DNA of 64,000 nucleotides from an uncultured Candidatus Saccharibacteria bacterium (GCA_965231055.1 OZ246411.1:537875-601874), one strand, 5' to 3'; numbered from the stretch's first letter, positions 1 to 64,000 are shown. Numbers and translations are program-made. The notes: generated from the letters alone by a model not told the origin.

Positions 1-1581
1 TTTGTAATACAAGCTGAGGGCGCAGTGAGACCTAGGCCAAAGGAAATGATAAATTCAAATATACCTACTGGCGAAATAGAAATTTTGGTTTCAAAACTAG
101 CTATTCTAACCAAATCAAAAACCCCACCTTTTGAAATAGACGACAGAGTTGCCAAAAATGTTCACGAGGAAAAAAGACTCAAATATAGATATCTGGATCT
201 TCGCAGAAACAAATATCAGAAAATCATGAAGCGCAAGGATGAGCTTTTCATGTTTGTTAGAAATTATCTACAAAAGAGAGATTTTGTAGAAGTGCAAACT
301 CCTATTTTAGCAAACCCATCTCCGGAGGGAGCTCGTGACTACTTAGTTCCTTCGAGAATGTACAAGGGTAAGTTTTTTGCACTTCCTCAAGCTCCACAGC
401 AATTCAAACAGCTTTTGATGGTTGCGGGACTTGATCGCTATTTTCAAATAGCTCCATGTTTTAGAGATGAAGATCCGCGCTCTGATAGACACCCAGGAAG
501 TTTTTATCAGATAGATATAGAAATGAGTTTTGTGAATCAAGAAGATGTGTGGGAATTGGTTGAGGGAATGATGATTGAAATAACTAAAAAGTTTAGTGAT
601 AAAAAAACTATATCAGATCCATTTCCTAGGATGACTTGGAAAGAAGTGATGGATAAATATGGTAGCGACAAGCCAGACCTGAGATATGATTTGGGTTTTG
701 TTGATGTTACGAACAATTTCAAAAATTCTAAATTTGAAATTTTTGCAAAAGAGATTGTAAAAGGTGGAGTGGTCAAAGCCTTGAGAGTCCCAGGTGGCGC
801 AAAATTTAGCAGAAAAGAGATAGATAATTTTACCGAGATTGCAAGGGAAAATGGACTTGGGGGACTAGGCTATATTACATATAAAGACGAAGTAAAATCT
901 CCTCTCACTAAATACTTATCAGAGCAAGAGCTTTCTGAATTACAAAAAACAACTAAAGCTACAAATGGAGATATTGTATTTTTTGCATGCAAAGACTGGG
1001 AAGCTTCGTGCAAGGCTCTTGGAGCTGTCAGAAAAGCTATTGGAGAGTCTCTAAAACTCGCGGATCCCAAAAAAGCTGCATGGCTTTGGGTTGTGGACTT
1101 TCCTATGTACCAGTATGATGCCGAACTCACCAAGAGAATAGATTTTAGTCACAATCCTTTTAGTATGCCACAAGGTGGCATGAAAGCACTTCAAACAAAA
1201 GATCCTTTGGATATCGTTGCATATCAGTACGATTTGGTTCTAAACGGATTTGAGATAAGCAGTGGTGCGATAAGAAACCATGAAACAGAAACCATGTACA
1301 AGGCATTTGAAATAGCTGGATATACAAAAGCCGATGTAGATAAAAAATTTGGCCATATGGCAGAGGCTTTTCAGTATGGCACACCTCCTCATGGAGGAAT
1401 AGCTCCGGGAGTTGATAGACTCTTGATGGTTTTGTGGGATTTGGAAAGTATTAGAGATGTTTATGCATTTCCTCTTGATGGTACCGGAAAAGATGTGATG
1501 ACGGGAGCACCTCTTCCTGTTGATGAAAAACAATTAAAAGAGCTTGGAATAAAAACAGAAAAAAATAATGAAACTAAATAG
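1..1581 (+). CDS. aspS: aspartyl-tRNA synthetase, catalytic domain (5' end lies outside window)
   Basis: Class II aaRS motifs (LKYRYLDLRR, FYQIDIEMSF, GGIAPGVDRL). The reading frame is open back to position 1. The N-terminal OB-fold domain is mostly absent from the window. Confidence 0.9.
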   Translation, partial: FVIQAEGAVRPRPKEMINSNIPTGEIEILVSKLAILTKSKTPPFEIDDRVAKNVHEEKRLKYRYLDLRRNKYQKIMKRKDELFMFVRNYLQKRDFVEVQTPILANPSPEGARDYLVPSRMYKGKFFALPQAPQQFKQLLMVAGLDRYFQIAPCFRDEDPRSDRHPGSFYQIDIEMSFVNQEDVWELVEGMMIEITKKFSDKKTISDPFPRMTWKEVMDKYGSDKPDLRYDLGFVDVTNNFKNSKFEIFAKEIVKGGVVKALRVPGGAKFSRKEIDNFTEIARENGLGGLGYITYKDEVKSPLTKYLSEQELSELQKTTKATNGDIVFFACKDWEASCKALGAVRKAIGESLKLADPKKAAWLWVVDFPMYQYDAELTKRIDFSHNPFSMPQGGMKALQTKDPLDIVAYQYDLVLNGFEISSGAIRNHETETMYKAFEIAGYTKADVDKKFGHMAEAFQYGTPPHGGIAPGVDRLLMVLWDLESIRDVYAFPLDGTGKDVMTGAPLPVDEKQLKELGIKTEKNNETK

Positions 1582-2413
1582 TCTCAAGTCTGTCAAAGAA
1601 GGACCGACCCAAGTTATAAAATTTGTTTGGACACTCGATAGCGGTGAAGTTCTAGAGACAGTAGCTCGCATAAAAAGCAGAAGCGCGGAGTTTTTTGTTT
1701 CATGTCAAATAGGATGCGGGGGAGGATGCAAATTTTGTGAATGCTCTAGAGAGTGGCTCGTAAGAAACCTAGAGGCCAGTGAAATTTTGGATCAAGTTCA
1801 GTCAATGATGACTCAGATCCAAAAATCCAAATTTGAAATAAGAGATCTCGTAGTTTCTTTTAGTGGCACAGGAGAATATACAGAAAATGATGCCAATGTG
1901 ATAAAGGCAATGAGGATGCTTATTTCCAAATATCCTAGAGTATTTTTTGTTGTCACTTCAAATGGATCAAATTACAGAGCGTTTGATTCACTAAAAAAAC
2001 TTCCTGTTTTGCTTGCTATCTCTTTGCACGCTCCAAGTGATAGGATAAGGGGCAAAATAATTCAAAATAACACACCTATTAAAAATATTATTTTAGGTGC
2101 AAAAGATTTTTTCAATTCCACGGGACGCAAAGTTGTTGCTAGATATATCCCAATATCAAAAATAAATGACAGAATGTGGCATATAAGAAAGTTTTGCAAA
2201 ATTCTTGATCCCAAGATTTTTACAATAGAGCTTTCGGTGCTACACAAAGTTGATGGCATAAACGATTCTTTTGTAGTATCTCCAAAGATAACAGAAATCG
2301 CTTCTTATATCAGAAAAAAGGGATTTGAACTTAGTATGCGTGAAGCTACGGGGGAGCAAATAAAAGCAGAATGTGGTCAGCTCGCTAGCTATGTTGATTC
2401 TCAAAAACAATAG
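1568..2413 (+). CDS. radical SAM RlmN/Cfr-like rRNA/tRNA adenine C2-methyltransferase (short N-terminus)
   Basis: CxxxCxxC radical SAM motif (CGGGCKFC) preceded by KFVWTLDSGEVLETV, matching the RlmN core. C-terminal AECGQLAS matches the RlmN C-terminal cysteine motif. Overlaps the aspS stop by 14 nt. Confidence 0.6.
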   Translation: MKLNSLKSVKEGPTQVIKFVWTLDSGEVLETVARIKSRSAEFFVSCQIGCGGGCKFCECSREWLVRNLEASEILDQVQSMMTQIQKSKFEIRDLVVSFSGTGEYTENDANVIKAMRMLISKYPRVFFVVTSNGSNYRAFDSLKKLPVLLAISLHAPSDRIRGKIIQNNTPIKNIILGAKDFFNSTGRKVVARYIPISKINDRMWHIRKFCKILDPKIFTIELSVLHKVDGINDSFVVSPKITEIASYIRKKGFELSMREATGEQIKAECGQLASYVDSQKQ

Positions 2414-2440
2414 AATATTCAAAAAAAGTAATACAAAACT

Positions 2441-2941
2441 ATGCTTAAAAAATTAGAAAAATTTTTATCAGAGGGTGGTGCCAAGTACGAAATTGCGGAA
2501 CACAGGAAAGTTTTTACAGCTCATGACGCTGCCGCCACGCAAAAAATAGATGAAAAAGTCGTAGCAAAGGCTTTGCTTGTAAAAATGGATAAAGAATTTG
2601 CATTCGCTGTTTTGTCTGCAAAGAAAAAGCTAGACTTCAATAAACTCAAAAAACTTGCGAATTTAGAAATAAAAAAAGTACAAAAGCTTGATCCAAAAAT
2701 CAAAACAGTAAAAAAAGTTTCCATCGCCAAAGAGGCTGATATAAAGAAATACATAACCAAAAAATTGGGTGAGATAGCTGCATTCGGAAGTCTTTATAAA
2801 ATCAAAACATATCTAGATAAGTCGCTTAGCACTCAGAAAAAAATCCAGCTCAATGCAGGAAGTCTTACGGAGTCATTAATAATGAGTGCGAGCCAATACA
2901 TAAAGATAGAAAAACCAGTAATCGGAAATATAGGAAAATAA
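2441..2941 (+). CDS. YbaK/ProX-like aminoacyl-tRNA trans-editing deacylase
   Basis: About 166 aa. N-terminal LEKFLSEGGAKYEIAEH...HDAAAT pattern typical of the YbaK/prolyl-tRNA editing domain. Confidence 0.55.
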   Translation: MLKKLEKFLSEGGAKYEIAEHRKVFTAHDAAATQKIDEKVVAKALLVKMDKEFAFAVLSAKKKLDFNKLKKLANLEIKKVQKLDPKIKTVKKVSIAKEADIKKYITKKLGEIAAFGSLYKIKTYLDKSLSTQKKIQLNAGSLTESLIMSASQYIKIEKPVIGNIGK

Positions 2942-2946
2942 ATTAG

Positions 2947-3675
2947 ATGTACCAAATAAAAACACAACAATTTGAAGGGCCCCTTGATTTGCTTCTTGAG
3001 CTTATAGAAAAGGATGATTTGGATATCACTAAAATGAGTTTGGCAAAAGTTACTGACGAATATATCGCCAAACTAAAGGATATCGAAAACGGAATCACGA
3101 TGGCTGAAATGTCAGAATTTTTGGAGGTAGCTGCGAGACTTATATTAATCAAATCAAAGGCGCTGATTCCGAGCTTTGCACTTACTGAAGAAGAAAGTTT
3201 ATCCGCCGAGGAATTGGAGCTAAGACTTAGAGAGTATAAAAGATTTAAAGAGGCGGGAGAAATTTTTAGGCGAAAATTTTCTAAGAAACTTTTTTCTTTT
3301 GATAAGCTTGCTGATTTTTCCGAGGAAATAGTTTTTAGTCCGCCCCCTGATATTGGTGCAAATGAATTGAAGTCAGTTTTCGAAGATATTATTGGACATA
3401 TTTCAACGGAAGAAATACTTGAAGAAGAGGTTGTTATAGAAAAAGTTTCGATAGAAGAAAAAATAGATCACATTTTAAACAACATAGAGCAGAGGATGAC
3501 GACTTGCTTCAAAGAGCTTCACAAAAATGGTTCAAGGGTGGAAGTTGTTGTTACATTTTTAGCTTTACTTGAACTTTTAAAACAGAAACATATACAAGCG
3601 AGTCAAGATGATATATTTGGAGAAATTAAAATAGAAAAAAACAATCAAACTAATTCAGAAAATAACATACAATAA
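2947..3675 (+). CDS. scpA: segregation and condensation protein A
   Basis: FEGPLDLLLELIEKDDLDI signature at the N-terminus. The adjacent gene is scpB. Confidence 0.8.
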   Translation: MYQIKTQQFEGPLDLLLELIEKDDLDITKMSLAKVTDEYIAKLKDIENGITMAEMSEFLEVAARLILIKSKALIPSFALTEEESLSAEELELRLREYKRFKEAGEIFRRKFSKKLFSFDKLADFSEEIVFSPPPDIGANELKSVFEDIIGHISTEEILEEEVVIEKVSIEEKIDHILNNIEQRMTTCFKELHKNGSRVEVVVTFLALLELLKQKHIQASQDDIFGEIKIEKNNQTNSENNIQ

Positions 3676-4280
3676 TGCCTTCACTAAACCAAAAAATAGA
3701 ATCACTGATTTTTGTAGCAGGAAGACCTGTTAATATTTCAAAACTTGCTTCTTTGTGCAAAATTGATCGCGCAGAAATACTGAAAGAAATAGAAATCTTG
3801 TCTCAAAAATACAAAAAAGATAGTGGTTTGACTTTGATATTTGATGACAATGAAGTTCAGATAGCTACCAACCCAGAGTGCGCGCCAGTTGTGGGGGAGC
3901 TACTGAAAGAAGAAAGAGAGGGTAAATTAAGTAGGGCGGCCATTGAGACATTGGCGATTATTGCTTATAGACAGCCCATAACCAGGCCAGAGATAGATAT
4001 CATTAGAGGTGTAAATAGTTCTATTATGCTTAGGGTTTTATTGTTGAGGGGGCTCGTTGAGCGTAGAAAAAGTGGGCAGGACCAGAGAATGTTTGAGTAT
4101 GTTGTGAGTTTTGATTTCATGAAAATGTTAGGCGTATCAAACAAAAAAGAACTTCCAAATTTTGAGGAATTAAACAAATCACTTGTTGATAAGGGTTTTG
4201 ATAAAGCTCAGCAACAAGCATTGGAAGTTTCAACTGGTTACATCGCAGAAGAGAAAAAAGAAGAAAACAATAATATCTAA
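3675..4280 (+). CDS. scpB: segregation and condensation protein B
   Basis: IESLIFVAGRPV...IAYRQPITRPEIDIIRGV winged-helix ScpB motifs. Start ATG overlaps the scpA stop. Confidence 0.8.
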   Translation: MPSLNQKIESLIFVAGRPVNISKLASLCKIDRAEILKEIEILSQKYKKDSGLTLIFDDNEVQIATNPECAPVVGELLKEEREGKLSRAAIETLAIIAYRQPITRPEIDIIRGVNSSIMLRVLLLRGLVERRKSGQDQRMFEYVVSFDFMKMLGVSNKKELPNFEELNKSLVDKGFDKAQQQALEVSTGYIAEEKKEENNNI

Positions 4281-4282
4281 TT

Positions 4283-5227
4283 TTGATAGCAAAAATCATA
4301 ACAATTATTCTGATTTTGATGGGACAGGTAAATTTCTTGGGAGGTGCTAGGGATTACCTTGCTTCGGTTTTTTCGGATCATATACCTCAAGAAAATATAT
4401 TGGTCGCATCGGATGCAGTTAGACGTGAAGCGATAGCTCCGCCTGATTTTTCTGTTATGCCTTATTCAGATACTGAGCTTGATGATATAAAGTTATCAGC
4501 CAAGTCAGCTTATGTTGTGGATTTGGATACAAAGAAGGTTTTATTTGCAAAATCTCAAGACGAAGAGCGTGCTATCGCTAGTTTAGTTAAACTCATGACA
4601 GCGCATCTTGCTATCAAAAGTGGTTCGCTCAATGATCAAGTGCGAGCGAGTAGCTCCGCTTCCGCGCAAGAGCCTTCAAATATTGATTTGCTTTCAGGCG
4701 AAGTTTTCTTGGCTAGAGATCTTTTGGATGCTTTGCTTATTAAATCTGCAAATGACGCTGCGTATGCACTGGGTGAGCATCTTGGAAAGGGATCAGTCGA
4801 ATCATTTGTCCGCACTATGAATGAGGAAGTGGATTTTCTTGGCCTAAAAAATACTTTTTATGTAAATCCAAATGGGCTAGACACGGCTTCTCAAAAATCA
4901 ACAGCTAGGGATGTGGCTACGCTCATTAGCTACTTAGATAGAGATAGTTTATTTAGAGAAATTACTACAACAAAAGAAAAAAGTATTGCGAGTAGTAGTG
5001 GTAGTAGAACTGTAAATTTCAAGAACTCAAACAAGCTTCTTGAAGAAAGTAGCTTTAAAATTGTTTCTGGAAAGACTGGATATACTGATTTGGCTGGAGA
5101 ATGCTTGGCAGTGGTAGCTGAAATAAAGCCCAATAGAAATGTGGTGGCCGTTATCTTGGGTAGCAATAATAGATTTGCTGAAATGCAAAGACTTTTGGAG
5201 TATATAAAAAGTAATTATACGTTTTAA
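4283..5227 (+). CDS. D-alanyl-D-alanine carboxypeptidase (S11 family, PBP5/6-like)
   Basis: SxxK (SLVK), SxN (SAND) and KTG (KTGYT) serine peptidase motifs. N-terminal hydrophobic signal. Confidence 0.75.
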   Translation: MIAKIITIILILMGQVNFLGGARDYLASVFSDHIPQENILVASDAVRREAIAPPDFSVMPYSDTELDDIKLSAKSAYVVDLDTKKVLFAKSQDEERAIASLVKLMTAHLAIKSGSLNDQVRASSSASAQEPSNIDLLSGEVFLARDLLDALLIKSANDAAYALGEHLGKGSVESFVRTMNEEVDFLGLKNTFYVNPNGLDTASQKSTARDVATLISYLDRDSLFREITTTKEKSIASSSGSRTVNFKNSNKLLEESSFKIVSGKTGYTDLAGECLAVVAEIKPNRNVVAVILGSNNRFAEMQRLLEYIKSNYTF

Positions 5228-5288
5228 TTTTTACGGATTTTTGCTGTGTGATTCGAGCCCTGTAACTTGTATAGCAATATAGCTTTTT

Positions 5289-5298
5289 GTGGTATAAT
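5289..5298 (+). promoter_or_regulatory. extended -10 element TGGTATAAT placed 7 nt before the mraY ATG (possible leaderless start)
   Basis: TGnTATAAT at 5290-5298. ATG at 5306. No SD. Confidence 0.4.
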
Positions 5299-5305
5299 AA
5301 AACAT

Positions 5306-6397
5306 ATGTCAATTGCATTCCAACAACCAGAATTAACCTATGATCTCATCAAGGTTTTTATACTAACCTTCATAGCTTTTATTGTGGCTTTTGGGTTTAC
5401 TCCAATAATGACACACTTTCTTTACAAATATAAATTTTGGAGGACCAAGGCCAGAGATACAGCGCCTGACGGAAGCAAGACTCCTATTTTCAATAAATTG
5501 CACAAGAAAAAAGAAGTGGGCACTCCTAGGTCCGGTGGTCTCTTGATTTGGATTACAGTATTGGTTCTTTCTGTTTTTTTCTGGATTTTGTCTGTTTTCG
5601 TGCCTGGATTTTGGCCAGAAAAACTAAATTTTATAAGCAGGGATCAGACTTGGATTCTGCTTTTTGCTTTGGTCACCACTGCTATCCTTGGATTTGTTGA
5701 CGATTTCATGGTTGTAAAAAACAAAGGCGCTAATAGGGGTGGAGGAATCTCATTCAAAGTTAGATTAGTTATCGTGGCTCTAATAGGGGCTGCCGGGGCG
5801 TATTGGTTTTATTATAAGTTGGGTTGGGATTCTATTCATATACCAGCTATAGGAGATTTTATAATAGGATGGTGGTACATACCTTTGTTTATTTTTACTG
5901 TTATAGCTTCTGTTTTTTCGGTCAACGAATCTGACGGTCTTGATGGTCTCTCTGCGGGTTTGGTTGCATTGTCTTTTTCCGCTTTTGCAGGAATCGCTAT
6001 TTTTAGAGGGCAGATAAATATAGCAGCATTTTGTGGCGTGATAGTCGGTGCTACGTTAGCCTATCTTTGGTTCAATATTCCTCCAGCGAGGTTTTATATG
6101 GGGGACACTGGTTCTCTCGCTCTTGGAGCTACTCTGGCTGTAGTTGCGTTTCTTACTAATTCTTTTGTGGTTCTACCAATTATCGGAATAGTATTTCTTA
6201 TCGAAGCGATTTCTGTTGTGTTACAGCTTGGATCAAAAAGATTTAGAGGCAAAAAAATATTTTTAGTTGCGCCTATTCATCATCACTTTGAAGCCAAGGG
6301 TTGGCCAGCTCACAAAGTTACTATGAGATTCTGGGTTATTGGAGCTATTGCGGCTGTTATTGGGTTGGTTATAGGTATAATAGGTAGTGGAAAATAA
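5306..6397 (+). CDS. mraY: phospho-N-acetylmuramoyl-pentapeptide transferase
   Basis: DDFMVVKNKG, NESDGLDGLSAGL, MGDTGSLALGA and APIHHHFE motifs with multiple TM segments. The ORF track starts at 5267, but that lies upstream of the TATAAT box, so the ATG at 5306 is preferred. Confidence 0.88.
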   Translation: MSIAFQQPELTYDLIKVFILTFIAFIVAFGFTPIMTHFLYKYKFWRTKARDTAPDGSKTPIFNKLHKKKEVGTPRSGGLLIWITVLVLSVFFWILSVFVPGFWPEKLNFISRDQTWILLFALVTTAILGFVDDFMVVKNKGANRGGGISFKVRLVIVALIGAAGAYWFYYKLGWDSIHIPAIGDFIIGWWYIPLFIFTVIASVFSVNESDGLDGLSAGLVALSFSAFAGIAIFRGQINIAAFCGVIVGATLAYLWFNIPPARFYMGDTGSLALGATLAVVAFLTNSFVVLPIIGIVFLIEAISVVLQLGSKRFRGKKIFLVAPIHHHFEAKGWPAHKVTMRFWVIGAIAAVIGLVIGIIGSGK

Positions 6398-7503
6398 TGT
6401 TTAAAATAAACAAAGAATTTCTAATCATACTAATTCTAATTGCTATAGCAGTAGCTTTTGGTTTATGGTTTTTTATTTTTAAGGATGGTGTTGCTTTTGG
6501 ACCCGAAAGTATTATGAATAAATCTTCAAAAGCCATGAGCGAGGTAAAATCTGTTAAATTTCAATATTCTCAGGAAGCCCTAGTGGCCGCAAATGCAGTT
6601 GAAGAGAGTGATAGAAAGCTTAATTGTAGCGGAATGATTAATTTTCCTTCCAATGCTATGATTGAGTGCAAGGACGTGGGTGCAGAGTCTAGTGATGAAA
6701 AGGTTATATACTATAACAATAAAATTTTTATACCTCTTTCTCTTTTGGGTGAATCAGATTCTGATGAGTGGGTGGAGGTCACACAGGAAGATGGATACAA
6801 GTCTCTCGAATTATTTTACGCTTCAAATATTCTAAGTTTTGTATCAAGCGGTGGAGGCGAAATTAGTTCATCTGAAACCTCAGAGTTTGAGGGAAATAAG
6901 GCACACAAGATTGTTTTTAAGATTCCTTTTTCAAATGCTAGGGGTGTGAATGATATTTTTGATACGCTTGTTTCAGACAAAGACGGTGGCGAAATTATAG
7001 GAGAAATCCTGATAGATGAATCGAACTTTCTTATTCATTCCATGAGACTTACTTCAAAATACGAAAATAAGGATATCATGGCGGTAAGCTATGTATTCTC
7101 AGATTTCGATTCTGACATAGAAATCACCAAGCCTGAAAATATTATTTCTGAACCATCTTTATCTGATCAAGCTAATACCAAGCAAGACGTGGGAAGTGTT
7201 GCGCTGAGAAATACGATAAGAAAAAGTGATGTGAGACAGCTTGCCTATATTTTGGAAAAATACTACGAATCTAAGGGCGAATATCCTGAGAGTAGGTCCT
7301 TGTCTAGAACCGATGACGTCAATGGAGATTTTTATAAATCTTTAGTTCCTGAGTTTGTAGGGAGTCTCCCCGTAGATCCACTGCCTGAAAAATATTATTA
7401 TAGTTATACTTGTTTGGGTGGAGAGCAATACACGATCAAGGGAGTTACAGAATCTGAAAATAGTGAAAAAGTAGATTATTATATTTATGAAGGCCCACAA
7501 TAA
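6397..7503 (+). CDS. hypothetical secreted/membrane-anchored protein with pilin-like (T2SS GspG-like) C-terminal region
   Basis: Single N-terminal TM segment. C-terminal RQLAYILEKYYESKGEYPES...LPVDPLPEKYYYSY resembles the pseudopilin globular domain. No prepilin cleavage motif. Confidence 0.4.
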   Translation: MFKINKEFLIILILIAIAVAFGLWFFIFKDGVAFGPESIMNKSSKAMSEVKSVKFQYSQEALVAANAVEESDRKLNCSGMINFPSNAMIECKDVGAESSDEKVIYYNNKIFIPLSLLGESDSDEWVEVTQEDGYKSLELFYASNILSFVSSGGGEISSSETSEFEGNKAHKIVFKIPFSNARGVNDIFDTLVSDKDGGEIIGEILIDESNFLIHSMRLTSKYENKDIMAVSYVFSDFDSDIEITKPENIISEPSLSDQANTKQDVGSVALRNTIRKSDVRQLAYILEKYYESKGEYPESRSLSRTDDVNGDFYKSLVPEFVGSLPVDPLPEKYYYSYTCLGGEQYTIKGVTESENSEKVDYYIYEGPQ

Positions 7504-7509
7504 AAAAAT

Positions 7510-9084
7510 ATGTCAAAAATCATTATCAAAAACGGTACAATAGTAGACGGAAAAAACAGTGAGCCATACTTGGCTGATGTCGTGATTGAAAAAGGAAAAA
7601 TTAAGGCCATAGGAAACTACAAAAACAAAAAAGCCGAAAAAATCATTGATGCTTCTGGCAAATATGTTTCTCCTGGTTTTATTGATGCGCACTGTCACTC
7701 GGATGGATACTGGACTTTGTTTAAAATCCCAGCTCAAGAAAGTGCGATAGCTCAGGGTGTAACTACTATTGTGTGTGGAAATGATGGTACCTCCATAGCT
7801 CCACTTCCTAGACCCGAGGCTATTGAGACTATTCGCAGATGGGTGCCAGTTGGAGATCTTGCCGTGAATTGGATGACTATTGAGGGGCTTTTGAAAGAAT
7901 TAGAAAAAACAAGATTAGGAGTAAATTTTGCAACTTTGGTTGGACATACAACTTTGCGCAGAGGATTGGTGGGGGACGAGCGAAGAGATCTTTCTAGGGA
8001 GGAACTGGCGGTGATGAAAAATATGACAAGTGAGGCCATGAAAGAAGGTGCGCTTGGTTTTTCTACTGGGCTTTCATATTCTCACGTAAATTTTGTAAAA
8101 AATGAAGAAATAGATCATCTAGTTTCTCTGACGTCATCTATGGGTGGAGTTTATTCTACGCATTTGCGAAGTGAGAGCGAGGGGCTGTATGAAGCCACTG
8201 AAGAAGCTATCAGAACTTCTCAAAAGGCAAATGCTAGTTTGCTCATAGCTCACCTTAAGGCAAAGGGCAAAATGCATTGGAGTATTTTTGATAGAACTCT
8301 TAAACTAATAGAAAATTCTTATCGAGACGGGGTTAATGTTAACTTCACCGTTTATCCATATTCTACAACTGGTTCGGTTTTGTATGCATATTTTCCAAAA
8401 TGGATTACCGACGGAGGTAGAGATAGTATGCTATTAAGATTGCGAGATCATGCATCGCGAAAAAAATTGGTTAAGGAGCTCGCAGAAGATCAGAATGATT
8501 ATGAAAATATGATTGTTTCAATTTGCCCGTTTAGCAAGTCGCTAGTAGGTAAAAGCATCGGTGATATGGCTAGGGAAAGTGGTTTTTCAGTTGAAGAAGC
8601 CACGATCCAACTTTTGCTTGCTGGAAATGGACATGTAATAGTTTTTGATCAAACTATTGATGAGGATAATATGAAACAAGCCGTGATACATCCATTGTCA
8701 ATAATTGCTTCTAGCGGTGCTTATTACAACAACAAGTGGATGAAAGAAAATGAAGAGTTGGTGCATCCACGATCATTTGGTACATTTCCTCGCTTCTTGA
8801 AGCAGTTTGTGGTTGATGAAGGTTTGCTTAGTTGGAGTGAGGCGATATATAAAATCACTGGAATGCCAGCGGAAAAAATGGGGATAGCTGGAAGAGGTGT
8901 TTTGGCAAAAGGTAATTTTGCCGATATTGTGGTTTTTGATCCAAAAAATATTGAAGACTTGGCTACATTTGAAAATCCTTATAAGTATCCGAAAGGAATT
9001 GAAGCGGTATTGGTGAATGGCGAAATAGCCATGAAGGAAGGGGTGATTGGAAAAGAGAGGTTGGGAATATCAGTATCAAAATAA
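7510..9084 (+). CDS. N-acyl-D-amino-acid deacylase family amidohydrolase
   Basis: SPGFIDAHCHSD metal-binding motif. Length and layout resemble D-aminoacylase (Amidohydro_3). Confidence 0.7.
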   Translation: MSKIIIKNGTIVDGKNSEPYLADVVIEKGKIKAIGNYKNKKAEKIIDASGKYVSPGFIDAHCHSDGYWTLFKIPAQESAIAQGVTTIVCGNDGTSIAPLPRPEAIETIRRWVPVGDLAVNWMTIEGLLKELEKTRLGVNFATLVGHTTLRRGLVGDERRDLSREELAVMKNMTSEAMKEGALGFSTGLSYSHVNFVKNEEIDHLVSLTSSMGGVYSTHLRSESEGLYEATEEAIRTSQKANASLLIAHLKAKGKMHWSIFDRTLKLIENSYRDGVNVNFTVYPYSTTGSVLYAYFPKWITDGGRDSMLLRLRDHASRKKLVKELAEDQNDYENMIVSICPFSKSLVGKSIGDMARESGFSVEEATIQLLLAGNGHVIVFDQTIDEDNMKQAVIHPLSIIASSGAYYNNKWMKENEELVHPRSFGTFPRFLKQFVVDEGLLSWSEAIYKITGMPAEKMGIAGRGVLAKGNFADIVVFDPKNIEDLATFENPYKYPKGIEAVLVNGEIAMKEGVIGKERLGISVSK

Positions 9085-10468
9085 AATATTTTCGGGGGTA
9101 GAAATACTCCCGATTTTAAATCATTTTATGAAGTCGCAAAGAAGCTATGAAAAATTCATATTTGAATCTTTTGATTTTAACGAGGAAACTCGTGAAATTT
9201 GTTTAAAATATAGTTTTGACGAAACAGAAAAATTTGAAGAAAAGTTTATTTTGCCAGAAGGAAAATTGAACTTGGCAAATAAGGAAGTTTTGAATAGCGC
9301 ATTGTTTGCACTTCATTTGGCTTGTGGTGTGAGCTATTTCAAGGCATATGTTCCCCAGAACATCGAAGTCAGAAGTGGTGAGTTGAGCGAAGAACAATCC
9401 CAGTTTTGGAATAAGCTTTATGGCATAGGACTGGGACAGTTTTATTATGAAAATAAAATTGATTTCAGAAAACTTGTAAATTTCCCGTGTATAAAAAAAG
9501 AATTTACTCCAAAAGAAATCAGTCTTCCAAATAGAAGTCTGCTTTCAATTGGGGGAGGAAAAGATTCTTTAGTGTCTCTTAAGTTATTGGAAGACAATGG
9601 CTTTGATTTTGATAATTTTACTTTGGGTGAAAATGAGATTTTCAAGAGCATAGACAAAATTTCAAAGTATAAAAGGTTGGTAGTAAAAAGAATTATAGAT
9701 AAAAATTTAGTAGCTCTTAGTAAGAGCGGTAAGGTATACAATGGACATGTCCCAGTAAGTTCAATTATTGCTTTTATTGAAGTGATAGTTTGTATTCTCT
9801 ACGGATACAAAAATATTATCGTTTCAAACGAATCAAGTTCAAACGAAGGCAATGTTTCGTATTTAGGGATGAATATAAATCATCAGTATTCAAAGAGCTT
9901 TGAGTTTGAAAAAGATTTTGACTTTTATATTAAGAATTATATTTCAAAAGAAATAAATTATTTTAGTCTACTAAGGCCCCTGACTGAGCTCGCGATAACC
10001 AAAAATTTTGCGAGTATAGCCACAGAATACTTTTCTGTATTTAGTAGCTGTAATAACAATTTCAAAATTCAAAGAGACGGAACCAAATCGTTGTGGTGTT
10101 GTACTTGCCCCAAATGTGCTTTTGTTTTTCTCATGCTGTCAGCGTTCTTGCCAAAGACAAAACTAATTGAAATTTTTGGTGAAAATCTTTATGAAAAACA
10201 ATCGCTTTTACCTCTTTTCGAAGAGCTTTGGGGTACTAAAGGATCCAAGCCGTTTGAGTGTGTGGGAACTAGTAAAGAGGCATTGGCAGCAACACTGCTG
10301 GCAAGTAGAAGCAAGGAATACTCTCATTCATTTGTGATGGATTATTTTGAAAGTAAAATTGTTTCCACGATTGAAGATGCGGATAGATTAATTGAAAAAG
10401 AGATCGGTTCTCGCTCAGAACACAATATTCCCGAAGAATTTTACGGAAAAATAAAAGAAATTCAATAA
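9047..10468 (+). CDS. PP-loop (SGGxDS-like) ATP pyrophosphatase-family protein, function unknown; stop abuts the murD start
   Basis: LLSIGGGKDSLVS parallels the LLAISGGVDSSVS PP-loop of MnmA in this same window. C-terminal Cys cluster WCCTCPKCAF. Alternative start ATG at 9128 would avoid a 38-nt overlap with the upstream gene. Stop at 10468 is followed immediately by the murD ATG at 10469. Confidence 0.55.
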   Translation: MEKRGWEYQYQNKIFSGVEILPILNHFMKSQRSYEKFIFESFDFNEETREICLKYSFDETEKFEEKFILPEGKLNLANKEVLNSALFALHLACGVSYFKAYVPQNIEVRSGELSEEQSQFWNKLYGIGLGQFYYENKIDFRKLVNFPCIKKEFTPKEISLPNRSLLSIGGGKDSLVSLKLLEDNGFDFDNFTLGENEIFKSIDKISKYKRLVVKRIIDKNLVALSKSGKVYNGHVPVSSIIAFIEVIVCILYGYKNIIVSNESSSNEGNVSYLGMNINHQYSKSFEFEKDFDFYIKNYISKEINYFSLLRPLTELAITKNFASIATEYFSVFSSCNNNFKIQRDGTKSLWCCTCPKCAFVFLMLSAFLPKTKLIEIFGENLYEKQSLLPLFEELWGTKGSKPFECVGTSKEALAATLLASRSKEYSHSFVMDYFESKIVSTIEDADRLIEKEIGSRSEHNIPEEFYGKIKEIQ

Positions 10469-11797
10469 ATGAAGTTTAAAGAATTAGAAAATAAAAAAGT
10501 ATTAATACTCGGATTTGGAAAAGAGGGTAAAGAGACTCTTGCATTTTTGCGTGAGCTTTTTCCCGATAAAGTTTTTTATATAGCTGATGAGAATGAATCA
10601 GTTAAGTTGCCTGATTCAAATACCAAGCTAATTCTTGGGAAAGATTACTTAAATTCTCTGGATGAATATGATCTCATAATCAAATCTCCCGGAATAAAAT
10701 TTTTCCCGCAGATTTTAGCTGTGAATCAGAAAGTTACTTCGGCTACTCGTTTGTTTTTTCAAAATCTTGACGAATCAAATCGTGTTATCGGTGTCACTGG
10801 GTCCAAAGGTAAAAGCACTACAACCTCTTTGATTTATAATGTTCTTAGAGACGCAGGAATCAATACCGAAATAGTCGGTAATATAGGTAAACCATCTCTG
10901 TCTTTTGTAAATCTTAAGGATACTGTTTTTGTGTATGAGCTCTCAAGCTATCAGCTAGAAGATTTTTCTGAAAAAGTGGATGTGGCAATTTTTACTGCTT
11001 TTTTTCCCGATCATTTGGATTACCATGGCGGAATTGATGAATATTTTAAAGCCAAGTCTCATATAGTGAATAACCAAGATAAAAGTTGCTTTTTTGTTTA
11101 CAATTCAAAATATGAAAAAATAGCAAATCTTATAACCAATGCAGAGCGTCTAATTTGTGGAGACAGAAACTATTTTTGGCACGACGGGGAAAGTATTTAT
11201 TTGAAAGACGAGGTTATCGCTCGAACCGATTCACTGAAATTAATTGGTAATCATAATTTTGATAATATTCTATTGGTCTTGGCTGTTGCGGAAGTTTTCG
11301 ACATTGATGTGAAAAATTCAATAAAGTCTATTGCGAAATTCAGGGGATTACCACATAGGCTAGAATATGTAGGAAATTTTAACGGTATAGATTTTTACGA
11401 TGATGCTATCTCAACTACTCCTGAATCCACGATAGCGGCGATCAAGGTATTTCAAGACCGCATAGGATCAATTATTTTGGGAGGAAGGGATAGAGGATAT
11501 GACTTTTCTGGATTAGTGAAAGAACTTGTTTTTTACAAAATAAACTCAATCGTGCTTTTTCCTGAGAGCGGAGATAAAATCGAGTTAGAAATAAAAAAAC
11601 AAAAAGAGTATAATCCTAAAATTTTCAAAACATCTTCAATGGAAGATGCGGTAAAATTTTGTTACAATAACACTGAAAGTGGTAAGATGTGTCTGCTTTC
11701 AACAGCATCGCCTAGCTACAGTATTTTTAAGAATTTTGAAGAAAAAGGCGATTTGTTTAAAAAGTTTATAAAAGAATTAGCAAATGAAAAACAATAG
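10469..11797 (+). CDS. murD: UDP-N-acetylmuramoylalanine--D-glutamate ligase
   Basis: Mur ligase P-loop VIGVTGSKGKSTTTSL. Synteny murD-ftsW-murG-murC. Confidence 0.85.
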   Translation: MKFKELENKKVLILGFGKEGKETLAFLRELFPDKVFYIADENESVKLPDSNTKLILGKDYLNSLDEYDLIIKSPGIKFFPQILAVNQKVTSATRLFFQNLDESNRVIGVTGSKGKSTTTSLIYNVLRDAGINTEIVGNIGKPSLSFVNLKDTVFVYELSSYQLEDFSEKVDVAIFTAFFPDHLDYHGGIDEYFKAKSHIVNNQDKSCFFVYNSKYEKIANLITNAERLICGDRNYFWHDGESIYLKDEVIARTDSLKLIGNHNFDNILLVLAVAEVFDIDVKNSIKSIAKFRGLPHRLEYVGNFNGIDFYDDAISTTPESTIAAIKVFQDRIGSIILGGRDRGYDFSGLVKELVFYKINSIVLFPESGDKIELEIKKQKEYNPKIFKTSSMEDAVKFCYNNTESGKMCLLSTASPSYSIFKNFEEKGDLFKKFIKELANEKQ

Positions 11798-12974
11798 AGG
11801 AGAATTGGTAGATATGAGAAGGTCTAGTAAGTCAGACCTTGTTTTAACTTTTTCAGTGATTGCTTTGGTTGTGGTTGGACTGATCTCTATAGCGTCTGCG
11901 AGTTCAGTAAGGGGCTTTGAAAATTTTAATGACCCGTATTATTATTTCAAGCACCAGCTTTTTTATGGAGTAATAGTGGGAATTATCGCGATGTTTGTTG
12001 TTTCAAATATCAATTATCTTACTTTGAAAAAGCTTGGTAAGTGGTGTCTTTTTGGTTCTGTATTTTTATTGCTTTTGGTTTTTATTCCAGGAATAGGAAC
12101 TTCTTATGGAACAGGATCTCATAGCTGGATAAATATTGGTTTTTCTATTCAGCCTACCGAAATAGTAAAGCTTCTATTTATAATCTATCTTGCAGCTTGG
12201 CTAGAAAAAATGGGCAAAGACTTAGCTGATTTCAAAAAAGGCCTTTTGTCATTTGTATTTGCTTTGGGGATAGTCGCGGTGCTCATAATGTTGCAACCAG
12301 ATTTGGGTACTCTTATTGTTATAGCTTGTACTTCAATAGCAATGTTTTTCATGGGAGGCGCTCCTTCTAAATATATTGCTCTTATTCTTGGAGGAGCTGC
12401 TGCGTTTTTTGCTTTCTTGGTAAAAATCGCACCATATAGACTTGCTAGATTCACTGTGTTTCTTCACCCAGAGCTTGATCCTCAGGGAATAGGTTATCAG
12501 GTAAACCAAGCGTTACTAGCCGTGGGGTCTGGTGGAATATTTGGTTTGGGTCTAGGACATAGCAGGCAAAAATTCAACTATCTTCCAGAAGCCTCGGGAG
12601 ACTCTATATTTGCTATAATGTCAGAGGAGCTCGGGTTACTTAGAATAATTATTGTATTGGCGCTTTTTGCTATTTTCGCATGGAGAGGTTTTCGAATAGC
12701 TTCTAATACCAATGACAGATTTGGCAAGTTTTTAGCAATAGGTATAACTAGCTGGATAACCATCCAAGCTTTTATGAATATTGGCGCTATATTATCTCTT
12801 ATTCCGCTTACCGGAATCCCACTTCCTTTTATAAGTTATGGAGGAAGTTCAATAATTTTTTCACTCATAGGTGTCGGGATTCTTATGAATATTTCCAAGC
12901 AGAATAATGATCGATCGCGAAAGAATGTTACTAATTTCGGAGTAAGAAAAAAGCGTAGTAGGGTTATGGTCTAA
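11784..12974 (+). CDS. ftsW: SEDS-family peptidoglycan glycosyltransferase FtsW
   Basis: Polytopic membrane protein with FtsW/RodA-like conserved loops (PDLGT, SYGGSS). Sits between murD and murG. Confidence 0.85.
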   Translation: MKNNRGELVDMRRSSKSDLVLTFSVIALVVVGLISIASASSVRGFENFNDPYYYFKHQLFYGVIVGIIAMFVVSNINYLTLKKLGKWCLFGSVFLLLLVFIPGIGTSYGTGSHSWINIGFSIQPTEIVKLLFIIYLAAWLEKMGKDLADFKKGLLSFVFALGIVAVLIMLQPDLGTLIVIACTSIAMFFMGGAPSKYIALILGGAAAFFAFLVKIAPYRLARFTVFLHPELDPQGIGYQVNQALLAVGSGGIFGLGLGHSRQKFNYLPEASGDSIFAIMSEELGLLRIIIVLALFAIFAWRGFRIASNTNDRFGKFLAIGITSWITIQAFMNIGAILSLIPLTGIPLPFISYGGSSIIFSLIGVGILMNISKQNNDRSRKNVTNFGVRKKRSRVMV

Positions 12975-12983
12975 ACTAATACA

Positions 12984-14159
12984 ATGAGTAACAAAAATCT
13001 AAAATATAAAATACTTCTCGCCGGTGGAGGATCTATGGGGCACACAATACCCGCTATTTCTGTTGCTGAGGAGATAAGAAGAAAAGGCATCGATGCTGAG
13101 TTTCTTTTTGTAGGCTCAAATCCTAAAGTTGAAAAACAGTTTGTGACAAATTCCAAAATCGCTTATAAAAGCGTGTTGTCGGGAAAGCTCAGAAGATATT
13201 TTTCACTCAAAAACATTTTTGATTTTTTTAAATTTGTTATTGGAATAATAAAGGCGTTTTTTATTGTCAGTTCTTTTAAGCCAGATATCGTTTTTTGCAA
13301 GGGAGGATATGCGGCTCTTCCTGCAACTCTAGTTGCTGGATGGAAAAAAATACCTATAGTGGTTCATGAATCTGACTCTACGCCAGGGCTTGCAAATAAA
13401 ATTGTAGCTAAAAAAGCAGTCGCAGTTTGTGTGGCTTTTGAGAATATGGAAAAATTTTATCCGGGAATAAAAGTTGTTTTAACGGGTAATCCTATTAGGG
13501 AGCAAATAACGCGGGGAGATAAGAATAGAGCGATAAAGGAATTTGGATTGACGCAAGATAAGCCCGTGCTTTTTTTCACTGTTGCAAGTTCTTCGGCTGT
13601 TAATTTTTCCAATACCGTTATAGAATCTGCACCAAGACTTCTTTCCAAATTTCAAATTATCCAGCAGTGTGGTGCCATGAATTATAACTTAGTGCAAAAA
13701 AGAGTGAGAGATATTTTCGGCGAAAAAGACGTAGTGTGGGATTTAGTTGATACGCGTATAGATATAAAAGGAGATAGACATTATTGTATTCTCCCTACGA
13801 TGAGAGAGAGCATGGCTGATGCTTATGCCGTAGCTGATTTAGTGATTGCAAGGTCTTCGGCTTCAACTGCATTTGAATTGGCGCTACTTGGAAAGCCAGC
13901 TTTATTCATACCTCTGCCCGTGGGAGATAGCAGGGGAGATCAAGTTTTTAATGCAAAGTATTTTCAAGAAAGAGGCGCTGCTGAGGTTATTGAGAGCAGA
14001 GAACTTAGCGCTGAGACATTGGAAAACAAGATATTGGAAATATTTGAAAGTCCAGATAAGCTAAAGAATATGTCCGAAAATATAAAGAAATTAGCTCAAA
14101 CAAACGGAGCAAAAAATATAGCCGAAGTCATAATCTCAACATTACAAAAAAATGTTTAA
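12984..14159 (+). CDS. murG: UDP-GlcNAc:lipid I N-acetylglucosaminyltransferase
   Basis: ILLAGGGSMGHTIPAISVAEEI N-terminal MurG signature. GT28 C-terminal domain. Confidence 0.9.
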   Translation: MSNKNLKYKILLAGGGSMGHTIPAISVAEEIRRKGIDAEFLFVGSNPKVEKQFVTNSKIAYKSVLSGKLRRYFSLKNIFDFFKFVIGIIKAFFIVSSFKPDIVFCKGGYAALPATLVAGWKKIPIVVHESDSTPGLANKIVAKKAVAVCVAFENMEKFYPGIKVVLTGNPIREQITRGDKNRAIKEFGLTQDKPVLFFTVASSSAVNFSNTVIESAPRLLSKFQIIQQCGAMNYNLVQKRVRDIFGEKDVVWDLVDTRIDIKGDRHYCILPTMRESMADAYAVADLVIARSSASTAFELALLGKPALFIPLPVGDSRGDQVFNAKYFQERGAAEVIESRELSAETLENKILEIFESPDKLKNMSENIKKLAQTNGAKNIAEVIISTLQKNV

Positions 14160-15549
14160 CGATATAAAAAAAGTTCATATTGTCGGTATTGGTGGAATCG
14201 GTATATCAGCTCTTGCTCAGCTTTTACTGAAGAAGGGCGTTTTAGTTTCAGGATCTGATCTGAAAGAAAGACCAATACTTAAAAAACTTAAGGAACTTGG
14301 AGCGAGTGTTTGTGTGGGGGAGCATGATGCAAAGAATGTTGAAGAAAATACTGATATATTGGTATATGTTTCAGAGGCGAGAGAGGATAATCCAGAAATA
14401 ATTTTTGCCAAAAATAAAGGTATAAAATGTCTAAGCTATGCCGAGGCTTTGGGTTTGGTGATGAAAAATTACAAAAAAGTTATTACAATTTCGGGAACCA
14501 AGGGTAAAACCACTACCACTTCTATGATAGGCACTTCACTAGATTTTTCCAAACTAAATCCCACAGTTATCACTGGATCAATTGTTTTTGAGTGGGATAG
14601 TAATTTTTTGATGGGTAGCGATGATCTGATAGTGACCGAAGCATGTGAATGGAAAAGAAATTTTCTAAATTATGATCCTGATATAGCAGTGATAACAAAT
14701 ATTCAGAGTGAACATCTGGATTATTATAAAGACATAGAGGATATAAAAAATGCTTTCACTACACATTGCAGTAAAATAAAATCGGGAGGAATTTTGATTG
14801 CCTGTGGTGACGATGAAAATACACTCGAAGTCGCATCTAAATATACGGGAAGAAAAGTTTTTTACGGATTGGGTGAAAATAATCAGGTTAGAGCGATCAA
14901 TGTTAAAAAAGGCAACCTAAAGACACTTTTTGACGTAGAAATAGGAAGAGAGGATGCTAAAGATACAATTTCTGGATTTGAGATCGGTTTACCCGGAGAG
15001 CACAACATCCAAAATTCTCTTGCCTCCATTGCAGTTATGAATGAGCTTGGTGTGGATAAAAGTTTGATGCCCCAAGCTATATCAAATTACAAGGGAGTTA
15101 GTAGGAGGTTTGAAATAAAAGGTGAAAAAAACGGCATATTGGTTGTAGATGATTATGCTCATACGCCTATTTCGGTAAAAAAGATGATTGATGGTGCCAA
15201 GGAATTTTATGGTGATCGTAGAATAGTAGTTGTCTTTGAGCCTCATAGATATAGTAGAACTAGGCATGAATTTGGTGATTTCGTAAAAGCATTTGATAGC
15301 GCTGACAAGGTTATTTTGGCTGATATTTACAGATTAAAGCAGGATTCAGAAGAAGACGTTCTGGCAGTAAATAGTAAGATGCTCGCAGATGAGATCAAAA
15401 AAAGAGGTGTGGATATAGTTCATGTGCCATCTTTGTTGGATATACCTGATTACCTAGTCAAAATATCTAGAAAAGGTGATATAATTATAACAATGGGAGC
15501 AGGAGATGTTTACAGGGTTGGCGAAGAATTTATCAAAAATAATCACTAA
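14152..15549 (+). CDS. murC: UDP-N-acetylmuramate--L-alanine ligase
   Basis: VHIVGIGGIGISALAQLL Rossmann start, Mur ligase P-loop ISGTKGKTTTTSM, DIAVITNI. Confidence 0.9.
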   Translation: MFNDIKKVHIVGIGGIGISALAQLLLKKGVLVSGSDLKERPILKKLKELGASVCVGEHDAKNVEENTDILVYVSEAREDNPEIIFAKNKGIKCLSYAEALGLVMKNYKKVITISGTKGKTTTTSMIGTSLDFSKLNPTVITGSIVFEWDSNFLMGSDDLIVTEACEWKRNFLNYDPDIAVITNIQSEHLDYYKDIEDIKNAFTTHCSKIKSGGILIACGDDENTLEVASKYTGRKVFYGLGENNQVRAINVKKGNLKTLFDVEIGREDAKDTISGFEIGLPGEHNIQNSLASIAVMNELGVDKSLMPQAISNYKGVSRRFEIKGEKNGILVVDDYAHTPISVKKMIDGAKEFYGDRRIVVVFEPHRYSRTRHEFGDFVKAFDSADKVILADIYRLKQDSEEDVLAVNSKMLADEIKKRGVDIVHVPSLLDIPDYLVKISRKGDIIITMGAGDVYRVGEEFIKNNH

Positions 15550-15559
15550 TCTATATAAA

Positions 15560-16123
15560 ATGAAAATAGCAATCAAGACCACGAACACAGAGCTCACACC
15601 AGCACTACGTAGCTATGTTGAAGAGAAGATCGGCTCACTCAATCGCTTTCTTTTCAAGATCAAGAATGTAAGAGTGGAGTTGGGCGTAGATAAAAATCAT
15701 AATTCAGGAGATATATATAGTTCAAAGGTTATGGTTTTTGTTCCCAAAGATATAATCATTGCAGAAGAGAGAGCTAGCGATATGTACGCCTCTGTGGATC
15801 TAGTTATGCCCAAGCTAAAAAGGCAAATAGAAACCTATGTTGATAAAATGAGAGGTAGACGAAAGAGGCGAGATAAAGAAAATATATTTTCTCAGCTTGT
15901 GGATCTTTGGAAGCCAAATGATGTTTTGGAGGAGGAAGAGCCGATAAAAATTGTTAAACGAAAGAAATTTAGTATTTCTCAAAAGATAGCAGAAGCAGAG
16001 GCTATAAAGCAAATGAATCTTATAGGTCATGATTTTTACTTATTCAATAATTCCGATACGGATAGAATCAGTATTATTTATAGACGAAATGACGGTGATT
16101 ATGGAATTATAGAGGCCGAATAG
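15560..16123 (+). CDS. hpf: ribosome hibernation promoting factor (long form, RaiA/HPF)
   Basis: MKIAIKTTNTELTPALRSYVEEKI sigma-54 modulation protein fold, plus a C-terminal dimerisation domain. Start moved to 15560 (after the murC stop) from the ORF-track 15506. Confidence 0.85.
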   Translation: MKIAIKTTNTELTPALRSYVEEKIGSLNRFLFKIKNVRVELGVDKNHNSGDIYSSKVMVFVPKDIIIAEERASDMYASVDLVMPKLKRQIETYVDKMRGRRKRRDKENIFSQLVDLWKPNDVLEEEEPIKIVKRKKFSISQKIAEAEAIKQMNLIGHDFYLFNNSDTDRISIIYRRNDGDYGIIEAE

Positions 16124-16146
16124 TATTTAAAAAATAATTCAATTTT

Positions 16147-16920
16147 GTGTCAGAATACTACAATCCAAAAAGGACCAGGGGAGTTTTCTCCAAAGATTCA
16201 AAAAAACCATTTAAGGTAAGTAGGAGCGGGATAGATTTATTTTTGGAGTGTCCCAAGTGTTTTTATTTGGACAAGGTTTTGGGCATAAAGAGACCTCCGG
16301 GATTTCCTTTTTCTTTAAACTCAGCAGTTGATGCTTTGCTAAAAAAGGAATTTGATATGCATAGATCCAAACAAACCAAGCATCCACTTATGAAATCTTA
16401 TGGTGTTGATGCTGTTCCTTTTGAGCACGAAAAACTTGATACTTGGAGGGAAAATTTCAAGGGCGTGCAGTATGAGTATATAAAATACAATCTTCTAATA
16501 ACAGGTGCGATAGACGATGTGTGGGTAAATCCCAGGGGCGAGATTATTGTCGTTGACTACAAGGCTACTTCCAAGCAGGGAGAAGTGAGTTTGGATGCAG
16601 ATTGGCAGATAGGATATAAAAGACAAATGGAGGTCTATCAGTGGCTACTTCGCAAAAATGGATTCAAAGTTTCGGATACAGGATACTTTGTTTATTGTAA
16701 TGGGGATGCTGACAAGAAAGCATTTGATGCAAAACTAGAATTTGATATCAAGCTAATTCCCTACAAAGGCGACGATGGCTGGATTGATAAAGCTATAAAG
16801 GATTTGCATGATTGTTTAATTTCAAAAGAGATTCCCAAAAAAGGCAAAGATTGCGATTATTGTGCATATAGAGAAGTCGCAAATAAGGAAGAGCAAAAAG
16901 GCCCACAAAAATTATTTTAA
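16147..16920 (+). CDS. PD-(D/E)XK nuclease superfamily protein (Cas4/RecB-like) with 2+2 cysteine cluster
   Basis: GTG start. IDDVWVNP...IIVVDYKATSK carries the D...D-x-K nuclease motif. N-terminal CPKC and C-terminal CDYC cysteine pairs. Confidence 0.55.
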   Translation: MSEYYNPKRTRGVFSKDSKKPFKVSRSGIDLFLECPKCFYLDKVLGIKRPPGFPFSLNSAVDALLKKEFDMHRSKQTKHPLMKSYGVDAVPFEHEKLDTWRENFKGVQYEYIKYNLLITGAIDDVWVNPRGEIIVVDYKATSKQGEVSLDADWQIGYKRQMEVYQWLLRKNGFKVSDTGYFVYCNGDADKKAFDAKLEFDIKLIPYKGDDGWIDKAIKDLHDCLISKEIPKKGKDCDYCAYREVANKEEQKGPQKLF

Positions 16921-17040
16921 TTATTTATAAAAAGAAGTAGGGATCGAGGTTAGTAATCTATTGAGACAAATTAATTAGTATTTACAAAGTTTATATGATT
17001 TGCTAGTTTCTGATAAACCGTATCCATAAGGAGGTGTTGC

Positions 17041-17262
17041 ATGGTAGAGCAGATAGATTGTTCTGAAAGACTGCCCATTTCTCTTTTTTTCAGAAGCACA
17101 GATCTTCCCGTAAGATGGGGTGATGGAGCTTGCTATGTTGCGTTTGAAACCGTGGAAGAAGCTGGCCCAGGAAGTAAGCCACTTGAAGTGAGCTATCTCA
17201 TCGAAAAGCTCAAAGCAAGTATTACACGAATTTCTGGCGGGTCTTTTTCCGTCCAATTTTAA
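17041..17262 (+). CDS. small hypothetical protein (73 aa) in a GC-rich island
   Basis: Perfect SD AAGGAGGTG 6 nt upstream of the ATG. An intrinsic terminator lies 37 nt downstream on the same strand. No recognisable homology. Local GC is higher than in flanking DNA. Confidence 0.35.
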   Translation: MVEQIDCSERLPISLFFRSTDLPVRWGDGACYVAFETVEEAGPGSKPLEVSYLIEKLKASITRISGGSFSVQF

Positions 17263-17298
17263 GACCTTTCCAATCCACTCGCTCTTTTTTTCAAGGTG

Positions 17299-17320
17299 CC
17301 TCTTCGGGGGCCCCTTTTTC
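17299..17320 (+). terminator. rho-independent terminator (GCCUC-UUCG-GGGGC stem-loop followed by CCCUUUUU)
   Basis: GC stem closed by a UUCG tetraloop, then a U-tract on the + strand only. Confidence 0.6.
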
Positions 17321-17459
17321 ATTAGAAGAATTAGAACAAAGATACAAACGTTATTTTCTAATCCCTCTAATACTTTTAACTCAACTAATCCTTCTAATAG
17401 CAATTGTTTACATTTTGTCTTTTTTGTAATAAACTTAGCAAGCAATACTTAAAGTAATT

Positions 17460-20090
17460 ATGGCTATTTTTGATAAAATTTTTGGGTCTTCTTCTGGACG
17501 TGAAGTGAAGAAGATTAAACCTATTGTGACAAAGGTTAATGAGTTTGATGAAAAATTCAAGTCTTTTAGTGACGACGAGCTTCGTGCCAAAACCCTAGAA
17601 TTCAAAGGCAAATTAAAAGGACTTAGCGGGGATGCTTTGAAAAACAAGATGGAAGATATACTTCCAGAGGCTTTTGCTGTAGTTAAAAACGCCTGTAGGA
17701 GGTTGCAGGGAACCAAATTTGAAATAGCAGGTCAGGAAGCAACTTGGAATATGATTCCATTTGATGTTCAGATTGTGGGGGCTGTGGTGCTTCACAGGGG
17801 CATGATCGCAGAAATGAAAACTGGAGAAGGAAAGACCCTGGTTTCCACGATGCCTATTTATCTAAATGCATTGTCTGGAAAAGGTGTATATGTGGTGACT
17901 GTAAATGATTATCTATCTCAAAGAGATGCAGACTGGATGGGTATAGTTTATAGATTTTTGGGTTTGACAGTGGGAGTTACTAAGCACGGACAAACTCTTG
18001 AAGAAAAGAAGCAGGCGTATGATTGCGATATCACATATGGTACCAACAATGAATTTGGTTTTGATTATTTGAGAGATAATATGGTGGGTGAGCTTGAACA
18101 AATGGTTCAGCGCAAAAATAATTTTTATGCAATTGTAGACGAGGTAGACAGTATTCTTATAGACGAAGCTCGAACTCCTCTTATCATATCAGCTCCCGAT
18201 GAAGAATCTGGCAAAATGTATCAAAGATTTGCGAGTATAGTTCCAAGTTTAAAAGAAAATGAACACTACAATATTGACGAAAAATATAATTCAGCAACTC
18301 TAAATGAAGCAGGTATCGATGCTGTAGAAAAAGCCTTGGGGGTAAACGATATTTATTCAGAAAAAGGAATTGTTTACGTACATCATCTGGAACAAGCTCT
18401 ACGAGCGCACGCCATAATGAAACGAGATAAAGACTATGTAGTGAAAGATGGGCAGATACATATAGTAGATCAATTTACTGGAAGAATTATGCCCGGTAGA
18501 AGATTTTCCGAAGGACTTCATCAGGCGATAGAAGCCAAAGAGGGAGTGCCCGTGCAAAAAGAAAGCAAAACCCTTGCTACTATTACTTTTCAGAATTATT
18601 TCAGGATGTTTGACAAACTTGCCGGTATGACTGGAACAGCGCTCACTCAAGCTGAGGAGTTTAGAAAAGTTTATGGTTTGGATGTAGTAGAAGTTCCCAC
18701 CAATCAGCCAATGATCAGGGAAGATTTCCCGGATAAAATTTATCGCACAGAGAAGGGTAAATTCAATGCGGTTGCTAGAGAAATAAAAGAGCTTCACAAA
18801 AAAGGACAGCCAGTGCTAGTGGGTACTATTGCGATAGAAAAATCAGAAGAATTAAGTGCTTTGCTTAAAAGAGAAGGAATTCCTCACGAAGTTCTAAATG
18901 CAAAACATCACGAAAAGGAAGCTTCAATTATCTCAAAGGCAGGAGAAAAGGGAGCGGTAACTATAGCTACCAACATGGCTGGTCGTGGAACCGACATAAA
19001 ACTAAGCGAAGGTGTTACCAAACTAGGCGGTTTGTTTGTTTTGGGTACCGAGCGACATGAGGCGAGGCGTATAGATAATCAGCTCAGAGGGCGCTCTGGA
19101 AGACAGGGAGATCCTGGAAAATCACAGTTTTGTGTTTCTGCTGAAGATGAGCTTATGAGGAGGTTTGGTTCTGACAAAATGAAAACAGTAATGGAGACTT
19201 TCAAAATTCCTGAAGATGAGCCTATAGTGAGCTCATTTATAAGCAAGCAAATAGAATCAGCTCAAAAGAGAATAGAGGGTTATAATTTTGATATTAGAAG
19301 ATATGTTCTTGAGTATGACAATGTTATGAATACTCAAAGAGAAACTATATATAGAAAACGCAGAAAAATTCTCAATGACTGGCACGAAATCAAACAGGCA
19401 ATGAAGTCTGACTCACCAATGAATTCTCCTTTGAAAAAGGATATATTGGATCTCGTTAAAGAAGAAATTGGTTTGATTGTTAAAATACACGCACAGACAG
19501 AATTCCAATCTTCTTGGAACATAGAAGAGATGCTAGAGGTGTTTGGAACAATTTTAGCATTGCCCTCGGATGCCAGATCTCACATCAATTCTCTTAAAAC
19601 AAAAACCGGAAATTCAGAAAAAATCAGAGAAGCTATCGTTGATTATGTTTTTAGTGAGGCAAAAAATCTTTATGCAGAGAGAGAAAAAGAAGTAGGTGAG
19701 TTTCACATGAGAAATATAGAAAGAATGCTTATGCTAAAAGTGATAGACTCGTTGTGGGTTGATCATTTGGATGCAATAGAGGCCCTAAGAAGTGGAATAG
19801 GGCTAAGGGGTTATGGGCAAAGAGATCCACTTGTAGAGTATAAGAAAGAAGGTTATAATATGTTTCGTAAGTTGCTTTCTGCCATAAGAACCCAGATCGT
19901 TTACAATATTTTCAAGGTGAGTGTTTCTATTGAAAGCAAGCCAAGCATCGACACTGAAAAGATGAATTATAATTCTGGCAAACAATCAGCTAGCACGGAT
20001 ACTTCAAAGAAAAAGGAAGATAAGGTTGGTAGAAACGATCCTTGCCCATGCGGCAGCGGAAAAAAATACAAGCATTGTCATGGAAAGTAG
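17460..20090 (+). CDS. secA: preprotein translocase ATPase SecA
   Basis: DEAD-like motor motifs (MKTGEGKTLV, DEVDSILIDEARTPLIIS, TNMAGRGTDIKL). C-terminal zinc motif CPCGSGKKYKHCHG. Confidence 0.95.
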   Translation: MAIFDKIFGSSSGREVKKIKPIVTKVNEFDEKFKSFSDDELRAKTLEFKGKLKGLSGDALKNKMEDILPEAFAVVKNACRRLQGTKFEIAGQEATWNMIPFDVQIVGAVVLHRGMIAEMKTGEGKTLVSTMPIYLNALSGKGVYVVTVNDYLSQRDADWMGIVYRFLGLTVGVTKHGQTLEEKKQAYDCDITYGTNNEFGFDYLRDNMVGELEQMVQRKNNFYAIVDEVDSILIDEARTPLIISAPDEESGKMYQRFASIVPSLKENEHYNIDEKYNSATLNEAGIDAVEKALGVNDIYSEKGIVYVHHLEQALRAHAIMKRDKDYVVKDGQIHIVDQFTGRIMPGRRFSEGLHQAIEAKEGVPVQKESKTLATITFQNYFRMFDKLAGMTGTALTQAEEFRKVYGLDVVEVPTNQPMIREDFPDKIYRTEKGKFNAVAREIKELHKKGQPVLVGTIAIEKSEELSALLKREGIPHEVLNAKHHEKEASIISKAGEKGAVTIATNMAGRGTDIKLSEGVTKLGGLFVLGTERHEARRIDNQLRGRSGRQGDPGKSQFCVSAEDELMRRFGSDKMKTVMETFKIPEDEPIVSSFISKQIESAQKRIEGYNFDIRRYVLEYDNVMNTQRETIYRKRRKILNDWHEIKQAMKSDSPMNSPLKKDILDLVKEEIGLIVKIHAQTEFQSSWNIEEMLEVFGTILALPSDARSHINSLKTKTGNSEKIREAIVDYVFSEAKNLYAEREKEVGEFHMRNIERMLMLKVIDSLWVDHLDAIEALRSGIGLRGYGQRDPLVEYKKEGYNMFRKLLSAIRTQIVYNIFKVSVSIESKPSIDTEKMNYNSGKQSASTDTSKKKEDKVGRNDPCPCGSGKKYKHCHGK

Positions 20091-20169
20091 GCTAGATGAA
20101 TTAGAAGATTTAGAAAAAATTATCAGATAATTTTTTTCAAGGTTTCAATTACTATTTATAATAAAAAAT

Positions 20170-21597
20170 TTGAATACTAGAAAAAAAATTTGGATTACTT
20201 TTGCGTTAGTTGTTGCACTAACTGTTTTTGCATTGTGGGTTGATATGCCGGGAGGTCCAAATATAAATTTGAATAAAATCGGAATCAAACCATCAGAGGG
20301 TAAAACTGAAAGTGATTTGATAAAGAGACTTGATGTGAAACTGGGACTGGATCTCAAGGGTGGAGCAGAATTGGTTTATCAAGCAGATCTTTCAAGTATT
20401 TCTCAAGATAGCTATGAAGATGCCATGTCTGGAGTTAGGGATGTTATAGAGCGAAGAGTCAATGCTTTTGGTGTTTCCGAGCCATCTGTTTATGTAAGTG
20501 GTCAAGATAGATTAGTAATAGAACTTCCGGGAATAAAAGATCTAAAAGCTGCAGAAGATGCCATAGGTGAGACTCCTACTTTGGTTTTCATGGAAGAAAG
20601 TGAAGAATCTGCAGATGCTACCCCAGAACTCTTGGATGAAGAAGGAAATGCAATTACTTCAGAGATCACAGATGAAGAGGGAAATCCCATTGATCTTAGC
20701 GAATATGTTCAGCCTCAATTTGTGGCTACGAATCTAACTGGAAAAGATTTGGCTAAATCAAGTGTGGTTTTTGATCAGACAGGCATAGGATCTCCGCAGA
20801 TTTCTCTTGAGTTTACCGCTGAGGGAAAAGATAAATTTGAACAACTCACCGAGAAGAATGTAGGCAAGAGGCTTGCGATAGCTATCGACGGGGTGATTGT
20901 TTCGGCGCCATCAGTAAACGAAAAAATAATCGGAGGTAACGCAGTCATCACTGGTAATTTTACTTTGAGCGAAGCTAAGGATTTAGCTATAAATCTAAAT
21001 GCTGGAGCATTGCCCGTGCCCATAAATTTGGTTCAGGAGCAAAACATAGGAGCGACTCTTGGAAAACTATCGGTTGAGAAGAGTGTTATGGCTGGTATTA
21101 TTGGAATTATTTCTATTGCAGTTTTCATGATTGTTTATTATAGGATTCCTGGTTTGATGGCGGTATTGGCCCTTGTTAGTTATATTGCTATTTCACTACT
21201 AATATTTAAACTAATACCAGTAACCCTAACACTTGCCGGAGCTGCTGGTTTTATACTTTCTATAGGAATGGCAGTGGATGCTAATGTTCTTATATTTGAA
21301 AGAATAAAAGAAGAATTGGTTGGTGGAGGAGAAACTAGGCTTGCGATAGAATCTGGTCTTAAGGGTGCTTGGCCATCAATTAGGGATTCAAATATCACAA
21401 CTCTTATTTCTTGTGCGGTTTTGTATTTTCTTGGTAGTTCTGTGGTGAGGGGTTTTGCTTTGACTTTGGGAGTAGGAGTTATGGTTAGCATGTTTTCAGC
21501 TATAATAGTAACCTCTGCGTACCTAAGAGTTATGGCTATTAGGGGCATGAGCGCGAAGTGGTTATGGTGGTTAGGGGTAAATCAAAAGAAACAATAA
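20170..21597 (+). CDS. secD: protein-export membrane protein SecD
   Basis: LGLDLKGGAELVY periplasmic domain start. RND-like TM bundle. Adjacent to secF. Confidence 0.9.
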   Translation: MNTRKKIWITFALVVALTVFALWVDMPGGPNINLNKIGIKPSEGKTESDLIKRLDVKLGLDLKGGAELVYQADLSSISQDSYEDAMSGVRDVIERRVNAFGVSEPSVYVSGQDRLVIELPGIKDLKAAEDAIGETPTLVFMEESEESADATPELLDEEGNAITSEITDEEGNPIDLSEYVQPQFVATNLTGKDLAKSSVVFDQTGIGSPQISLEFTAEGKDKFEQLTEKNVGKRLAIAIDGVIVSAPSVNEKIIGGNAVITGNFTLSEAKDLAINLNAGALPVPINLVQEQNIGATLGKLSVEKSVMAGIIGIISIAVFMIVYYRIPGLMAVLALVSYIAISLLIFKLIPVTLTLAGAAGFILSIGMAVDANVLIFERIKEELVGGGETRLAIESGLKGAWPSIRDSNITTLISCAVLYFLGSSVVRGFALTLGVGVMVSMFSAIIVTSAYLRVMAIRGMSAKWLWWLGVNQKKQ

Positions 21598-21598
21598 A

Positions 21599-22567
21599 AT
21601 GAATATAATAAAATTACAAAAAGTTTGGTTCACAATCTCGCTAGCGTCGGTTGCTCTTTGTATTGTTGCACTTTCTGTTTTTGGTTTAAATTTGGGTATA
21701 GATTTCAAGGGTGGCGTGGGGGTTGATTACAAATGGAACGATGGAAATAGGTTGTCTGTAAATGATTTCAGGCGAGAAATAGAAGAATTCAATCTTACCG
21801 ATGCACAAGTTCAACTTTCTGGTGAAGACGGAATTTCACTAAAAACAAAATCTGATACCTTGAATAGTGATACCCGTGAATTAATTTTGAAGAAACTAAA
21901 TGGGGGAGAATTGAATTCATCAGAGGCCGAACAGAGTGAAAATGGCTCAACTTCATCCCAAGATCTAGGTCCTCTAAAAGTAGAAGAAGCTAGTTTTGAG
22001 TTGATTGGACCCACTATAGGAAAAGAATTGCTCAAAAAATCAATATGGAGTTTAGTTTTTGTTGTGATAGGTATAGTTTTGTATGTTGCGTATGCATTTA
22101 GAAAAGTGGGGCATCCAGTCGCTTCATGGAAATATGGAGTTGCAGCTGTTGTAGCACTGATTCACGATATAATAATTGTTATGGGGGTATTTGCAGTTTT
22201 GGGAAGATTTATGAATGTAGAAATAAATACACTTTTTATAGTCGCACTTCTTACTATACTTGGGTATTCAGTAAATGACACTGTAGTGGTTTTTGATAGG
22301 ATCAGGGATAATTTACACAAGGATGATAATTTTGAGAACGCAGTGGAGAACGGTGTGGAAAGTACAATGGCTAGATCTTTAAATACCACAATAACCACAC
22401 TAGTTGCGCTTTTTGCTTTATATATATTTGGTGGAGAAACCATAAAATGGTTTGTTTTAGCGCTTATTATAGGTATTGCGAGTGGTGCGTACTCTTCAAT
22501 TTTTTTCGCGTCCCCATTCCTTGTGTTTTGGAACAGATATGCTCAGAAAAAGGCATTAAAACAGTAA
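21599..22567 (+). CDS. secF: protein-export membrane protein SecF
   Basis: GIDFKGGV motif and TM bundle. Start overlaps the secD stop. Confidence 0.9.
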   Translation: MNIIKLQKVWFTISLASVALCIVALSVFGLNLGIDFKGGVGVDYKWNDGNRLSVNDFRREIEEFNLTDAQVQLSGEDGISLKTKSDTLNSDTRELILKKLNGGELNSSEAEQSENGSTSSQDLGPLKVEEASFELIGPTIGKELLKKSIWSLVFVVIGIVLYVAYAFRKVGHPVASWKYGVAAVVALIHDIIIVMGVFAVLGRFMNVEINTLFIVALLTILGYSVNDTVVVFDRIRDNLHKDDNFENAVENGVESTMARSLNTTITTLVALFALYIFGGETIKWFVLALIIGIASGAYSSIFFASPFLVFWNRYAQKKALKQ

Positions 22568-22604
22568 TAATAAAAGCTTAAAATTGAAATGATATTCCTT
22601 GGGG

Positions 22605-22625
22605 TGGGCTAGTGCCCATCTTTTT
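22605..22625 (+). terminator. rho-independent terminator after secF (TGGGC-TAGT-GCCCA + TCTTTTT)
   Basis: GC hairpin followed by a T-tract. Confidence 0.6.
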
Positions 22626-22640
22626 GATTATTTTTCGGAC

Positions 22641-22669
22641 TTGACATATCATAATTGGTGTGATAAAGT
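22641..22669 (+). promoter_or_regulatory. sigma70-like promoter (TTGACA - 17 nt - TAAAGT)
   Basis: Consensus -35 box, 17-nt spacer, 4/6 match at -10. Lies upstream of the 22718 gene. Confidence 0.45.
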
Positions 22670-22717
22670 AAGGCGTTAACGATGATTTCTATGAATCTTT
22701 CAGCTTAAATAAGCCAA

Positions 22718-23326
22718 ATGAAAATCACTAAATTTACAAAGAAGTTGCTTATAGCTACGCTGATCGGTGTTGTTGCCGGGTTCTTTATTACCATACTAAC
22801 CCCAATTAAATACAAGGTTGTTTCCGAATTTGAATTTTCAGATTTAGAACCGGAAGATGCTGTTGTATTAGCCAAGAAGACTATTTATGATGTGGGTTTT
22901 ATAAATTCTGTACAGGATGCATTTCCAACATCATATGACTTTTTTTCGCAGGATGATGATGGATTGAAGCGTGATTGGAAAAATGTAGTTAAAATAAGCT
23001 ACAATCTAAAAACCAAGCACATAGAAACGGTGGTATTGCATGACAATCTTGAAAACACTATCAAGCTTTCACGTGCCATGACTTCGCAATTTCAATCAAA
23101 GGTATCTGATGTTAAGATTATTAGAAACTCAGAAGCGGATGATAGGATAGCTTCTCCCGATGTTCGTAAGATTATTCCAATATCCGTTATTACTGCAATT
23201 GTTATGTTTTTGGCAGTTGAATGGTTGGTGAATAATCAAAAAAAACAAGAGCGACGTAGTGGTCAATCAGCAAAAAATGATGATTATAACGCCAGAACTA
23301 AAAACTGGCTTAACGATAAACATTAA
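22718..23326 (+). CDS. hypothetical bitopic membrane protein (TM - extracytoplasmic domain - TM)
   Basis: N-terminal and C-terminal hydrophobic helices. Topology resembles a polysaccharide co-polymerase. No motif recognised. Confidence 0.4.
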   Translation: MKITKFTKKLLIATLIGVVAGFFITILTPIKYKVVSEFEFSDLEPEDAVVLAKKTIYDVGFINSVQDAFPTSYDFFSQDDDGLKRDWKNVVKISYNLKTKHIETVVLHDNLENTIKLSRAMTSQFQSKVSDVKIIRNSEADDRIASPDVRKIIPISVITAIVMFLAVEWLVNNQKKQERRSGQSAKNDDYNARTKNWLNDKH

Positions 23327-23349
23327 ATAATTTAATTAATATTAATACA

Positions 23350-25686
23350 ATGAAAACCAATTTCAAGAAAAAAGTGAAATTTGGAGTAAGCGTTGTTGTC
23401 ACTGTTTCCTTAGTATTGGGTTCAATACTAAGCTTTGCCAATGCCGCAGATGCTCTCAAATTTTCAAACGCCAACAAAGCAACTCAAATGCATAAGGTTT
23501 ACGAAAACCTTAATGATAAATTTGAGCTTTCTGATAATGGCGGAAGAATTTATCAGGACAAGAAATATGATCTAGAATTCAGAACCAATTTTGCCTCTTT
23601 GCCTTATCAGAGAAGCAATGGTTCAGTTAACTCTCTAGAGATTACAATCAAAAACACAGGAGAAAAAGCTCAAGAAGTAAGAGCTGAGCACTTGGCTTTT
23701 CAAATCAATCCTATTGTAAGAACCAATGGGGAATGTACATACCTAAACAACGGTCAGCCAAATGTTGCTAGCGAAGAGCTTGCTCAAATAATTGATAATC
23801 AAGAAGTTGCTTTTGATACCATAGTTCCTCCACTTTGCTATTGGGATCCTTCAATGCAAAGCGCTTGGGGTAAAGAAATAAAGATGGTTCAAAACACTTA
23901 CGAGAAATATGTGCAACCTGCACAGAGTGTTTTGGTTGCAGCTCAAAGTGAGAAAACAATCAAATTCGAATATAGACTTACGGATGCTGGTTATTTTCAA
24001 GATGACGTAGCATTCTCAGTAAGTGGTAATCCTATAGGAATGGTTGGAACTTATTATAGAGTTCCTGGTTTAGGACAACCAAGTGTACAAATAGATAAAG
24101 TCGCTTCAGTTGCAGATCCTAGGACTTCTGATTCGGTTTGGAGCAAAGAAATCCAAATCAAAAGAGGTTCTGATATGTGGTTTAAAGTAACCGCGACAAA
24201 TACAGGAAGCGCTGATGCTACTGAAGTTTGGTTGGGAGATATATTCGGAGAAGCTGATCAAGCTAACAAGATATTGACTCCAGGATATGTGAGACATATA
24301 GATGATAAAATTAATTTGGTAAGTGATAATTATACTACAGGTAATATAGAAGTATTTGGTTCAAATCTAAATGCCTTGAGAATAGGCAGTATATGGGCAA
24401 GCGACAACGTTTTGAATCCAAATGTGGATGCCGAAATAGTTGATATCGACAAAGATGGAATAAAAGATTTTGTTTCTGTAAAAGCTACTCACCTAAAACC
24501 AGGTGAATCAAAAACCTTCTATGTGAAAAATACCGCGAAAGCAGATCTTTCTCTTGGTGAAAAAATCATGAAGAATCAGGGTGCTTTCTTCTCATGGTAT
24601 TTGAATCCTAAGTTTAAAACTTCTGAGGCTGTGGTTAAAATAGGAAAAACTGCTCCTCCAATTGTTCAACCAGGACCACATGAGATTACGCCTAGTCCAA
24701 AAGCTACTATTACCAATCTTGTTTCTGATACAAATGATGACTACGCAAAGAGCATAGTATCAAAGGTTGGTGAAGAGATAGCATATAGGATCACAGTTAC
24801 AAATACTGGAAACACCAAGCAAAATGGAACTCTTGTTAATGATTATGATGAGAAATACATCGAAGTCATTGATCCTGATACAAAAGATATAGCCAAATCG
24901 TTTGTGGATTCTAAAAAGCTTACTACTTATGAATTGGGTGAGCTCAAATCAAACGAATCAGTTGTTATAGATGTAAAAGCTAAAGTAAAAAGCTCTCTTC
25001 CTACAACTGAGGTAGTTATAGATGATGCTGCTGAATATACCGAGGATCAGATTGATCCTATCTCTGCAAATGCATCTGTGACCGTTAAGGCTAGACCAGA
25101 TACACAAGGAGCATATCTTATAGTTGATAAGTCGCTAAACGATGTTAATGGCGCAGCCATTGAACCAGGTGATGAACTAAGATATGTAGTTAGTGTTACC
25201 AACAAAGGAGATGCCGATGCAAAAAATGTCTTGGTTGAAGACAATATGCCAAGATATACAAATGGCTTTTCAGTAATAAAACTTCCTAGTGGAGCAGAAG
25301 ATAAGTCTTCAAAAACAGGTGGAGCCAACGATACAGGTATGCTTAAAGTTATTATAGAAAAAGTAAAAGTTGGTGAAACTCAAGAAATAGAATATAGAGT
25401 CTTTGTTGACAGCAAGGTTCCTGATGGAGCTGAGATTGTGAACAAAGCAACCGCAGCATCTGATGATAAAAAAGGAACTGGAACTGTTGCTGGAACGATA
25501 GGAAAAACCAATGTTGTGAAAACAGGAGAGGTTTTGGGAGCAAGTAAGACTCCTGCTAATGTTCCAACTGGACCAGTAGAAGATGCAGTTAAATGGATAC
25601 TATTCGCTATTGTTATGGGTGTTGCTGGAGTATTCTCATTTACAAAATTTACTCTTCCATTTTCTCTAGGAATTGTAGCTAAGTAA
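23350..25686 (+). CDS. large cell-surface protein with DUF11-like repeat domains and a C-terminal sortase sorting signal
   Basis: Signal peptide (ANAADA). Recurrent xVTxTNTGxxxAxxV repeats (KVTATNTGSADATEV, ITVTNTGNTKQNG, VSVTNKGDADAKNV). C-terminus has NVPTGP followed by a hydrophobic segment and a short Lys-containing tail. Immediately followed by a sortase gene. Confidence 0.6.
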   Translation: MKTNFKKKVKFGVSVVVTVSLVLGSILSFANAADALKFSNANKATQMHKVYENLNDKFELSDNGGRIYQDKKYDLEFRTNFASLPYQRSNGSVNSLEITIKNTGEKAQEVRAEHLAFQINPIVRTNGECTYLNNGQPNVASEELAQIIDNQEVAFDTIVPPLCYWDPSMQSAWGKEIKMVQNTYEKYVQPAQSVLVAAQSEKTIKFEYRLTDAGYFQDDVAFSVSGNPIGMVGTYYRVPGLGQPSVQIDKVASVADPRTSDSVWSKEIQIKRGSDMWFKVTATNTGSADATEVWLGDIFGEADQANKILTPGYVRHIDDKINLVSDNYTTGNIEVFGSNLNALRIGSIWASDNVLNPNVDAEIVDIDKDGIKDFVSVKATHLKPGESKTFYVKNTAKADLSLGEKIMKNQGAFFSWYLNPKFKTSEAVVKIGKTAPPIVQPGPHEITPSPKATITNLVSDTNDDYAKSIVSKVGEEIAYRITVTNTGNTKQNGTLVNDYDEKYIEVIDPDTKDIAKSFVDSKKLTTYELGELKSNESVVIDVKAKVKSSLPTTEVVIDDAAEYTEDQIDPISANASVTVKARPDTQGAYLIVDKSLNDVNGAAIEPGDELRYVVSVTNKGDADAKNVLVEDNMPRYTNGFSVIKLPSGAEDKSSKTGGANDTGMLKVIIEKVKVGETQEIEYRVFVDSKVPDGAEIVNKATAASDDKKGTGTVAGTIGKTNVVKTGEVLGASKTPANVPTGPVEDAVKWILFAIVMGVAGVFSFTKFTLPFSLGIVAK

Positions 25687-25691
25687 AAATA

Positions 25692-26378
25692 ATGAATAGC
25701 AAGCTAATAAAAAAAATATCATGGCTTGCGGGTATGGCTATTGTGGCCGTAGGTATAGTTGTGTTTGCGCTTACGGCCCAACCATATTTTAATGATATTA
25801 TTCAGAAACTAACCGGAAAGGTTGAGTTTAATACTGATGCAGTATCTCTTACCAATGAAAGTGTAAATGAAGAGTCTCGAGTTTCAGGGGAAACTAAAGA
25901 AGTTGAAGAAGCGAGGATTGTAACAGCCGAAGAGGCGATGAACAGCGTTTCTATTCCCACCATAGGGCTAAAAAATATTCCAGTTATTTATCCCAAGGTT
26001 AACGATTATGAAACTATAGAGAGCGCTTTGGCTGATGGCGTTGTTCATCTTTCAAATACCTCTCTGCCAGATGCTAATACTGGAGCTACTTATATCATAG
26101 GGCATAGTTCAAATTTAAGTTGGGCAAAGGGGGATTATAATTATGTATTTAAAGATTTATCAAATTTAGAGGCGGGTAATACTATTAAGGTCAATTACGG
26201 AAGAGAAAGATACGATTATGTTGTGATAGAAAAACGCTTCCTTAATTTTGATGAAGCTATAAATATGAAATTTGATTCAAGTAAAAAAGTTTTGGTACTG
26301 ATGACATGTTGGCCAGCTAATTCTTCAAGGGCCAGGATAGCTATTATTGCAGAAACCAAAGCCAAGCAATCTTTTTAG
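25692..26378 (+). CDS. sortase (cysteine transpeptidase)
   Basis: N-terminal TM anchor. Conserved His (YIIGHSS), catalytic Cys (LVLMTCWP) and Arg (SRARIAI). Confidence 0.75.
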   Translation: MNSKLIKKISWLAGMAIVAVGIVVFALTAQPYFNDIIQKLTGKVEFNTDAVSLTNESVNEESRVSGETKEVEEARIVTAEEAMNSVSIPTIGLKNIPVIYPKVNDYETIESALADGVVHLSNTSLPDANTGATYIIGHSSNLSWAKGDYNYVFKDLSNLEAGNTIKVNYGRERYDYVVIEKRFLNFDEAINMKFDSSKKVLVLMTCWPANSSRARIAIIAETKAKQSF

Positions 26379-26389
26379 GATTTAGTCAA

Positions 26390-26418
26390 TTGACGATATG
26401 GAGGTCGTGTGATATACT
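26390..26418 (+). promoter_or_regulatory. sigma70-like promoter TTGACG - 17 nt - TGATATACT (extended -10)
   Basis: Near-consensus -35 box, 17-nt spacer, TGn-extended -10. Lies 42 nt upstream of the 26461 ATG. Confidence 0.55.
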
Positions 26419-26460
26419 AATTTTCTAAATTTATTATTAACAAATAATAGTTTTAATTTT

Positions 26461-27588
26461 ATGGATATTAATAGCAAACAAGATTTAAGTGAAAAGAAGT
26501 CTATTCTGGATGAAGTCATGCAATCCAGAGAAGATGATATGCTTAGGGAATTCAATCCTTACGAGGTTGTTTCTGCTTTGCTTAAGAATTTAGGCAAAAG
26601 AGAGTCTCATATACTCACTAAGCGTTTTAATTTGGATGGACAATCTGCCAAAACTCTTGAAGAAATCGGAAAAATTTACGGTGTTACTAGGGAGAGAGTT
26701 AGACAGATAGAAGCTTCAGCTCTTAGGGAACTGAGAGAGCAAGAGTTCGCCAAAATGATAGAGGATCCATCAAGAGCTATTTCAGCTATTCTTGAAAATG
26801 GTGGTGGAATCATGGAAGAGAATTATCTTCTCAGGGAGTTACTTTCAGAAAAAGAACTTTCACCTATAAACAAGCATTCTACGCTTTTTATAATGAAGTT
26901 GAGTCCTGATTTTGATGAGTTTGAGGAGACCAATGAAATAAACAAGTCTTGGGGAGTTAAAGGTGCTTCGCTGGAAACAGCCCTTGCAGTCATTAATTCT
27001 TTTGTGGGAGTTTTGGAAAATCACAACAATCCAATTCATCACGACTTAGTTATTGAGCATATAAAGAAACACCCTTCATTCAATTCCATTAGCGCTGATA
27101 TAAATGATGATCATGTACACATACATCTTGAGATAAGCAAAAAATTAAAGAAAAATCCTTTTAGCGAGTGGGGGCTTTCTCATTGGAGCACTATTTCCCC
27201 TAAAGGAGTAAAAGATAAAGCATTTTTGGTTTTGAAAAAGCACCAAAAACCACTTCATTTTAGAGATATCGCAAAGCATATAGACAAGGCCTCATTTGAT
27301 TCAAAAAAAGCTCATCCCCAAACCGTTCACAATGAACTAATTAAGGATAGTAGATTTGTGCTTGTTGGAAGAGGACTTTATGCTTTAAAGGAGTGGGGTT
27401 ACAAGGCTGGTACTGTCGCTGATGTGATAGAAAGAGCAATGAAAAATACAGGAAAACCAATGACAAAAGAAGAAATTATAAGAGAAGTTCTCAAAGAACG
27501 ACTCGTTAAAAATAATACTATAGTGCTGGGGTTACAAGGCAATAAAAGGTTTAAACGCCTTGAAGATGGAAAATTCACTTTAGCATAG
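26461..27588 (+). CDS. DNA-binding protein: sigma-70 region 4.2-like HTH plus two C-terminal HARE-HTH-like modules
   Basis: TLEEIGKIYGVTRERVRQIEASALRELR is nearly identical to RpoD region 4.2. C-terminal DSRFVLVGRGLYALKEWGY and NKRFKRLEDGKFTLA match the RFxRvGrGxWxL ending of HARE-HTH as in RNAP delta. Confidence 0.5.
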   Translation: MDINSKQDLSEKKSILDEVMQSREDDMLREFNPYEVVSALLKNLGKRESHILTKRFNLDGQSAKTLEEIGKIYGVTRERVRQIEASALRELREQEFAKMIEDPSRAISAILENGGGIMEENYLLRELLSEKELSPINKHSTLFIMKLSPDFDEFEETNEINKSWGVKGASLETALAVINSFVGVLENHNNPIHHDLVIEHIKKHPSFNSISADINDDHVHIHLEISKKLKKNPFSEWGLSHWSTISPKGVKDKAFLVLKKHQKPLHFRDIAKHIDKASFDSKKAHPQTVHNELIKDSRFVLVGRGLYALKEWGYKAGTVADVIERAMKNTGKPMTKEEIIREVLKERLVKNNTIVLGLQGNKRFKRLEDGKFTLA

Positions 27589-27625
27589 TAGATTTTTAGG
27601 GTACAATATAAAAATAAAAACAAAA

Positions 27626-28837
27626 GTGTATATAGATTTTATTACAATACTTATTCCGTTTAAAGCCGCTTTTGATATTCTTGCGGAATGGTGGTGGGTA
27701 GTTATACCTGCCTATTTGGTTTTTCTATATTCTGAGGTGTGGGTTGATTATTTTCAGAAACGCACAACTGAGAGCGTAAATTGGAAAAATTTGCTTATAA
27801 GTGTGCCCAAGGAGTTTACTAGGGGTCCAGAGGTTATGGAACAGTTCTTTGCTTCAATGTGGTCTCTGTACGCTCCGCCAAATCTCATCGATACTGTATT
27901 CAAAGGAGAGAAACAAAATTTCTTAAGCTTTGAGTTGGTTGGTATTGATGGAAATGTGAGATTCATAGTTCACACGCCAGATATTTTTCAAGATCATGTG
28001 GAGGCACAGATTTATGCCCAATATCCAGAGGCAGAAATTCAAGAAATAGATGATTATACGGAATTAATACCTGATGATTTTCTAGATAAGGGATATGATC
28101 TTTGGGGAACTGAATTTGAATTTACAAACAAGGAAAGCGATGAGTTAAAAAACATGTTTCCAATAAGGACGTATCATGTTTTTGAGCATCAATTTTCAGG
28201 AGTATCAACGGATCCTATGGCTGCGATAACTGAGTTTCTAAGCCGACTAAAAAAGGGGGAGCAAGTTTGGTTTCAAATCTTGACTAGGCCTGCCAGTCCA
28301 GGTTGGGGTAAAATTGGACAAAAATTTGTGCAAAGTGTGGTAGATAAATACAAGTGGGATAAGGATAGTGGCGGAGGAGGAATGATGCCTCCAACTGACC
28401 AAGATATAATAAAAGCAGTTTCTTCGAAGATTGAAAGACAGGGTTTTGAGTGTAAATTTAGATTTGTTTATGTGGGAAAAAAAGAAGTTTTTCAAAAAAG
28501 CTACGGGGTTACTGGGGCGATAGGTCCTATTCAGCAATTTTGCTCCAATGTTATGAACGGAGTTAAGCCAAATAAATCAGTGACAACTAGTATTGATTAC
28601 TTTTTTCCAGATATGCGAGTTAAGTTTAGAAAAAAAGCTCTGTTTAGGGCAATGAAAAAAAGAGATTTTGAATTTGGTAGTGCATTTCTTGTATTTAATC
28701 CAGAAGAACTTGCTACTTTGTGGCACTTTCCAGAACCACAAGTTAAGGCAGAGCGTGTTGAAAAAATTAGAGCTAAGAAGTCAGGTGCTCCAGCGGGTCT
28801 TCCTGTTGAGCCCAAGCCCACTGATATAAAAGTATAA
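27626..28837 (+). CDS. membrane-anchored protein homologous to the N-terminal domain of the downstream 727-aa ATPase
   Basis: N-terminal TM helix (WWWVVIPAYLVFLY). Soluble domain aligns block-by-block with aa 1-300 of the 30531 product (PIRTYHVFEH/SIRTYKSSES, VWFQILTRP/VLFQTIVEP, ELATLWHFPE/ELASFVHIPD). Confidence 0.5.
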   Translation: MYIDFITILIPFKAAFDILAEWWWVVIPAYLVFLYSEVWVDYFQKRTTESVNWKNLLISVPKEFTRGPEVMEQFFASMWSLYAPPNLIDTVFKGEKQNFLSFELVGIDGNVRFIVHTPDIFQDHVEAQIYAQYPEAEIQEIDDYTELIPDDFLDKGYDLWGTEFEFTNKESDELKNMFPIRTYHVFEHQFSGVSTDPMAAITEFLSRLKKGEQVWFQILTRPASPGWGKIGQKFVQSVVDKYKWDKDSGGGGMMPPTDQDIIKAVSSKIERQGFECKFRFVYVGKKEVFQKSYGVTGAIGPIQQFCSNVMNGVKPNKSVTTSIDYFFPDMRVKFRKKALFRAMKKRDFEFGSAFLVFNPEELATLWHFPEPQVKAERVEKIRAKKSGAPAGLPVEPKPTDIKV

Positions 28838-28839
28838 AT

Positions 28840-30507
28840 ATGGTTTTAGATAAAAACAAACAAATTTCTGAAGATGATGTGACATACTTTGCTATGACAA
28901 ATTACAGAAGCGAGCAAAGAAAGTTTGGTATAAAACTGAACGACCGAAGAAAGCACATGTACATCATAGGAAAGACTGGTATGGGAAAAACAACCTTGCT
29001 TGAAAACATGGCTGTTTCGGATATAAAAAAAGGTCACGGACTTGCCTTTGTGGATCCGCACGGAGAAACTGCTGAAAAACTTTTGAATTATATTCCAAGT
29101 AGTAGGGTAAATGATGTGGTTTATTTTAATCCCGCTGATACAGATTATCCCATCGCGTTCAATATCATGGAATCGGTGGAAGAAAAGTATAGAAATGTGG
29201 TTGCGGATGGACTTGTGAACGTTTTCAAAAAGATATGGGCAGATTCTTGGGGACCTAGACTTGAATACATACTTCGTAATGCTATTTTGGCTTTGCTTGA
29301 AAATCCTGGGAATACATTGCTCGGAGTAACTAGAATGCTAGTTGATCCTGCATATAGAAAAAAGATAGTAAAAAATATCAAAGATCCGGTGGTAAAATCC
29401 TTCTGGACTCAGGAATATCCAGGATATAGCGAAAAGCTCAAAGCCGAAGCGATCTCTCCTATTCAAAACAAAGTAGGACAGTTTTTGGCCAACTCAATGA
29501 TACGAAATATTTTGGGTCAACCAAAAAGTACAGTCAATATGGAAGATGTTATGAATGAAAGAAAAATCTTAATACTCAATCTCTCAAAGGGAAGGATAGG
29601 GGAAGATGCATCGCATTTGTTGGGAGCTATGTTTATTACAAAGATTCAGGTGGCTGCTATGTCTAGAGCAAGAATAAAGCCCGAAGAAAGAAAAGACTTT
29701 TTTCTATACGTTGACGAGTTTCAGAATTTTGCTACAGAGAGTTTTGCTGGAATCTTATCTGAAGCTAGGAAATATCGTTTAAATCTAATTATAGCTCATC
29801 AGTATATAGGTCAGCTTTCAACTACCGGAAGTACAGTGGTTAGAGATGCTGTTTTTGGAAACGTGGGAACTATAATAAATTTCAGAGTTGGAGCACAAGA
29901 TGCAGAGTTTTTGGTCAAAGAATTTGAACCAATATTTACAGAAAACGATCTTGTTAATCTTCCGTTTGCAGGTATATATCTCAAGCTCATGATAGATGGT
30001 GTTGCTAGCGATGCTTTTTCTGCAAACACATTGCCACCCCTTTTTGAACCAGAAGGGTTAGAGGAAACTGTGATTAAAGTTTCTAGGGAGCGACACTCCA
30101 AAAAAAGAGAATTGGTAGAGGAAAGAATTATGAAATGGAGTGATGTGGGAGACTCTTCGTCAGAAAAGTTTACTGAAAAGCCAAAAAACAATACATATAA
30201 GCCAAATAATTTCAGAAGTCAGGATACAAAACCCAAGCCATCAATTAATTTTGCTGATAAAAGACCGGTGTCAATAGAGAAGAAAGACATCCCAACTGCA
30301 AAGGGTGTTTCTCTTGCTTCTGCTATTGGCCAGCACACAGTTGATTTTAGGGGAAAGAAACAAACCAATGATTTTGTGGCGCCACCAAAAGTGAGACCCC
30401 AAGAGAGAAAAGATTTTCCTAAAAAAAGACCAATTAGAAATACAGTTAATACATCCAATGAAAATACTCCTGAAATTGAACTATTGAAGCAAAAAGGTAT
30501 TTTGTAA
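28840..30507 (+). CDS. VirD4/TraD/VirB4-family (T4SS coupling-protein-like) P-loop ATPase, soluble form
   Basis: Walker A IIGKTGMGKTT, then FVDPHGE (compare TrwB IVDPNGD). Walker B LYVDEFQNF. ARKYRLNLIIAHQYIGQL sensor block (compare TrwB GRKAGLRVVAGLQSTSQL). Low-complexity C-terminal tail. Confidence 0.65.
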   Translation: MVLDKNKQISEDDVTYFAMTNYRSEQRKFGIKLNDRRKHMYIIGKTGMGKTTLLENMAVSDIKKGHGLAFVDPHGETAEKLLNYIPSSRVNDVVYFNPADTDYPIAFNIMESVEEKYRNVVADGLVNVFKKIWADSWGPRLEYILRNAILALLENPGNTLLGVTRMLVDPAYRKKIVKNIKDPVVKSFWTQEYPGYSEKLKAEAISPIQNKVGQFLANSMIRNILGQPKSTVNMEDVMNERKILILNLSKGRIGEDASHLLGAMFITKIQVAAMSRARIKPEERKDFFLYVDEFQNFATESFAGILSEARKYRLNLIIAHQYIGQLSTTGSTVVRDAVFGNVGTIINFRVGAQDAEFLVKEFEPIFTENDLVNLPFAGIYLKLMIDGVASDAFSANTLPPLFEPEGLEETVIKVSRERHSKKRELVEERIMKWSDVGDSSSEKFTEKPKNNTYKPNNFRSQDTKPKPSINFADKRPVSIEKKDIPTAKGVSLASAIGQHTVDFRGKKQTNDFVAPPKVRPQERKDFPKKRPIRNTVNTSNENTPEIELLKQKGIL

Positions 30508-30530
30508 TAATTGAATTTTAATTTTAGCTA

Positions 30531-32714
30531 TTGGTGATCTCAAAATATAAATTATTAAGAGCGCGATTTGCCATATCTTCCAGTTTTATGGATGATAGAT
30601 TTGGCAATGTGCTTGTTAGGATATCCAAATTTGAAAACCTATTTTTGCAACTTCACAGCATGCTATTGGGATTGCAAAGTGATAGGCGAGCTAGCATAGA
30701 ATGGGTTTCTATAAGAGGCAAGTTGAGCCTTTATTTTTATATCCCGGTAGCATTAGAAAGCTCATTCAAATCACTGGTTTTTTCTTTGTTTCCTGATGTA
30801 AATATTATAGAAGAAAAAAATTACGAAGGACTTGAATCTGTCGGCGGAAACTTTGCCGTATCTGAAATAACTCTTGAAGCCCAGGAGCTCTACTCGATAA
30901 GAACATATAAAAGTAGCGAGTCCGTGGATCAGATGAGCTCTTTTTTTAATTTGATCGCATCTACTCCCATGAGCGAAGCTGTGCTTTTTCAGACCATAGT
31001 GGAACCCATAGACGAAAAAGTAGAATCAGGAGAAAAAGGTATTATTTATTACCAAACAGAAAAAAAGGAAGCAATAGAGGAAAAGCAAAAGTTTTATGTG
31101 AGTTCGCGAATGGTTTATTTTTCTGAGCAAAAAGAGCTAAATCCCATGCTTTCACAATTTGAACCTGCTTTTAGTGAATTTGCTTCAGATAGAAATAAGA
31201 TAGTTATACTTAGTCCTTCTTATGAGAAGAAAAACCTTGTGGCTTATTTTTCAAGAGCCAGGGCGAAAACAAGATGTATTTTTAATCGTGAAGAGCTGGC
31301 TTCTTTTGTGCATATCCCAGATGCCTCATCAAAAACTCCAGGATTTGACTGGATTTTGTCTAGAAAATCAGAGCCACCCGTTAATCTTCCAACTTCATCA
31401 AATACAAAAATAGATGAGCTTTGTCTTTTTGGAGCTACGAATTTCAGAGACTCTAGGGTTCCATTTGGAATAAAAAGAGAGGACAGAAGAAGACACCTAT
31501 ATACAGTTGGAAAAAGTGGTACTGGTAAAAGCAAGATGCTTGAAAATCTCATAATTTCAGATATAAATTCCGGCAAAGGTGTTTGCGTGATTGATCCTCA
31601 CGGAGATCTTATCCAAAATTCTCTCAAACGCATTCCAAAAGAAAGAATTGATGATGTAGTGTATTTCAATCCATCTGATATGGATTTTCCCATAGCATTT
31701 AATCCTCTAGAAAATATTTCCAAGGAATATAAACAGCAAGTAGCGCAGGGACTCATTGAGGTTTTCAAAAAATCTTTTGGGGCAGATTGGACTCCCAAAA
31801 TAGAACATGTTTTCAGATTTACCGTTTTGGCATTATTGGATTATAAAAAAGCAACTATTGCAGATATTATGAAAGTTCTCACAGACAGATCTTTTAGACA
31901 GGATGTGATTTCAAAAATTGAGGATTCAGTAGTAAAAAACTTCTGGGCAAACGAATTTTCTAGTTGGTCAGAAAAGTTTGATAATGAAGCGATTATTCCA
32001 CTACTTAATAAGCTAGGACAATTTTTATCCATAGAATTGGTAAGAAATATAGTAGGACAACCAAAGAATCTCATAAATCTTAATGATATCTTAAACAATC
32101 AAAAAATTCTTTTCATAGAATTATCAAAAGGTAAATTGGGAGAAGAAAATATATCATTGCTCGGGTCAATGATACTAACCAAAATTCAGCAAGCTATAAT
32201 GGCGCGAGCTTATATGAAAGAAGAAGATCGCAAGGATTTTTATTTGTATGTGGATGAGTTTCAATATTTTGCTACCTCTACATTTTCTGATATTTTGGCT
32301 GAATCTCGTAAATACAAACTAAGTCTCACGCTGTCTCACCAGTATCTAGGACAGCTTTCACCTGAAATTAAACAAACAGTTTTTGGCAATGTTGGTTCGT
32401 TTATTGTTTTTAGAGTTGGAGCAGAAGATGCCTCTTTTCTAGAAAAAGAACTGCAACCAACATTTAGTGCGAATGATATTATCAATCTTGGAGTAAGAGA
32501 AGTGTATGTGAAAATGTCTATTGCGGGAGAAACCACTAGGCCATTTTCAGCTCGTACTATGGATGTGCCATCTGAGCCAGCAGATAATTCAGTGGATGAA
32601 ATTATAAAGAGATCCAGGGCGAAATATGCAAATTCACTAGATAAAGTAAAAAAAGAATACGACGCATCTATCGCTTTTACTCAAGACGATGAATTTGAAA
32701 AACCAGTTGTTTGA
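30531..32714 (+). CDS. fusion paralog: N-terminal domain related to the 27626 product plus a VirD4/VirB4-family ATPase domain
   Basis: aa 300-727 carry Walker A VGKSGTGKSK, VIDPHGD, Walker B LYVDEFQYF and the block SRKYKLSLTLSHQYLGQL. aa 1-300 align to the upstream 403-aa protein. Confidence 0.65.
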   Translation: MVISKYKLLRARFAISSSFMDDRFGNVLVRISKFENLFLQLHSMLLGLQSDRRASIEWVSIRGKLSLYFYIPVALESSFKSLVFSLFPDVNIIEEKNYEGLESVGGNFAVSEITLEAQELYSIRTYKSSESVDQMSSFFNLIASTPMSEAVLFQTIVEPIDEKVESGEKGIIYYQTEKKEAIEEKQKFYVSSRMVYFSEQKELNPMLSQFEPAFSEFASDRNKIVILSPSYEKKNLVAYFSRARAKTRCIFNREELASFVHIPDASSKTPGFDWILSRKSEPPVNLPTSSNTKIDELCLFGATNFRDSRVPFGIKREDRRRHLYTVGKSGTGKSKMLENLIISDINSGKGVCVIDPHGDLIQNSLKRIPKERIDDVVYFNPSDMDFPIAFNPLENISKEYKQQVAQGLIEVFKKSFGADWTPKIEHVFRFTVLALLDYKKATIADIMKVLTDRSFRQDVISKIEDSVVKNFWANEFSSWSEKFDNEAIIPLLNKLGQFLSIELVRNIVGQPKNLINLNDILNNQKILFIELSKGKLGEENISLLGSMILTKIQQAIMARAYMKEEDRKDFYLYVDEFQYFATSTFSDILAESRKYKLSLTLSHQYLGQLSPEIKQTVFGNVGSFIVFRVGAEDASFLEKELQPTFSANDIINLGVREVYVKMSIAGETTRPFSARTMDVPSEPADNSVDEIIKRSRAKYANSLDKVKKEYDASIAFTQDDEFEKPVV

Positions 32715-32718
32715 CGAA

Positions 32719-32766
32719 CGCCCCCGCTATAATGTATTCAGAATATATGGAGGGGCTTTTTATTTG
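32719..32766 (+). terminator. possible terminator (GCCCC...GGGGC stem with large loop, followed by TTTTTTATTT)
   Basis: Short GC stem and a strong T-tract after the 30531 gene. The stem is weak. Confidence 0.3.
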
Positions 32767-32798
32767 AAAAATATTGGTTTTACCGCTAGTATTGTTTT

Positions 32799-33914
32799 AT
32801 GAAAACTAATCGTAAAAAAAAGGTACTTCTAGCTATTTCTGGGGGAGTGGATAGCTCCGTCTCAGCTTTTATATTGAAGAAACAAGGCTATGAGGTTGTG
32901 GGAGCTTTTATGAAATTCTGGAAAGAATCTAGTAAAGACACCGAGGACAATAAATGTTGTTCTATGGAATCGCTTAGGGACGCCAGGGAAGTTATGAACA
33001 AAATTGGCGGAAAGCTATATGTAATAAATTTCAAGGAGCTTTTCAAGAAGCAAGTGGTTGATTATTTTATAGAAAGCTATGCTATGGGAGAGACTCCCAA
33101 TCCTTGTGTGAGGTGTAATAAATTCGTGAAACTGGGAGCGCTTTATAAAAAAGCAGAGGAGCTCGGATGTGATTTCGTGGCAACTGGACATTACGCGAGA
33201 ATCAAGCGCACTAGAAATGAAGCAAAAAACTCAAAAAAATATATTTATAAGCTTTTTGCTGGTATAGATAAGACAAAGGATCAGACTTATTTTTTGTATA
33301 ATCTAAATCAAGAAAAACTCTCAAAAACTCTTTTCCCTGTTGGTGATATGAAAAAAACTAAGGTTTCTAAGATGGCTAATAAGCTAGGTATTAATGCAGC
33401 AAAAAAGAAAGAAAGCCAAGAGATTTGTTTCGTTCCAGATAAAACACACTATGAATTTCTAAGAAATAAAATCCAAAAGTCACTAACACCTGGCCCAATT
33501 TTGTTTAATAACGAAAAAATAGGGGAGCATAAGGGATTACCTCTTTATACAATAGGCCAGAGAAAGGGAATAGAGATTGGAGGCGTAGGACCTTTTTATG
33601 TGCTTAAATGTGATTACAAAACCAATACTCTCTTTGTGACTGATAAATTTGACGATGATAGGTTGTTTTCAAAATCTATGAGAGTGAAAAATATTAGCTG
33701 GATTTCTGGCGTTGCCTCTGAAATACCTTTTGACTGTAAAATTAAAATTAGATATGGGCATGAGGCAGTAGATGGGAAAATTATCTCAGCGCAAAAAGAT
33801 ATTGTAGAGTTGGAATTTGAAAAACCAGAACGAGCTATTACAATAGGACAGTCCGCGGTATTTTATCTAAAAAATGAGGTTATTGGAGGCGGAGAAATAA
33901 CTAAGAGTATTTAG
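32799..33914 (+). CDS. mnmA: tRNA-specific 2-thiouridylase
   Basis: PP-loop LLAISGGVDSSVSAFIL. Conserved Cys (NPCVRCN) and GHYAR catalytic motifs. Confidence 0.9.
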   Translation: MKTNRKKKVLLAISGGVDSSVSAFILKKQGYEVVGAFMKFWKESSKDTEDNKCCSMESLRDAREVMNKIGGKLYVINFKELFKKQVVDYFIESYAMGETPNPCVRCNKFVKLGALYKKAEELGCDFVATGHYARIKRTRNEAKNSKKYIYKLFAGIDKTKDQTYFLYNLNQEKLSKTLFPVGDMKKTKVSKMANKLGINAAKKKESQEICFVPDKTHYEFLRNKIQKSLTPGPILFNNEKIGEHKGLPLYTIGQRKGIEIGGVGPFYVLKCDYKTNTLFVTDKFDDDRLFSKSMRVKNISWISGVASEIPFDCKIKIRYGHEAVDGKIISAQKDIVELEFEKPERAITIGQSAVFYLKNEVIGGGEITKSI

Positions 33915-34064
33915 TAAACAGTCTTCAAAATTCAGATTCTAATCCTATATTTTTTGAATATATTATTAATACCGAACATTGATAACTGAATACTGTCTTG
34001 ATTTGCCTAAAAATAGAAAAAGTTTTATAATATAGGCGTATTTACTCAATAACAAAACAAGAAC

Positions 34065-34316
34065 ATGGGATCACTTTATGATTTTTGCGATGGTTCGAGC
34101 GACAAAGAGTATATTAAGCAGGCAATGGTTAATGTGAAGCAGATTCAATCTCAAATTGATTCAGCAAGCGCTTCTAGTGACGAAGCTCAGAAAGCGCAGG
34201 TTTCTTCTCTTCAGGAGCAATTAAAATCAGCTAAGGAGAATTGGAAGGAATCATCCAAAAAATTCGCTGAAAAAATAGAAGATTTTTTATCTAGTGATAA
34301 TTGGGACGGTAACTAA
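34065..34316 (+). CDS. small hypothetical protein (83 aa), helical and acidic
   Basis: ORF immediately upstream of the coiled-coil protein gene, overlapping it (TAATG). No motifs recognised. Confidence 0.3.
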   Translation: MGSLYDFCDGSSDKEYIKQAMVNVKQIQSQIDSASASSDEAQKAQVSSLQEQLKSAKENWKESSKKFAEKIEDFLSSDNWDGN

Positions 34317-35362
34317 TGTCTGAAATACCCATAGAGATAACTAAAAAACTACAGAGAGCTTTTAGGGCGCTCGAAGCTTTTGCGTCTGCTTCAGAGCATC
34401 AGGTTTCTGAGACAGTGGGCAATAAGCCCGTGACTCGTAAGCGCCTAGAAGAGCTAGAGCAAAAAGAAAAAAACTTTCAAGAGGAGATATCTAGAATTGA
34501 GGCCGATATTTATGCTGCCAAAACACGACTCAGGGATTTGAAAGGTGGAGAGAGGGATTATGATATAGAGAAAAGACAGCACGAAACCATAACGCAGAAT
34601 TTAGAAACTGAAATTCACGAGCTTGAATCTGAAAAGAAAAAACTAGAAGAAAAAATAAGACAAATAGAAGAAAAGATAGAACTGAACAAGAGCAAGATAA
34701 GCATGGAAGAAATAAGAATTCAAGAGTTTCAGTCTCAAACTGGATTGAAAGCAAAAGAATTGTCTTCTATCGAAGATCAAATAAAGGCGCTAGAAGAAGG
34801 AATAAAGAAAAACAAATCTGAAATTGAGCAAAATTCATTGGAAAAAGCTGAAGTAGCCACTAAGCTTGCCGAAATTGAGCGCAAAGCAAGACTCAATGGA
34901 GATAATAGTGGTATGAGTTTGGATAGAGTTAGAGTAATGCTTGAAGAATCTAAGCGACCGTTAGAGGTTTTTATAAATAAAGAAAAAACTGAAGAGAGAA
35001 AATATCACAATCTGATGGCGGATGCGTCTGCCGGTGGAAGATCGTTGGCGAGTCTTAGAGCAGAAGAAATGGATGCGAATATAGATATTGGAAATGCTTC
35101 TCGTAAAGCTGGAAATATGTCACTTTCTTCTCAGGAGAGGGATGAAGCCAAGAGAGAACTCGCTGAGTTAAACATTGAACTCAACGAAATCAGAAGAAAG
35201 AAGATAGATGCTGAAAGAGTAGAGCGATCTGCCTCGGGTAGATATGATCCGAAAGAGCTCAAGAAAGCTGAAGAGTTGAGGAAACAGATAGAATTGGGTT
35301 TATTAAAAATGAGGGCATTGAATGATAAACCCGAATTTAGGGGAATTGACTTGATTGAATAG
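34316..35362 (+). CDS. long coiled-coil protein, function unknown
   Basis: About 300 aa of heptad-like E/K/L-rich sequence (ELESEKKKLEEKIRQIEEKIELNK...). Overlaps the alaS start by 8 nt. Confidence 0.45.
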   Translation: MSEIPIEITKKLQRAFRALEAFASASEHQVSETVGNKPVTRKRLEELEQKEKNFQEEISRIEADIYAAKTRLRDLKGGERDYDIEKRQHETITQNLETEIHELESEKKKLEEKIRQIEEKIELNKSKISMEEIRIQEFQSQTGLKAKELSSIEDQIKALEEGIKKNKSEIEQNSLEKAEVATKLAEIERKARLNGDNSGMSLDRVRVMLEESKRPLEVFINKEKTEERKYHNLMADASAGGRSLASLRAEEMDANIDIGNASRKAGNMSLSSQERDEAKRELAELNIELNEIRRKKIDAERVERSASGRYDPKELKKAEELRKQIELGLLKMRALNDKPEFRGIDLIE

Positions 35363-37313
35363 TAAAATGATTACATCAAAAGAACTTAGAAAAAAATATA
35401 TAGAATTTTTTGAAAGCAAGGGGCATAAAACTATCCCCTCAGCTTCGCTTGTTCCAGAGGGGGATGCCTCTACGCTTTTTATTTCAGCGGGGATGCAGCC
35501 ATTGGTTCCCTATCTTTTGGGTGAAAAACATCCAGAGGGCACTAGACTAGTTGATGTGCAAAAGTGTCTCAGAACCGAGGATATAGAGGCGATTGGAAGT
35601 GAATACAGAAATACTTTTTTTGAAATGCTAGGAAATTGGTCTTTGGGAGATTATGGAAGAGAAGATTCTATTCCTTGGAGCTATGAGTTTTTAACTTCAG
35701 AAAAATGGTTGAATTTGTCAAAAGAAAAACTTTTTGTGACTGTTTTTGCTGGTTCCGATGGAGTGCCAGAAGACAAGAAAGCATTTGAAATTTGGGAGAA
35801 GCTTGGAATTTCGAAAGATCATATTTTCAAACTAGATATAAATGAAAATTTCTGGATAACGGGAAATGGTGGACCCTGTGGACCTGATACCGAAATATTT
35901 TTTGATACCGGAAAACCAAAGTGCAGTGACGATTGTAAGCCCAGTTGTAAATGCGGAAAGTATTTTGAAATTTGGAATAATGTTTTCGTAGAATACAATA
36001 AAACAGAAGATGGTAAGTATATTCCACTAGAAAAGAAATGTGTGGATACTGGCATGGGACTAGAAAGAACCCTGTCTGTGCTAAATAGCACCAATGACAA
36101 TTATAGACTTGATGTGCTTTATCCTCTGATTCAAAAGATCGAAGAGCTTTCTCAAAAAAAATATGAAGGCAATAAAAAAGAGTTTAGAGTGATAGCGGAT
36201 CATGTGAGAGCCGCAACATTTATCTTATCTGATCCAGCAGGAATCACTCCATCCAATTTGGATAAGGGATATGTTGCTCGCAAATTAATCAGGAGAGCAG
36301 CGTTATTTTCTTATAAGCTAGGTATTACAAAATTATATGCTATTGCCAAGCTTTCAGAAGAAATTGTTCCTTATATGTATTTAGGGCAAGATACGTTAAA
36401 TAAACAAAAGATGGAGCTAGAAGAATCAGATTTTGTTTACCCAGAGCTTTATAATAACGCACCGAAAGTAAATCTGTTAATTCAAAACGAGTTTAATAAA
36501 TTTGAAGAAGCCATTTCGAGAGGATTTGCCGCAAAAAACAAACGCATGGAGGTATTGAAAAGATTTATATTTCGTAAAAACATGCTTGCTGACAGTAAGT
36601 GGATAAATAGTGCTAAGAAAGCTTCTGGTTATAATAAGGATTTCACTTCGCCGTTAGATTTAGCTGGTGCGTTTGCTTTTGAAATGGAAAGCTCGTATGG
36701 ATTACCAAGAGATTTTTTTATGGATTCATTGACGGAGAGTAATTTGTTTCACGAAGTTGATTGGAAAAATCATATTGAATTATTTATTTTAAAAGCTGAA
36801 CAGAGACACAAAGAGCTTTCGCGTACTGCGACAAAAGGAAAATTCAAGGGGGGCCTAGGAGCCCAGGGTGAAGAAACCAAAAGATTGCACACAGCTACGC
36901 ATCTACTTTTGGCCGCTCTTAGAAAAATACTTGATCCAAATATTATTCAGCGAGGAAGCAATATAAATCCCGAAAGACTTAGATTTGATTTCAATTATCC
37001 CCAAAAACTCACCAAAGAACAAATTGGTGAGATAGAGGATTTTGTAAATGACGCGATACAGAAAAAAATTGAAGTCAATGTCGAAGAATTGAGTATTGAC
37101 GAAGCAAAAAAACGAGGGGCTACGGGAATTTTTGATGATAAATACGGAAATGTGGTAAAAGTTTACACAATAGGAGAAGAGAGTGGTCAAGTGTCCAAGG
37201 AAATATGCGGAGGACCTCATGTAAAAAACACTTCAGAGCTCGGACAGTTCAAAATTAAGAAGGAAGAAGCGAGTAGCGCAGGAGTCAGAAGAATAAAAGC
37301 AGTTTTAAAATAA
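35355..37313 (+). CDS. alaS: alanyl-tRNA synthetase lacking the C-Ala domain
   Basis: Class II catalytic core (FFESKGH, MLGNWSLGDY). tRNA-recognition block RVIADHVRA. Editing-domain HTATHLL and CGGPHV zinc motifs. Ends after the editing domain at 652 aa. Confidence 0.85.
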   Translation: MNSKMITSKELRKKYIEFFESKGHKTIPSASLVPEGDASTLFISAGMQPLVPYLLGEKHPEGTRLVDVQKCLRTEDIEAIGSEYRNTFFEMLGNWSLGDYGREDSIPWSYEFLTSEKWLNLSKEKLFVTVFAGSDGVPEDKKAFEIWEKLGISKDHIFKLDINENFWITGNGGPCGPDTEIFFDTGKPKCSDDCKPSCKCGKYFEIWNNVFVEYNKTEDGKYIPLEKKCVDTGMGLERTLSVLNSTNDNYRLDVLYPLIQKIEELSQKKYEGNKKEFRVIADHVRAATFILSDPAGITPSNLDKGYVARKLIRRAALFSYKLGITKLYAIAKLSEEIVPYMYLGQDTLNKQKMELEESDFVYPELYNNAPKVNLLIQNEFNKFEEAISRGFAAKNKRMEVLKRFIFRKNMLADSKWINSAKKASGYNKDFTSPLDLAGAFAFEMESSYGLPRDFFMDSLTESNLFHEVDWKNHIELFILKAEQRHKELSRTATKGKFKGGLGAQGEETKRLHTATHLLLAALRKILDPNIIQRGSNINPERLRFDFNYPQKLTKEQIGEIEDFVNDAIQKKIEVNVEELSIDEAKKRGATGIFDDKYGNVVKVYTIGEESGQVSKEICGGPHVKNTSELGQFKIKKEEASSAGVRRIKAVLK

Positions 37314-37317
37314 AAAA

Positions 37318-38562
37318 GTGTTTTTCAAAAAGAAAAAATACAAAGACTACGCAATATCACTTGATGTGGGAACTGAGTACGTAAAGGCTCTGATTTTTGA
37401 AGTGGATAAAGAAACAAAGAAAGGTGAGGTAATAGGAAGTGGAAAAGTTCACCAGTCTCTTACCGACATGCAGGCTGGAGCAGTAACTGATATTCATGGC
37501 GTGGTTAAAAATTCAGAAAAAGCTATAGAGATGGCTGCCGAAGAGGCTAGAATTATTCCAGAAAAAGCGGTGATTGGTATCGCTGGAGAATTGGTAAAGG
37601 GTACTACTACGGTTGTGGAGTATGAGCGCGCAGATGCGAAGAAAAAGATTGATGAAAAAGAGCTTCAGATGATAGTGGAAAGAGTTCAGAGAAGAGCGTT
37701 CGAAAAAGTAAAAGAGCAAGTGGCTTCTGAAACAGGAAAAAAAGAAGTTGATGTGAAGCTTATAAATGCAGCGGTTGTGGATGTAAAAATTGATGATTAC
37801 AAAGTAGTTAATCCCATAGGATTTCAAGGCAAAAATATTTCCATGGGAGTTTTCAATGCTTATGCTCCATTGGTTCACCTCGGAGCACTTCAAACCATAG
37901 CTGAAGAATTGGAATTGGAATTAATCACGATAGCAGCAGAGCCATATGCTGTGGCAAGGGGATATGAGGGATCCGAAACTTCTGATTTCAATGCTATATT
38001 TATAGATATTGGTGGAGGTACCACGGACGTGGCGGTAGTTGAAGAAGGGGGAGTTTTGGGAACAAAAATGTTTGCCATAGGTGGACGCGCTTTTACCAAG
38101 AGAATTGCCAATGAGTTTGATATAAATTTCAAAGAAGCTGAGGCGATGAAGCTTGATTATTCAGCTGGAAAACTTGCGCCAGAGGAAATGCAACAAATCA
38201 AAGATCTGATGGATGGGGATGTAAAAGTATGGCTTTCGGGGGTGGAGCTTGCGCTATCTGAGTTTGATGTAGAACTTTTACCTTCCAGAATAATGCTTTG
38301 TGGTGGTGGCTCTGATCTTCCAAACATAGCTTCAATTTTGAAGAGTGATGGATGGCAGGGAAACCTCCCTTTTGCTAAAAAACCAAAAATTCAATTCATC
38401 ACAACAGATGATATAGCAAACATAACTGATGCTACGAAGACGCTCACGGAAAGTCAGGATGTGACACCGATGTGTCTTGCGAGCGTTGCGCTAGATGTTA
38501 TCGAAGAGCCAAACAATATTCAAAAAATAGCCAAGAGAGCGATTAGGGTTATCCAACAATAA
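37318..38562 (+). CDS. ftsA: actin-like cell division ATPase FtsA
   Basis: ISLDVGTEYVKALIFE phosphate-1 motif and IFIDIGGGTTDVAVV phosphate-2 motif. C-terminal amphipathic helix IQKIAKRAIRVIQQ. Confidence 0.7.
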   Translation: MFFKKKKYKDYAISLDVGTEYVKALIFEVDKETKKGEVIGSGKVHQSLTDMQAGAVTDIHGVVKNSEKAIEMAAEEARIIPEKAVIGIAGELVKGTTTVVEYERADAKKKIDEKELQMIVERVQRRAFEKVKEQVASETGKKEVDVKLINAAVVDVKIDDYKVVNPIGFQGKNISMGVFNAYAPLVHLGALQTIAEELELELITIAAEPYAVARGYEGSETSDFNAIFIDIGGGTTDVAVVEEGGVLGTKMFAIGGRAFTKRIANEFDINFKEAEAMKLDYSAGKLAPEEMQQIKDLMDGDVKVWLSGVELALSEFDVELLPSRIMLCGGGSDLPNIASILKSDGWQGNLPFAKKPKIQFITTDDIANITDATKTLTESQDVTPMCLASVALDVIEEPNNIQKIAKRAIRVIQQ

Positions 38563-38572
38563 TATACAAAAC

Positions 38573-40168
38573 ATGTCATCAATTTACATAGACATAGACG
38601 ATGAAATAATTGCTGTAATAGATAAACTCAAGAATCTCAAAGATGATTCGTGTATTTTGCATATTCCAAAAGATGCCATGCTTTTGCAAAGTGTTGTTAA
38701 TTTGAAATTGCTCAAAAAAGAATCAGATAAACTTGGTAAAAAAATCAAAATAAAAATAGCCAGTGAATCTGCAAAAAAGATGGTGGCCAAAGCTGGAATA
38801 GAAGTTTTGGGCGGAGTGAAGCTTGATAAAGTAGAAAAAGTTTCTGAACAGCAGTTTCATGTAGAAAAATTTGGTGAAGATGCAGTAGAGATAGATTCTC
38901 AAAAAGGTAAAAACTCACTTGAAGTAAAAAGCTACAAAATAGATACCCCCAAAAGACCTGAAATCGAAGACGAAAGCATTGATGAAAAAGAGGATCAGCC
39001 GGATGAGACAGTAAAGAGCGTAAAAATAGGTCCTAGATTTACATGGAAATGGTTTTTGATTATTTCCAGTATCGTAGTTGCTGGCCTGGTGGCTCTTTGG
39101 GTGTGGCTACCTAAAGCTAATATAATTATAGAACCTAAAAAAGATGAAATAGGAGCGATAGCAAATATCACTGTAGATAAAAATGTTACGAGCCTTGATT
39201 TAAACAAGGGAATTATTCCGGGTAAGGAACTTGTGGTTGAAAATGAGGTTTCGAAAACATTTGATGCCACGGGAGAAAAAAATACTGGAAACAAGGCTTC
39301 TGGAAAAGTTACAGTCTATAATGGCTATTCAACTATAACTCACAAGATTTTCGCCAAGACAAAGATCAAGGTTAATGAAAAAGTTTTTCTAACTACACAA
39401 ACAGTTTCGGTTCCTGGATACACTGACGCTGGTGGAAAAAAGACACTTGGGCAAGCAGAAGTTTCGGTTGAAGCTATGGATCCGGGAGAAGACTATAACA
39501 TAGGACCAACTACTTTTATATTTCCATCACTAGATGCTAACACCCAAGAACAGCTTTATGCAAAAAGCAACTCAGCATTTACAGGTGGTTCAACTCAGAT
39601 GACAAAAGCAGTTTCCGAAGACGATCTCAAAAAAGCTGAGGAAACTTTGATTTCTGAAGAGGGGAATAAGCTCAAGCAGAAATTAAGAGATGACAATGAA
39701 GGATATGTGGTGCTTGATAACGCTATAGTTTCTGAAGTTACTGACCAAAAATCATCAAAAGAAAAAGATGAAGTAAGCGATCAGTTTACATTTACCGCAA
39801 AAATCAAATTCAAAACAATTTCCTTTACAGAAGAAGACAAAGATAAAATAGTTGAAAACAAAGTACAAGTTTCAGTTCCAGATGGAATGACTATAGCCGA
39901 GGGTAGCGAGGTTTTGGATAAAATAGAAGTGAGAGATGCAAAAATAGATGAAGGAAAAATTAGTGCTTTTATACATATCACTAGAACATCAGTCGCAAGT
40001 ATAAAAACAGATGAAATCGCAAGTTTAGTAGGCGGTTACGGAAAATCAGAAGCGGAAGAGATGATAAAAAATAAATTTAACGTAGCTAATTCCGAAGTTG
40101 TACTCTGGCCATTTTGGGCTACAAAAATTCCAAGGATTGCTTCCAGGGTGTCAGTGGAGATAAAATAG
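38573..40168 (+). CDS. hypothetical bitopic membrane protein (cytoplasmic N-domain, one TM, large beta-rich extracytoplasmic domain)
   Basis: TM helix FLIISSIVVAGLVALWVWL at about aa 165. No catalytic motif. Sits directly downstream of ftsA where ftsZ is normally found. Confidence 0.45.
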   Translation: MSSIYIDIDDEIIAVIDKLKNLKDDSCILHIPKDAMLLQSVVNLKLLKKESDKLGKKIKIKIASESAKKMVAKAGIEVLGGVKLDKVEKVSEQQFHVEKFGEDAVEIDSQKGKNSLEVKSYKIDTPKRPEIEDESIDEKEDQPDETVKSVKIGPRFTWKWFLIISSIVVAGLVALWVWLPKANIIIEPKKDEIGAIANITVDKNVTSLDLNKGIIPGKELVVENEVSKTFDATGEKNTGNKASGKVTVYNGYSTITHKIFAKTKIKVNEKVFLTTQTVSVPGYTDAGGKKTLGQAEVSVEAMDPGEDYNIGPTTFIFPSLDANTQEQLYAKSNSAFTGGSTQMTKAVSEDDLKKAEETLISEEGNKLKQKLRDDNEGYVVLDNAIVSEVTDQKSSKEKDEVSDQFTFTAKIKFKTISFTEEDKDKIVENKVQVSVPDGMTIAEGSEVLDKIEVRDAKIDEGKISAFIHITRTSVASIKTDEIASLVGGYGKSEAEEMIKNKFNVANSEVVLWPFWATKIPRIASRVSVEIK

Positions 40169-40245
40169 TTTTTGACAAACTATAGTAATTATATATACTT
40201 TAGCACGCACAATAATGTGCCACGTTCATTTCAGGAGGGTATTTT

Positions 40246-40455
40246 ATGGCAAATGATGGTATTTCTGATATTGCGCAGGAAGGAACTCGAGGCACGAAGA
40301 TGTATGAGCTTTTATCCGGGATTCAAGCATTTGGTCGTGATCGTTTTTGCGGTTTACCTTTGTTCTTAGGTGAAGAAAGAAGAACTGATCCCGATACGAT
40401 GCCTGCTCAAGACAAATTGCATTTTGCAACATCCCTTCGCCTTTTTGGTGAGTAA
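40246..40455 (+). CDS. small hypothetical protein (69 aa) in a GC-rich island
   Basis: SD AGGAGGG 6 nt upstream of the ATG. A stable stem-loop (40466-40488) lies 10 nt after the stop. No homology recognised. Confidence 0.3.
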   Translation: MANDGISDIAQEGTRGTKMYELLSGIQAFGRDRFCGLPLFLGEERRTDPDTMPAQDKLHFATSLRLFGE

Positions 40456-40498
40456 ATCACTCTGCGGGGTAGATTTCAAATCTGCCCCAACACACCTC

Positions 40499-40527
40499 TT
40501 GACACAAAAAGCAGTCTTTGGTAAACT
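40499..40527 (+). promoter_or_regulatory. sigma70-like promoter TTGACA - 17 nt - TGGTAAACT for the infA-rpmJ-rps operon
   Basis: Consensus -35 box, 17-nt spacer, TGn-extended -10-like hexamer. About 85-nt leader to the infA ATG. Confidence 0.5.
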
Positions 40528-40614
40528 CGCTATGTTAATAGTTTATACACGAACTCGGGCTGAAACTCCAATTACGCGTTTTGAGCCCTTTAATTGGGCT
40601 TTTTAGTTATATTT

Positions 40615-40839
40615 ATGGCGAAAAAACAGGATATTATAGAGGTAAAAGGAACCGTACTGGAAACACTTCCGAGTACGATGTTTAAGGTGCGCCTTGAAAA
40701 TGGACACGAGATATTAGCCCATATATCGGGTAAGATGAGAATGAACTATATAAAAATACTTCCTGGTGACGAGGTGATGGTGGAAATGACACCATATGAT
40801 CTTAGTCGTGGAAGAATAACTCATAGAGGAATAAAATAG
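40615..40839 (+). CDS. infA: translation initiation factor IF-1
   Basis: [14 protein letters not shown]...[16 protein letters not shown]...RGRI S1-like OB fold. Start moved to the internal ATG at 40615. Confidence 0.9.
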
Positions 40840-40891
40840 TTTTTGGACGTGCGTTTTAACCGATAAAACGCATCGCTAAAAGCTAATTTAA

Positions 40892-41005
40892 ATGAAAGTC
40901 AGGACTTCAGTCAAAAAAATTTGTGATAAATGCAAAATCATAAGACGCAAAGGAGTTTTGCGAGTTGTTTGTGTGAATAAGAAACACAAGCAAAGACAAG
41001 GTTAA
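40892..41005 (+). CDS. rpmJ: 50S ribosomal protein L36
   Basis: 37-aa product [37 protein letters not shown] with the CxxC...C...H zinc ribbon. Too short for the ORF track. Confidence 0.85.
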
Positions 41006-41025
41006 GCTAATCTAATTATTATAAA

Positions 41026-41415
41026 ATGGCTCGTATAGCAGGAGTACAACTACCAAATACAAAACGCATAGAAATAGGACTTACCTATATTTATGGTATT
41101 GGCCCGACTCAGAGTAAAAAAATTCTTGGTCAGGTTGGAATAGACTCAAATATAAGAGTCAAAGATCTTAGCCCCGCTGATGAAGGAAAACTGAAAGATT
41201 TTATTGAAAAGAATTACAAAGTAGAAGGAGACCTTCGAAGAGAGAAAATGATGAATATCAAGCGACTCAAAGAAATTGGTTCATACAGAGGAAGCAGACA
41301 TGCCAAAGGACTTCCAGCAAGGGGTCAAAATACCAAAAGAAATTCTAGAACTGTGAGAGGAAATGCAAGACATACAGCTGGTAGCGGAAGAAAATCAGCA
41401 TCAGAAAAAACCTAA
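41026..41415 (+). CDS. rpsM: 30S ribosomal protein S13
   Basis: [26 protein letters not shown] signature. Confidence 0.95.
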
Positions 41416-41441
41416 ACAATAATTCTTAAATAACTAGATAA

Positions 41442-41966
41442 ATGGAAGAAAAGAAGACAAAGACAACTGAAGATAAAAAACCGGCTAGCGAAGTAGCCGA
41501 AGCGCCAACAGCCAAAGGAAAAAAGGCAAAGGCGGAAAAACCTGTAGCTGAGAAAAAAGGCTCGGTTTCTTCTAGTTATGCCAAGAAAAAGGCAAAGAAA
41601 AAAGGTAAGCCTATTAGAAAAATTTCGAGAGCAAAGGTTTATATAAAAACTTCTTATAACAATACTATAGTTACCATAACCGACCTAAATGGTTCTGTGC
41701 TTGCATGGGCGACTGCTGGAAACGCTGGTTTCAAAGGTGCTAAAAAATCTACACCTTATGCCGCAGGAATAGTTGCTAGAAATGTTGCAGAATCAGTTGT
41801 GCCTTATGGAGTAAAAGAACTTGATGTATATCTAAGAGGAGTTGGAATGGGTAGAGAAGCTGCGGTTAGAGGATTGCAGACTTCAGGACTTGAAATTTTG
41901 AGCATGAAAGATATTACTCCTATTCCTCACAACGGATGCAGACCAAGAAAAGCACGAAGAGTTTAG
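41442..41966 (+). CDS. rpsK: 30S ribosomal protein S11 with a Lys/Ala-rich N-terminal extension of about 50 aa
   Basis: Core AKVYIKTSYNNTIVTITDLNGSVLAWATAGNAGFKG. Preceded by a low-complexity KKAKAEK-rich extension. Confidence 0.9.
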   Translation: MEEKKTKTTEDKKPASEVAEAPTAKGKKAKAEKPVAEKKGSVSSSYAKKKAKKKGKPIRKISRAKVYIKTSYNNTIVTITDLNGSVLAWATAGNAGFKGAKKSTPYAAGIVARNVAESVVPYGVKELDVYLRGVGMGREAAVRGLQTSGLEILSMKDITPIPHNGCRPRKARRV

Positions 41967-42087
41967 TATAAAAAAAGTATTAAGGGAAGCGAGATATTAA
42001 GAAGTTAAAGAATTACATTGAATGAATTGTCTTAGTATCTCGATTCTCTTAATACATTACGTTTAATCACCTAACAATTTTAAACAA

Positions 42088-42717
42088 GTGGCAAGAAATA
42101 TAGACGCAAAATGTAGGCAGTGCCGAAGGGCAGATGAAAAACTCTTTTTAAAGGGTCAGCGTTGCGGTACAGCAAAATGCGCAATGGTAAAGCGTCCTTA
42201 TGCGCCAGGACAACGACACGAAGATAGTCATTCTAGATTGTCAGAATATGGTTTTCAGCTCAGAGAAAAGCAAAAGCTCAAAAAGATTTATGGAGTTTTG
42301 GAAAGACAATTCAGAAAATATTTTGATGCAGCGAGCAGGAAAAAAGGAGTAACAGGAGAAATACTTTTGAGAAATTTGGAATTAAGACTTGATAATGTTG
42401 TGTATAGACTAGGTTTCGCATCCTCAAGAGCCTCAGCTAGACAGCTAGTGAGACATGGCTTCGTAGAGGTCAATGGAAAGAAAGTGAACATACCTTCTTT
42501 TTCAGCAAAAAAAGACAATACAATTATCTTTAGAAAGAATAAAGAGAAGAAAAAGAATGTTGAATTGGTTTTGAAGTCATTGGACAAAAAAACCGTTCCT
42601 TCTTGGTTGTCTCTTGATGTAAAAAAAGCTGAAGGCAAGATTTTAGAACTACCATCCAAGAGTCAGATAGATACATCGGCAGATGTAAAGGCGGTAGTTG
42701 AGCTCTACTCAAAATAA
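42088..42717 (+). CDS. rpsD: 30S ribosomal protein S4
   Basis: GTG start. N-terminal zinc-finger cysteines (CRQCRR...CGTAKC). S4 domain LDNVVYRLGFASSRASARQLV. Confidence 0.9.
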   Translation: MARNIDAKCRQCRRADEKLFLKGQRCGTAKCAMVKRPYAPGQRHEDSHSRLSEYGFQLREKQKLKKIYGVLERQFRKYFDAASRKKGVTGEILLRNLELRLDNVVYRLGFASSRASARQLVRHGFVEVNGKKVNIPSFSAKKDNTIIFRKNKEKKKNVELVLKSLDKKTVPSWLSLDVKKAEGKILELPSKSQIDTSADVKAVVELYSK

Positions 42718-42755
42718 TTCATTTTAGTGGCTATAGCCAATTAATATAAAATTAC

Positions 42756-43730
42756 ATGGAAGAAATCAAAACCCCTAATAAAATATTTTTTGAGAAACTT
42801 GAAGGTGACAAGGGTACTCTTATTATTTCTCCTTGCTATCCTGGATATGGAACCACTATCGCAAACTCACTAAGACGAGTTTTGCTTTCTTCACTTCCTG
42901 GAAGTGCTATTACCTCAATCAATGTCAAAGGGGTAGATCATGAATTTTCAACAATAGACGGTGTCAAAGAAGATTTTATAGATATTATTTTGAATCTTAA
43001 ACAGGCTAGAGTGAAGGTTTTCTCAGATGAGCCAGTTAAGCTAAATTTCAAGGGCAAAGTGAAAAAACAACTAACGCTAGGAGACTTTAAGGCCGGAAGT
43101 GATGTGGAAATAGTAAACAAGGATCTTAAAATTGCTACAGTTTCAGATAGCGGAATCGAGCTTGAAATAGAAGCTACTGCTCAAAAAGGCAGAGGATATG
43201 AGGCGGTAGAAAGCAGAGAAAAAGATTCTCTCACTGTTGGCGCTATTGCTATTGACGCTGCATATACTCCTGTAAAGAGAGTTAGCTACAAAGTAGAAAG
43301 CGTTCGAGTAGGACAAAGAACTGATTTTGATAAAATAGAAATGGAAGTTATTACGGATGGAAGTATTAGTCCTAAAGAAGCCGTAGAACAAGCCGCCAAA
43401 ATTTTGGTTGAACAATTTTCAAGTGTTTCAAAGATTTCAGAAGATTCAAAGACTGAAGGATTGGAAATAAGCAGTGAAGTTAGTGACGTTGTCACTTCGA
43501 AGAAGCAGAAAGAAAAGGTTGAGACCACGGGTGACTTGATTGAAGAGACAAAGTTTTCAACAAGAACTATGAATGCACTTCATGCATCAGGACTAAAAAC
43601 ATTGCAAGAAGTAGCTGAAAGATCTGAGCCTGAATTACTAGCTATTGATGGTGTGGGAAAGACTTCCATAGATGAAATAAGAAAAGCATTAAAGAAAAAA
43701 TCACTTAATTTAAAAGACGATGCAGCATAA
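42756..43730 (+). CDS. rpoA: DNA-directed RNA polymerase alpha subunit
   Basis: N-terminal dimerisation domain (GYGTTIANSLRRVLLSSLPGSAI) and a C-terminal alphaCTD HhH. Ribosomal operon context. Confidence 0.9.
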   Translation: MEEIKTPNKIFFEKLEGDKGTLIISPCYPGYGTTIANSLRRVLLSSLPGSAITSINVKGVDHEFSTIDGVKEDFIDIILNLKQARVKVFSDEPVKLNFKGKVKKQLTLGDFKAGSDVEIVNKDLKIATVSDSGIELEIEATAQKGRGYEAVESREKDSLTVGAIAIDAAYTPVKRVSYKVESVRVGQRTDFDKIEMEVITDGSISPKEAVEQAAKILVEQFSSVSKISEDSKTEGLEISSEVSDVVTSKKQKEKVETTGDLIEETKFSTRTMNALHASGLKTLQEVAERSEPELLAIDGVGKTSIDEIRKALKKKSLNLKDDAA

Positions 43731-44079
43731 GAGTTCACATAGAAAATTAGGTAGAACAGCCGATAAACGCAGACATCTTTTGCGCCAGCTTGCTGCGGGT
43801 CTTGTTTTGAATGAAAAAACAGAGACTACGATAGCAAAGGCTAAAGAGTTGAAGCGCTACGCAGATTCAATGATCTCAAAGGCAGTTACTGCCAAGGATT
43901 CAAAAACCGCTAAGGATAAGATTTCTAAGTTTTTGGTTGATAAAAAAGCTATTGTAAAGTGTGCCACAAAGCTGAAAACAGAATTGAAAGATAGAAGAGG
44001 TGGTTATACTAGAATAATTAAAATGGGAAATAGACTAGGCGACGGAACACAGATGGCTAAAGTAGAAATAGTAAAATAA
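43720..44079 (+). CDS. rplQ: 50S ribosomal protein L17
   Basis: HRKLGRTADKRRHLLRQLAAGLV signature. Confidence 0.9.
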   Translation: MQHKSSHRKLGRTADKRRHLLRQLAAGLVLNEKTETTIAKAKELKRYADSMISKAVTAKDSKTAKDKISKFLVDKKAIVKCATKLKTELKDRRGGYTRIIKMGNRLGDGTQMAKVEIVK

Positions 44080-44083
44080 ACTC

Positions 44084-44458
44084 ATGAAAACAACGATATT
44101 GAAAAAAGAGACCCTAAAAAGAGAAGAGCATGAAATAGATGCGACTGGTTTGGTTTTGGGTAGACTTGCTACAAAAATTGCAGTTGTGATTATGGGAAAG
44201 AATAGAGTTGATTATACTCCTCATGTCGATTGCGGTGGATTTGTTAAAATCAAGAATTTGGAAAAACTAAATATATATCCTCAGAAAGAAGAGAAGAAAT
44301 ATTATACTCACAGTTTGTATCCTGGCGGACTAAAAACTACAACTCTTAAGGATTTGTGGGCCAAGAGTCCAAAACAGGTTATTATGCTTGCAGTTCGCAG
44401 AATGTTGCCTGACAATACCCTTAGAAAGGCTAGATTGTCTAGAATTTCTTTTAAGTAA
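44084..44458 (+). CDS. rplM: 50S ribosomal protein L13
   Basis: GRLATKIAVVIMGKNR...TPHVDCGGFV signature. Confidence 0.9.
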   Translation: MKTTILKKETLKREEHEIDATGLVLGRLATKIAVVIMGKNRVDYTPHVDCGGFVKIKNLEKLNIYPQKEEKKYYTHSLYPGGLKTTTLKDLWAKSPKQVIMLAVRRMLPDNTLRKARLSRISFK

Positions 44459-44466
44459 ATTGAATT

Positions 44467-44904
44467 ATGAAAAAAGTAAATTATACAAAAGAAGTAAGTA
44501 CATCTGATCCTATCTTAAAGGGTAAGTATTTTTATGGAGTAGGCCGCAGAAAACGATCAGTGGCTCAGGTCAGACTATATCCTGAAAAGTCAGGTGTATT
44601 TGTGAACGGGAAAGAAGCTGATAAGTTTTGGAGCAAAGGGCTTTTGGAAGATGTTTTGAAACCATTGGTTTTAACTGGTCTTGATAAAAAATTTGGTATT
44701 GTGGCAAATGTGCACGGTGGTGGCAAGTCAGGTTCATCTATTGCTGCGAGACTTGGAGTCGCTAGGGCACTGCTTGTTTATGATGCCAAGATAAGAATTC
44801 AAATCAAACCACAGGGAATGCTAAAGAGAGATTCTAGAAAGAAGGAAAGAAAGAAAGCCGGTTTACACAAAGCCAGAAGAGGTCACCAATTCTCAAAGCG
44901 TTAA
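44467..44904 (+). CDS. rpsI: 30S ribosomal protein S9
   Basis: GGGKSGSSIAARLGVARALL and the C-terminal RKKERKKAGLHKARRGHQFSKR. Confidence 0.9.
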   Translation: MKKVNYTKEVSTSDPILKGKYFYGVGRRKRSVAQVRLYPEKSGVFVNGKEADKFWSKGLLEDVLKPLVLTGLDKKFGIVANVHGGGKSGSSIAARLGVARALLVYDAKIRIQIKPQGMLKRDSRKKERKKAGLHKARRGHQFSKR

Positions 44905-44931
44905 AATTTTTGATAATTTCAGTTTATATAG

Positions 44932-44970
44932 AAAATTCGCCTATCAATTTGTTGGGCGAATTTTATTTTG
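44932..44970 (+). terminator. rho-independent terminator after rpsI (AAATTCGCC...GGCGAATTT + TATTTTG)
   Basis: 9-bp stem, 13-nt loop, T-rich tail. Confidence 0.5.
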
Positions 44971-45022
44971 ATAATAAGATCTTTTGAGATATAATATCTA
45001 ATATATTAAATAAAATTAATTT

Positions 45023-46000
45023 ATGTTTGGAAAAAATCGAGAAGCGTTTGATTTGAAACCCGAGTCCAATGATCTTAGTTTTGAGAAACAGATGGGGCAA
45101 AAAATTGAAACCAATTTTGGTTTTGTTGTAGACGCTAAGCCGTTGAACCCCAAAAGCGAAGTTCCTGTTTTGGTGGCTCCTGGTTGGGCCGGCACACCTG
45201 AAACATATAAAGCGACAGCTCGTGAACAATTTATTGCAGGTAGGGAGACTTTGTCTATCAATCATTCTCGTATAAAGCCTAATTTAGAATCAAGTAAAGA
45301 AAAAACTGACTTGCCGATTGCTCAGTTTAAGCGTGTTTTAAATATCATTGAAGCAATAGAGAAGACTGGTCATGAAAAAACTGATTGTATTGCTCATTCA
45401 CAGGGTGGAATAGATGTCGTAATTGCTGCGAAAATTAGACCCGATTTATTTCAAGGACGAAATTTGGTTCTTATGAATTCAGCGGGTCTCGTGGGGGAGT
45501 TAAGCTTTTTTGAGTTGTTTAATAGATTTGCCATTGAGCAAAGTATTAAAACTACACTAAAAACTTTTACCAAGCCTGCGTCTATGAAATACGTTGCTCT
45601 TTATATGAAGGAGTTTACTAAGTATGTAGCATCAAATCCCAAACTTGCGCTTGAGGAAGTTCGAGCGATAACAAAAGCTGACATATACAAGGCTCTGGCT
45701 GAAATTCACGAGGCTGGCGTTAAAATTGCCGTGGTGGCTGGGGTTGATGATCCTGTTTTTCCGATGAATGAAATTCAGGAGAAAACAAAACGAGAAAAGT
45801 CAGTTGTTGATCATGATGGAGAACCAATAAAATACGAGCCAAGTCCAGCTATAGATGGCGGTTTTTATCACAACGGAAAACTAATTATAGATGGTTTTTA
45901 TTCTGTCAGAGGTGATCACGCAGAGCTTTTGTTTAATCCAAAGCAATATGGGGCTGCGGCAGAAAAAGTTTTATCGGCCTTGGAAAAAAAGCGAGTATAG
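45023..46000 (+). CDS. alpha/beta-hydrolase fold esterase/lipase-like protein
   Basis: GxSxG nucleophile elbow (AHSQGG). Length 325 aa. Confidence 0.55.
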   Translation: MFGKNREAFDLKPESNDLSFEKQMGQKIETNFGFVVDAKPLNPKSEVPVLVAPGWAGTPETYKATAREQFIAGRETLSINHSRIKPNLESSKEKTDLPIAQFKRVLNIIEAIEKTGHEKTDCIAHSQGGIDVVIAAKIRPDLFQGRNLVLMNSAGLVGELSFFELFNRFAIEQSIKTTLKTFTKPASMKYVALYMKEFTKYVASNPKLALEEVRAITKADIYKALAEIHEAGVKIAVVAGVDDPVFPMNEIQEKTKREKSVVDHDGEPIKYEPSPAIDGGFYHNGKLIIDGFYSVRGDHAELLFNPKQYGAAAEKVLSALEKKRV

Positions 46001-46030
46001 TTTATGTCAATCTTTCTATGACTATATTTA

Positions 46031-46056
46031 AACCAGCCCATTTGGGCTGGTTTTTT
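46031..46056. terminator. bidirectional terminator hairpin (AACCAGCCC-ATTT-GGGCTGGTT) between convergent genes
   Basis: Perfect 9-bp GC-rich stem flanked by an A-tract upstream and a T-tract downstream. Confidence 0.65.
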
Positions 46057-46110
46057 GAAGCTTTAGTGTTGCAGTTTTATTCGTTAAGAATTTGAGGGTT
46101 TACTTTGTGA

Positions 46111-47523
46111 CTACCTAATTACTGCTGACTTAAATGTATTTCCATCAAGTAGGTAGAGCGTACTACTTTCTTCGTCTTGATTTAGAATTATAGGATTTGA
46201 CTTAGAGGTTGTTACTAGGTTGTTTGTGATTCTGCCTCCATTTTCATCTAGTTCTACGGATTTGACCTGATTGTTTACGCTAAAGATTATGTGCTTGTAG
46301 TCGCTATGAAGCCACGTGATATTGGCTATTTTTTCACCGAATCTGGTGATTTGTTCGTTGTTTTGTATTAGCGGATCAAATATGGAAATTTCGTTATTAC
46401 TTGCGAAAAGTAAGATTTCCCCGGTAGTTGTTTCTTTGTCGACATCTTTACTCCAATCGAAAGTATTTATATCTTGAGCAACTTTATGAACTAGACTATC
46501 CTCTCCCGAATAGTACAATATATGGTTTTTTGAAAGTATGGCTACTTTGTCCCTTTCTGATATTTTTAGTTCAAATGAGTCGTCTTTGGGCAGATTGGTG
46601 GCCAAGATTTGCTCGCTTTTTCCGTTTTGGGAAATCTTTGACAGCGTATATTCTGCCTGATTTATATACTCTGATTTTTCAGGAAGTTTAACTATGTATA
46701 TCGAGTTATCTGAAACTTGATAATCAACTATGTTTTCAGCTACTTTTATTTTTTGCTGATTCTTTGCGTTGTATTTGTAAAGTATTTTTGCTGACGTGAA
46801 AAAGAATTCGTCGTTGTTTTTTGGGTTAGCTTTAATATTCTGGGCTTCTGAAATGTTTTTAAGCTTCTTTGTGGATTGAGATTTGAATTCAAAAACTAAA
46901 TCATCTTTTTCAGCTAATTCAAATGAAACAAAAACTGCATCAGTATCATTACTGAAAGCTAGCTGTTTTAGTTTGTAGTTTTTTAGATCGTCTATATATG
47001 AATCTGTGTTCAGTGTAAACTTGGAAATTCCCGATTTGGTATCCAAAACTTCTATTACTGGTAAGTTGTCGTTGTATTTTAGTAAAGCTATTTGGTTTTT
47101 ATCTTCAGATACGATTTTTTCAGAATAAGTATCGCTGATCTCCGACAGTCTATTTATCTCAGCTTCATTTCTGAAAAGCATTACGTATCTCGCCATGGTT
47201 GCTATTTCTGGTTGGACTCTCAGTTCCTTTTGCCAATCTTGATAGCCTTCTTTTGAAACTTTGACATTGTAAGTTCCAGGCAAGAGGTCTCTCATCCTGT
47301 CTGTGCCCAAAAATGCGTCCAGGGTGGGTATTTGCTGGCCATCCACAAGTGTTTGAGCGTCTCTGGGCGAATGAGTGACTACGATGATTCCTACGCGTTG
47401 TATTCTATGCTCTTTGAGATTGTATCTATATCCCATCGAATAGAATACTAGAGAAGGGGCTAGAATTAAAAAAACCAATATGAGCGTTATAACTATGAGT
47501 CTTCTTTGCCAAAGTGAGGGCAT
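46111..47523 (-). CDS. PEGA-domain secreted/membrane-anchored protein with a beta-rich C-terminal region
   Basis: N-terminal TM helix. PEGA-like block TLVDGQQIPTLDAFLGTDRMRDLLPGTYNVKVSKEGYQDW. Only clear minus-strand gene in the window. Confidence 0.5.
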   Translation of the reverse strand: MPSLWQRRLIVITLILVFLILAPSLVFYSMGYRYNLKEHRIQRVGIIVVTHSPRDAQTLVDGQQIPTLDAFLGTDRMRDLLPGTYNVKVSKEGYQDWQKELRVQPEIATMARYVMLFRNEAEINRLSEISDTYSEKIVSEDKNQIALLKYNDNLPVIEVLDTKSGISKFTLNTDSYIDDLKNYKLKQLAFSNDTDAVFVSFELAEKDDLVFEFKSQSTKKLKNISEAQNIKANPKNNDEFFFTSAKILYKYNAKNQQKIKVAENIVDYQVSDNSIYIVKLPEKSEYINQAEYTLSKISQNGKSEQILATNLPKDDSFELKISERDKVAILSKNHILYYSGEDSLVHKVAQDINTFDWSKDVDKETTTGEILLFASNNEISIFDPLIQNNEQITRFGEKIANITWLHSDYKHIIFSVNNQVKSVELDENGGRITNNLVTTSKSNPIILNQDEESSTLYLLDGNTFKSAVIR

Positions 47524-47617
47524 ATTTTTTGTTTAATAGTATCAAATTTATACCAGAAAACAGGGTATTTGTCCAACTAAAAATAGACTATATCCTCCTT
47601 TTAGATTATAATTATCA

Positions 47618-48154
47618 TTGATGGCAAATAGAATAATCACAATTAGGCATCCCAAGATTTCCGAGTGGAATGAAAAAGGGGTAAGCAATAAAAACATCCC
47701 ATATGGATCAAATTCAATGGGGCTTGTTATGGCTGAAAAAACTAGAAAGCTTCTTATGAAAGAAAAGCTTGACGCTATTCTTTGTGCTCCGCATTTAGGC
47801 GCTATTGACACTGCTAAAATTATTAAACGAGGGCAGAGTATTGATTTGTATGTGGTGCATTTTTTGGCAGACCAAAATCTCAATGAATATAAAAATGAAG
47901 AGTTGCACGAACTTGATAAGCGAGTTATGGCAGGATTTGAAGAAGCTATTTCTCAAAACAACAATAAAACAATAGCGATAATAGCAGGAGAATATCCGAT
48001 TCGAAGTATTCTTAGTTGGATTAGGGATATGAGCCACGAAGAAAAAATGGCTACCAGAATATTTGAATCCTCTGTGTCTGATTTTGATATTCACGGATTT
48101 GAAAAATCAACTATAAAAATAAGGCTATTTAATAGCATTAATCATCTAAACTAA
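47618..48154 (+). CDS. histidine phosphatase (phosphoglycerate mutase/SixA-like) family protein
   Basis: N-terminal IRHPKISEWN (RHG-type catalytic His) and a downstream CAPHLGAIDTAKII block. Confidence 0.5.
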   Translation: MMANRIITIRHPKISEWNEKGVSNKNIPYGSNSMGLVMAEKTRKLLMKEKLDAILCAPHLGAIDTAKIIKRGQSIDLYVVHFLADQNLNEYKNEELHELDKRVMAGFEEAISQNNNKTIAIIAGEYPIRSILSWIRDMSHEEKMATRIFESSVSDFDIHGFEKSTIKIRLFNSINHLN

Positions 48155-48158
48155 AAAC

Positions 48159-49421
48159 ATGTCAAAATTCATAATCAATGGAGGCAAGCAACTCAAGGGA
48201 GAAATTGAGGTTATGGGTTTTAAAAACAACGCAGCTGCTATTATTCCAGCGACTCTTTTGGTTAAAGGACCTTGCAAAATAACAAATGTACCTCAAACCA
48301 CAGACGTGCAGGGGCTTATAGATATTATAGAGGGCATGGGCGCAAAAGTTGAAAGAGGTGATAAAGAAGTTACGATAGACTCAACCAATATAGATGTGAC
48401 AAAGATGGATCGCGTCAAAGTTTCTAGAATGCGTATGTCTATACTTTTGATGGGTTCTTTGGTTACTAGGTTCAATTCTTTTTCTATAGCAGAGCCAGGC
48501 GGATGCAAAATAGGTGCAAGACCAGTAGGAACTCATTTGGATGTACTGAGGGCTCTAGGTGTTAGCGTTGAAAGAGAAGGAAAAGATTTCAAACTAGAAC
48601 GCCAGGGCGATTTAAAAGGAAACCTTATTGTGCTTGATGAATTTAGCGTTACTGCTACTGAAAATGCATTGCTTGCAGCATGTCTTGCCGATGGTAAGAC
48701 AGATATTTATACAGCCGCTGCTGAGCCACATGTATGTGATCTCGCGAATTATCTAGTTGAGATGGGTGCCAAGATTTCAGGAATAGGAACTCATCATCTC
48801 GTAATAGAAGGAGTAAAAGAATTAACTCCAAAGGATCACAAGCTTCTTTATGATTATACTGAAATGGGTACTTTTGTTTGTTTAGCTGCTGCCACCAAGA
48901 GTGATATCAAGATTAAGAACTTTGATGCTTCGCTACTTAGACTTGAAATGGAGTATTACAAAAGAGCGGGGATCAATATAGAATTGCATGAAGATTATGC
49001 ACACGTGAAACCTTCCGCAAGTCTAAAAGCAATAAAAAAAGTTCAAACTCAGCCATATCCAGGACTAGGCACGGATCTTTTGGCTCCATTCGCTACACTT
49101 CTTACTCAGGCCGAGGGAACTACTCTTGTATTTGATACTATGTTTGAAGGAAGAGTTGCAAACTATATTCCAGAATTTGCAAAAATGGGTGCCAATGTAA
49201 CTTTGTGCGATCCTCATAGAGCTGTGATTATGGGACCCACTCCACTTTATGGAGACAAGATTACTAGCTTTGATCTAAGAGCCGGAGCCGCACTTATTAT
49301 AGCCGCACTTCTTGCGCAAGGAAAAACTGAAATACAAGGAGCCGAGCAAGTAGAAAGAGGATATGAAAAAATTGATGAACGATTGCGCGCTCTTGGTGCT
49401 GATATTACAAAAGAAGAATAA
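48159..49421 (+). CDS. murA: UDP-N-acetylglucosamine 1-carboxyvinyltransferase
   Basis: MSKFIINGGKQLKGEIEV start, EPT fold, catalytic Cys region (EPGGCKIGARPV). Confidence 0.9.
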   Translation: MSKFIINGGKQLKGEIEVMGFKNNAAAIIPATLLVKGPCKITNVPQTTDVQGLIDIIEGMGAKVERGDKEVTIDSTNIDVTKMDRVKVSRMRMSILLMGSLVTRFNSFSIAEPGGCKIGARPVGTHLDVLRALGVSVEREGKDFKLERQGDLKGNLIVLDEFSVTATENALLAACLADGKTDIYTAAAEPHVCDLANYLVEMGAKISGIGTHHLVIEGVKELTPKDHKLLYDYTEMGTFVCLAAATKSDIKIKNFDASLLRLEMEYYKRAGINIELHEDYAHVKPSASLKAIKKVQTQPYPGLGTDLLAPFATLLTQAEGTTLVFDTMFEGRVANYIPEFAKMGANVTLCDPHRAVIMGPTPLYGDKITSFDLRAGAALIIAALLAQGKTEIQGAEQVERGYEKIDERLRALGADITKEE

Positions 49422-49524
49422 ATCAAATTATAATTTCTTGATCAATACAAATTCCATTCATTCAATTTGGTTGCGCTTGTTGATTTGAAATGATAGAGTT
49501 TTTGTGTTGTAAATAATAATTACT

Positions 49525-50541
49525 ATGTTTGTAAAAAAGCTTGGAATAGATTTAGGAACTGCAAATACTCTCGTTTATGTACCCAAAAAGGGTATTGTTA
49601 TCAATGAGCCGACTGTTGTAGCTGTGTCACTTGATGATAACAAGGTTTTGGCAGTGGGAGACGAGGCCAAAGAAATGATAGGCAAAACTCCAGATACCAT
49701 AGTTGCCTGCCAACCACTCAAAGATGGTGTAATAGCTGATTATAGAGTGACCCAGGTGATGCTCAAATATTTCATAAACAAGGCAACTGGGGGGATTAGA
49801 TTGTTTAGACCCGAAGTTATGATTAGCGTTCCTGCTGGAATTACTTCCACTGAGCGAAGAGCTGTGGAAGATGCTGCCATGCAAGCAGGAGCCAAGGCCG
49901 CATACATTATCAAAGAACCAGTAGCGGCAGCAATTGGCGCAGGAATTCCTATTGCCACAGCTTCTGGAAATATGGTTATTGATATAGGTGGAGGAACCAG
50001 TGAAGTGGGGATTATTTCTCTTGGTGGAATTGTGGCTTGTGAATCTGTGAGAGTTGGTGGAATGAAACTTGATAAAGCCATAGCAGAATATGTGAAAAAA
50101 AAGCACGGACTTGCGATAGGAGATCGTACTGCCGAAGAACTCAAGATAAATATTGGCAATGCTCTTCTTCCTGAAAATGAAAAAGAAGCTGATACTATGG
50201 AAATAAGAGGAAGAGATATGATCACGGGACTTCCCAAAAATATTATCGTTAACTCAATAGATATCACAGAAGCAATCCAAGAAGAGCTTCATGAAATATT
50301 GCAAGCAGTAAGAGCTGTGCTCCAAAATACTCCTCCCGAGCTTGCTGCTGATATTATGGACAAAGGAATGATCCTAACTGGCGGAGGAGCTCTACTTCGC
50401 AATCTAGATAAACTCATTACCAAGATTACTGGAGTGCCTTGCTATGTGGCAGAGGACCCTATGCTTGCGGTTGCCAGAGGAACTGGAATAGCACTTGAAA
50501 ATCTCGATTCATACAAGCGTAGTATTTTGTCTACGAGATAA
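49525..50541 (+). CDS. mreB: rod shape-determining actin homolog MreB (paralog 1)
   Basis: LGIDLGTANTLVYV, VIDIGGGTSEVGIISLGG and LTGGGALLRNLDKL actin-fold motifs. Confidence 0.9.
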   Translation: MFVKKLGIDLGTANTLVYVPKKGIVINEPTVVAVSLDDNKVLAVGDEAKEMIGKTPDTIVACQPLKDGVIADYRVTQVMLKYFINKATGGIRLFRPEVMISVPAGITSTERRAVEDAAMQAGAKAAYIIKEPVAAAIGAGIPIATASGNMVIDIGGGTSEVGIISLGGIVACESVRVGGMKLDKAIAEYVKKKHGLAIGDRTAEELKINIGNALLPENEKEADTMEIRGRDMITGLPKNIIVNSIDITEAIQEELHEILQAVRAVLQNTPPELAADIMDKGMILTGGGALLRNLDKLITKITGVPCYVAEDPMLAVARGTGIALENLDSYKRSILSTR

Positions 50542-50570
50542 TTACTGGGTTTCGATTCGTGTTTCAAAAT

Positions 50571-50781
50571 TATCGTCATCCCCGACCTGATCGGGGATCC
50601 AGACGTCATCACGAAGTGCTTCGCAGAGTTACTTTTCATAACTAAAAAGTAACCAAAAGGTTTGTGGGGTGTTCAAAAGTCGCTAGTTGCAAAGATATAA
50701 CACTCCATGACTCTCAAGAGGACGCTCCAACAGTTGAACACCCCAAACCCCATTGATACATGAAATATACTATTCGTTAGT
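50571..50781 (+). repeat. interspersed structured repeat, copy 1 (+ orientation)
   Basis: Shares a roughly 165-210 bp core with 55710-55875 (+) and 59877-60090 (-). Contains the hairpins TCCCCGA-CCTGA-TCGGGGA and GTTACTTTT...AAAAGTAAC, plus a 16-bp bulged inverted repeat GGTTTGTGGGGTGTTCAA...TTGAACACCCCAAACC. Confidence 0.8.
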
Positions 50782-50814
50782 ATCTACAACCCAACACCTA
50801 TTCCCTAAAACAAA

Positions 50815-51924
50815 ATGCTAGAAGAAAAAAACAAAATCACAATTGGAATAGATGCATCTCCAGTAGCGAGAGATTTTATTAGTGGCACTGAAAGATACAC
50901 TAGAGAAATAATAAAAGCGATAAGTGGTATTGATCATCTGCGCGAATACATTTTGTATACCCCCAAAAAACTTCCAGAAGATTTCGTGAGCGAGCTTGGG
51001 GAGAATTTCAATGAAAAAGTAATACCTATGAAGAGAATGTGGACGCAGGGTCGTCTTGCTTTTGAAATGATGTTTGGTGGTCCAGATATGCTTTTTGTGC
51101 CAGCTCATGCTTTACCACTCGTTCACCCCAAAAAAACTATAACTGCGATACATGATGTGGGATTTAAAAAGTATCCAGAAAATTATACCAAGTTTAATTA
51201 TTGGTATTTAGATTTTTCTACGGACTATGCTTTGCGTCGTGCTACCAAAATTATCACTCCAAGCGAAGCTACGAAAAAAGAAATTTTAGAGTTTTATCCA
51301 TTTGCGGATCCTTCCAAAATCGTAGTTATCCCGCTAGGACTAACCAAAATTGCAGATCCAATTCCTCAAAATATAGTGCCCTCGCCATTCATTCTTTATG
51401 TAGGAAGATTTGAGGTTAGGAAAAATATTTTTAGAATACTTGAAGCGTTTGAGAATATTAAACCAAGATTTCCTTCTCTTAAACTAGTGTGCTCGGGCAA
51501 AGTTGGCGTAGGGGGAGAACATTTTATACAAAAAACAAAAAACTCAAAATACTCACAAGATATTATTATTTTTACAAATACCAAAGAGCAGGAACTAGCT
51601 ACTTTGTATAAAAATGCAGAAATGCTAGTTTTCCCTTCGCTGTATGAGGGTTTTGGACTTCCCATATTTGAGGCATTTTCATTTGGACTTCCTGTGCTCA
51701 CTAGCAATATCACGGCTACTGCGGAGGTTGCTGCGGATTCCGCGCTATTGGTAAATCCTCTGAACACGGATGAGATTGCAGGTGGGATAGCTGAATTACT
51801 ATCAAGCAAGAAACTGGCTGATGATTTGAGGCAAAAGGGACTGGAGAGAGTAAAAAATTATACATGGGATAAAAGTGCTACTAAGGTGATTGATGTTTTT
51901 AACGAAGTGCTCAGCGGTCAATAG
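50815..51924 (+). CDS. GT4-family (group 1) glycosyltransferase
   Basis: C-terminal EGFGLPIFEAFSFGLPVLTSN...AEVAADSALLVNP E-x7-E-like donor-binding motif. Confidence 0.75.
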   Translation: MLEEKNKITIGIDASPVARDFISGTERYTREIIKAISGIDHLREYILYTPKKLPEDFVSELGENFNEKVIPMKRMWTQGRLAFEMMFGGPDMLFVPAHALPLVHPKKTITAIHDVGFKKYPENYTKFNYWYLDFSTDYALRRATKIITPSEATKKEILEFYPFADPSKIVVIPLGLTKIADPIPQNIVPSPFILYVGRFEVRKNIFRILEAFENIKPRFPSLKLVCSGKVGVGGEHFIQKTKNSKYSQDIIIFTNTKEQELATLYKNAEMLVFPSLYEGFGLPIFEAFSFGLPVLTSNITATAEVAADSALLVNPLNTDEIAGGIAELLSSKKLADDLRQKGLERVKNYTWDKSATKVIDVFNEVLSGQ

Positions 51925-51984
51925 TCAGTATTCAGCACTTAATTGATTTTCACATATTAGGAGCTTGTGAAAACTGAATACTGA
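51924..51984. repeat. 11-bp inverted repeat TCAGTATTCAG...CTGAATACTGA with a 37-nt loop
   Basis: Perfect inverted repeat between the GT4 gene and holB. No T-tract follows. Confidence 0.4.
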
Positions 51985-52036
51985 TAACTAAATATTCCTT
52001 TGTGTTTGGCACTATTATGTGTTATAATTTTTTATT

Positions 52037-52963
52037 ATGTCTGAACTTGAAGACCACAATAAAAGCGATAAAAAAAGCCAGGAATGGTCTGTTTTTGGGC
52101 ATGATCAAAACAAAGAAAGATTTGATAAAATTATTGAGAGAAATAGTTTTTCACACGCATATATTTTTGAAGGACCCAGTAATATAGGCAAAACTACCTT
52201 CTCAATAGATCTTGCAAACAAAATCATAGGTGACGTACAGATGATGAGTAGATCAATGATGCATATATCTGACGCTACGATAGGGATAGATCAAATACGC
52301 ACAATTGAAAAGAAAATAGCTATCAGGGGTATTCGGGGAGAAAATAGAGTTATCCTGATAAGCAACGCAGACAATATGACTATAGAAGCGCAGAATGCTT
52401 TTCTTAAAACACTAGAAGAACCACAAGATAAAGTGGTGATAATCATGACAGTTTCAAATTCGAGAAAACTTTTGCCAACAATAGTTTCAAGATGTCAAAA
52501 AGTTTGGTTTTCACCTTTCAAGATTAAAAAAGTCAAAAACTACCTCAAAAAATCGGTAGATACCAAGCTTAGCGAGGAATTGAGTGTTTTATCTGGAGGA
52601 GCAATAGGAAAAGCCATAGAACTCGCAGAGGATAAAGAAAAACTCAATGAGCTAAAATCGGTATTACGCATAATGTCGGATACTAAGATAAATAAAATGA
52701 ATTGGGAGGGTGCTAGAGAGATGAACAAGAAAGAAGCGATTGATTTTGTTTCAAAAATTATTCTGATTTTGAGAATTATTTTTCTTACTGATAGGGGTGT
52801 TATAGATAAAAAAGAAGTGGAAGGAGTTTTGCCTAAATCTCTTTTTGAGAAAAATTTAAACAAAACTATTTTCAAAATCAAAATGGCTTCGTTTATCAAA
52901 AAAGCGCTGGAACGAAATGCAAATATTAGACTGAGTTTGGAAAATTTATTTCTATCAATATAA
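52037..52963 (+). CDS. holB: DNA polymerase III delta' subunit
   Basis: FSHAYIFEGPSNIGKTTFSIDLA, LKTLEEPQDKVVIIMTVSN and IVSRCQKVWF clamp-loader AAA+ motifs. Length 308 aa. Confidence 0.7.
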   Translation: MSELEDHNKSDKKSQEWSVFGHDQNKERFDKIIERNSFSHAYIFEGPSNIGKTTFSIDLANKIIGDVQMMSRSMMHISDATIGIDQIRTIEKKIAIRGIRGENRVILISNADNMTIEAQNAFLKTLEEPQDKVVIIMTVSNSRKLLPTIVSRCQKVWFSPFKIKKVKNYLKKSVDTKLSEELSVLSGGAIGKAIELAEDKEKLNELKSVLRIMSDTKINKMNWEGAREMNKKEAIDFVSKIILILRIIFLTDRGVIDKKEVEGVLPKSLFEKNLNKTIFKIKMASFIKKALERNANIRLSLENLFLSI

Positions 52964-52967
52964 AAAA

Positions 52968-53996
52968 ATGAAAAAAATCACATTGGTATTAGCTCTTGTC
53001 TTAATAGTACCGTTTATAGCGGGATTTTCTATTATTCCAGGGTGTGATGGATTTGCAAAAGATGGTGGAATCTATAAAAGCTCTGATATGGGAGAGGGTT
53101 TTGAAGAAATAAATAGATTTGGAGAAAAAAAGAGTCTCTCAACTTACAATGTGAGTGTTCTTAAGATGGATCAGAGTAGTCCAAATATAATTTATGCAGG
53201 AACCACTAGAAAAGGACTTTTTAAAACAGAAGACAGCGGAGAGGTTTGGAGAAATATGCTTTCTGGTGTCTCAGTGAGTGCTGTAGCAATAGATCCAAAA
53301 GATAGCAACAGAATATATGTTTCAGGAGTTGCCGGTTCAAATTCTAGAATTTTTATAAATTCCGAGGGAGGCGAGGGGCCATGGGAAGAGATTTTTCTTC
53401 AAACAGATTCAAAAGAAGAAATCGTCGCTATTCAGATCGATGTCAATAATGAAAATATAGTATATGCCATCTCAGCCGAAGGACATCTGTACAAAAGTTT
53501 GGATAAAGGATCTACTTGGTCATACTTAAGTTCTGTGGAGGCTGCTGTTTCAAAAATGATTTTGAACAAGCACAAAACCAACGAGCTTTTTGCAGCTACA
53601 AAAGGAGGACTCTATGTTTCATCTGATTACGGAGCTAATTGGAAAAAAACTGAATTGGCTAGCAACTCAATAATCAACTCTGTGGTGGTAGACCCAAACT
53701 CTCCCCAAGTAATCTATGCAGTTGCCAAGGATGCCATTTATAAATCTACAAATTCTGGTGTGAGCTTTGATCGTATAAATACATTGATCAAACCCGGTTC
53801 TGTAGAATTTTGGGATTTGGCGGTGGATCCTAGTAACTCATCAAAGATTTACTTTAGCGCAGGGTCATCAGTGCATAGAACTTCAGATGGCGGAGTTTCG
53901 TGGGCAGCAAAACTTATTCCATCTACAAGATCTGTAAAAAATATAGTAGTAGATAATATTGACGGAAGTAATATTTACGTAGGATTATCAAAATAA
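52968..53996 (+). CDS. secreted BNR/Asp-box repeat beta-propeller protein (Ycf48-like)
   Basis: Signal peptide. Six S-x-D-x-G-x-x-W repeats (SSDMGEGF, TEDSGEVW, SLDKGSTW, SSDYGANW, STNSGVSF, TSDGGVSW). Confidence 0.55.
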   Translation: MKKITLVLALVLIVPFIAGFSIIPGCDGFAKDGGIYKSSDMGEGFEEINRFGEKKSLSTYNVSVLKMDQSSPNIIYAGTTRKGLFKTEDSGEVWRNMLSGVSVSAVAIDPKDSNRIYVSGVAGSNSRIFINSEGGEGPWEEIFLQTDSKEEIVAIQIDVNNENIVYAISAEGHLYKSLDKGSTWSYLSSVEAAVSKMILNKHKTNELFAATKGGLYVSSDYGANWKKTELASNSIINSVVVDPNSPQVIYAVAKDAIYKSTNSGVSFDRINTLIKPGSVEFWDLAVDPSNSSKIYFSAGSSVHRTSDGGVSWAAKLIPSTRSVKNIVVDNIDGSNIYVGLSK

Positions 53997-54013
53997 TAAA
54001 TTAAACAATATAT

Positions 54014-54565
54014 ATGTTGGATCAAAAAAAACTAAAAGACGAATTTAAAAAAGCGATAGATTTTTTACAAAAAGATTTGGGAACTATAAAAACAGGCAGA
54101 GCTCACCCTGGACTAGTTGAAGATATCGCTGTGGAAGCTTATGGTTCAAAAATGAGAATAAAAGAATTGGCAACGGTATCAGCTCCTGAGCCAAGAACCA
54201 TAAGGATAGAGCCCTGGGATAAAAGCCAGATTTCCGCGATGGAAAAGGGTCTTATGAGCTCAGACATGGGATTCAATCCTTCAAATGATGGTTCATCAAT
54301 TATTATAAATCTACCCGAGCTAACGGCCGAAAGAAGAGAAGAGGTGGCAAAGCTTGTCGATAAAAAAGCTGAAGAAGCTAAGATTTCAATACGAAAAATC
54401 AGAGAAGAATTTATGAAAAAAATGGATGACGCGAATGATGCAGGTGAACTTTCAGATGATGAGTTCGAAAAAGATAAAAAGGATTTGCAAAAAGCGGTAG
54501 ATGAAAACAATAAAGAAATAGAAGCGTTGAGTGAAAAGAAACAACAAGAAGTAAAACAAATCTAA
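54014..54565 (+). CDS. frr: ribosome recycling factor
   Basis: LGTIKTGRAHPGLVEDIAVEAYGSKMRIKELATVSAPEPRTIRIEPWDK signature. Confidence 0.9.
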   Translation: MLDQKKLKDEFKKAIDFLQKDLGTIKTGRAHPGLVEDIAVEAYGSKMRIKELATVSAPEPRTIRIEPWDKSQISAMEKGLMSSDMGFNPSNDGSSIIINLPELTAERREEVAKLVDKKAEEAKISIRKIREEFMKKMDDANDAGELSDDEFEKDKKDLQKAVDENNKEIEALSEKKQQEVKQI

Positions 54566-54566
54566 T

Positions 54567-55697
54567 ATGATTTTAGTCACTATTATTATTTTTATCGCTG
54601 TCCTTGCTGTGCTTGTGCTGGTTCACGAGCTCGGACATTTTGTGGCAGCAAAAATATTGGGAGTAAAGGTTGAAGAATTTGGTTTTGGGTTCCCTCCTCG
54701 TATCTGGGCGTATAAAAAGGGGGAAACAGAATACTCTATAAACTGGATACCTCTCGGAGGATTTGTGAAGATGCTTGGACAAAGTGATTTTGAGGTGGTG
54801 GATCATGAAACTACTTCCAAAAACAAAAGAAGTTTTACAGCTCAAAAAGCATGGAAAAGAGTGATAATTTTGGTTGCCGGAGTAAGTATGAATTTTATTT
54901 TAGCTGGGGTGATTATGTCTATTGGTTTTGGTGTGGGACTTCCCGCGTCTATCGGAAGTATTATTCCAGACAATGCCAGAGTTAAAGATCCCAAGATTCA
55001 AATTATAGAAGTGGCTTCTGATTCTCCAGCAAGTATGGCGGACATGCGTATCGCAGATGAAATGGTAACAATAAACGGAAAAAGTTTTACTACTGTCGCT
55101 GAACAATCAAATTACATAAAAGAAAATGCAGGAAAAGAGATTGATGTAAAAATCAAGAGAGGGGATGAAGTGATAGATAAAAAAGTTACACCGAGATCGG
55201 TTGCTCCCGAAGGAGAGGGGCTCATGGGAGTGATGCTTTCTCACACCGCGCTAGTATCTTTTCCTTGGTATGAGGCTATATGGAGAGGATTTCAAGGAGC
55301 CGGAATTATGATTTGGGATATTCTAAAAGGTTGGGGCACTATTATCTCTAGACTTTTTGCGGGTGAATCTACCGGAGCTACTATTGCAGGACCTGTGGGG
55401 ATTGCAGTACTTACCGGACAAATGGCGGATTTGGGATTTATTTATCTCATGCAGTTTACGGCACTTTTATCATTGAACTTAGCTATAATCAATATATTGC
55501 CATTTCCAGCGCTTGATGGTGGACATCTGCTGTTTCTTTTGATAGAACGGATGAGGAAGAAAGCTACTGCAAGATACCTAAAAATTCAGAATATTATTCA
55601 GCTTGTAGGGTTTGGAATTATTTTTGCGCTTCTCGCCTTTGTTACATACAAGGATATAGCAAAGATTTGGGACAAAATCATCGGGATTTTTAAATAG
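54567..55697 (+). CDS. rseP: RIP zinc metalloprotease RseP (site-2 protease)
   Basis: HELGHFVAAK HExxH motif in TM1. PDZ region. C-terminal LDGG motif (FPALDGGHL). Confidence 0.8.
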   Translation: MILVTIIIFIAVLAVLVLVHELGHFVAAKILGVKVEEFGFGFPPRIWAYKKGETEYSINWIPLGGFVKMLGQSDFEVVDHETTSKNKRSFTAQKAWKRVIILVAGVSMNFILAGVIMSIGFGVGLPASIGSIIPDNARVKDPKIQIIEVASDSPASMADMRIADEMVTINGKSFTTVAEQSNYIKENAGKEIDVKIKRGDEVIDKKVTPRSVAPEGEGLMGVMLSHTALVSFPWYEAIWRGFQGAGIMIWDILKGWGTIISRLFAGESTGATIAGPVGIAVLTGQMADLGFIYLMQFTALLSLNLAIINILPFPALDGGHLLFLLIERMRKKATARYLKIQNIIQLVGFGIIFALLAFVTYKDIAKIWDKIIGIFK

Positions 55698-55709
55698 AGC
55701 GTCGCCGTT

Positions 55710-55875
55710 GTGCTTCGCAGAGTTACTTTTCATAACTGAAAAGTAACCAAAAGGTTTGTGGGGTGTTCAAAAGTCGCTAGTTGCAAAGATACAACACCCC
55801 GTGATTCTCAGAAGGACGCTCCGACAGTTGAACACCCCAAACCCCATTGATACATGAAATATACTATTCGTTAGT
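55710..55875 (+). repeat. interspersed structured repeat, copy 2 (+ orientation, lacks the 5' TCCCCGA hairpin)
   Basis: Near-identical to copy 1 across GTGCTTCGCAGAGTTACTTTTCATAACT...CATTGATACATGAAATATACTATTCGTTAGT. Confidence 0.8.
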
Positions 55876-55947
55876 TACTAGAGTCTAAAACCTAACCCCT
55901 AATCCTTCTAACTTAACACCTGAAACCTATAACCTAAAACCTAACAT

Positions 55948-57180
55948 ATGAAACTTACAAACCTATTCACGAAAACTAGTAAAGAGGCGCCTAAAGGTGA
56001 AACTACAAAAAACGCCAAGTTTTTGGTGCAGGCAGGTTTTGTAAACAAGCTTATGTCAGGAGTTTATACTTATCTTCCATTGGGACTAAAAACACTTGAT
56101 AAAATTAAAAATATTATAAGAGAAGAAATAAATGCAGTGGGCGGACAAGAAATACTTATGCCAGCGCTTACTCCAAAAGAAAATTGGGTAAAGACCAAGA
56201 GATGGGATGAGATAGATGTACTTTTCAAACTCACCGGTTCTGACAAAAAAGAATTGGCGTTAGGATCTACTCATGAAGAAATAGTTACTCCACTTGTAAA
56301 ACAATACGCCTCTTCATACAAAGACCTTCCTGTAGCTGTCTATCAAATCCAAGACAAATTTAGAGATGAGCCCAGAGCTCGCTCAGGAATGCTACGAGGC
56401 AGAGAATTTTCTATGAAAGATTTGTATTCATTTCATACTGACGAAAAAGATCTTGATCAATATTACGAAAAAGTCGTAGGGGCATATCACAAAATTTTCA
56501 AAAGATTGGGAATAGGTGATATTACACTTCTTACCTATGCTTCGGGTGGAGTATTTTCAAAATATTCACATGAATTTCAGTCCATCATAGATTCGGGTGA
56601 AGATACTGTTTATGTTTGCGATAAATGCAATGTGGCGGTAAACAAAGAAATTTATGATGCCAAAAAGGGTTGTGAGAAATGTGGAAACAAGGAGCTCATA
56701 GAAAAAAGAGCCATAGAAGTGGGAAATGTATTTAAACTTGGAAACAGATTTTCTGAGGCTTTTGATTATAAATTTATAGATAAAGATGGAAAGCAAAAGC
56801 CAGTCGTGATGGGATGCTACGGTATGGGACCAGGGCGAATTATGGGAACTATAGTTGAGCTTTTGGCTGATGAGAGGGGACTTGTGTGGCCAGAAGAGAT
56901 TGCACCTTTTCACATTCATTTGGTAGCAATAGGAAAAGATCCAAAAGTTATGGTAGAAGCCAACGAGCTCTATAAAAAGCTATTAGACAAGAAAATAGAA
57001 GTGCTATTCGATGATAGAGATATTTCAACTGGAGCAAAACTAGCTGACGCTGATCTCATTGGAATTCCACATAGAATAGTGATAAGCGAAAAAACACTTT
57101 CCGCAGGAAAATTTGAGTATAAGAATAGAAGTGAAAAAGAAGTGAAGATGATAAGTGAGGACGAGGTTCTTGGGTTGTAG
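55948..57180 (+). CDS. proS: prolyl-tRNA synthetase lacking the INS editing domain (small Cys4 insertion instead)
   Basis: Class II motifs (FRDEPRARSGMLRGREFSMKD, GCYGMGPGRI). CDKC...CEKC mini-insertion where the INS domain would sit. Total length 410 aa. Confidence 0.85.
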   Translation: MKLTNLFTKTSKEAPKGETTKNAKFLVQAGFVNKLMSGVYTYLPLGLKTLDKIKNIIREEINAVGGQEILMPALTPKENWVKTKRWDEIDVLFKLTGSDKKELALGSTHEEIVTPLVKQYASSYKDLPVAVYQIQDKFRDEPRARSGMLRGREFSMKDLYSFHTDEKDLDQYYEKVVGAYHKIFKRLGIGDITLLTYASGGVFSKYSHEFQSIIDSGEDTVYVCDKCNVAVNKEIYDAKKGCEKCGNKELIEKRAIEVGNVFKLGNRFSEAFDYKFIDKDGKQKPVVMGCYGMGPGRIMGTIVELLADERGLVWPEEIAPFHIHLVAIGKDPKVMVEANELYKKLLDKKIEVLFDDRDISTGAKLADADLIGIPHRIVISEKTLSAGKFEYKNRSEKEVKMISEDEVLGL

Positions 57181-57305
57181 GTGTTAGACTATAAGAATTA
57201 GTGGAGTTAGATGGATTAGAAGTTTTAGACCATAGCTGACTTAGACCCTGAAACGAGTTCGGGGTGACAGTAAGAGTGGGCGTGTCGATAAAGCAAATAG
57301 AACAT

Positions 57306-58352
57306 ATGAAATTTTTTAGAAAATTTTCAAGTAATATTGGTATAGACCTGGGTACTGCAAATACCTTGGTTTATGTTGATGGAAAAGGAATAGTTATAAA
57401 CGAGCCATCAGTCGTCGCCATGAATACAAAAACAGGACAAGTTTTGGCAATAGGAAGTGAGGCCAAACGCATGGTGGGAAAAACTCCTGCTCACATAGTA
57501 GCAACGAGACCTCTCGTAGATGGAGTGATTTCAGATTATGAAGTGACAGAGCAGATGCTCAAATATTTTATAGACAAAGTTCAAAGTTCTCGTTTTGCCT
57601 TGATCTCTAGGCCAATGGTAGTTGTCGGAGTTCCATCGGGTGTTACTGAAGTAGAGAAGCGTGCCGTAGAAGAAGCGACACTAAGCGCTGGAGCTAGAAA
57701 AGTATTTCTCATAGAAGAACCAATGGCAGCAGCAATAGGAGCGAAACTTCCAGTGCAGGATGCTGCGGGAAGCCTTATCGTAGATATTGGTGGAGGTACT
57801 ACCGAAGTAGCTGTTATTTCTCTTGGTGGAATCGTGGTTAGTAAATCTTTGAGAATCGCTGGAGACGAACTCAATCAAGACATTATTGACTATGCCAGGG
57901 AAGAATTCAATCTGCTTTTGGGAGAGCGCACTGCTGAAGAAATCAAACTTGCGATAGGCTCAGCCGTAGAACTAGAGGAGCCTCTTGAGGCACAGATGCG
58001 AGGTCGTGATATCGTCACAGGACTTCCCAAAGAAATTACAATTACAGATGAAGATGTCCGCCAAGCTATGGCGCGATCTATCCGCACTCTCGTCACAAAT
58101 ATCAAAGCTACAGTTGAGGAAACTCCTCCGGAGCTAGTTGCTGATATCATGAAGCGAGGAATAGTGCTAGCTGGGGGAGGAGCACTTCTTCGAGGTCTAG
58201 ACAAACTCGTTGCCGAGCACACCCAAATGCCAGTACATATCGCAAACGATCCTTTGACCGCGGTGGTCAGAGGCACCGGTATTGTTCTCGAAGACATTGA
58301 ATCTTTGAAAGATGTATTAGTCGCCACAGACTTCGGTAAACCGATAAAATAG
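57306..58352 (+). CDS. mreB: rod shape-determining actin homolog MreB (paralog 2)
   Basis: IGIDLGTANTLVYV, IVDIGGGTTEVAVISLGG and LAGGGALLRGLDKL motifs. Start moved to the ATG at 57306. Followed by mreC, mreD and PBP2. Confidence 0.85.
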   Translation: MKFFRKFSSNIGIDLGTANTLVYVDGKGIVINEPSVVAMNTKTGQVLAIGSEAKRMVGKTPAHIVATRPLVDGVISDYEVTEQMLKYFIDKVQSSRFALISRPMVVVGVPSGVTEVEKRAVEEATLSAGARKVFLIEEPMAAAIGAKLPVQDAAGSLIVDIGGGTTEVAVISLGGIVVSKSLRIAGDELNQDIIDYAREEFNLLLGERTAEEIKLAIGSAVELEEPLEAQMRGRDIVTGLPKEITITDEDVRQAMARSIRTLVTNIKATVEETPPELVADIMKRGIVLAGGGALLRGLDKLVAEHTQMPVHIANDPLTAVVRGTGIVLEDIESLKDVLVATDFGKPIK

Positions 58353-58357
58353 TTTTA

Positions 58358-59167
58358 ATGCGACGAAATAGCAATAAAACAACCTATATACTCGTCTCAA
58401 TCCTAGTAGCGCTGATATTGGCTACTCTGGGGGCTTTTGGCGTGCTAGAGCCCGTAAAAGGGGCCTTTTTGGCTGTAGGCGGGGGGATAGTGAGTGTGGT
58501 GAGGTGGCCATTTGATAGGGTTTATGATTTTGTGGTGGTGATAGGATCTATAGGACATCTCAAGACTGATAAGGTGAGCTTGATGGATGAGGTGGAGTCA
58601 CTCAAAGCGCAAAATGCAAAACTAACTGAAGAAAACAAAGAGCTTGGTGATCTTCGCGAGCAGTTTGATTTTAGACAAACTTTTAAATCTGAAACAATAG
58701 AGGCAAATGTGGTGGGGCGCACCGCCGATGAGTCTAGACAAATTATAATTATAGGAAGAGGAAGCAGTGGAGATGTGGAAGAAAATGATGCCGTGCTGAC
58801 TTCTTCCGGGTCTCTTGTTGGAGTTGTAAAAAAAGTTTATCCGATGACTGCGGAAGTAGTACTTATCACTGATCCAGGAAGTACGATAAATGCAAAGATT
58901 CAGAAAATAGAAAATGGACTTGGACTTGTAAAGGGGGAGCATGGAGTAAGTTTGACAATGGAAGCGATAGATAAATCTGCTGAAGTAAAAGATGGACAAG
59001 TGGTCGTGACTTCGGGACTTGATGGGATGCTTCCAAGCGGATTGGTAGTTGGTACGCTTTCACATATTGTTGACGCAGAAAGTGATTTGTTTAAGTCCGC
59101 GCGAGTGAATCCCATAGTTTCATTTCGCAACCTCACAAGAGTTTTTATTTTGAAAAAAGTCAATTAG
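58358..59167 (+). CDS. mreC: rod shape-determining protein MreC
   Basis: N-terminal TM helix. Coiled coil (LKAQNAKLTEENKELGDLRE). C-terminal beta domain. Sits between mreB and mreD. Confidence 0.75.
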   Translation: MRRNSNKTTYILVSILVALILATLGAFGVLEPVKGAFLAVGGGIVSVVRWPFDRVYDFVVVIGSIGHLKTDKVSLMDEVESLKAQNAKLTEENKELGDLREQFDFRQTFKSETIEANVVGRTADESRQIIIIGRGSSGDVEENDAVLTSSGSLVGVVKKVYPMTAEVVLITDPGSTINAKIQKIENGLGLVKGEHGVSLTMEAIDKSAEVKDGQVVVTSGLDGMLPSGLVVGTLSHIVDAESDLFKSARVNPIVSFRNLTRVFILKKVN

Positions 59168-59247
59168 GTTCTAGTGGATCTAGAAGTATTAGATGAACTA
59201 TGAGTTAACCGGTTCTTCTAATGCCTCAAGTGCTTCTAAAACCTAAC

Positions 59248-59835
59248 ATGCTAAATATATTTTCCTCACTATTCTCTTCAAAAACAAGACAGAGGATTGG
59301 TTCTTCTGCTAAGGAGAGTAGGTGGGGGCTTTACATTTTTATAGCTATACTCGTGGTGCTTCAAATAATCGTAGCGCCTTATTTTGAATTCAAGGGAGTT
59401 GGGTTTAATTTGATTTTGGTATTTTTATTGGTTTGGGTTTTTTATTCGGAAGGCAAAGAAGTCACACCTCTTTTATTTGCTGGAATATTACTTGATTTGT
59501 TTAGTGCTGAAAGATTTGGTATCTGGACGCTTGCCTTGGTTCTTGCAGTTTTGGTTTATCTTTTCTTGGGACTTTTTATTTCGAATGTAGGAACGCTGAT
59601 TTCAAAAACGATAATTGTTTTGGTGCTTGCTGGTTTTTGCGTATTTGTCCCTTTTTTCCTTCAGCAACTTTTTATGCTAATTAGTAAAGAAACTCCGATT
59701 GTGTTTGGCGGAACTATGGTTTGGATTTTGATTTTTGAGATGCTTTTCAATCTATTGGTTTATGTTATCCTTGTATTACCCATGACAAGATTTTTGGACC
59801 GCTTGAGTCCAAAGCGCGTAGTACTTTATAAATAG
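59248..59835 (+). CDS. mreD: rod shape-determining protein MreD (polytopic membrane protein)
   Basis: Four or five TM helices. Position between mreC and PBP2. Start chosen at the ATG preceded by AAAACCTAACAT, the same context as proS. The ORF track starts at 59221. Confidence 0.55.
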   Translation: MLNIFSSLFSSKTRQRIGSSAKESRWGLYIFIAILVVLQIIVAPYFEFKGVGFNLILVFLLVWVFYSEGKEVTPLLFAGILLDLFSAERFGIWTLALVLAVLVYLFLGLFISNVGTLISKTIIVLVLAGFCVFVPFFLQQLFMLISKETPIVFGGTMVWILIFEMLFNLLVYVILVLPMTRFLDRLSPKRVVLYK

Positions 59836-59876
59836 ACGAGCGAAGTGTTAGGTTCTAAGTTTTAGAGGTGTCAGGA

Positions 59877-60090
59877 ACTAACGAACATAATATTTCATGT
59901 AGCAATGGGGTTTGGGGTGTTCAACTGTTGGAGCGTCCCTCGATGAGTCGCCAGATGCTCTATTGTTTCGATTAGCGACTTTTGAACACCCCACAAACCT
60001 TTTGGTTACTTTTCAGTTATGAAAAGTAACTCTGCGAAGCACTTCGTGACTACGTCTGGATCCCCGATCAAGGTCGGGGATGACGACGGG
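59877..60090 (-). repeat. interspersed structured repeat, copy 3 (- orientation)
   Basis: Reverse complement matches copy 1, including the TCCCCGACC(T)TGATCGGGGA hairpin and the GGTTTGTGGGGTGTTCAA/TTGAACACCCCAAACC arms. The central ~40 nt have diverged. Confidence 0.8.
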
Positions 60091-60135
60091 ATGTGCGGAA
60101 TTACAAAAAAACCTAACACCTATAACCTACAAATA

Positions 60136-62097
60136 ATGGCATTATTTGAATATACAAAAGATGATAGAGAAACCAGCAAGCTTGGAATATCCAGGAAGAA
60201 TTTGGATTGGGAGGAATCTCTGATATCTGGCGCCAAATCAAGTGATGGTGAATCTATGGATGTTGTAAGTAAATTTAAAAAAGGCAGAATGATGTGGTTT
60301 GTGGTGGCTGTGGTTTTAATCATGGGAATGCTTGTTTTTAAGACTGCATATATGCAATTTGTGGAGGGAAAAAATCTCAGAATAGCCGCAGAAGAAAATA
60401 GAATCCGAACTATTCCAGAGCTTGCACCTAGAGGTGTGATCAAGGATAGAAATGGAGAAGTGATCGCTCAAAACTCACCAAGCTTCAATTTGGTTTATGT
60501 GCCTTCAGATATTTCAAGTGACGAAGCAGAGATGGATAAATCGCTTACCAAAATTTCTGAAGTAGCGGGGGTTTCTCTTGATGAGCTTAAAAAAACTATT
60601 GAAGAAGCGCCTGACAATTCATTTGAAGCTTACATATTGATTGCAGATCTTCCCAAAGAATCTGCGCTAAAACTTATTTCTATAAAAGATTCGCTCGGAG
60701 GTTTTTATGTACAAGATGTGGCTATAAGAGAATACACTCAAAAAGAAATTTTTGCGCATGTGCTTGGTTACACTGGACTTATTTCAAAAGAAGAATATGA
60801 GGAAAAAGCAAATGGAGATATAAAATATTATTTCAATGACTATATCGGAAAATCCGGAATAGAAAAAACTTATGAAAATTTCTTGCGAGGAGAGCCGGGT
60901 ATGCGACAAATAGAAGTTGACTCAATGGGGCGAGAAGAAAAAGAGCTTGCCTATAAAGAGCCAGAAAGTGGATCAGATGTGGTGCTGGGTATAGATGCAA
61001 AACTCCAGAAATTTTTATATGAAAGACTTTCTGAAGTATCCAAAGAATCCGGGAGCGGAAAAGCATCTGCTGTGGCGATGAATCCCAAAACCGGAGAAAT
61101 ACTTTCTATGGTTTCTGTTCCATCGTATGACAATAATCTTTTTTCAAAAACCAAAGACAAAGAATACGCAAAACTTTTTACTGACGAAACGAGACCTCTT
61201 TTAAATAGAGCGATCACCGGAGTCTATCCTCCTGGATCCACCGTGAAGCCCGGAGTGGCTGTCGCAGCCCTTGAAGAGGATGTTATTACTCCAAATACCA
61301 CGATTATGGACAAGGGAGAGATTTCCGTTGCACATAAATATGATCCAAGTATCGTTTATAAATTTGTGGGATACGAGAGATCTGGTTTGGGCTTGGTTGA
61401 TGTTTATACATATATATCAAAATCTTCTGACATTTTTTCATATTATATTGGTGGAGGATATGGTGATTTTAAGGGGCTTGGACTTACAAAACTCAAAAAT
61501 TGGTATGAACTTTTTGGATTTGGAAGTGCCCTAGGAATAGATATAGAAGGAGAGGCTTCTGGTCTGATTCCAGACGAAGAATGGAAGCAGAAAGTAAAAG
61601 GAGAAGCTTGGTATCTGGGAGATTTGTATCACCTTTCAATAGGTCAAGGAGACATGTTAGCAACTCCGTTGCAGCTTGTTTCTTATATCTCAACTATTGC
61701 GAATGGAGGGAGTTTGGTAAAACCGCATCTTGTTAAATCTATTGTAAATCTTGAAACTCAAAAAACTACTACAATAGAAACAGAAGTGATACGCGAAAAT
61801 TTTGCTAGTAGTGAAAGCATCTCGGTGGTTAGGGAGGCGATGAGACGAACTGTGACTGATGGTTCGGGAAGAGCTTTAAATACTTTGCCCTTTACATCTG
61901 CTGGAAAAACAGGAACAGCGCAGTATGTAGAAGATGGAGATAAAAAAGAGCATGCTTGGTATGTGAGCTTTGCTCCATATGAAGATCCTGAAATAGCACT
62001 TGTTATACTTGTGGAAGGTGGAGGCGAAGGTTTTAGAACAGCAGTTCCAGTTGCCAAAGACGCACTTGAACATTATTTTAATGAAAAGCAGGACTAG
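60136..62097 (+). CDS. mrdA: penicillin-binding protein 2 (elongasome transpeptidase)
   Basis: TM helix, then SxxK (GSTVKP), SxN and KTG (AGKTGTAQ) motifs. The ORF-track start 60019 lies inside repeat copy 3, so the ATG at 60136 is preferred. Confidence 0.85.
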   Translation: MALFEYTKDDRETSKLGISRKNLDWEESLISGAKSSDGESMDVVSKFKKGRMMWFVVAVVLIMGMLVFKTAYMQFVEGKNLRIAAEENRIRTIPELAPRGVIKDRNGEVIAQNSPSFNLVYVPSDISSDEAEMDKSLTKISEVAGVSLDELKKTIEEAPDNSFEAYILIADLPKESALKLISIKDSLGGFYVQDVAIREYTQKEIFAHVLGYTGLISKEEYEEKANGDIKYYFNDYIGKSGIEKTYENFLRGEPGMRQIEVDSMGREEKELAYKEPESGSDVVLGIDAKLQKFLYERLSEVSKESGSGKASAVAMNPKTGEILSMVSVPSYDNNLFSKTKDKEYAKLFTDETRPLLNRAITGVYPPGSTVKPGVAVAALEEDVITPNTTIMDKGEISVAHKYDPSIVYKFVGYERSGLGLVDVYTYISKSSDIFSYYIGGGYGDFKGLGLTKLKNWYELFGFGSALGIDIEGEASGLIPDEEWKQKVKGEAWYLGDLYHLSIGQGDMLATPLQLVSYISTIANGGSLVKPHLVKSIVNLETQKTTTIETEVIRENFASSESISVVREAMRRTVTDGSGRALNTLPFTSAGKTGTAQYVEDGDKKEHAWYVSFAPYEDPEIALVILVEGGGEGFRTAVPVAKDALEHYFNEKQD

Positions 62098-62274
62098 GGA
62101 TTAGATGGAATAGTTGAGCTAGATGCTTTAGATGATATATTTTAGAGTTTTGTGGTATCATCGGTATCTCTAATTGCGGGATGCGTAGAATGATCTCTTG
62201 TAATAAAGCCTAATACTTAAAACCCCTAATTCATTTAATTCCACTAATCCCGCTAGCCCATAATCTCGTTAGGC

Positions 62275-62302
62275 TTGACACAATCTACTAGTGTCGTATA
62301 AT
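62275..62302 (+). promoter_or_regulatory. consensus sigma70 promoter TTGACA - 16 nt - TATAAT upstream of greA
   Basis: Perfect -35 and -10 hexamers, 16-nt spacer, 49 nt before the greA ATG. Confidence 0.6.
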
Positions 62303-62351
62303 AGCCCCTTAACTAAAAAAGTTAGTTATTTTCGTTTAATAAGCCACTTAA

Positions 62352-62816
62352 ATGCCAAAGAAATTTGTAACCGCTTCTGGACGCAAAAAACTTGAAGAAG
62401 AGGTAAAATATCTCAAAGAAGTAAAGCGAAAAGAAGTCGCATCTAGAATAGATGAAGCCAAGCAGCAGGGAGATCTCTCTGAAAACGGCGAATACCAGGA
62501 TGCTCGAGATGAGCAGGCCATGATTGAGGGTAGAGTTAGAGAAATTGACGCCATGTTGAAGGAAGCTATTATCATTGATGACAGACATAAGAAATCTGAC
62601 AAGGTTTGTCTTGGTTCAACTGTTATGGTTGAAATCAATGGTGGAGACGCTAGAAGTTTTACACTTACAGGGTCAAAAGAAACTGATCCAATAAGTGGTC
62701 TCATTTCAAATGAGTCTCCAATGGGTCAAGCGCTTCTTGGTTCCAAAGTAGGTGAGATTGTTAAATATAATACTCCTGAGGGAGAAGTGAGCTGTAAAAT
62801 CACCGAACTTAAATAA
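62352..62816 (+). CDS. greA: transcription elongation factor GreA
   Basis: N-terminal coiled coil with the conserved acidic tip (DLSENGEYQDARDEQ). C-terminal FKBP-like domain. Confidence 0.9.
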   Translation: MPKKFVTASGRKKLEEEVKYLKEVKRKEVASRIDEAKQQGDLSENGEYQDARDEQAMIEGRVREIDAMLKEAIIIDDRHKKSDKVCLGSTVMVEINGGDARSFTLTGSKETDPISGLISNESPMGQALLGSKVGEIVKYNTPEGEVSCKITELK

Positions 62817-63056
62817 ATGAATCACAAAAGCGCTCTAAATCTAAGGGCGCTTTTTTGTTAGACGTAGGGCTATGTGATGGGGATTAGGTCCTAGTGAACC
62901 TGGGAGTATTAGAGGGATTAGAAAAATCTATTAACTCATAGTTCATCTAAATCCTCTAATACTTCCAAAACCTAGCACCTGATAACTAAAACCTAATCCC
63001 TCTGATTCTTCTAGATCCTCTGAATAGTTGTCTAGATAGCTAATATCTGGTAAAAT

Positions 63057-64000
63057 ATGGCCATGCAAAATTTAAAGGAAAAGCCTTCGGAAAACTACAT
63101 AATTAAGGACAGAAAAGCCAAACTTGGTAAACTAAAAGAGCTTGGTTTGGATCCTTATCCAGCAGTAACTTCGCGAAATACTTCGTGCAAGTCTTTTTTG
63201 GATAACTTTGAAAAACTAAAGGGCAAAGAGGTTATCGTTGCTGGAAGAATCAGGGCAAAAAGAGGCCATGGCAAAATTTCGTTTATTGATATTCAGGATG
63301 AAGGTGGAAATATTCAGATTATCGCGATGGCAAACAATATGGGAAAAAACTTTGATTTGGTTAAGCTTTTGGATATGGGAGACTTCTTGGAAGTCTCCGG
63401 AAAGGTGATTTTGAGCAAAACCAACGCGAAAAGTATTGAAGCGAGTGCGTTTAAAATCCTTTCAAAGTCAATTAGACCTCTTCCAGAAAAACGAAAGGGG
63501 TTGTCAGATATAGAAGAGAGATACAGAAGACGCTATTTGGATTTGCTTTCTCATCCAGAGATCGCAGAACTCTTTAGGAAAAAATCCAAATTCATTTCTA
63601 GTATTAGAGAATTTTTGAGCTCAGAAGGATTTTTGGAAGTGGAGACTCCTATACTCGAAGCTATTCCTGGTGGAGCCGATGCAAATCCTTTCAAAACCAA
63701 GCACGATGTGCTTGATATGAATTTTTATTTGCGTATTTCTCCAGAACTTCATCTAAAGCGATTGATAGTGGGTGGATACGACAAGGTTTTTGAAATAGGA
63801 AGATTGTTTCGTAATGAGGGAGTGAGCACTCAGCATCTTCAGGAATTTACTAATATGGAATTTTACTGGGCATATAGCGAGTACGAAGAGCTCATGAAAT
63901 TTACTGAAAAGTTTTTTGAAAAAATACTGATGCAGACTTTTGGTACACTTGATTTTTCATGGAAAGGTAAGAAGTTTTCATTCAAATCACCTATAAAAAG
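63057..64000 (+). CDS. lysS: lysyl-tRNA synthetase class II (3' end outside window)
   Basis: N-terminal OB anticodon-binding domain (VIVAGRIRAKRGHGKISFIDIQDEGGNIQI), then ERYRRRYLDL and class II motif 1. ORF open to the window end. Confidence 0.9.
   Translation, partial: MAMQNLKEKPSENYIIKDRKAKLGKLKELGLDPYPAVTSRNTSCKSFLDNFEKLKGKEVIVAGRIRAKRGHGKISFIDIQDEGGNIQIIAMANNMGKNFDLVKLLDMGDFLEVSGKVILSKTNAKSIEASAFKILSKSIRPLPEKRKGLSDIEERYRRRYLDLLSHPEIAELFRKKSKFISSIREFLSSEGFLEVETPILEAIPGGADANPFKTKHDVLDMNFYLRISPELHLKRLIVGGYDKVFEIGRLFRNEGVSTQHLQEFTNMEFYWAYSEYEELMKFTEKFFEKILMQTFGTLDFSWKGKKFSFKSPIK

What the first reader, a model, noticed from the sequence alone, without database searches (positions are those of the whole stretch)
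50571..60090. Highly structured interspersed repeat (~170-215 bp) in three copies within 10 kb, flanking cell-shape genes
Seen in sequence:
- Copies sit at 50571-50781 (+), 55710-55875 (+) and 59877-60090 (-).
- They share GTGCTTCGCAGAGTTACTTTTCATAACTnAAAAGTAACCAAAAGGTTTGTGGGGTGTTCAAAAGTCGCTA...GGACGCTCCnACAGTTGAACACCCCAAACCCCATTGnTACATGAAATAT...TTCGTTAGT.
- Each copy has a 9-bp hairpin (GTTACTTTT/AAAAGTAAC).
- Each has a 16-bp bulged long-range inverted repeat (GGTTTGtGGGGTGTTCAA / TTGAACACCCCAAACC) enclosing a ~70-nt variable loop.
- Copies 1 and 3 additionally have TCCCCGA-loop-TCGGGGA.
- All copies are intergenic: after mreB1, after rseP/before proS-mreB2, and between mreD and PBP2.

Inference:
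- They sit at operon boundaries, so an attenuator/terminator role is possible. Otherwise this is either a family of small structured RNAs or a MITE-like element.
- Such repeats are unexpected in a streamlined genome and may have mediated rearrangement of the mreB loci.
- The reverse strand of the element begins with an ATG inside the hairpin (MKSNSAKH...). The reading frames diverge between copies, so a conserved peptide is unlikely.
Basis: seen in the sequence. Interest (0 to 1): 0.75.

Follow-up and report, generated by a model that had tools for sequence, protein, structure and literature searches.

The report
Mosaic hairpin repeat in mre cluster
Three copies of a small non-coding, strongly hairpin-forming DNA repeat were inserted between cell-shape genes in one streamlined (CPR) bacterium. 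It most likely belongs to the ordinary class of mosaic, mobile-like intergenic repeats and is probably not a new regulatory RNA.

Summary
Three copies of a 166-nt core sit at 50616-50781(+), 55710-55875(+) and 59877-60042(-). They are the only copies in 72.8 kb.

- **Structure:** the stems never vary. Substitutions concentrate in the 57-nt centre enclosed by the long inverted repeat. There is no covariation.
- **No RNA signals:** there is no Rfam hit, no promoter and no terminator. One copy is antisense to its operon.
- **Insertions:** two relatives (45-50% PBP2 identity) have the same gene order, murA-mreB1-...-mreD-PBP2-greA-lysS. Their junctions at all three sites are tiny or overlapping. 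The elements are therefore lineage-specific insertions and did not rearrange the mreB loci.
- **Extra hairpin:** the 5' hairpin of copies 1 and 3 matches the published Ssn-related motif (NTS/dRS3-type hairpin, target of GIY-YIG ssDNA nucleases). It recurs, identical for 26 nt, in IMG/VR viral contigs.
- **Surroundings:** each copy lies in degenerate (CTAAAAC)n tracts and other short repeats.

Best reading: a non-autonomous mosaic intergenic DNA repeat, like Neisseria NIMEs, enterobacterial BIMEs or pneumococcal BOX elements. It is a new member of a known kind.

The core has no relative in any collection searched. The rest of the 844-kb source genome could not be reached, so the total copy number and any partner enzyme are unknown.

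The parts
50574..50602 (+). Copy 1, 5' module: SRM/NTS-type hairpin CGTCATCCCCGACCTGATCGGGGATCCAG
   Evidence: It matches the published SRM pattern. The 7-nt direct repeat CGTCATC lies at 50574-50580 and 50604-50610. The hairpin is identical for 26 nt to hairpins in viral loci L127 and L128.
50616..50781 (+). Copy 1, 166-nt core. P1 hairpin 50628-50653. P2 arms 50659-50676 and 50734-50749, enclosing the 57-nt variable centre 50677-50733. P3 hairpin 50760-50777.
50782..50814 (+). Copy 1 tail: A/C-rich leader (AACCCAACAC...CCCTAAAAC) running to the GT4 start codon
55704..55875 (+). Copy 2: core without the SRM hairpin, starting 7 nt after the rseP stop codon. The shared core is 55710-55875. P1 55722-55747. 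P2 arms 55753-55770 and 55828-55843. Centre 55771-55827. P3 55854-55871.
55885..55944 (+). Copy 2 tail: degenerate heptamer array (CTAAAAC) x 8.6, running to the proS start codon
   Evidence: TRF; blastn-short matches to other intergenic regions.
59877..60042 (-). Copy 3 core, inverted relative to all neighbouring genes. P1 60005-60030. P2 arms 59982-59999 and 59909-59924. Centre 59925-59981. P3 59881-59898.
60056..60085 (-). Copy 3, 5' module: SRM/NTS-type hairpin CGTCATCCCCGACCTTGATCGGGGATCCAG
59836..59876 (+). G/T-rich arm after the mreD stop codon. It contains GTGTTAGGTT, which is complementary to 60108-60117.
   Evidence: The fold of 59833-60138 pairs the two arms around copy 3.
60098..60135 (+). 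A/C-rich module (AAAAACCTAACACCTATAACCTA) immediately upstream of the likely true PBP2 start at 60136
   Evidence: TRF period 7. It is 91% identical over 23 nt to the leader at L124 9839-9861, given as positions 69897-69919 of the window-plus-L124 sequence.

Best explanation
The element is a non-autonomous, DNA-level mosaic intergenic repeat. It is the same kind of thing as Neisseria NIMEs (repeat units bounded by dRS3/NTS hairpins), enterobacterial BIMEs and pneumococcal BOX elements.

A full unit has four parts:
- an optional 29-30-nt SRM/NTS-type hairpin;
- a 13-nt linker;
- a 166-nt core with three hairpins (P1, P2, P3), in which only the 57-nt centre inside P2 is free to vary;
- an A/C-rich (CTAAAAC)n-like tail.

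Shown:
- The copies were added to three formerly compact gene junctions in this lineage.
- They occur in both orientations.
- They carry no gene.

Inferred: the units spread, or were shuffled, through their hairpins as single-stranded DNA. The agent would be a trans-acting enzyme encoded elsewhere in the 844-kb genome. Candidates are an Ssn-type GIY-YIG nuclease, an IS110/Piv-type recombinase or a RAYT-like transposase. Selection for sequences needed in cis keeps the stems and linkers invariant, while the exposed centre accumulates mostly transition mutations.

Also inferred: effects on the host are by-products. The element makes structured inserts in the mre-operon mRNAs, separates genes that overlap in relatives, and supplies a spurious start codon for PBP2.
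For: 1. Insertions. In relatives L126 and L125 the same gene order holds. The junctions are 43 nt (mreB1-GT4), 4 nt (rseP-proS) and overlapping (mreD-PBP2). Here they are 273, 250 and 300 nt. nhmmer finds no copy in those loci.
2. Orientation does not matter. Copy 3 is inverted while all genes are on the + strand.
3. Modular structure. The SRM hairpin is present in copies 1 and 3 and absent in copy 2. In copy 1 it is bracketed by the direct repeat CGTCATC.
4. The hairpin matches the published SRM degenerate motif, which is used to define NTS-like targets of Ssn ssDNA nucleases (PMC11893778).
   - The motif hits the window exactly twice, against 0.07 expected.
   - The GTC before the palindrome and the C after it, which the paper reports as critical, are both present.
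   - The same stem occurs in 14 stretches from about 10 IMG/VR contigs, often in tandem strings of GTCAT-hairpin-ATCC units.
5. The substitution pattern fits cis-required ends plus a free interior.
   - Copy 1 vs copy 2: 7 of 57 centre positions differ against 1 of 109 elsewhere (p=0.0025). All 8 changes are transitions.
   - Copy 1 vs copy 3: 19 of 57 against 5 of 109 (p=1.5e-6).
   - Four of the five non-centre differences lie in a linker or the P3 loop. The fifth breaks the loop-closing pair of P1 in copy 1.
6. No signal of an RNA gene or a regulator.
   - No Rfam match.
   - No promoter or terminator above chance.
   - 40 of 44 pairs invariant, and none changed on both sides.
   - Single-stranded DNA folds with z = -5.4, at least as well as RNA.
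7. The surrounding intergenic DNA is itself a mosaic of short repeats in both orientations.
Against: - The core has no terminal inverted repeats and no target-site duplications. Only copy 3 has a 10-bp inverted repeat in its flanks.
- No transposase, recombinase or GIY-YIG gene was found in the 72.8 kb examined.
- Only three copies are known, all within 10 kb. This could instead point to a local function tied to the mre/PBP2 genes.
- The centre is 33% diverged in copy 3 while the stems and unpaired linkers are identical. If the centre is neutral, this implies long-term purifying selection on the rest, which a host function would also explain.
- G-U pairs in P3 and in the centre helix exist only on the element's own strand. 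This is a weak hint of RNA-level (or top-strand ssDNA) folding.
- The relatives used as 'empty sites' are distant (45-50% PBP2 identity), so exact insertion boundaries cannot be read.
Confidence: 0.6

Rival explanations
1. Cis-acting RNA structure taken over by the host. The element is transcribed within the mre-region operons. Its stable multi-hairpin fold acts as an mRNA processing or stabilising element, or as a non-canonical attenuator, setting the relative expression of mreB1, proS-mreBCD and PBP2.
For: - The predicted RNA folds are significantly stable.
- Copies 1 and 2 are in the sense orientation at operon junctions.
- The G-U pairs are strand-specific: U-G in P3, and G-C to G-U changes in the centre helix.
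- Stems and linkers are invariant although the centre has diverged.
- All three copies cluster at cell-shape genes, and none occurs in the other roughly 63 kb examined.
Against: - Copy 3 is antisense to its operon, so the mRNA would carry the complement.
- Relatives with the same operons lack the element.
- No terminator-like hairpin followed by a T-run was found.
- No covariation, with only three sequences.
- No Rfam family matches.
Confidence: 0.15
2. A family of trans-acting or guide-like non-coding RNAs. An invariant scaffold (P1, P2, P3) presents a hypervariable 57-nt specificity loop, by analogy with IS110 bridge RNAs, TnpB/IscB omega RNAs or multicopy sRNAs. The protein partner would be encoded elsewhere.
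For: - There is a sharp contrast between the invariant scaffold and the variable centre, which has a constant length of 57 nt.
- The size (about 170-215 nt) and multi-hairpin architecture resemble such RNAs.
Against: - No conserved promoter or terminator.
- No recombinase or nuclease gene adjacent or within 72.8 kb.
- The centres show no above-chance identity or complementarity to flanking or other window DNA. The best matches are 11-12 nt, about what chance gives.
- No Rfam hit, including to models of known guide RNAs.
- The centre differences are mostly transitions, as expected from drift.
Confidence: 0.07
3. A host-domesticated DNA-level site. The inverted SRM hairpins of copies 1 and 3 bracket the 9.3-kb block from GT4 to mreD. 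They would act, as NTS-gene-NTS arrangements do in Neisseria, as Ssn nuclease sites that limit integration of incoming single-stranded DNA or promote local recombination.
For: - SRM hairpins lie at 50574-50602(+) and 60056-60085(-) in inverted orientation.
- The Ssn paper reports that NTS repeats cluster around particular genes and that SsnA modulates integration of transforming DNA carrying NTS.
Against: - No ssn homologue was seen in 72.8 kb.
- Competence and Ssn activity are unknown for this organism.
- Copy 2 lacks the hairpin.
- This idea does not explain the 166-nt core.
- Only two SRMs were seen, whereas the genomes that paper links most strongly to ssn carry more than 200.
Confidence: 0.1

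Closest known systems
Neisseria intergenic mosaic elements (NIMEs: RS repeat units bounded by dRS3/NTS hairpins)
   Same: - An intergenic mosaic of repeat units joined to a GTCAT-palindrome-ATCC hairpin.
- Copies occur in both orientations and cluster near particular genes.
- No coding capacity.
- The hairpin fits the published SRM/NTS definition.
   Different: - The host is a CPR/Patescibacteria bacterium.
- Only one hairpin per unit, on one side only.
- The 166-nt unit is itself highly structured.
- Three copies are known, compared with hundreds in Neisseria.
- No Ssn or Piv/IS110 gene has been identified.
- The description of NIME architecture beyond the dRS3/NTS facts in PMC11893778 comes from my own knowledge.
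Ssn-related motif (SRM) / Neisseria Transformation Sequence hairpins, targets of GIY-YIG ssDNA nucleases (PMC11893778)
   Same: - The 5' module of copies 1 and 3 matches HGTCWYN(0-2)YYVSBRHN(0-5)WNVSBRGN(0-2)RNCYNB.
- It has the upstream GTC and the C after the palindrome.
- It folds as a 7-8-bp hairpin.
   Different: - Stem sequence is CCCCGA, not TTCCCGC.
- No adjacent ssn gene.
- Cleavage is untested.
- This applies only to the 29-30-nt module, not to the core.
BIME/REP and REPIN elements; pneumococcal BOX elements
   Same: - Short extragenic palindromic modules combined in variable mosaics.
- They are co-transcribed with neighbouring genes, highly structured, and present or absent between lineages.
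   Different: - No sequence similarity.
- No RAYT gene seen.
- The core is longer and has a branched fold.
- This comparison rests on general knowledge, not on a test run here.
Bacterial MITEs (for example Correia/CREE, RUP, Nezha)
   Same: - Under 300 bp and non-coding.
- Several near-identical copies in intergenic DNA.
- Sites are empty in relatives.
- Conserved inverted repeats surround a variable interior.
   Different: - The conserved inverted repeat (P2) is internal, not terminal.
- No terminal inverted repeats or target-site duplications at the unit ends.
- No parental IS is known.
IS110 bridge RNA / TnpB-IscB omega RNAs
   Same: - About 150-200-nt multi-hairpin scaffolds.
- Variable segments sit inside conserved stems.
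   Different: - No adjacent recombinase or nuclease gene.
- No promoter.
- No detectable target complementarity.
- No Rfam match.

Membership tests
SRM/NTS hairpin (Ssn target) | Matches the published degenerate SRM sequence | tested here: met
   The regex from PMC11893778 hits 50574-50602(+) and 60056-60085(-), and nothing else in 64 kb. Shuffles give a mean of 0.07.
SRM/NTS hairpin (Ssn target) | Oriented hairpin with conserved upstream GTC and a C directly after the palindrome | tested here: met
   The sequence reads CGTC-ATCCCCGA...TCGGGGAT-CC. The paper states the role of these bases. The hairpin is predicted in both the ssDNA and RNA folds.
SRM/NTS hairpin (Ssn target) | Spatial association with a cd10448 GIY-YIG ssn gene | tested here: not met
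   A six-frame GIY...YIG motif scan of the 72.8 kb gave no credible match. Pfam scans of window genes gave none. The rest of the genome could not be reached, so the feature is not met locally and remains open genome-wide.
SRM/NTS hairpin (Ssn target) | Cleavage of the single-stranded hairpin by the cognate nuclease | not testable with these tools
   Needs biochemistry.
MITE | Terminal inverted repeats at the unit ends | tested here: not met
   The core ends (GTGCTTCGCA... and ...TTCGTTAGT) and the SRM end are not complementary. A 10-bp inverted repeat, GTGTTAGGTT/AACCTAACAC, flanks copy 3 only.
MITE | Target-site duplication | tested here: not met
   No direct repeat brackets any copy.
MITE | Small, non-coding and multicopy, with empty sites in related genomes | tested here: met
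   There are three copies of 172-214 nt. All reading frames are interrupted. All three junctions are compact in L125 and L126.
MITE | A related autonomous IS supplying the transposase | not testable with these tools
   Only 72.8 kb of the 844-kb genome was accessible, and it holds no transposase.
Any Rfam RNA family | Covariance-model match | tested here: not met
   No hit at the gathering threshold in the whole window. At E<=10 there was only a chance snoRNA hit.
Intrinsic terminator / attenuator | G+C-rich hairpin followed by a T-run in the sense orientation | tested here: not met
   No terminator-like site at any of the three copies. For contrast, a classical terminator follows greA at 62826-62856.
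Independent sRNA gene | Own promoter and terminator conserved among copies | tested here: not met
   No shared promoter-like site on the element strand.
Structured functional RNA (generic) | Compensatory base changes supporting the helices | tested here: inconclusive
   40 of 44 pairs are invariant, and none is changed on both sides. Two G-C/G-U switches occur in the centre helix. Only three sequences were available.
Integron attC site | R''/R' boxes (RYYYAAC...GTTRRRY), cassettes all in one orientation | tested here: not met
   Reading the P2 arms shows no such boxes. Copy 3 is inverted. The intervening genes are syntenic housekeeping genes. The attC consensus is taken from my own knowledge.

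The most novel reading that the evidence does not exclude
The 166-nt core is not junk. It would be a new functional module, at the RNA or single-stranded-DNA level. Its invariant three-hairpin scaffold would present a fast-evolving 57-nt specificity loop, and it would be mobilised or processed together with an Ssn-type hairpin. That would be a previously undescribed hairpin-nuclease- or recombinase-associated programmable element in a CPR bacterium. The scaffold/centre contrast and the lack of any homologue in every collection searched leave this reading open.
Probability: 0.07. Interest if true: 0.7.

Novelty: new member of a known kind. Interest (0 to 1): 0.3.

Why it matters
CPR/Patescibacteria genomes are usually described as streamlined and poor in repeats. 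This locus shows otherwise for one of them.

- About 250-300 nt of mosaic repeat DNA was pushed into three junctions where relatives have overlapping or tightly spaced genes. That separates genes that overlap in the relatives.
- The locus places an SRM/NTS-type hairpin in a CPR genome. That hairpin class was only linked to Ssn single-strand nucleases in 2025. The near-exact identity to hairpins in viral contigs hints at horizontal spread, or at a shared enzyme specificity.
- There are practical consequences. The repeat breaks short-read assemblies at each copy. It also created a wrong start codon in the deposited PBP2 annotation.

It does not appear to be a new regulatory RNA class.

Tried and rejected
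1. **GTDB genome scan.** The pattern GGGGTGTTCAA-N45-75-TTGAACACCCC is palindromic. It was swamped by an unrelated high-G+C Gemmataceae/Fimbriiglobus repeat family, plus single palindromes in Hymenobacter and Marinobacter.
   - Their centres are not similar to ours, so the shared 11-nt arms are treated as coincidence.
2. **JGI metagenome scan** with GTGGGGTGTTCAAAAGTCGC. It gave two chance hits in unrelated high-G+C contigs.
3. **IMG/VR scans** with five core k-mers gave nothing. blastn of the core against GenBank phages and PLSDB plasmids gave nothing.
4. **Looking for other copies through mis-called ORFs.**
   - A chimeric six-frame peptide query gave no hit at E<=10.
   - phmmer of the 39-aa element-derived PBP2 extension against 1.84 billion representatives returned only unrelated repetitive proteins.
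5. **Walking to the ends of the Logan contigs or into the NCBI contig.** Five look-ups returned 'not on record'. The rest of the genome stayed out of reach.
6. **Guide-RNA idea.** The centres have no above-chance matches in 72.8 kb.
7. **Small peptide.** A GTG-started 30-codon frame, VGCSKVA...DAPTVEHPKPH, is open in all three copies. It has no ribosome-binding context. Four of its seven copy 1/copy 2 codon differences change the amino acid. An open 12-codon variable stretch is expected by chance about half the time. Rejected as weak.
8. **Segmental duplication with mreB.** Rejected, because the copies do not sit in equivalent positions relative to mreB1 and mreB2, and relatives have both mreB genes without the repeat.
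9. **IS200/IS605-type PATE.** The two end hairpins are dissimilar, so this was rejected. attC was also rejected because the consensus boxes are absent.
10. **GIY-YIG genes next to the viral SRM hairpins.** None was found.
11. **The 40.17-40.6 kb gap.** It looked non-coding but contains a small ORF with a strong Shine-Dalgarno sequence, and it has no Rfam match.

Full report
**1. Observation**

The three copies are present as described. Two conserved blocks of 25-27 nt each occur exactly three times in the 64-kb window, against zero in shuffles. A profile built from the copies finds 50572-50781(+), 55704-55875(+) and 59877-60089(-). It finds nothing else in the window plus 8.8 kb of downstream sequence recovered from a Logan contig.

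All three copies contain:
- the 9-11-bp P1 hairpin;
- the bulged long inverted repeat P2 (18-nt and 16-nt arms, enclosing exactly 57 nt);
- a 5-bp P3 hairpin.

The TCCCCGA/TCGGGGA hairpin occurs in copies 1 and 3 only. Predicted folding is better than shuffled controls on either strand, both as RNA and as single-stranded DNA.

Pfam confirms the neighbours: mreB1 | GT4; rseP | proS; mreD | PBP2. All are on the + strand.

Independent Logan assemblies break at each copy. The contigs run 54.8 kb, then copy 1, 4,988 bp, copy 2, 4,074 bp, copy 3, then 73.5 kb. The repeat is therefore in the reads and is not an assembly artefact. The long flanking contigs probably hold no further copy.

**2. The organism and the empty sites**

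The PBP2 protein matches itself on an NCBI contig of 843,892 bp. Its next-best relatives are only 50% identical and carry Patescibacteria or Doudnabacteria names. No close relative is available.

Two relatives could be fetched. L126 has the identical gene order murA-mreB1-GT4-holB-BNR-frr-rseP-proS-mreB2-mreC-mreD-PBP2-(folD)-greA-lysS.

| Junction | L126 | This window |
|---|---|---|
| mreB1-GT4 | 43 nt | 273 nt |
| rseP-proS | 4 nt | 250 nt |
| mreD-PBP2 | 4-nt overlap | 300 nt |

L125 also has overlapping mreC-mreD-PBP2 junctions. Neither locus contains the element.

Two conclusions follow. The three copies, together with their A/C-rich tails, are DNA added in this lineage. The two-mreB arrangement predates them, so the suggestion that the repeat rearranged the mreB loci is not supported.

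**3. Anatomy**

A full unit (copies 1 and 3) has these parts, in order:
- a 29-30-nt hairpin, CGTCATCCCCGACC(T)TGATCGGGGATCCAG;
- a 13-nt linker that begins again with GTCATC or GTAGTC;
- the 166-nt core, GTGCTTCGCA...TTCGTTAGT;
- an A/C-rich tail containing AACC[CT]AAC[AC]C.

Copy 2 lacks the hairpin and starts 7 nt after the rseP stop codon.

In copy 1 the hairpin is bracketed by the direct repeat CGTCATC. This looks like a nested or tandemly added module.

There are no terminal inverted repeats or target-site duplications at the unit ends. Only copy 3 has a 10-bp inverted repeat in its flanks, GTGTTAGGTT/AACCTAACAC, and this pair closes the whole region in the minimum-energy fold.

**4. The hairpin is a known, cosmopolitan module**

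The 23-nt hairpin core occurs exactly in two IMG/VR contigs. The same stem with any loop occurs in 14 stretches from about 10 viral contigs. It often appears in tandem strings of different hairpins that are all framed GTCAT-stem-loop-stem-ATCC.

A literature search on this frame led to the 2025 description of the Ssn nucleases (PMC11893778). That paper:
- defines the Neisseria Transformation Sequence, CGTCATTCCCGCGMAVGCGGGAATCYRG, which encompasses dRS3;
- defines a degenerate Ssn-related motif (SRM);
- shows that SsnA cleaves the hairpin only as single-stranded DNA and in one orientation;
- notes the similarity to IS200/IS605-REP/BIME systems.

The published SRM expression hits this window exactly twice, at the two hairpins, against 0.07 expected. 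The upstream GTC and the C after the palindrome, reported as critical, are both present.

No GIY-YIG gene was found in the 72.8 kb examined, nor next to the viral hairpins. Membership therefore rests on sequence only. The enzyme link is inferred.

**5. The core**

The core has no Rfam match. No promoter or terminator stands above chance at any copy. Nothing similar was found in IMG/VR (five k-mers), JGI metagenomes (one 20-mer), GenBank phages, PLSDB plasmids or protein space. The GTDB scan was wasted on a palindromic pattern and is uninformative.

With three sequences there is no covariation. Of 44 pairs, 40 never vary and none changes on both sides.

The substitution pattern is informative:

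| Comparison | Centre (57 nt) | Rest of core (109 nt) | Fisher p | Transitions |
|---|---|---|---|---|
| Copy 1 vs copy 2 | 7 | 1 | 0.0025 | 8 of 8 |
| Copy 1 vs copy 3 | 19 | 5 | 1.5e-6 | 15 of 24 |

Four of the five non-centre differences between copies 1 and 3 lie in a linker or the P3 loop. The fifth breaks the loop-closing pair of P1 in copy 1. The centre keeps a constant length. A 6-bp helix in it (AGUCGC / GYGAYU) is kept through G-C to G-U changes.

So the centre is homologous but evolves much faster, while the stems and even the unpaired linkers are frozen. This is what is expected if the frozen parts are needed in cis, as with the ends of mobile elements or sites recognised by a protein. 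It would also fit a functional scaffold.

The centres show no above-chance identity or complementarity to anything in 72.8 kb.

**6. The surroundings are a mosaic**

- The tail after copy 2 is a degenerate heptamer array, (CTAAAAC) x 8.6. The PBP2 leader is another such array.
- The same A/C-rich modules, and their G/T-rich complements, recur in both orientations at about 57.2, 59.2, 59.85, 62.2 and 62.9 kb of the window. They also recur at about L124 7830-7855 and 9765-9880.
- A related CTAAT-type module lies at about 17.36 kb.
- Some of these modules form long imperfect palindromes.
- A second repeat family, TTAGATGAACTATGAGTTAA..., links 59189-59227 and 62912-62950 in inverted orientation.

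The structured element is therefore one module in a patchwork of short repeats that fills the expanded junctions of this region.

**7. Interpretation**

The best-supported reading (confidence 0.6) is a non-autonomous, DNA-level mosaic intergenic repeat of the NIME/BIME/BOX kind. It has been inserted or shuffled at hairpins by an enzyme not encoded nearby.

- Shown: insertion relative to relatives, modularity, independence of orientation, absence of RNA-gene signals, and SRM identity of the hairpin.
- Inferred: the single-stranded-DNA mechanism and the identity of the enzyme.

Rival readings:
- a cis-acting mRNA structure taken over by the host (0.15);
- a host-domesticated Ssn site pair (0.10);
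- a guide-like RNA with a variable loop (0.07).

**8. Novelty and interest**

The kind is known. The core sequence is new, and finding an SRM-type hairpin in a CPR genome is a modest extension. Interest is low to moderate (0.3).

The main open point is the scaffold/centre contrast. It can be resolved by searching the complete 844-kb genome, which these tools could not reach.

Noticed in passing
window 60019-60135: The deposited PBP2 protein (P0001, 692 aa) starts at an ATG inside copy 3, in the loop of its P1 hairpin. Homologues are mostly about 615-665 aa and cover 88-99% of the 653-aa version that starts at 60136. The first 39 residues are therefore almost certainly a mis-annotation created by the repeat.
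   Followed up: partly
window 55885-55944, 60108-60129, 59236-59249, 50788-50811; L124 9839-9890: Degenerate heptamer tracts (CTAAAAC/CCTAACA) lie immediately upstream of the start codons of proS, PBP2, mreD, GT4 and a Glycos_transf_4 gene. Their G/T-rich complements lie after the upstream stop codons. Relatives have no spacer at these junctions, so these tracts may act as new leaders after operon genes were pushed apart.
   Followed up: partly
window 59189-59227 and 62912-62950; 62905-62925 and 17354-17374: A second small repeat family, TTAGATGAACTATGAGTTAA...TTCTAAT, is 87% identical over 39 nt in inverted orientation. A separate 21/21 match, AGTATTAGAGGGATTAGAAAA, links the greA-lysS spacer to an intergenic region at 17.36 kb.
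   Followed up: partly
window 62880-63000: A long imperfect palindrome with GGGATTAGG...CCTAATCCC arms follows the greA terminator. Folding the spacer 62817-63068 gives z = -6.2. A classical intrinsic terminator lies at 62826-62856.
   Followed up: no
L127, L128 and L129-L140 (IMG/VR viral contigs): Intergenic strings of different hairpins share the frame GTCAT-stem-loop-stem-ATCC. Examples are GTCATTCCTGCGAAGGCAGGAATC and GTCTTACCGGCGAAGGCCGGTATCCAG. In L127 and L128 there are 6 and 9 per 8-9 kb, all on the strand opposite to the genes. No GIY-YIG ORF was found nearby.
   Followed up: partly
L002-L119 (Gemmataceae/Fimbriiglobus MAGs), e.g. L003 4520-4650: A very abundant high-G+C palindromic repeat has the form CCCCTCTCCATGAATGGAGAGGGGGTGTTCAA...TTGAACACCCC...CATGGAGAGGGGG. 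It is unrelated to the finding apart from the 11-nt arms.
   Followed up: no
L051 1722-1850, L083, L091 (Marinobacter): A 27-bp perfect palindrome, GAGAGGGCGGGAAGGGGTGTTCAAAAA / TTTTTGAACACCCCTTCCCGCCCTCTC, encloses a 54-nt centre. It is conserved in three Marinobacter genomes. It shares GGGGTGTTCAAAA with the P2 arm, but the centres are not similar.
   Followed up: partly
window, gene starts throughout (e.g. 5306, 47621, 52037) and 40246-40455: Most genes lack a Shine-Dalgarno sequence. Several have a TATAAT-like box only 5-15 nt before the ATG, which suggests leaderless or very short leaders. By contrast, a 69-aa ORF at 40246-40455 has a strong AGGAGGG 8 nt upstream, its own promoter-like site and a terminator-like hairpin.
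   Followed up: no
window 1568-6397: Four proteins from the first 6.4 kb of the window are not on record in the assembly index. By coordinates, the 54.8-kb Logan contig should cover them, and all four proteins tested from 49-63 kb are on record. This may reflect strain differences or a structural difference at the left end.
   Followed up: no
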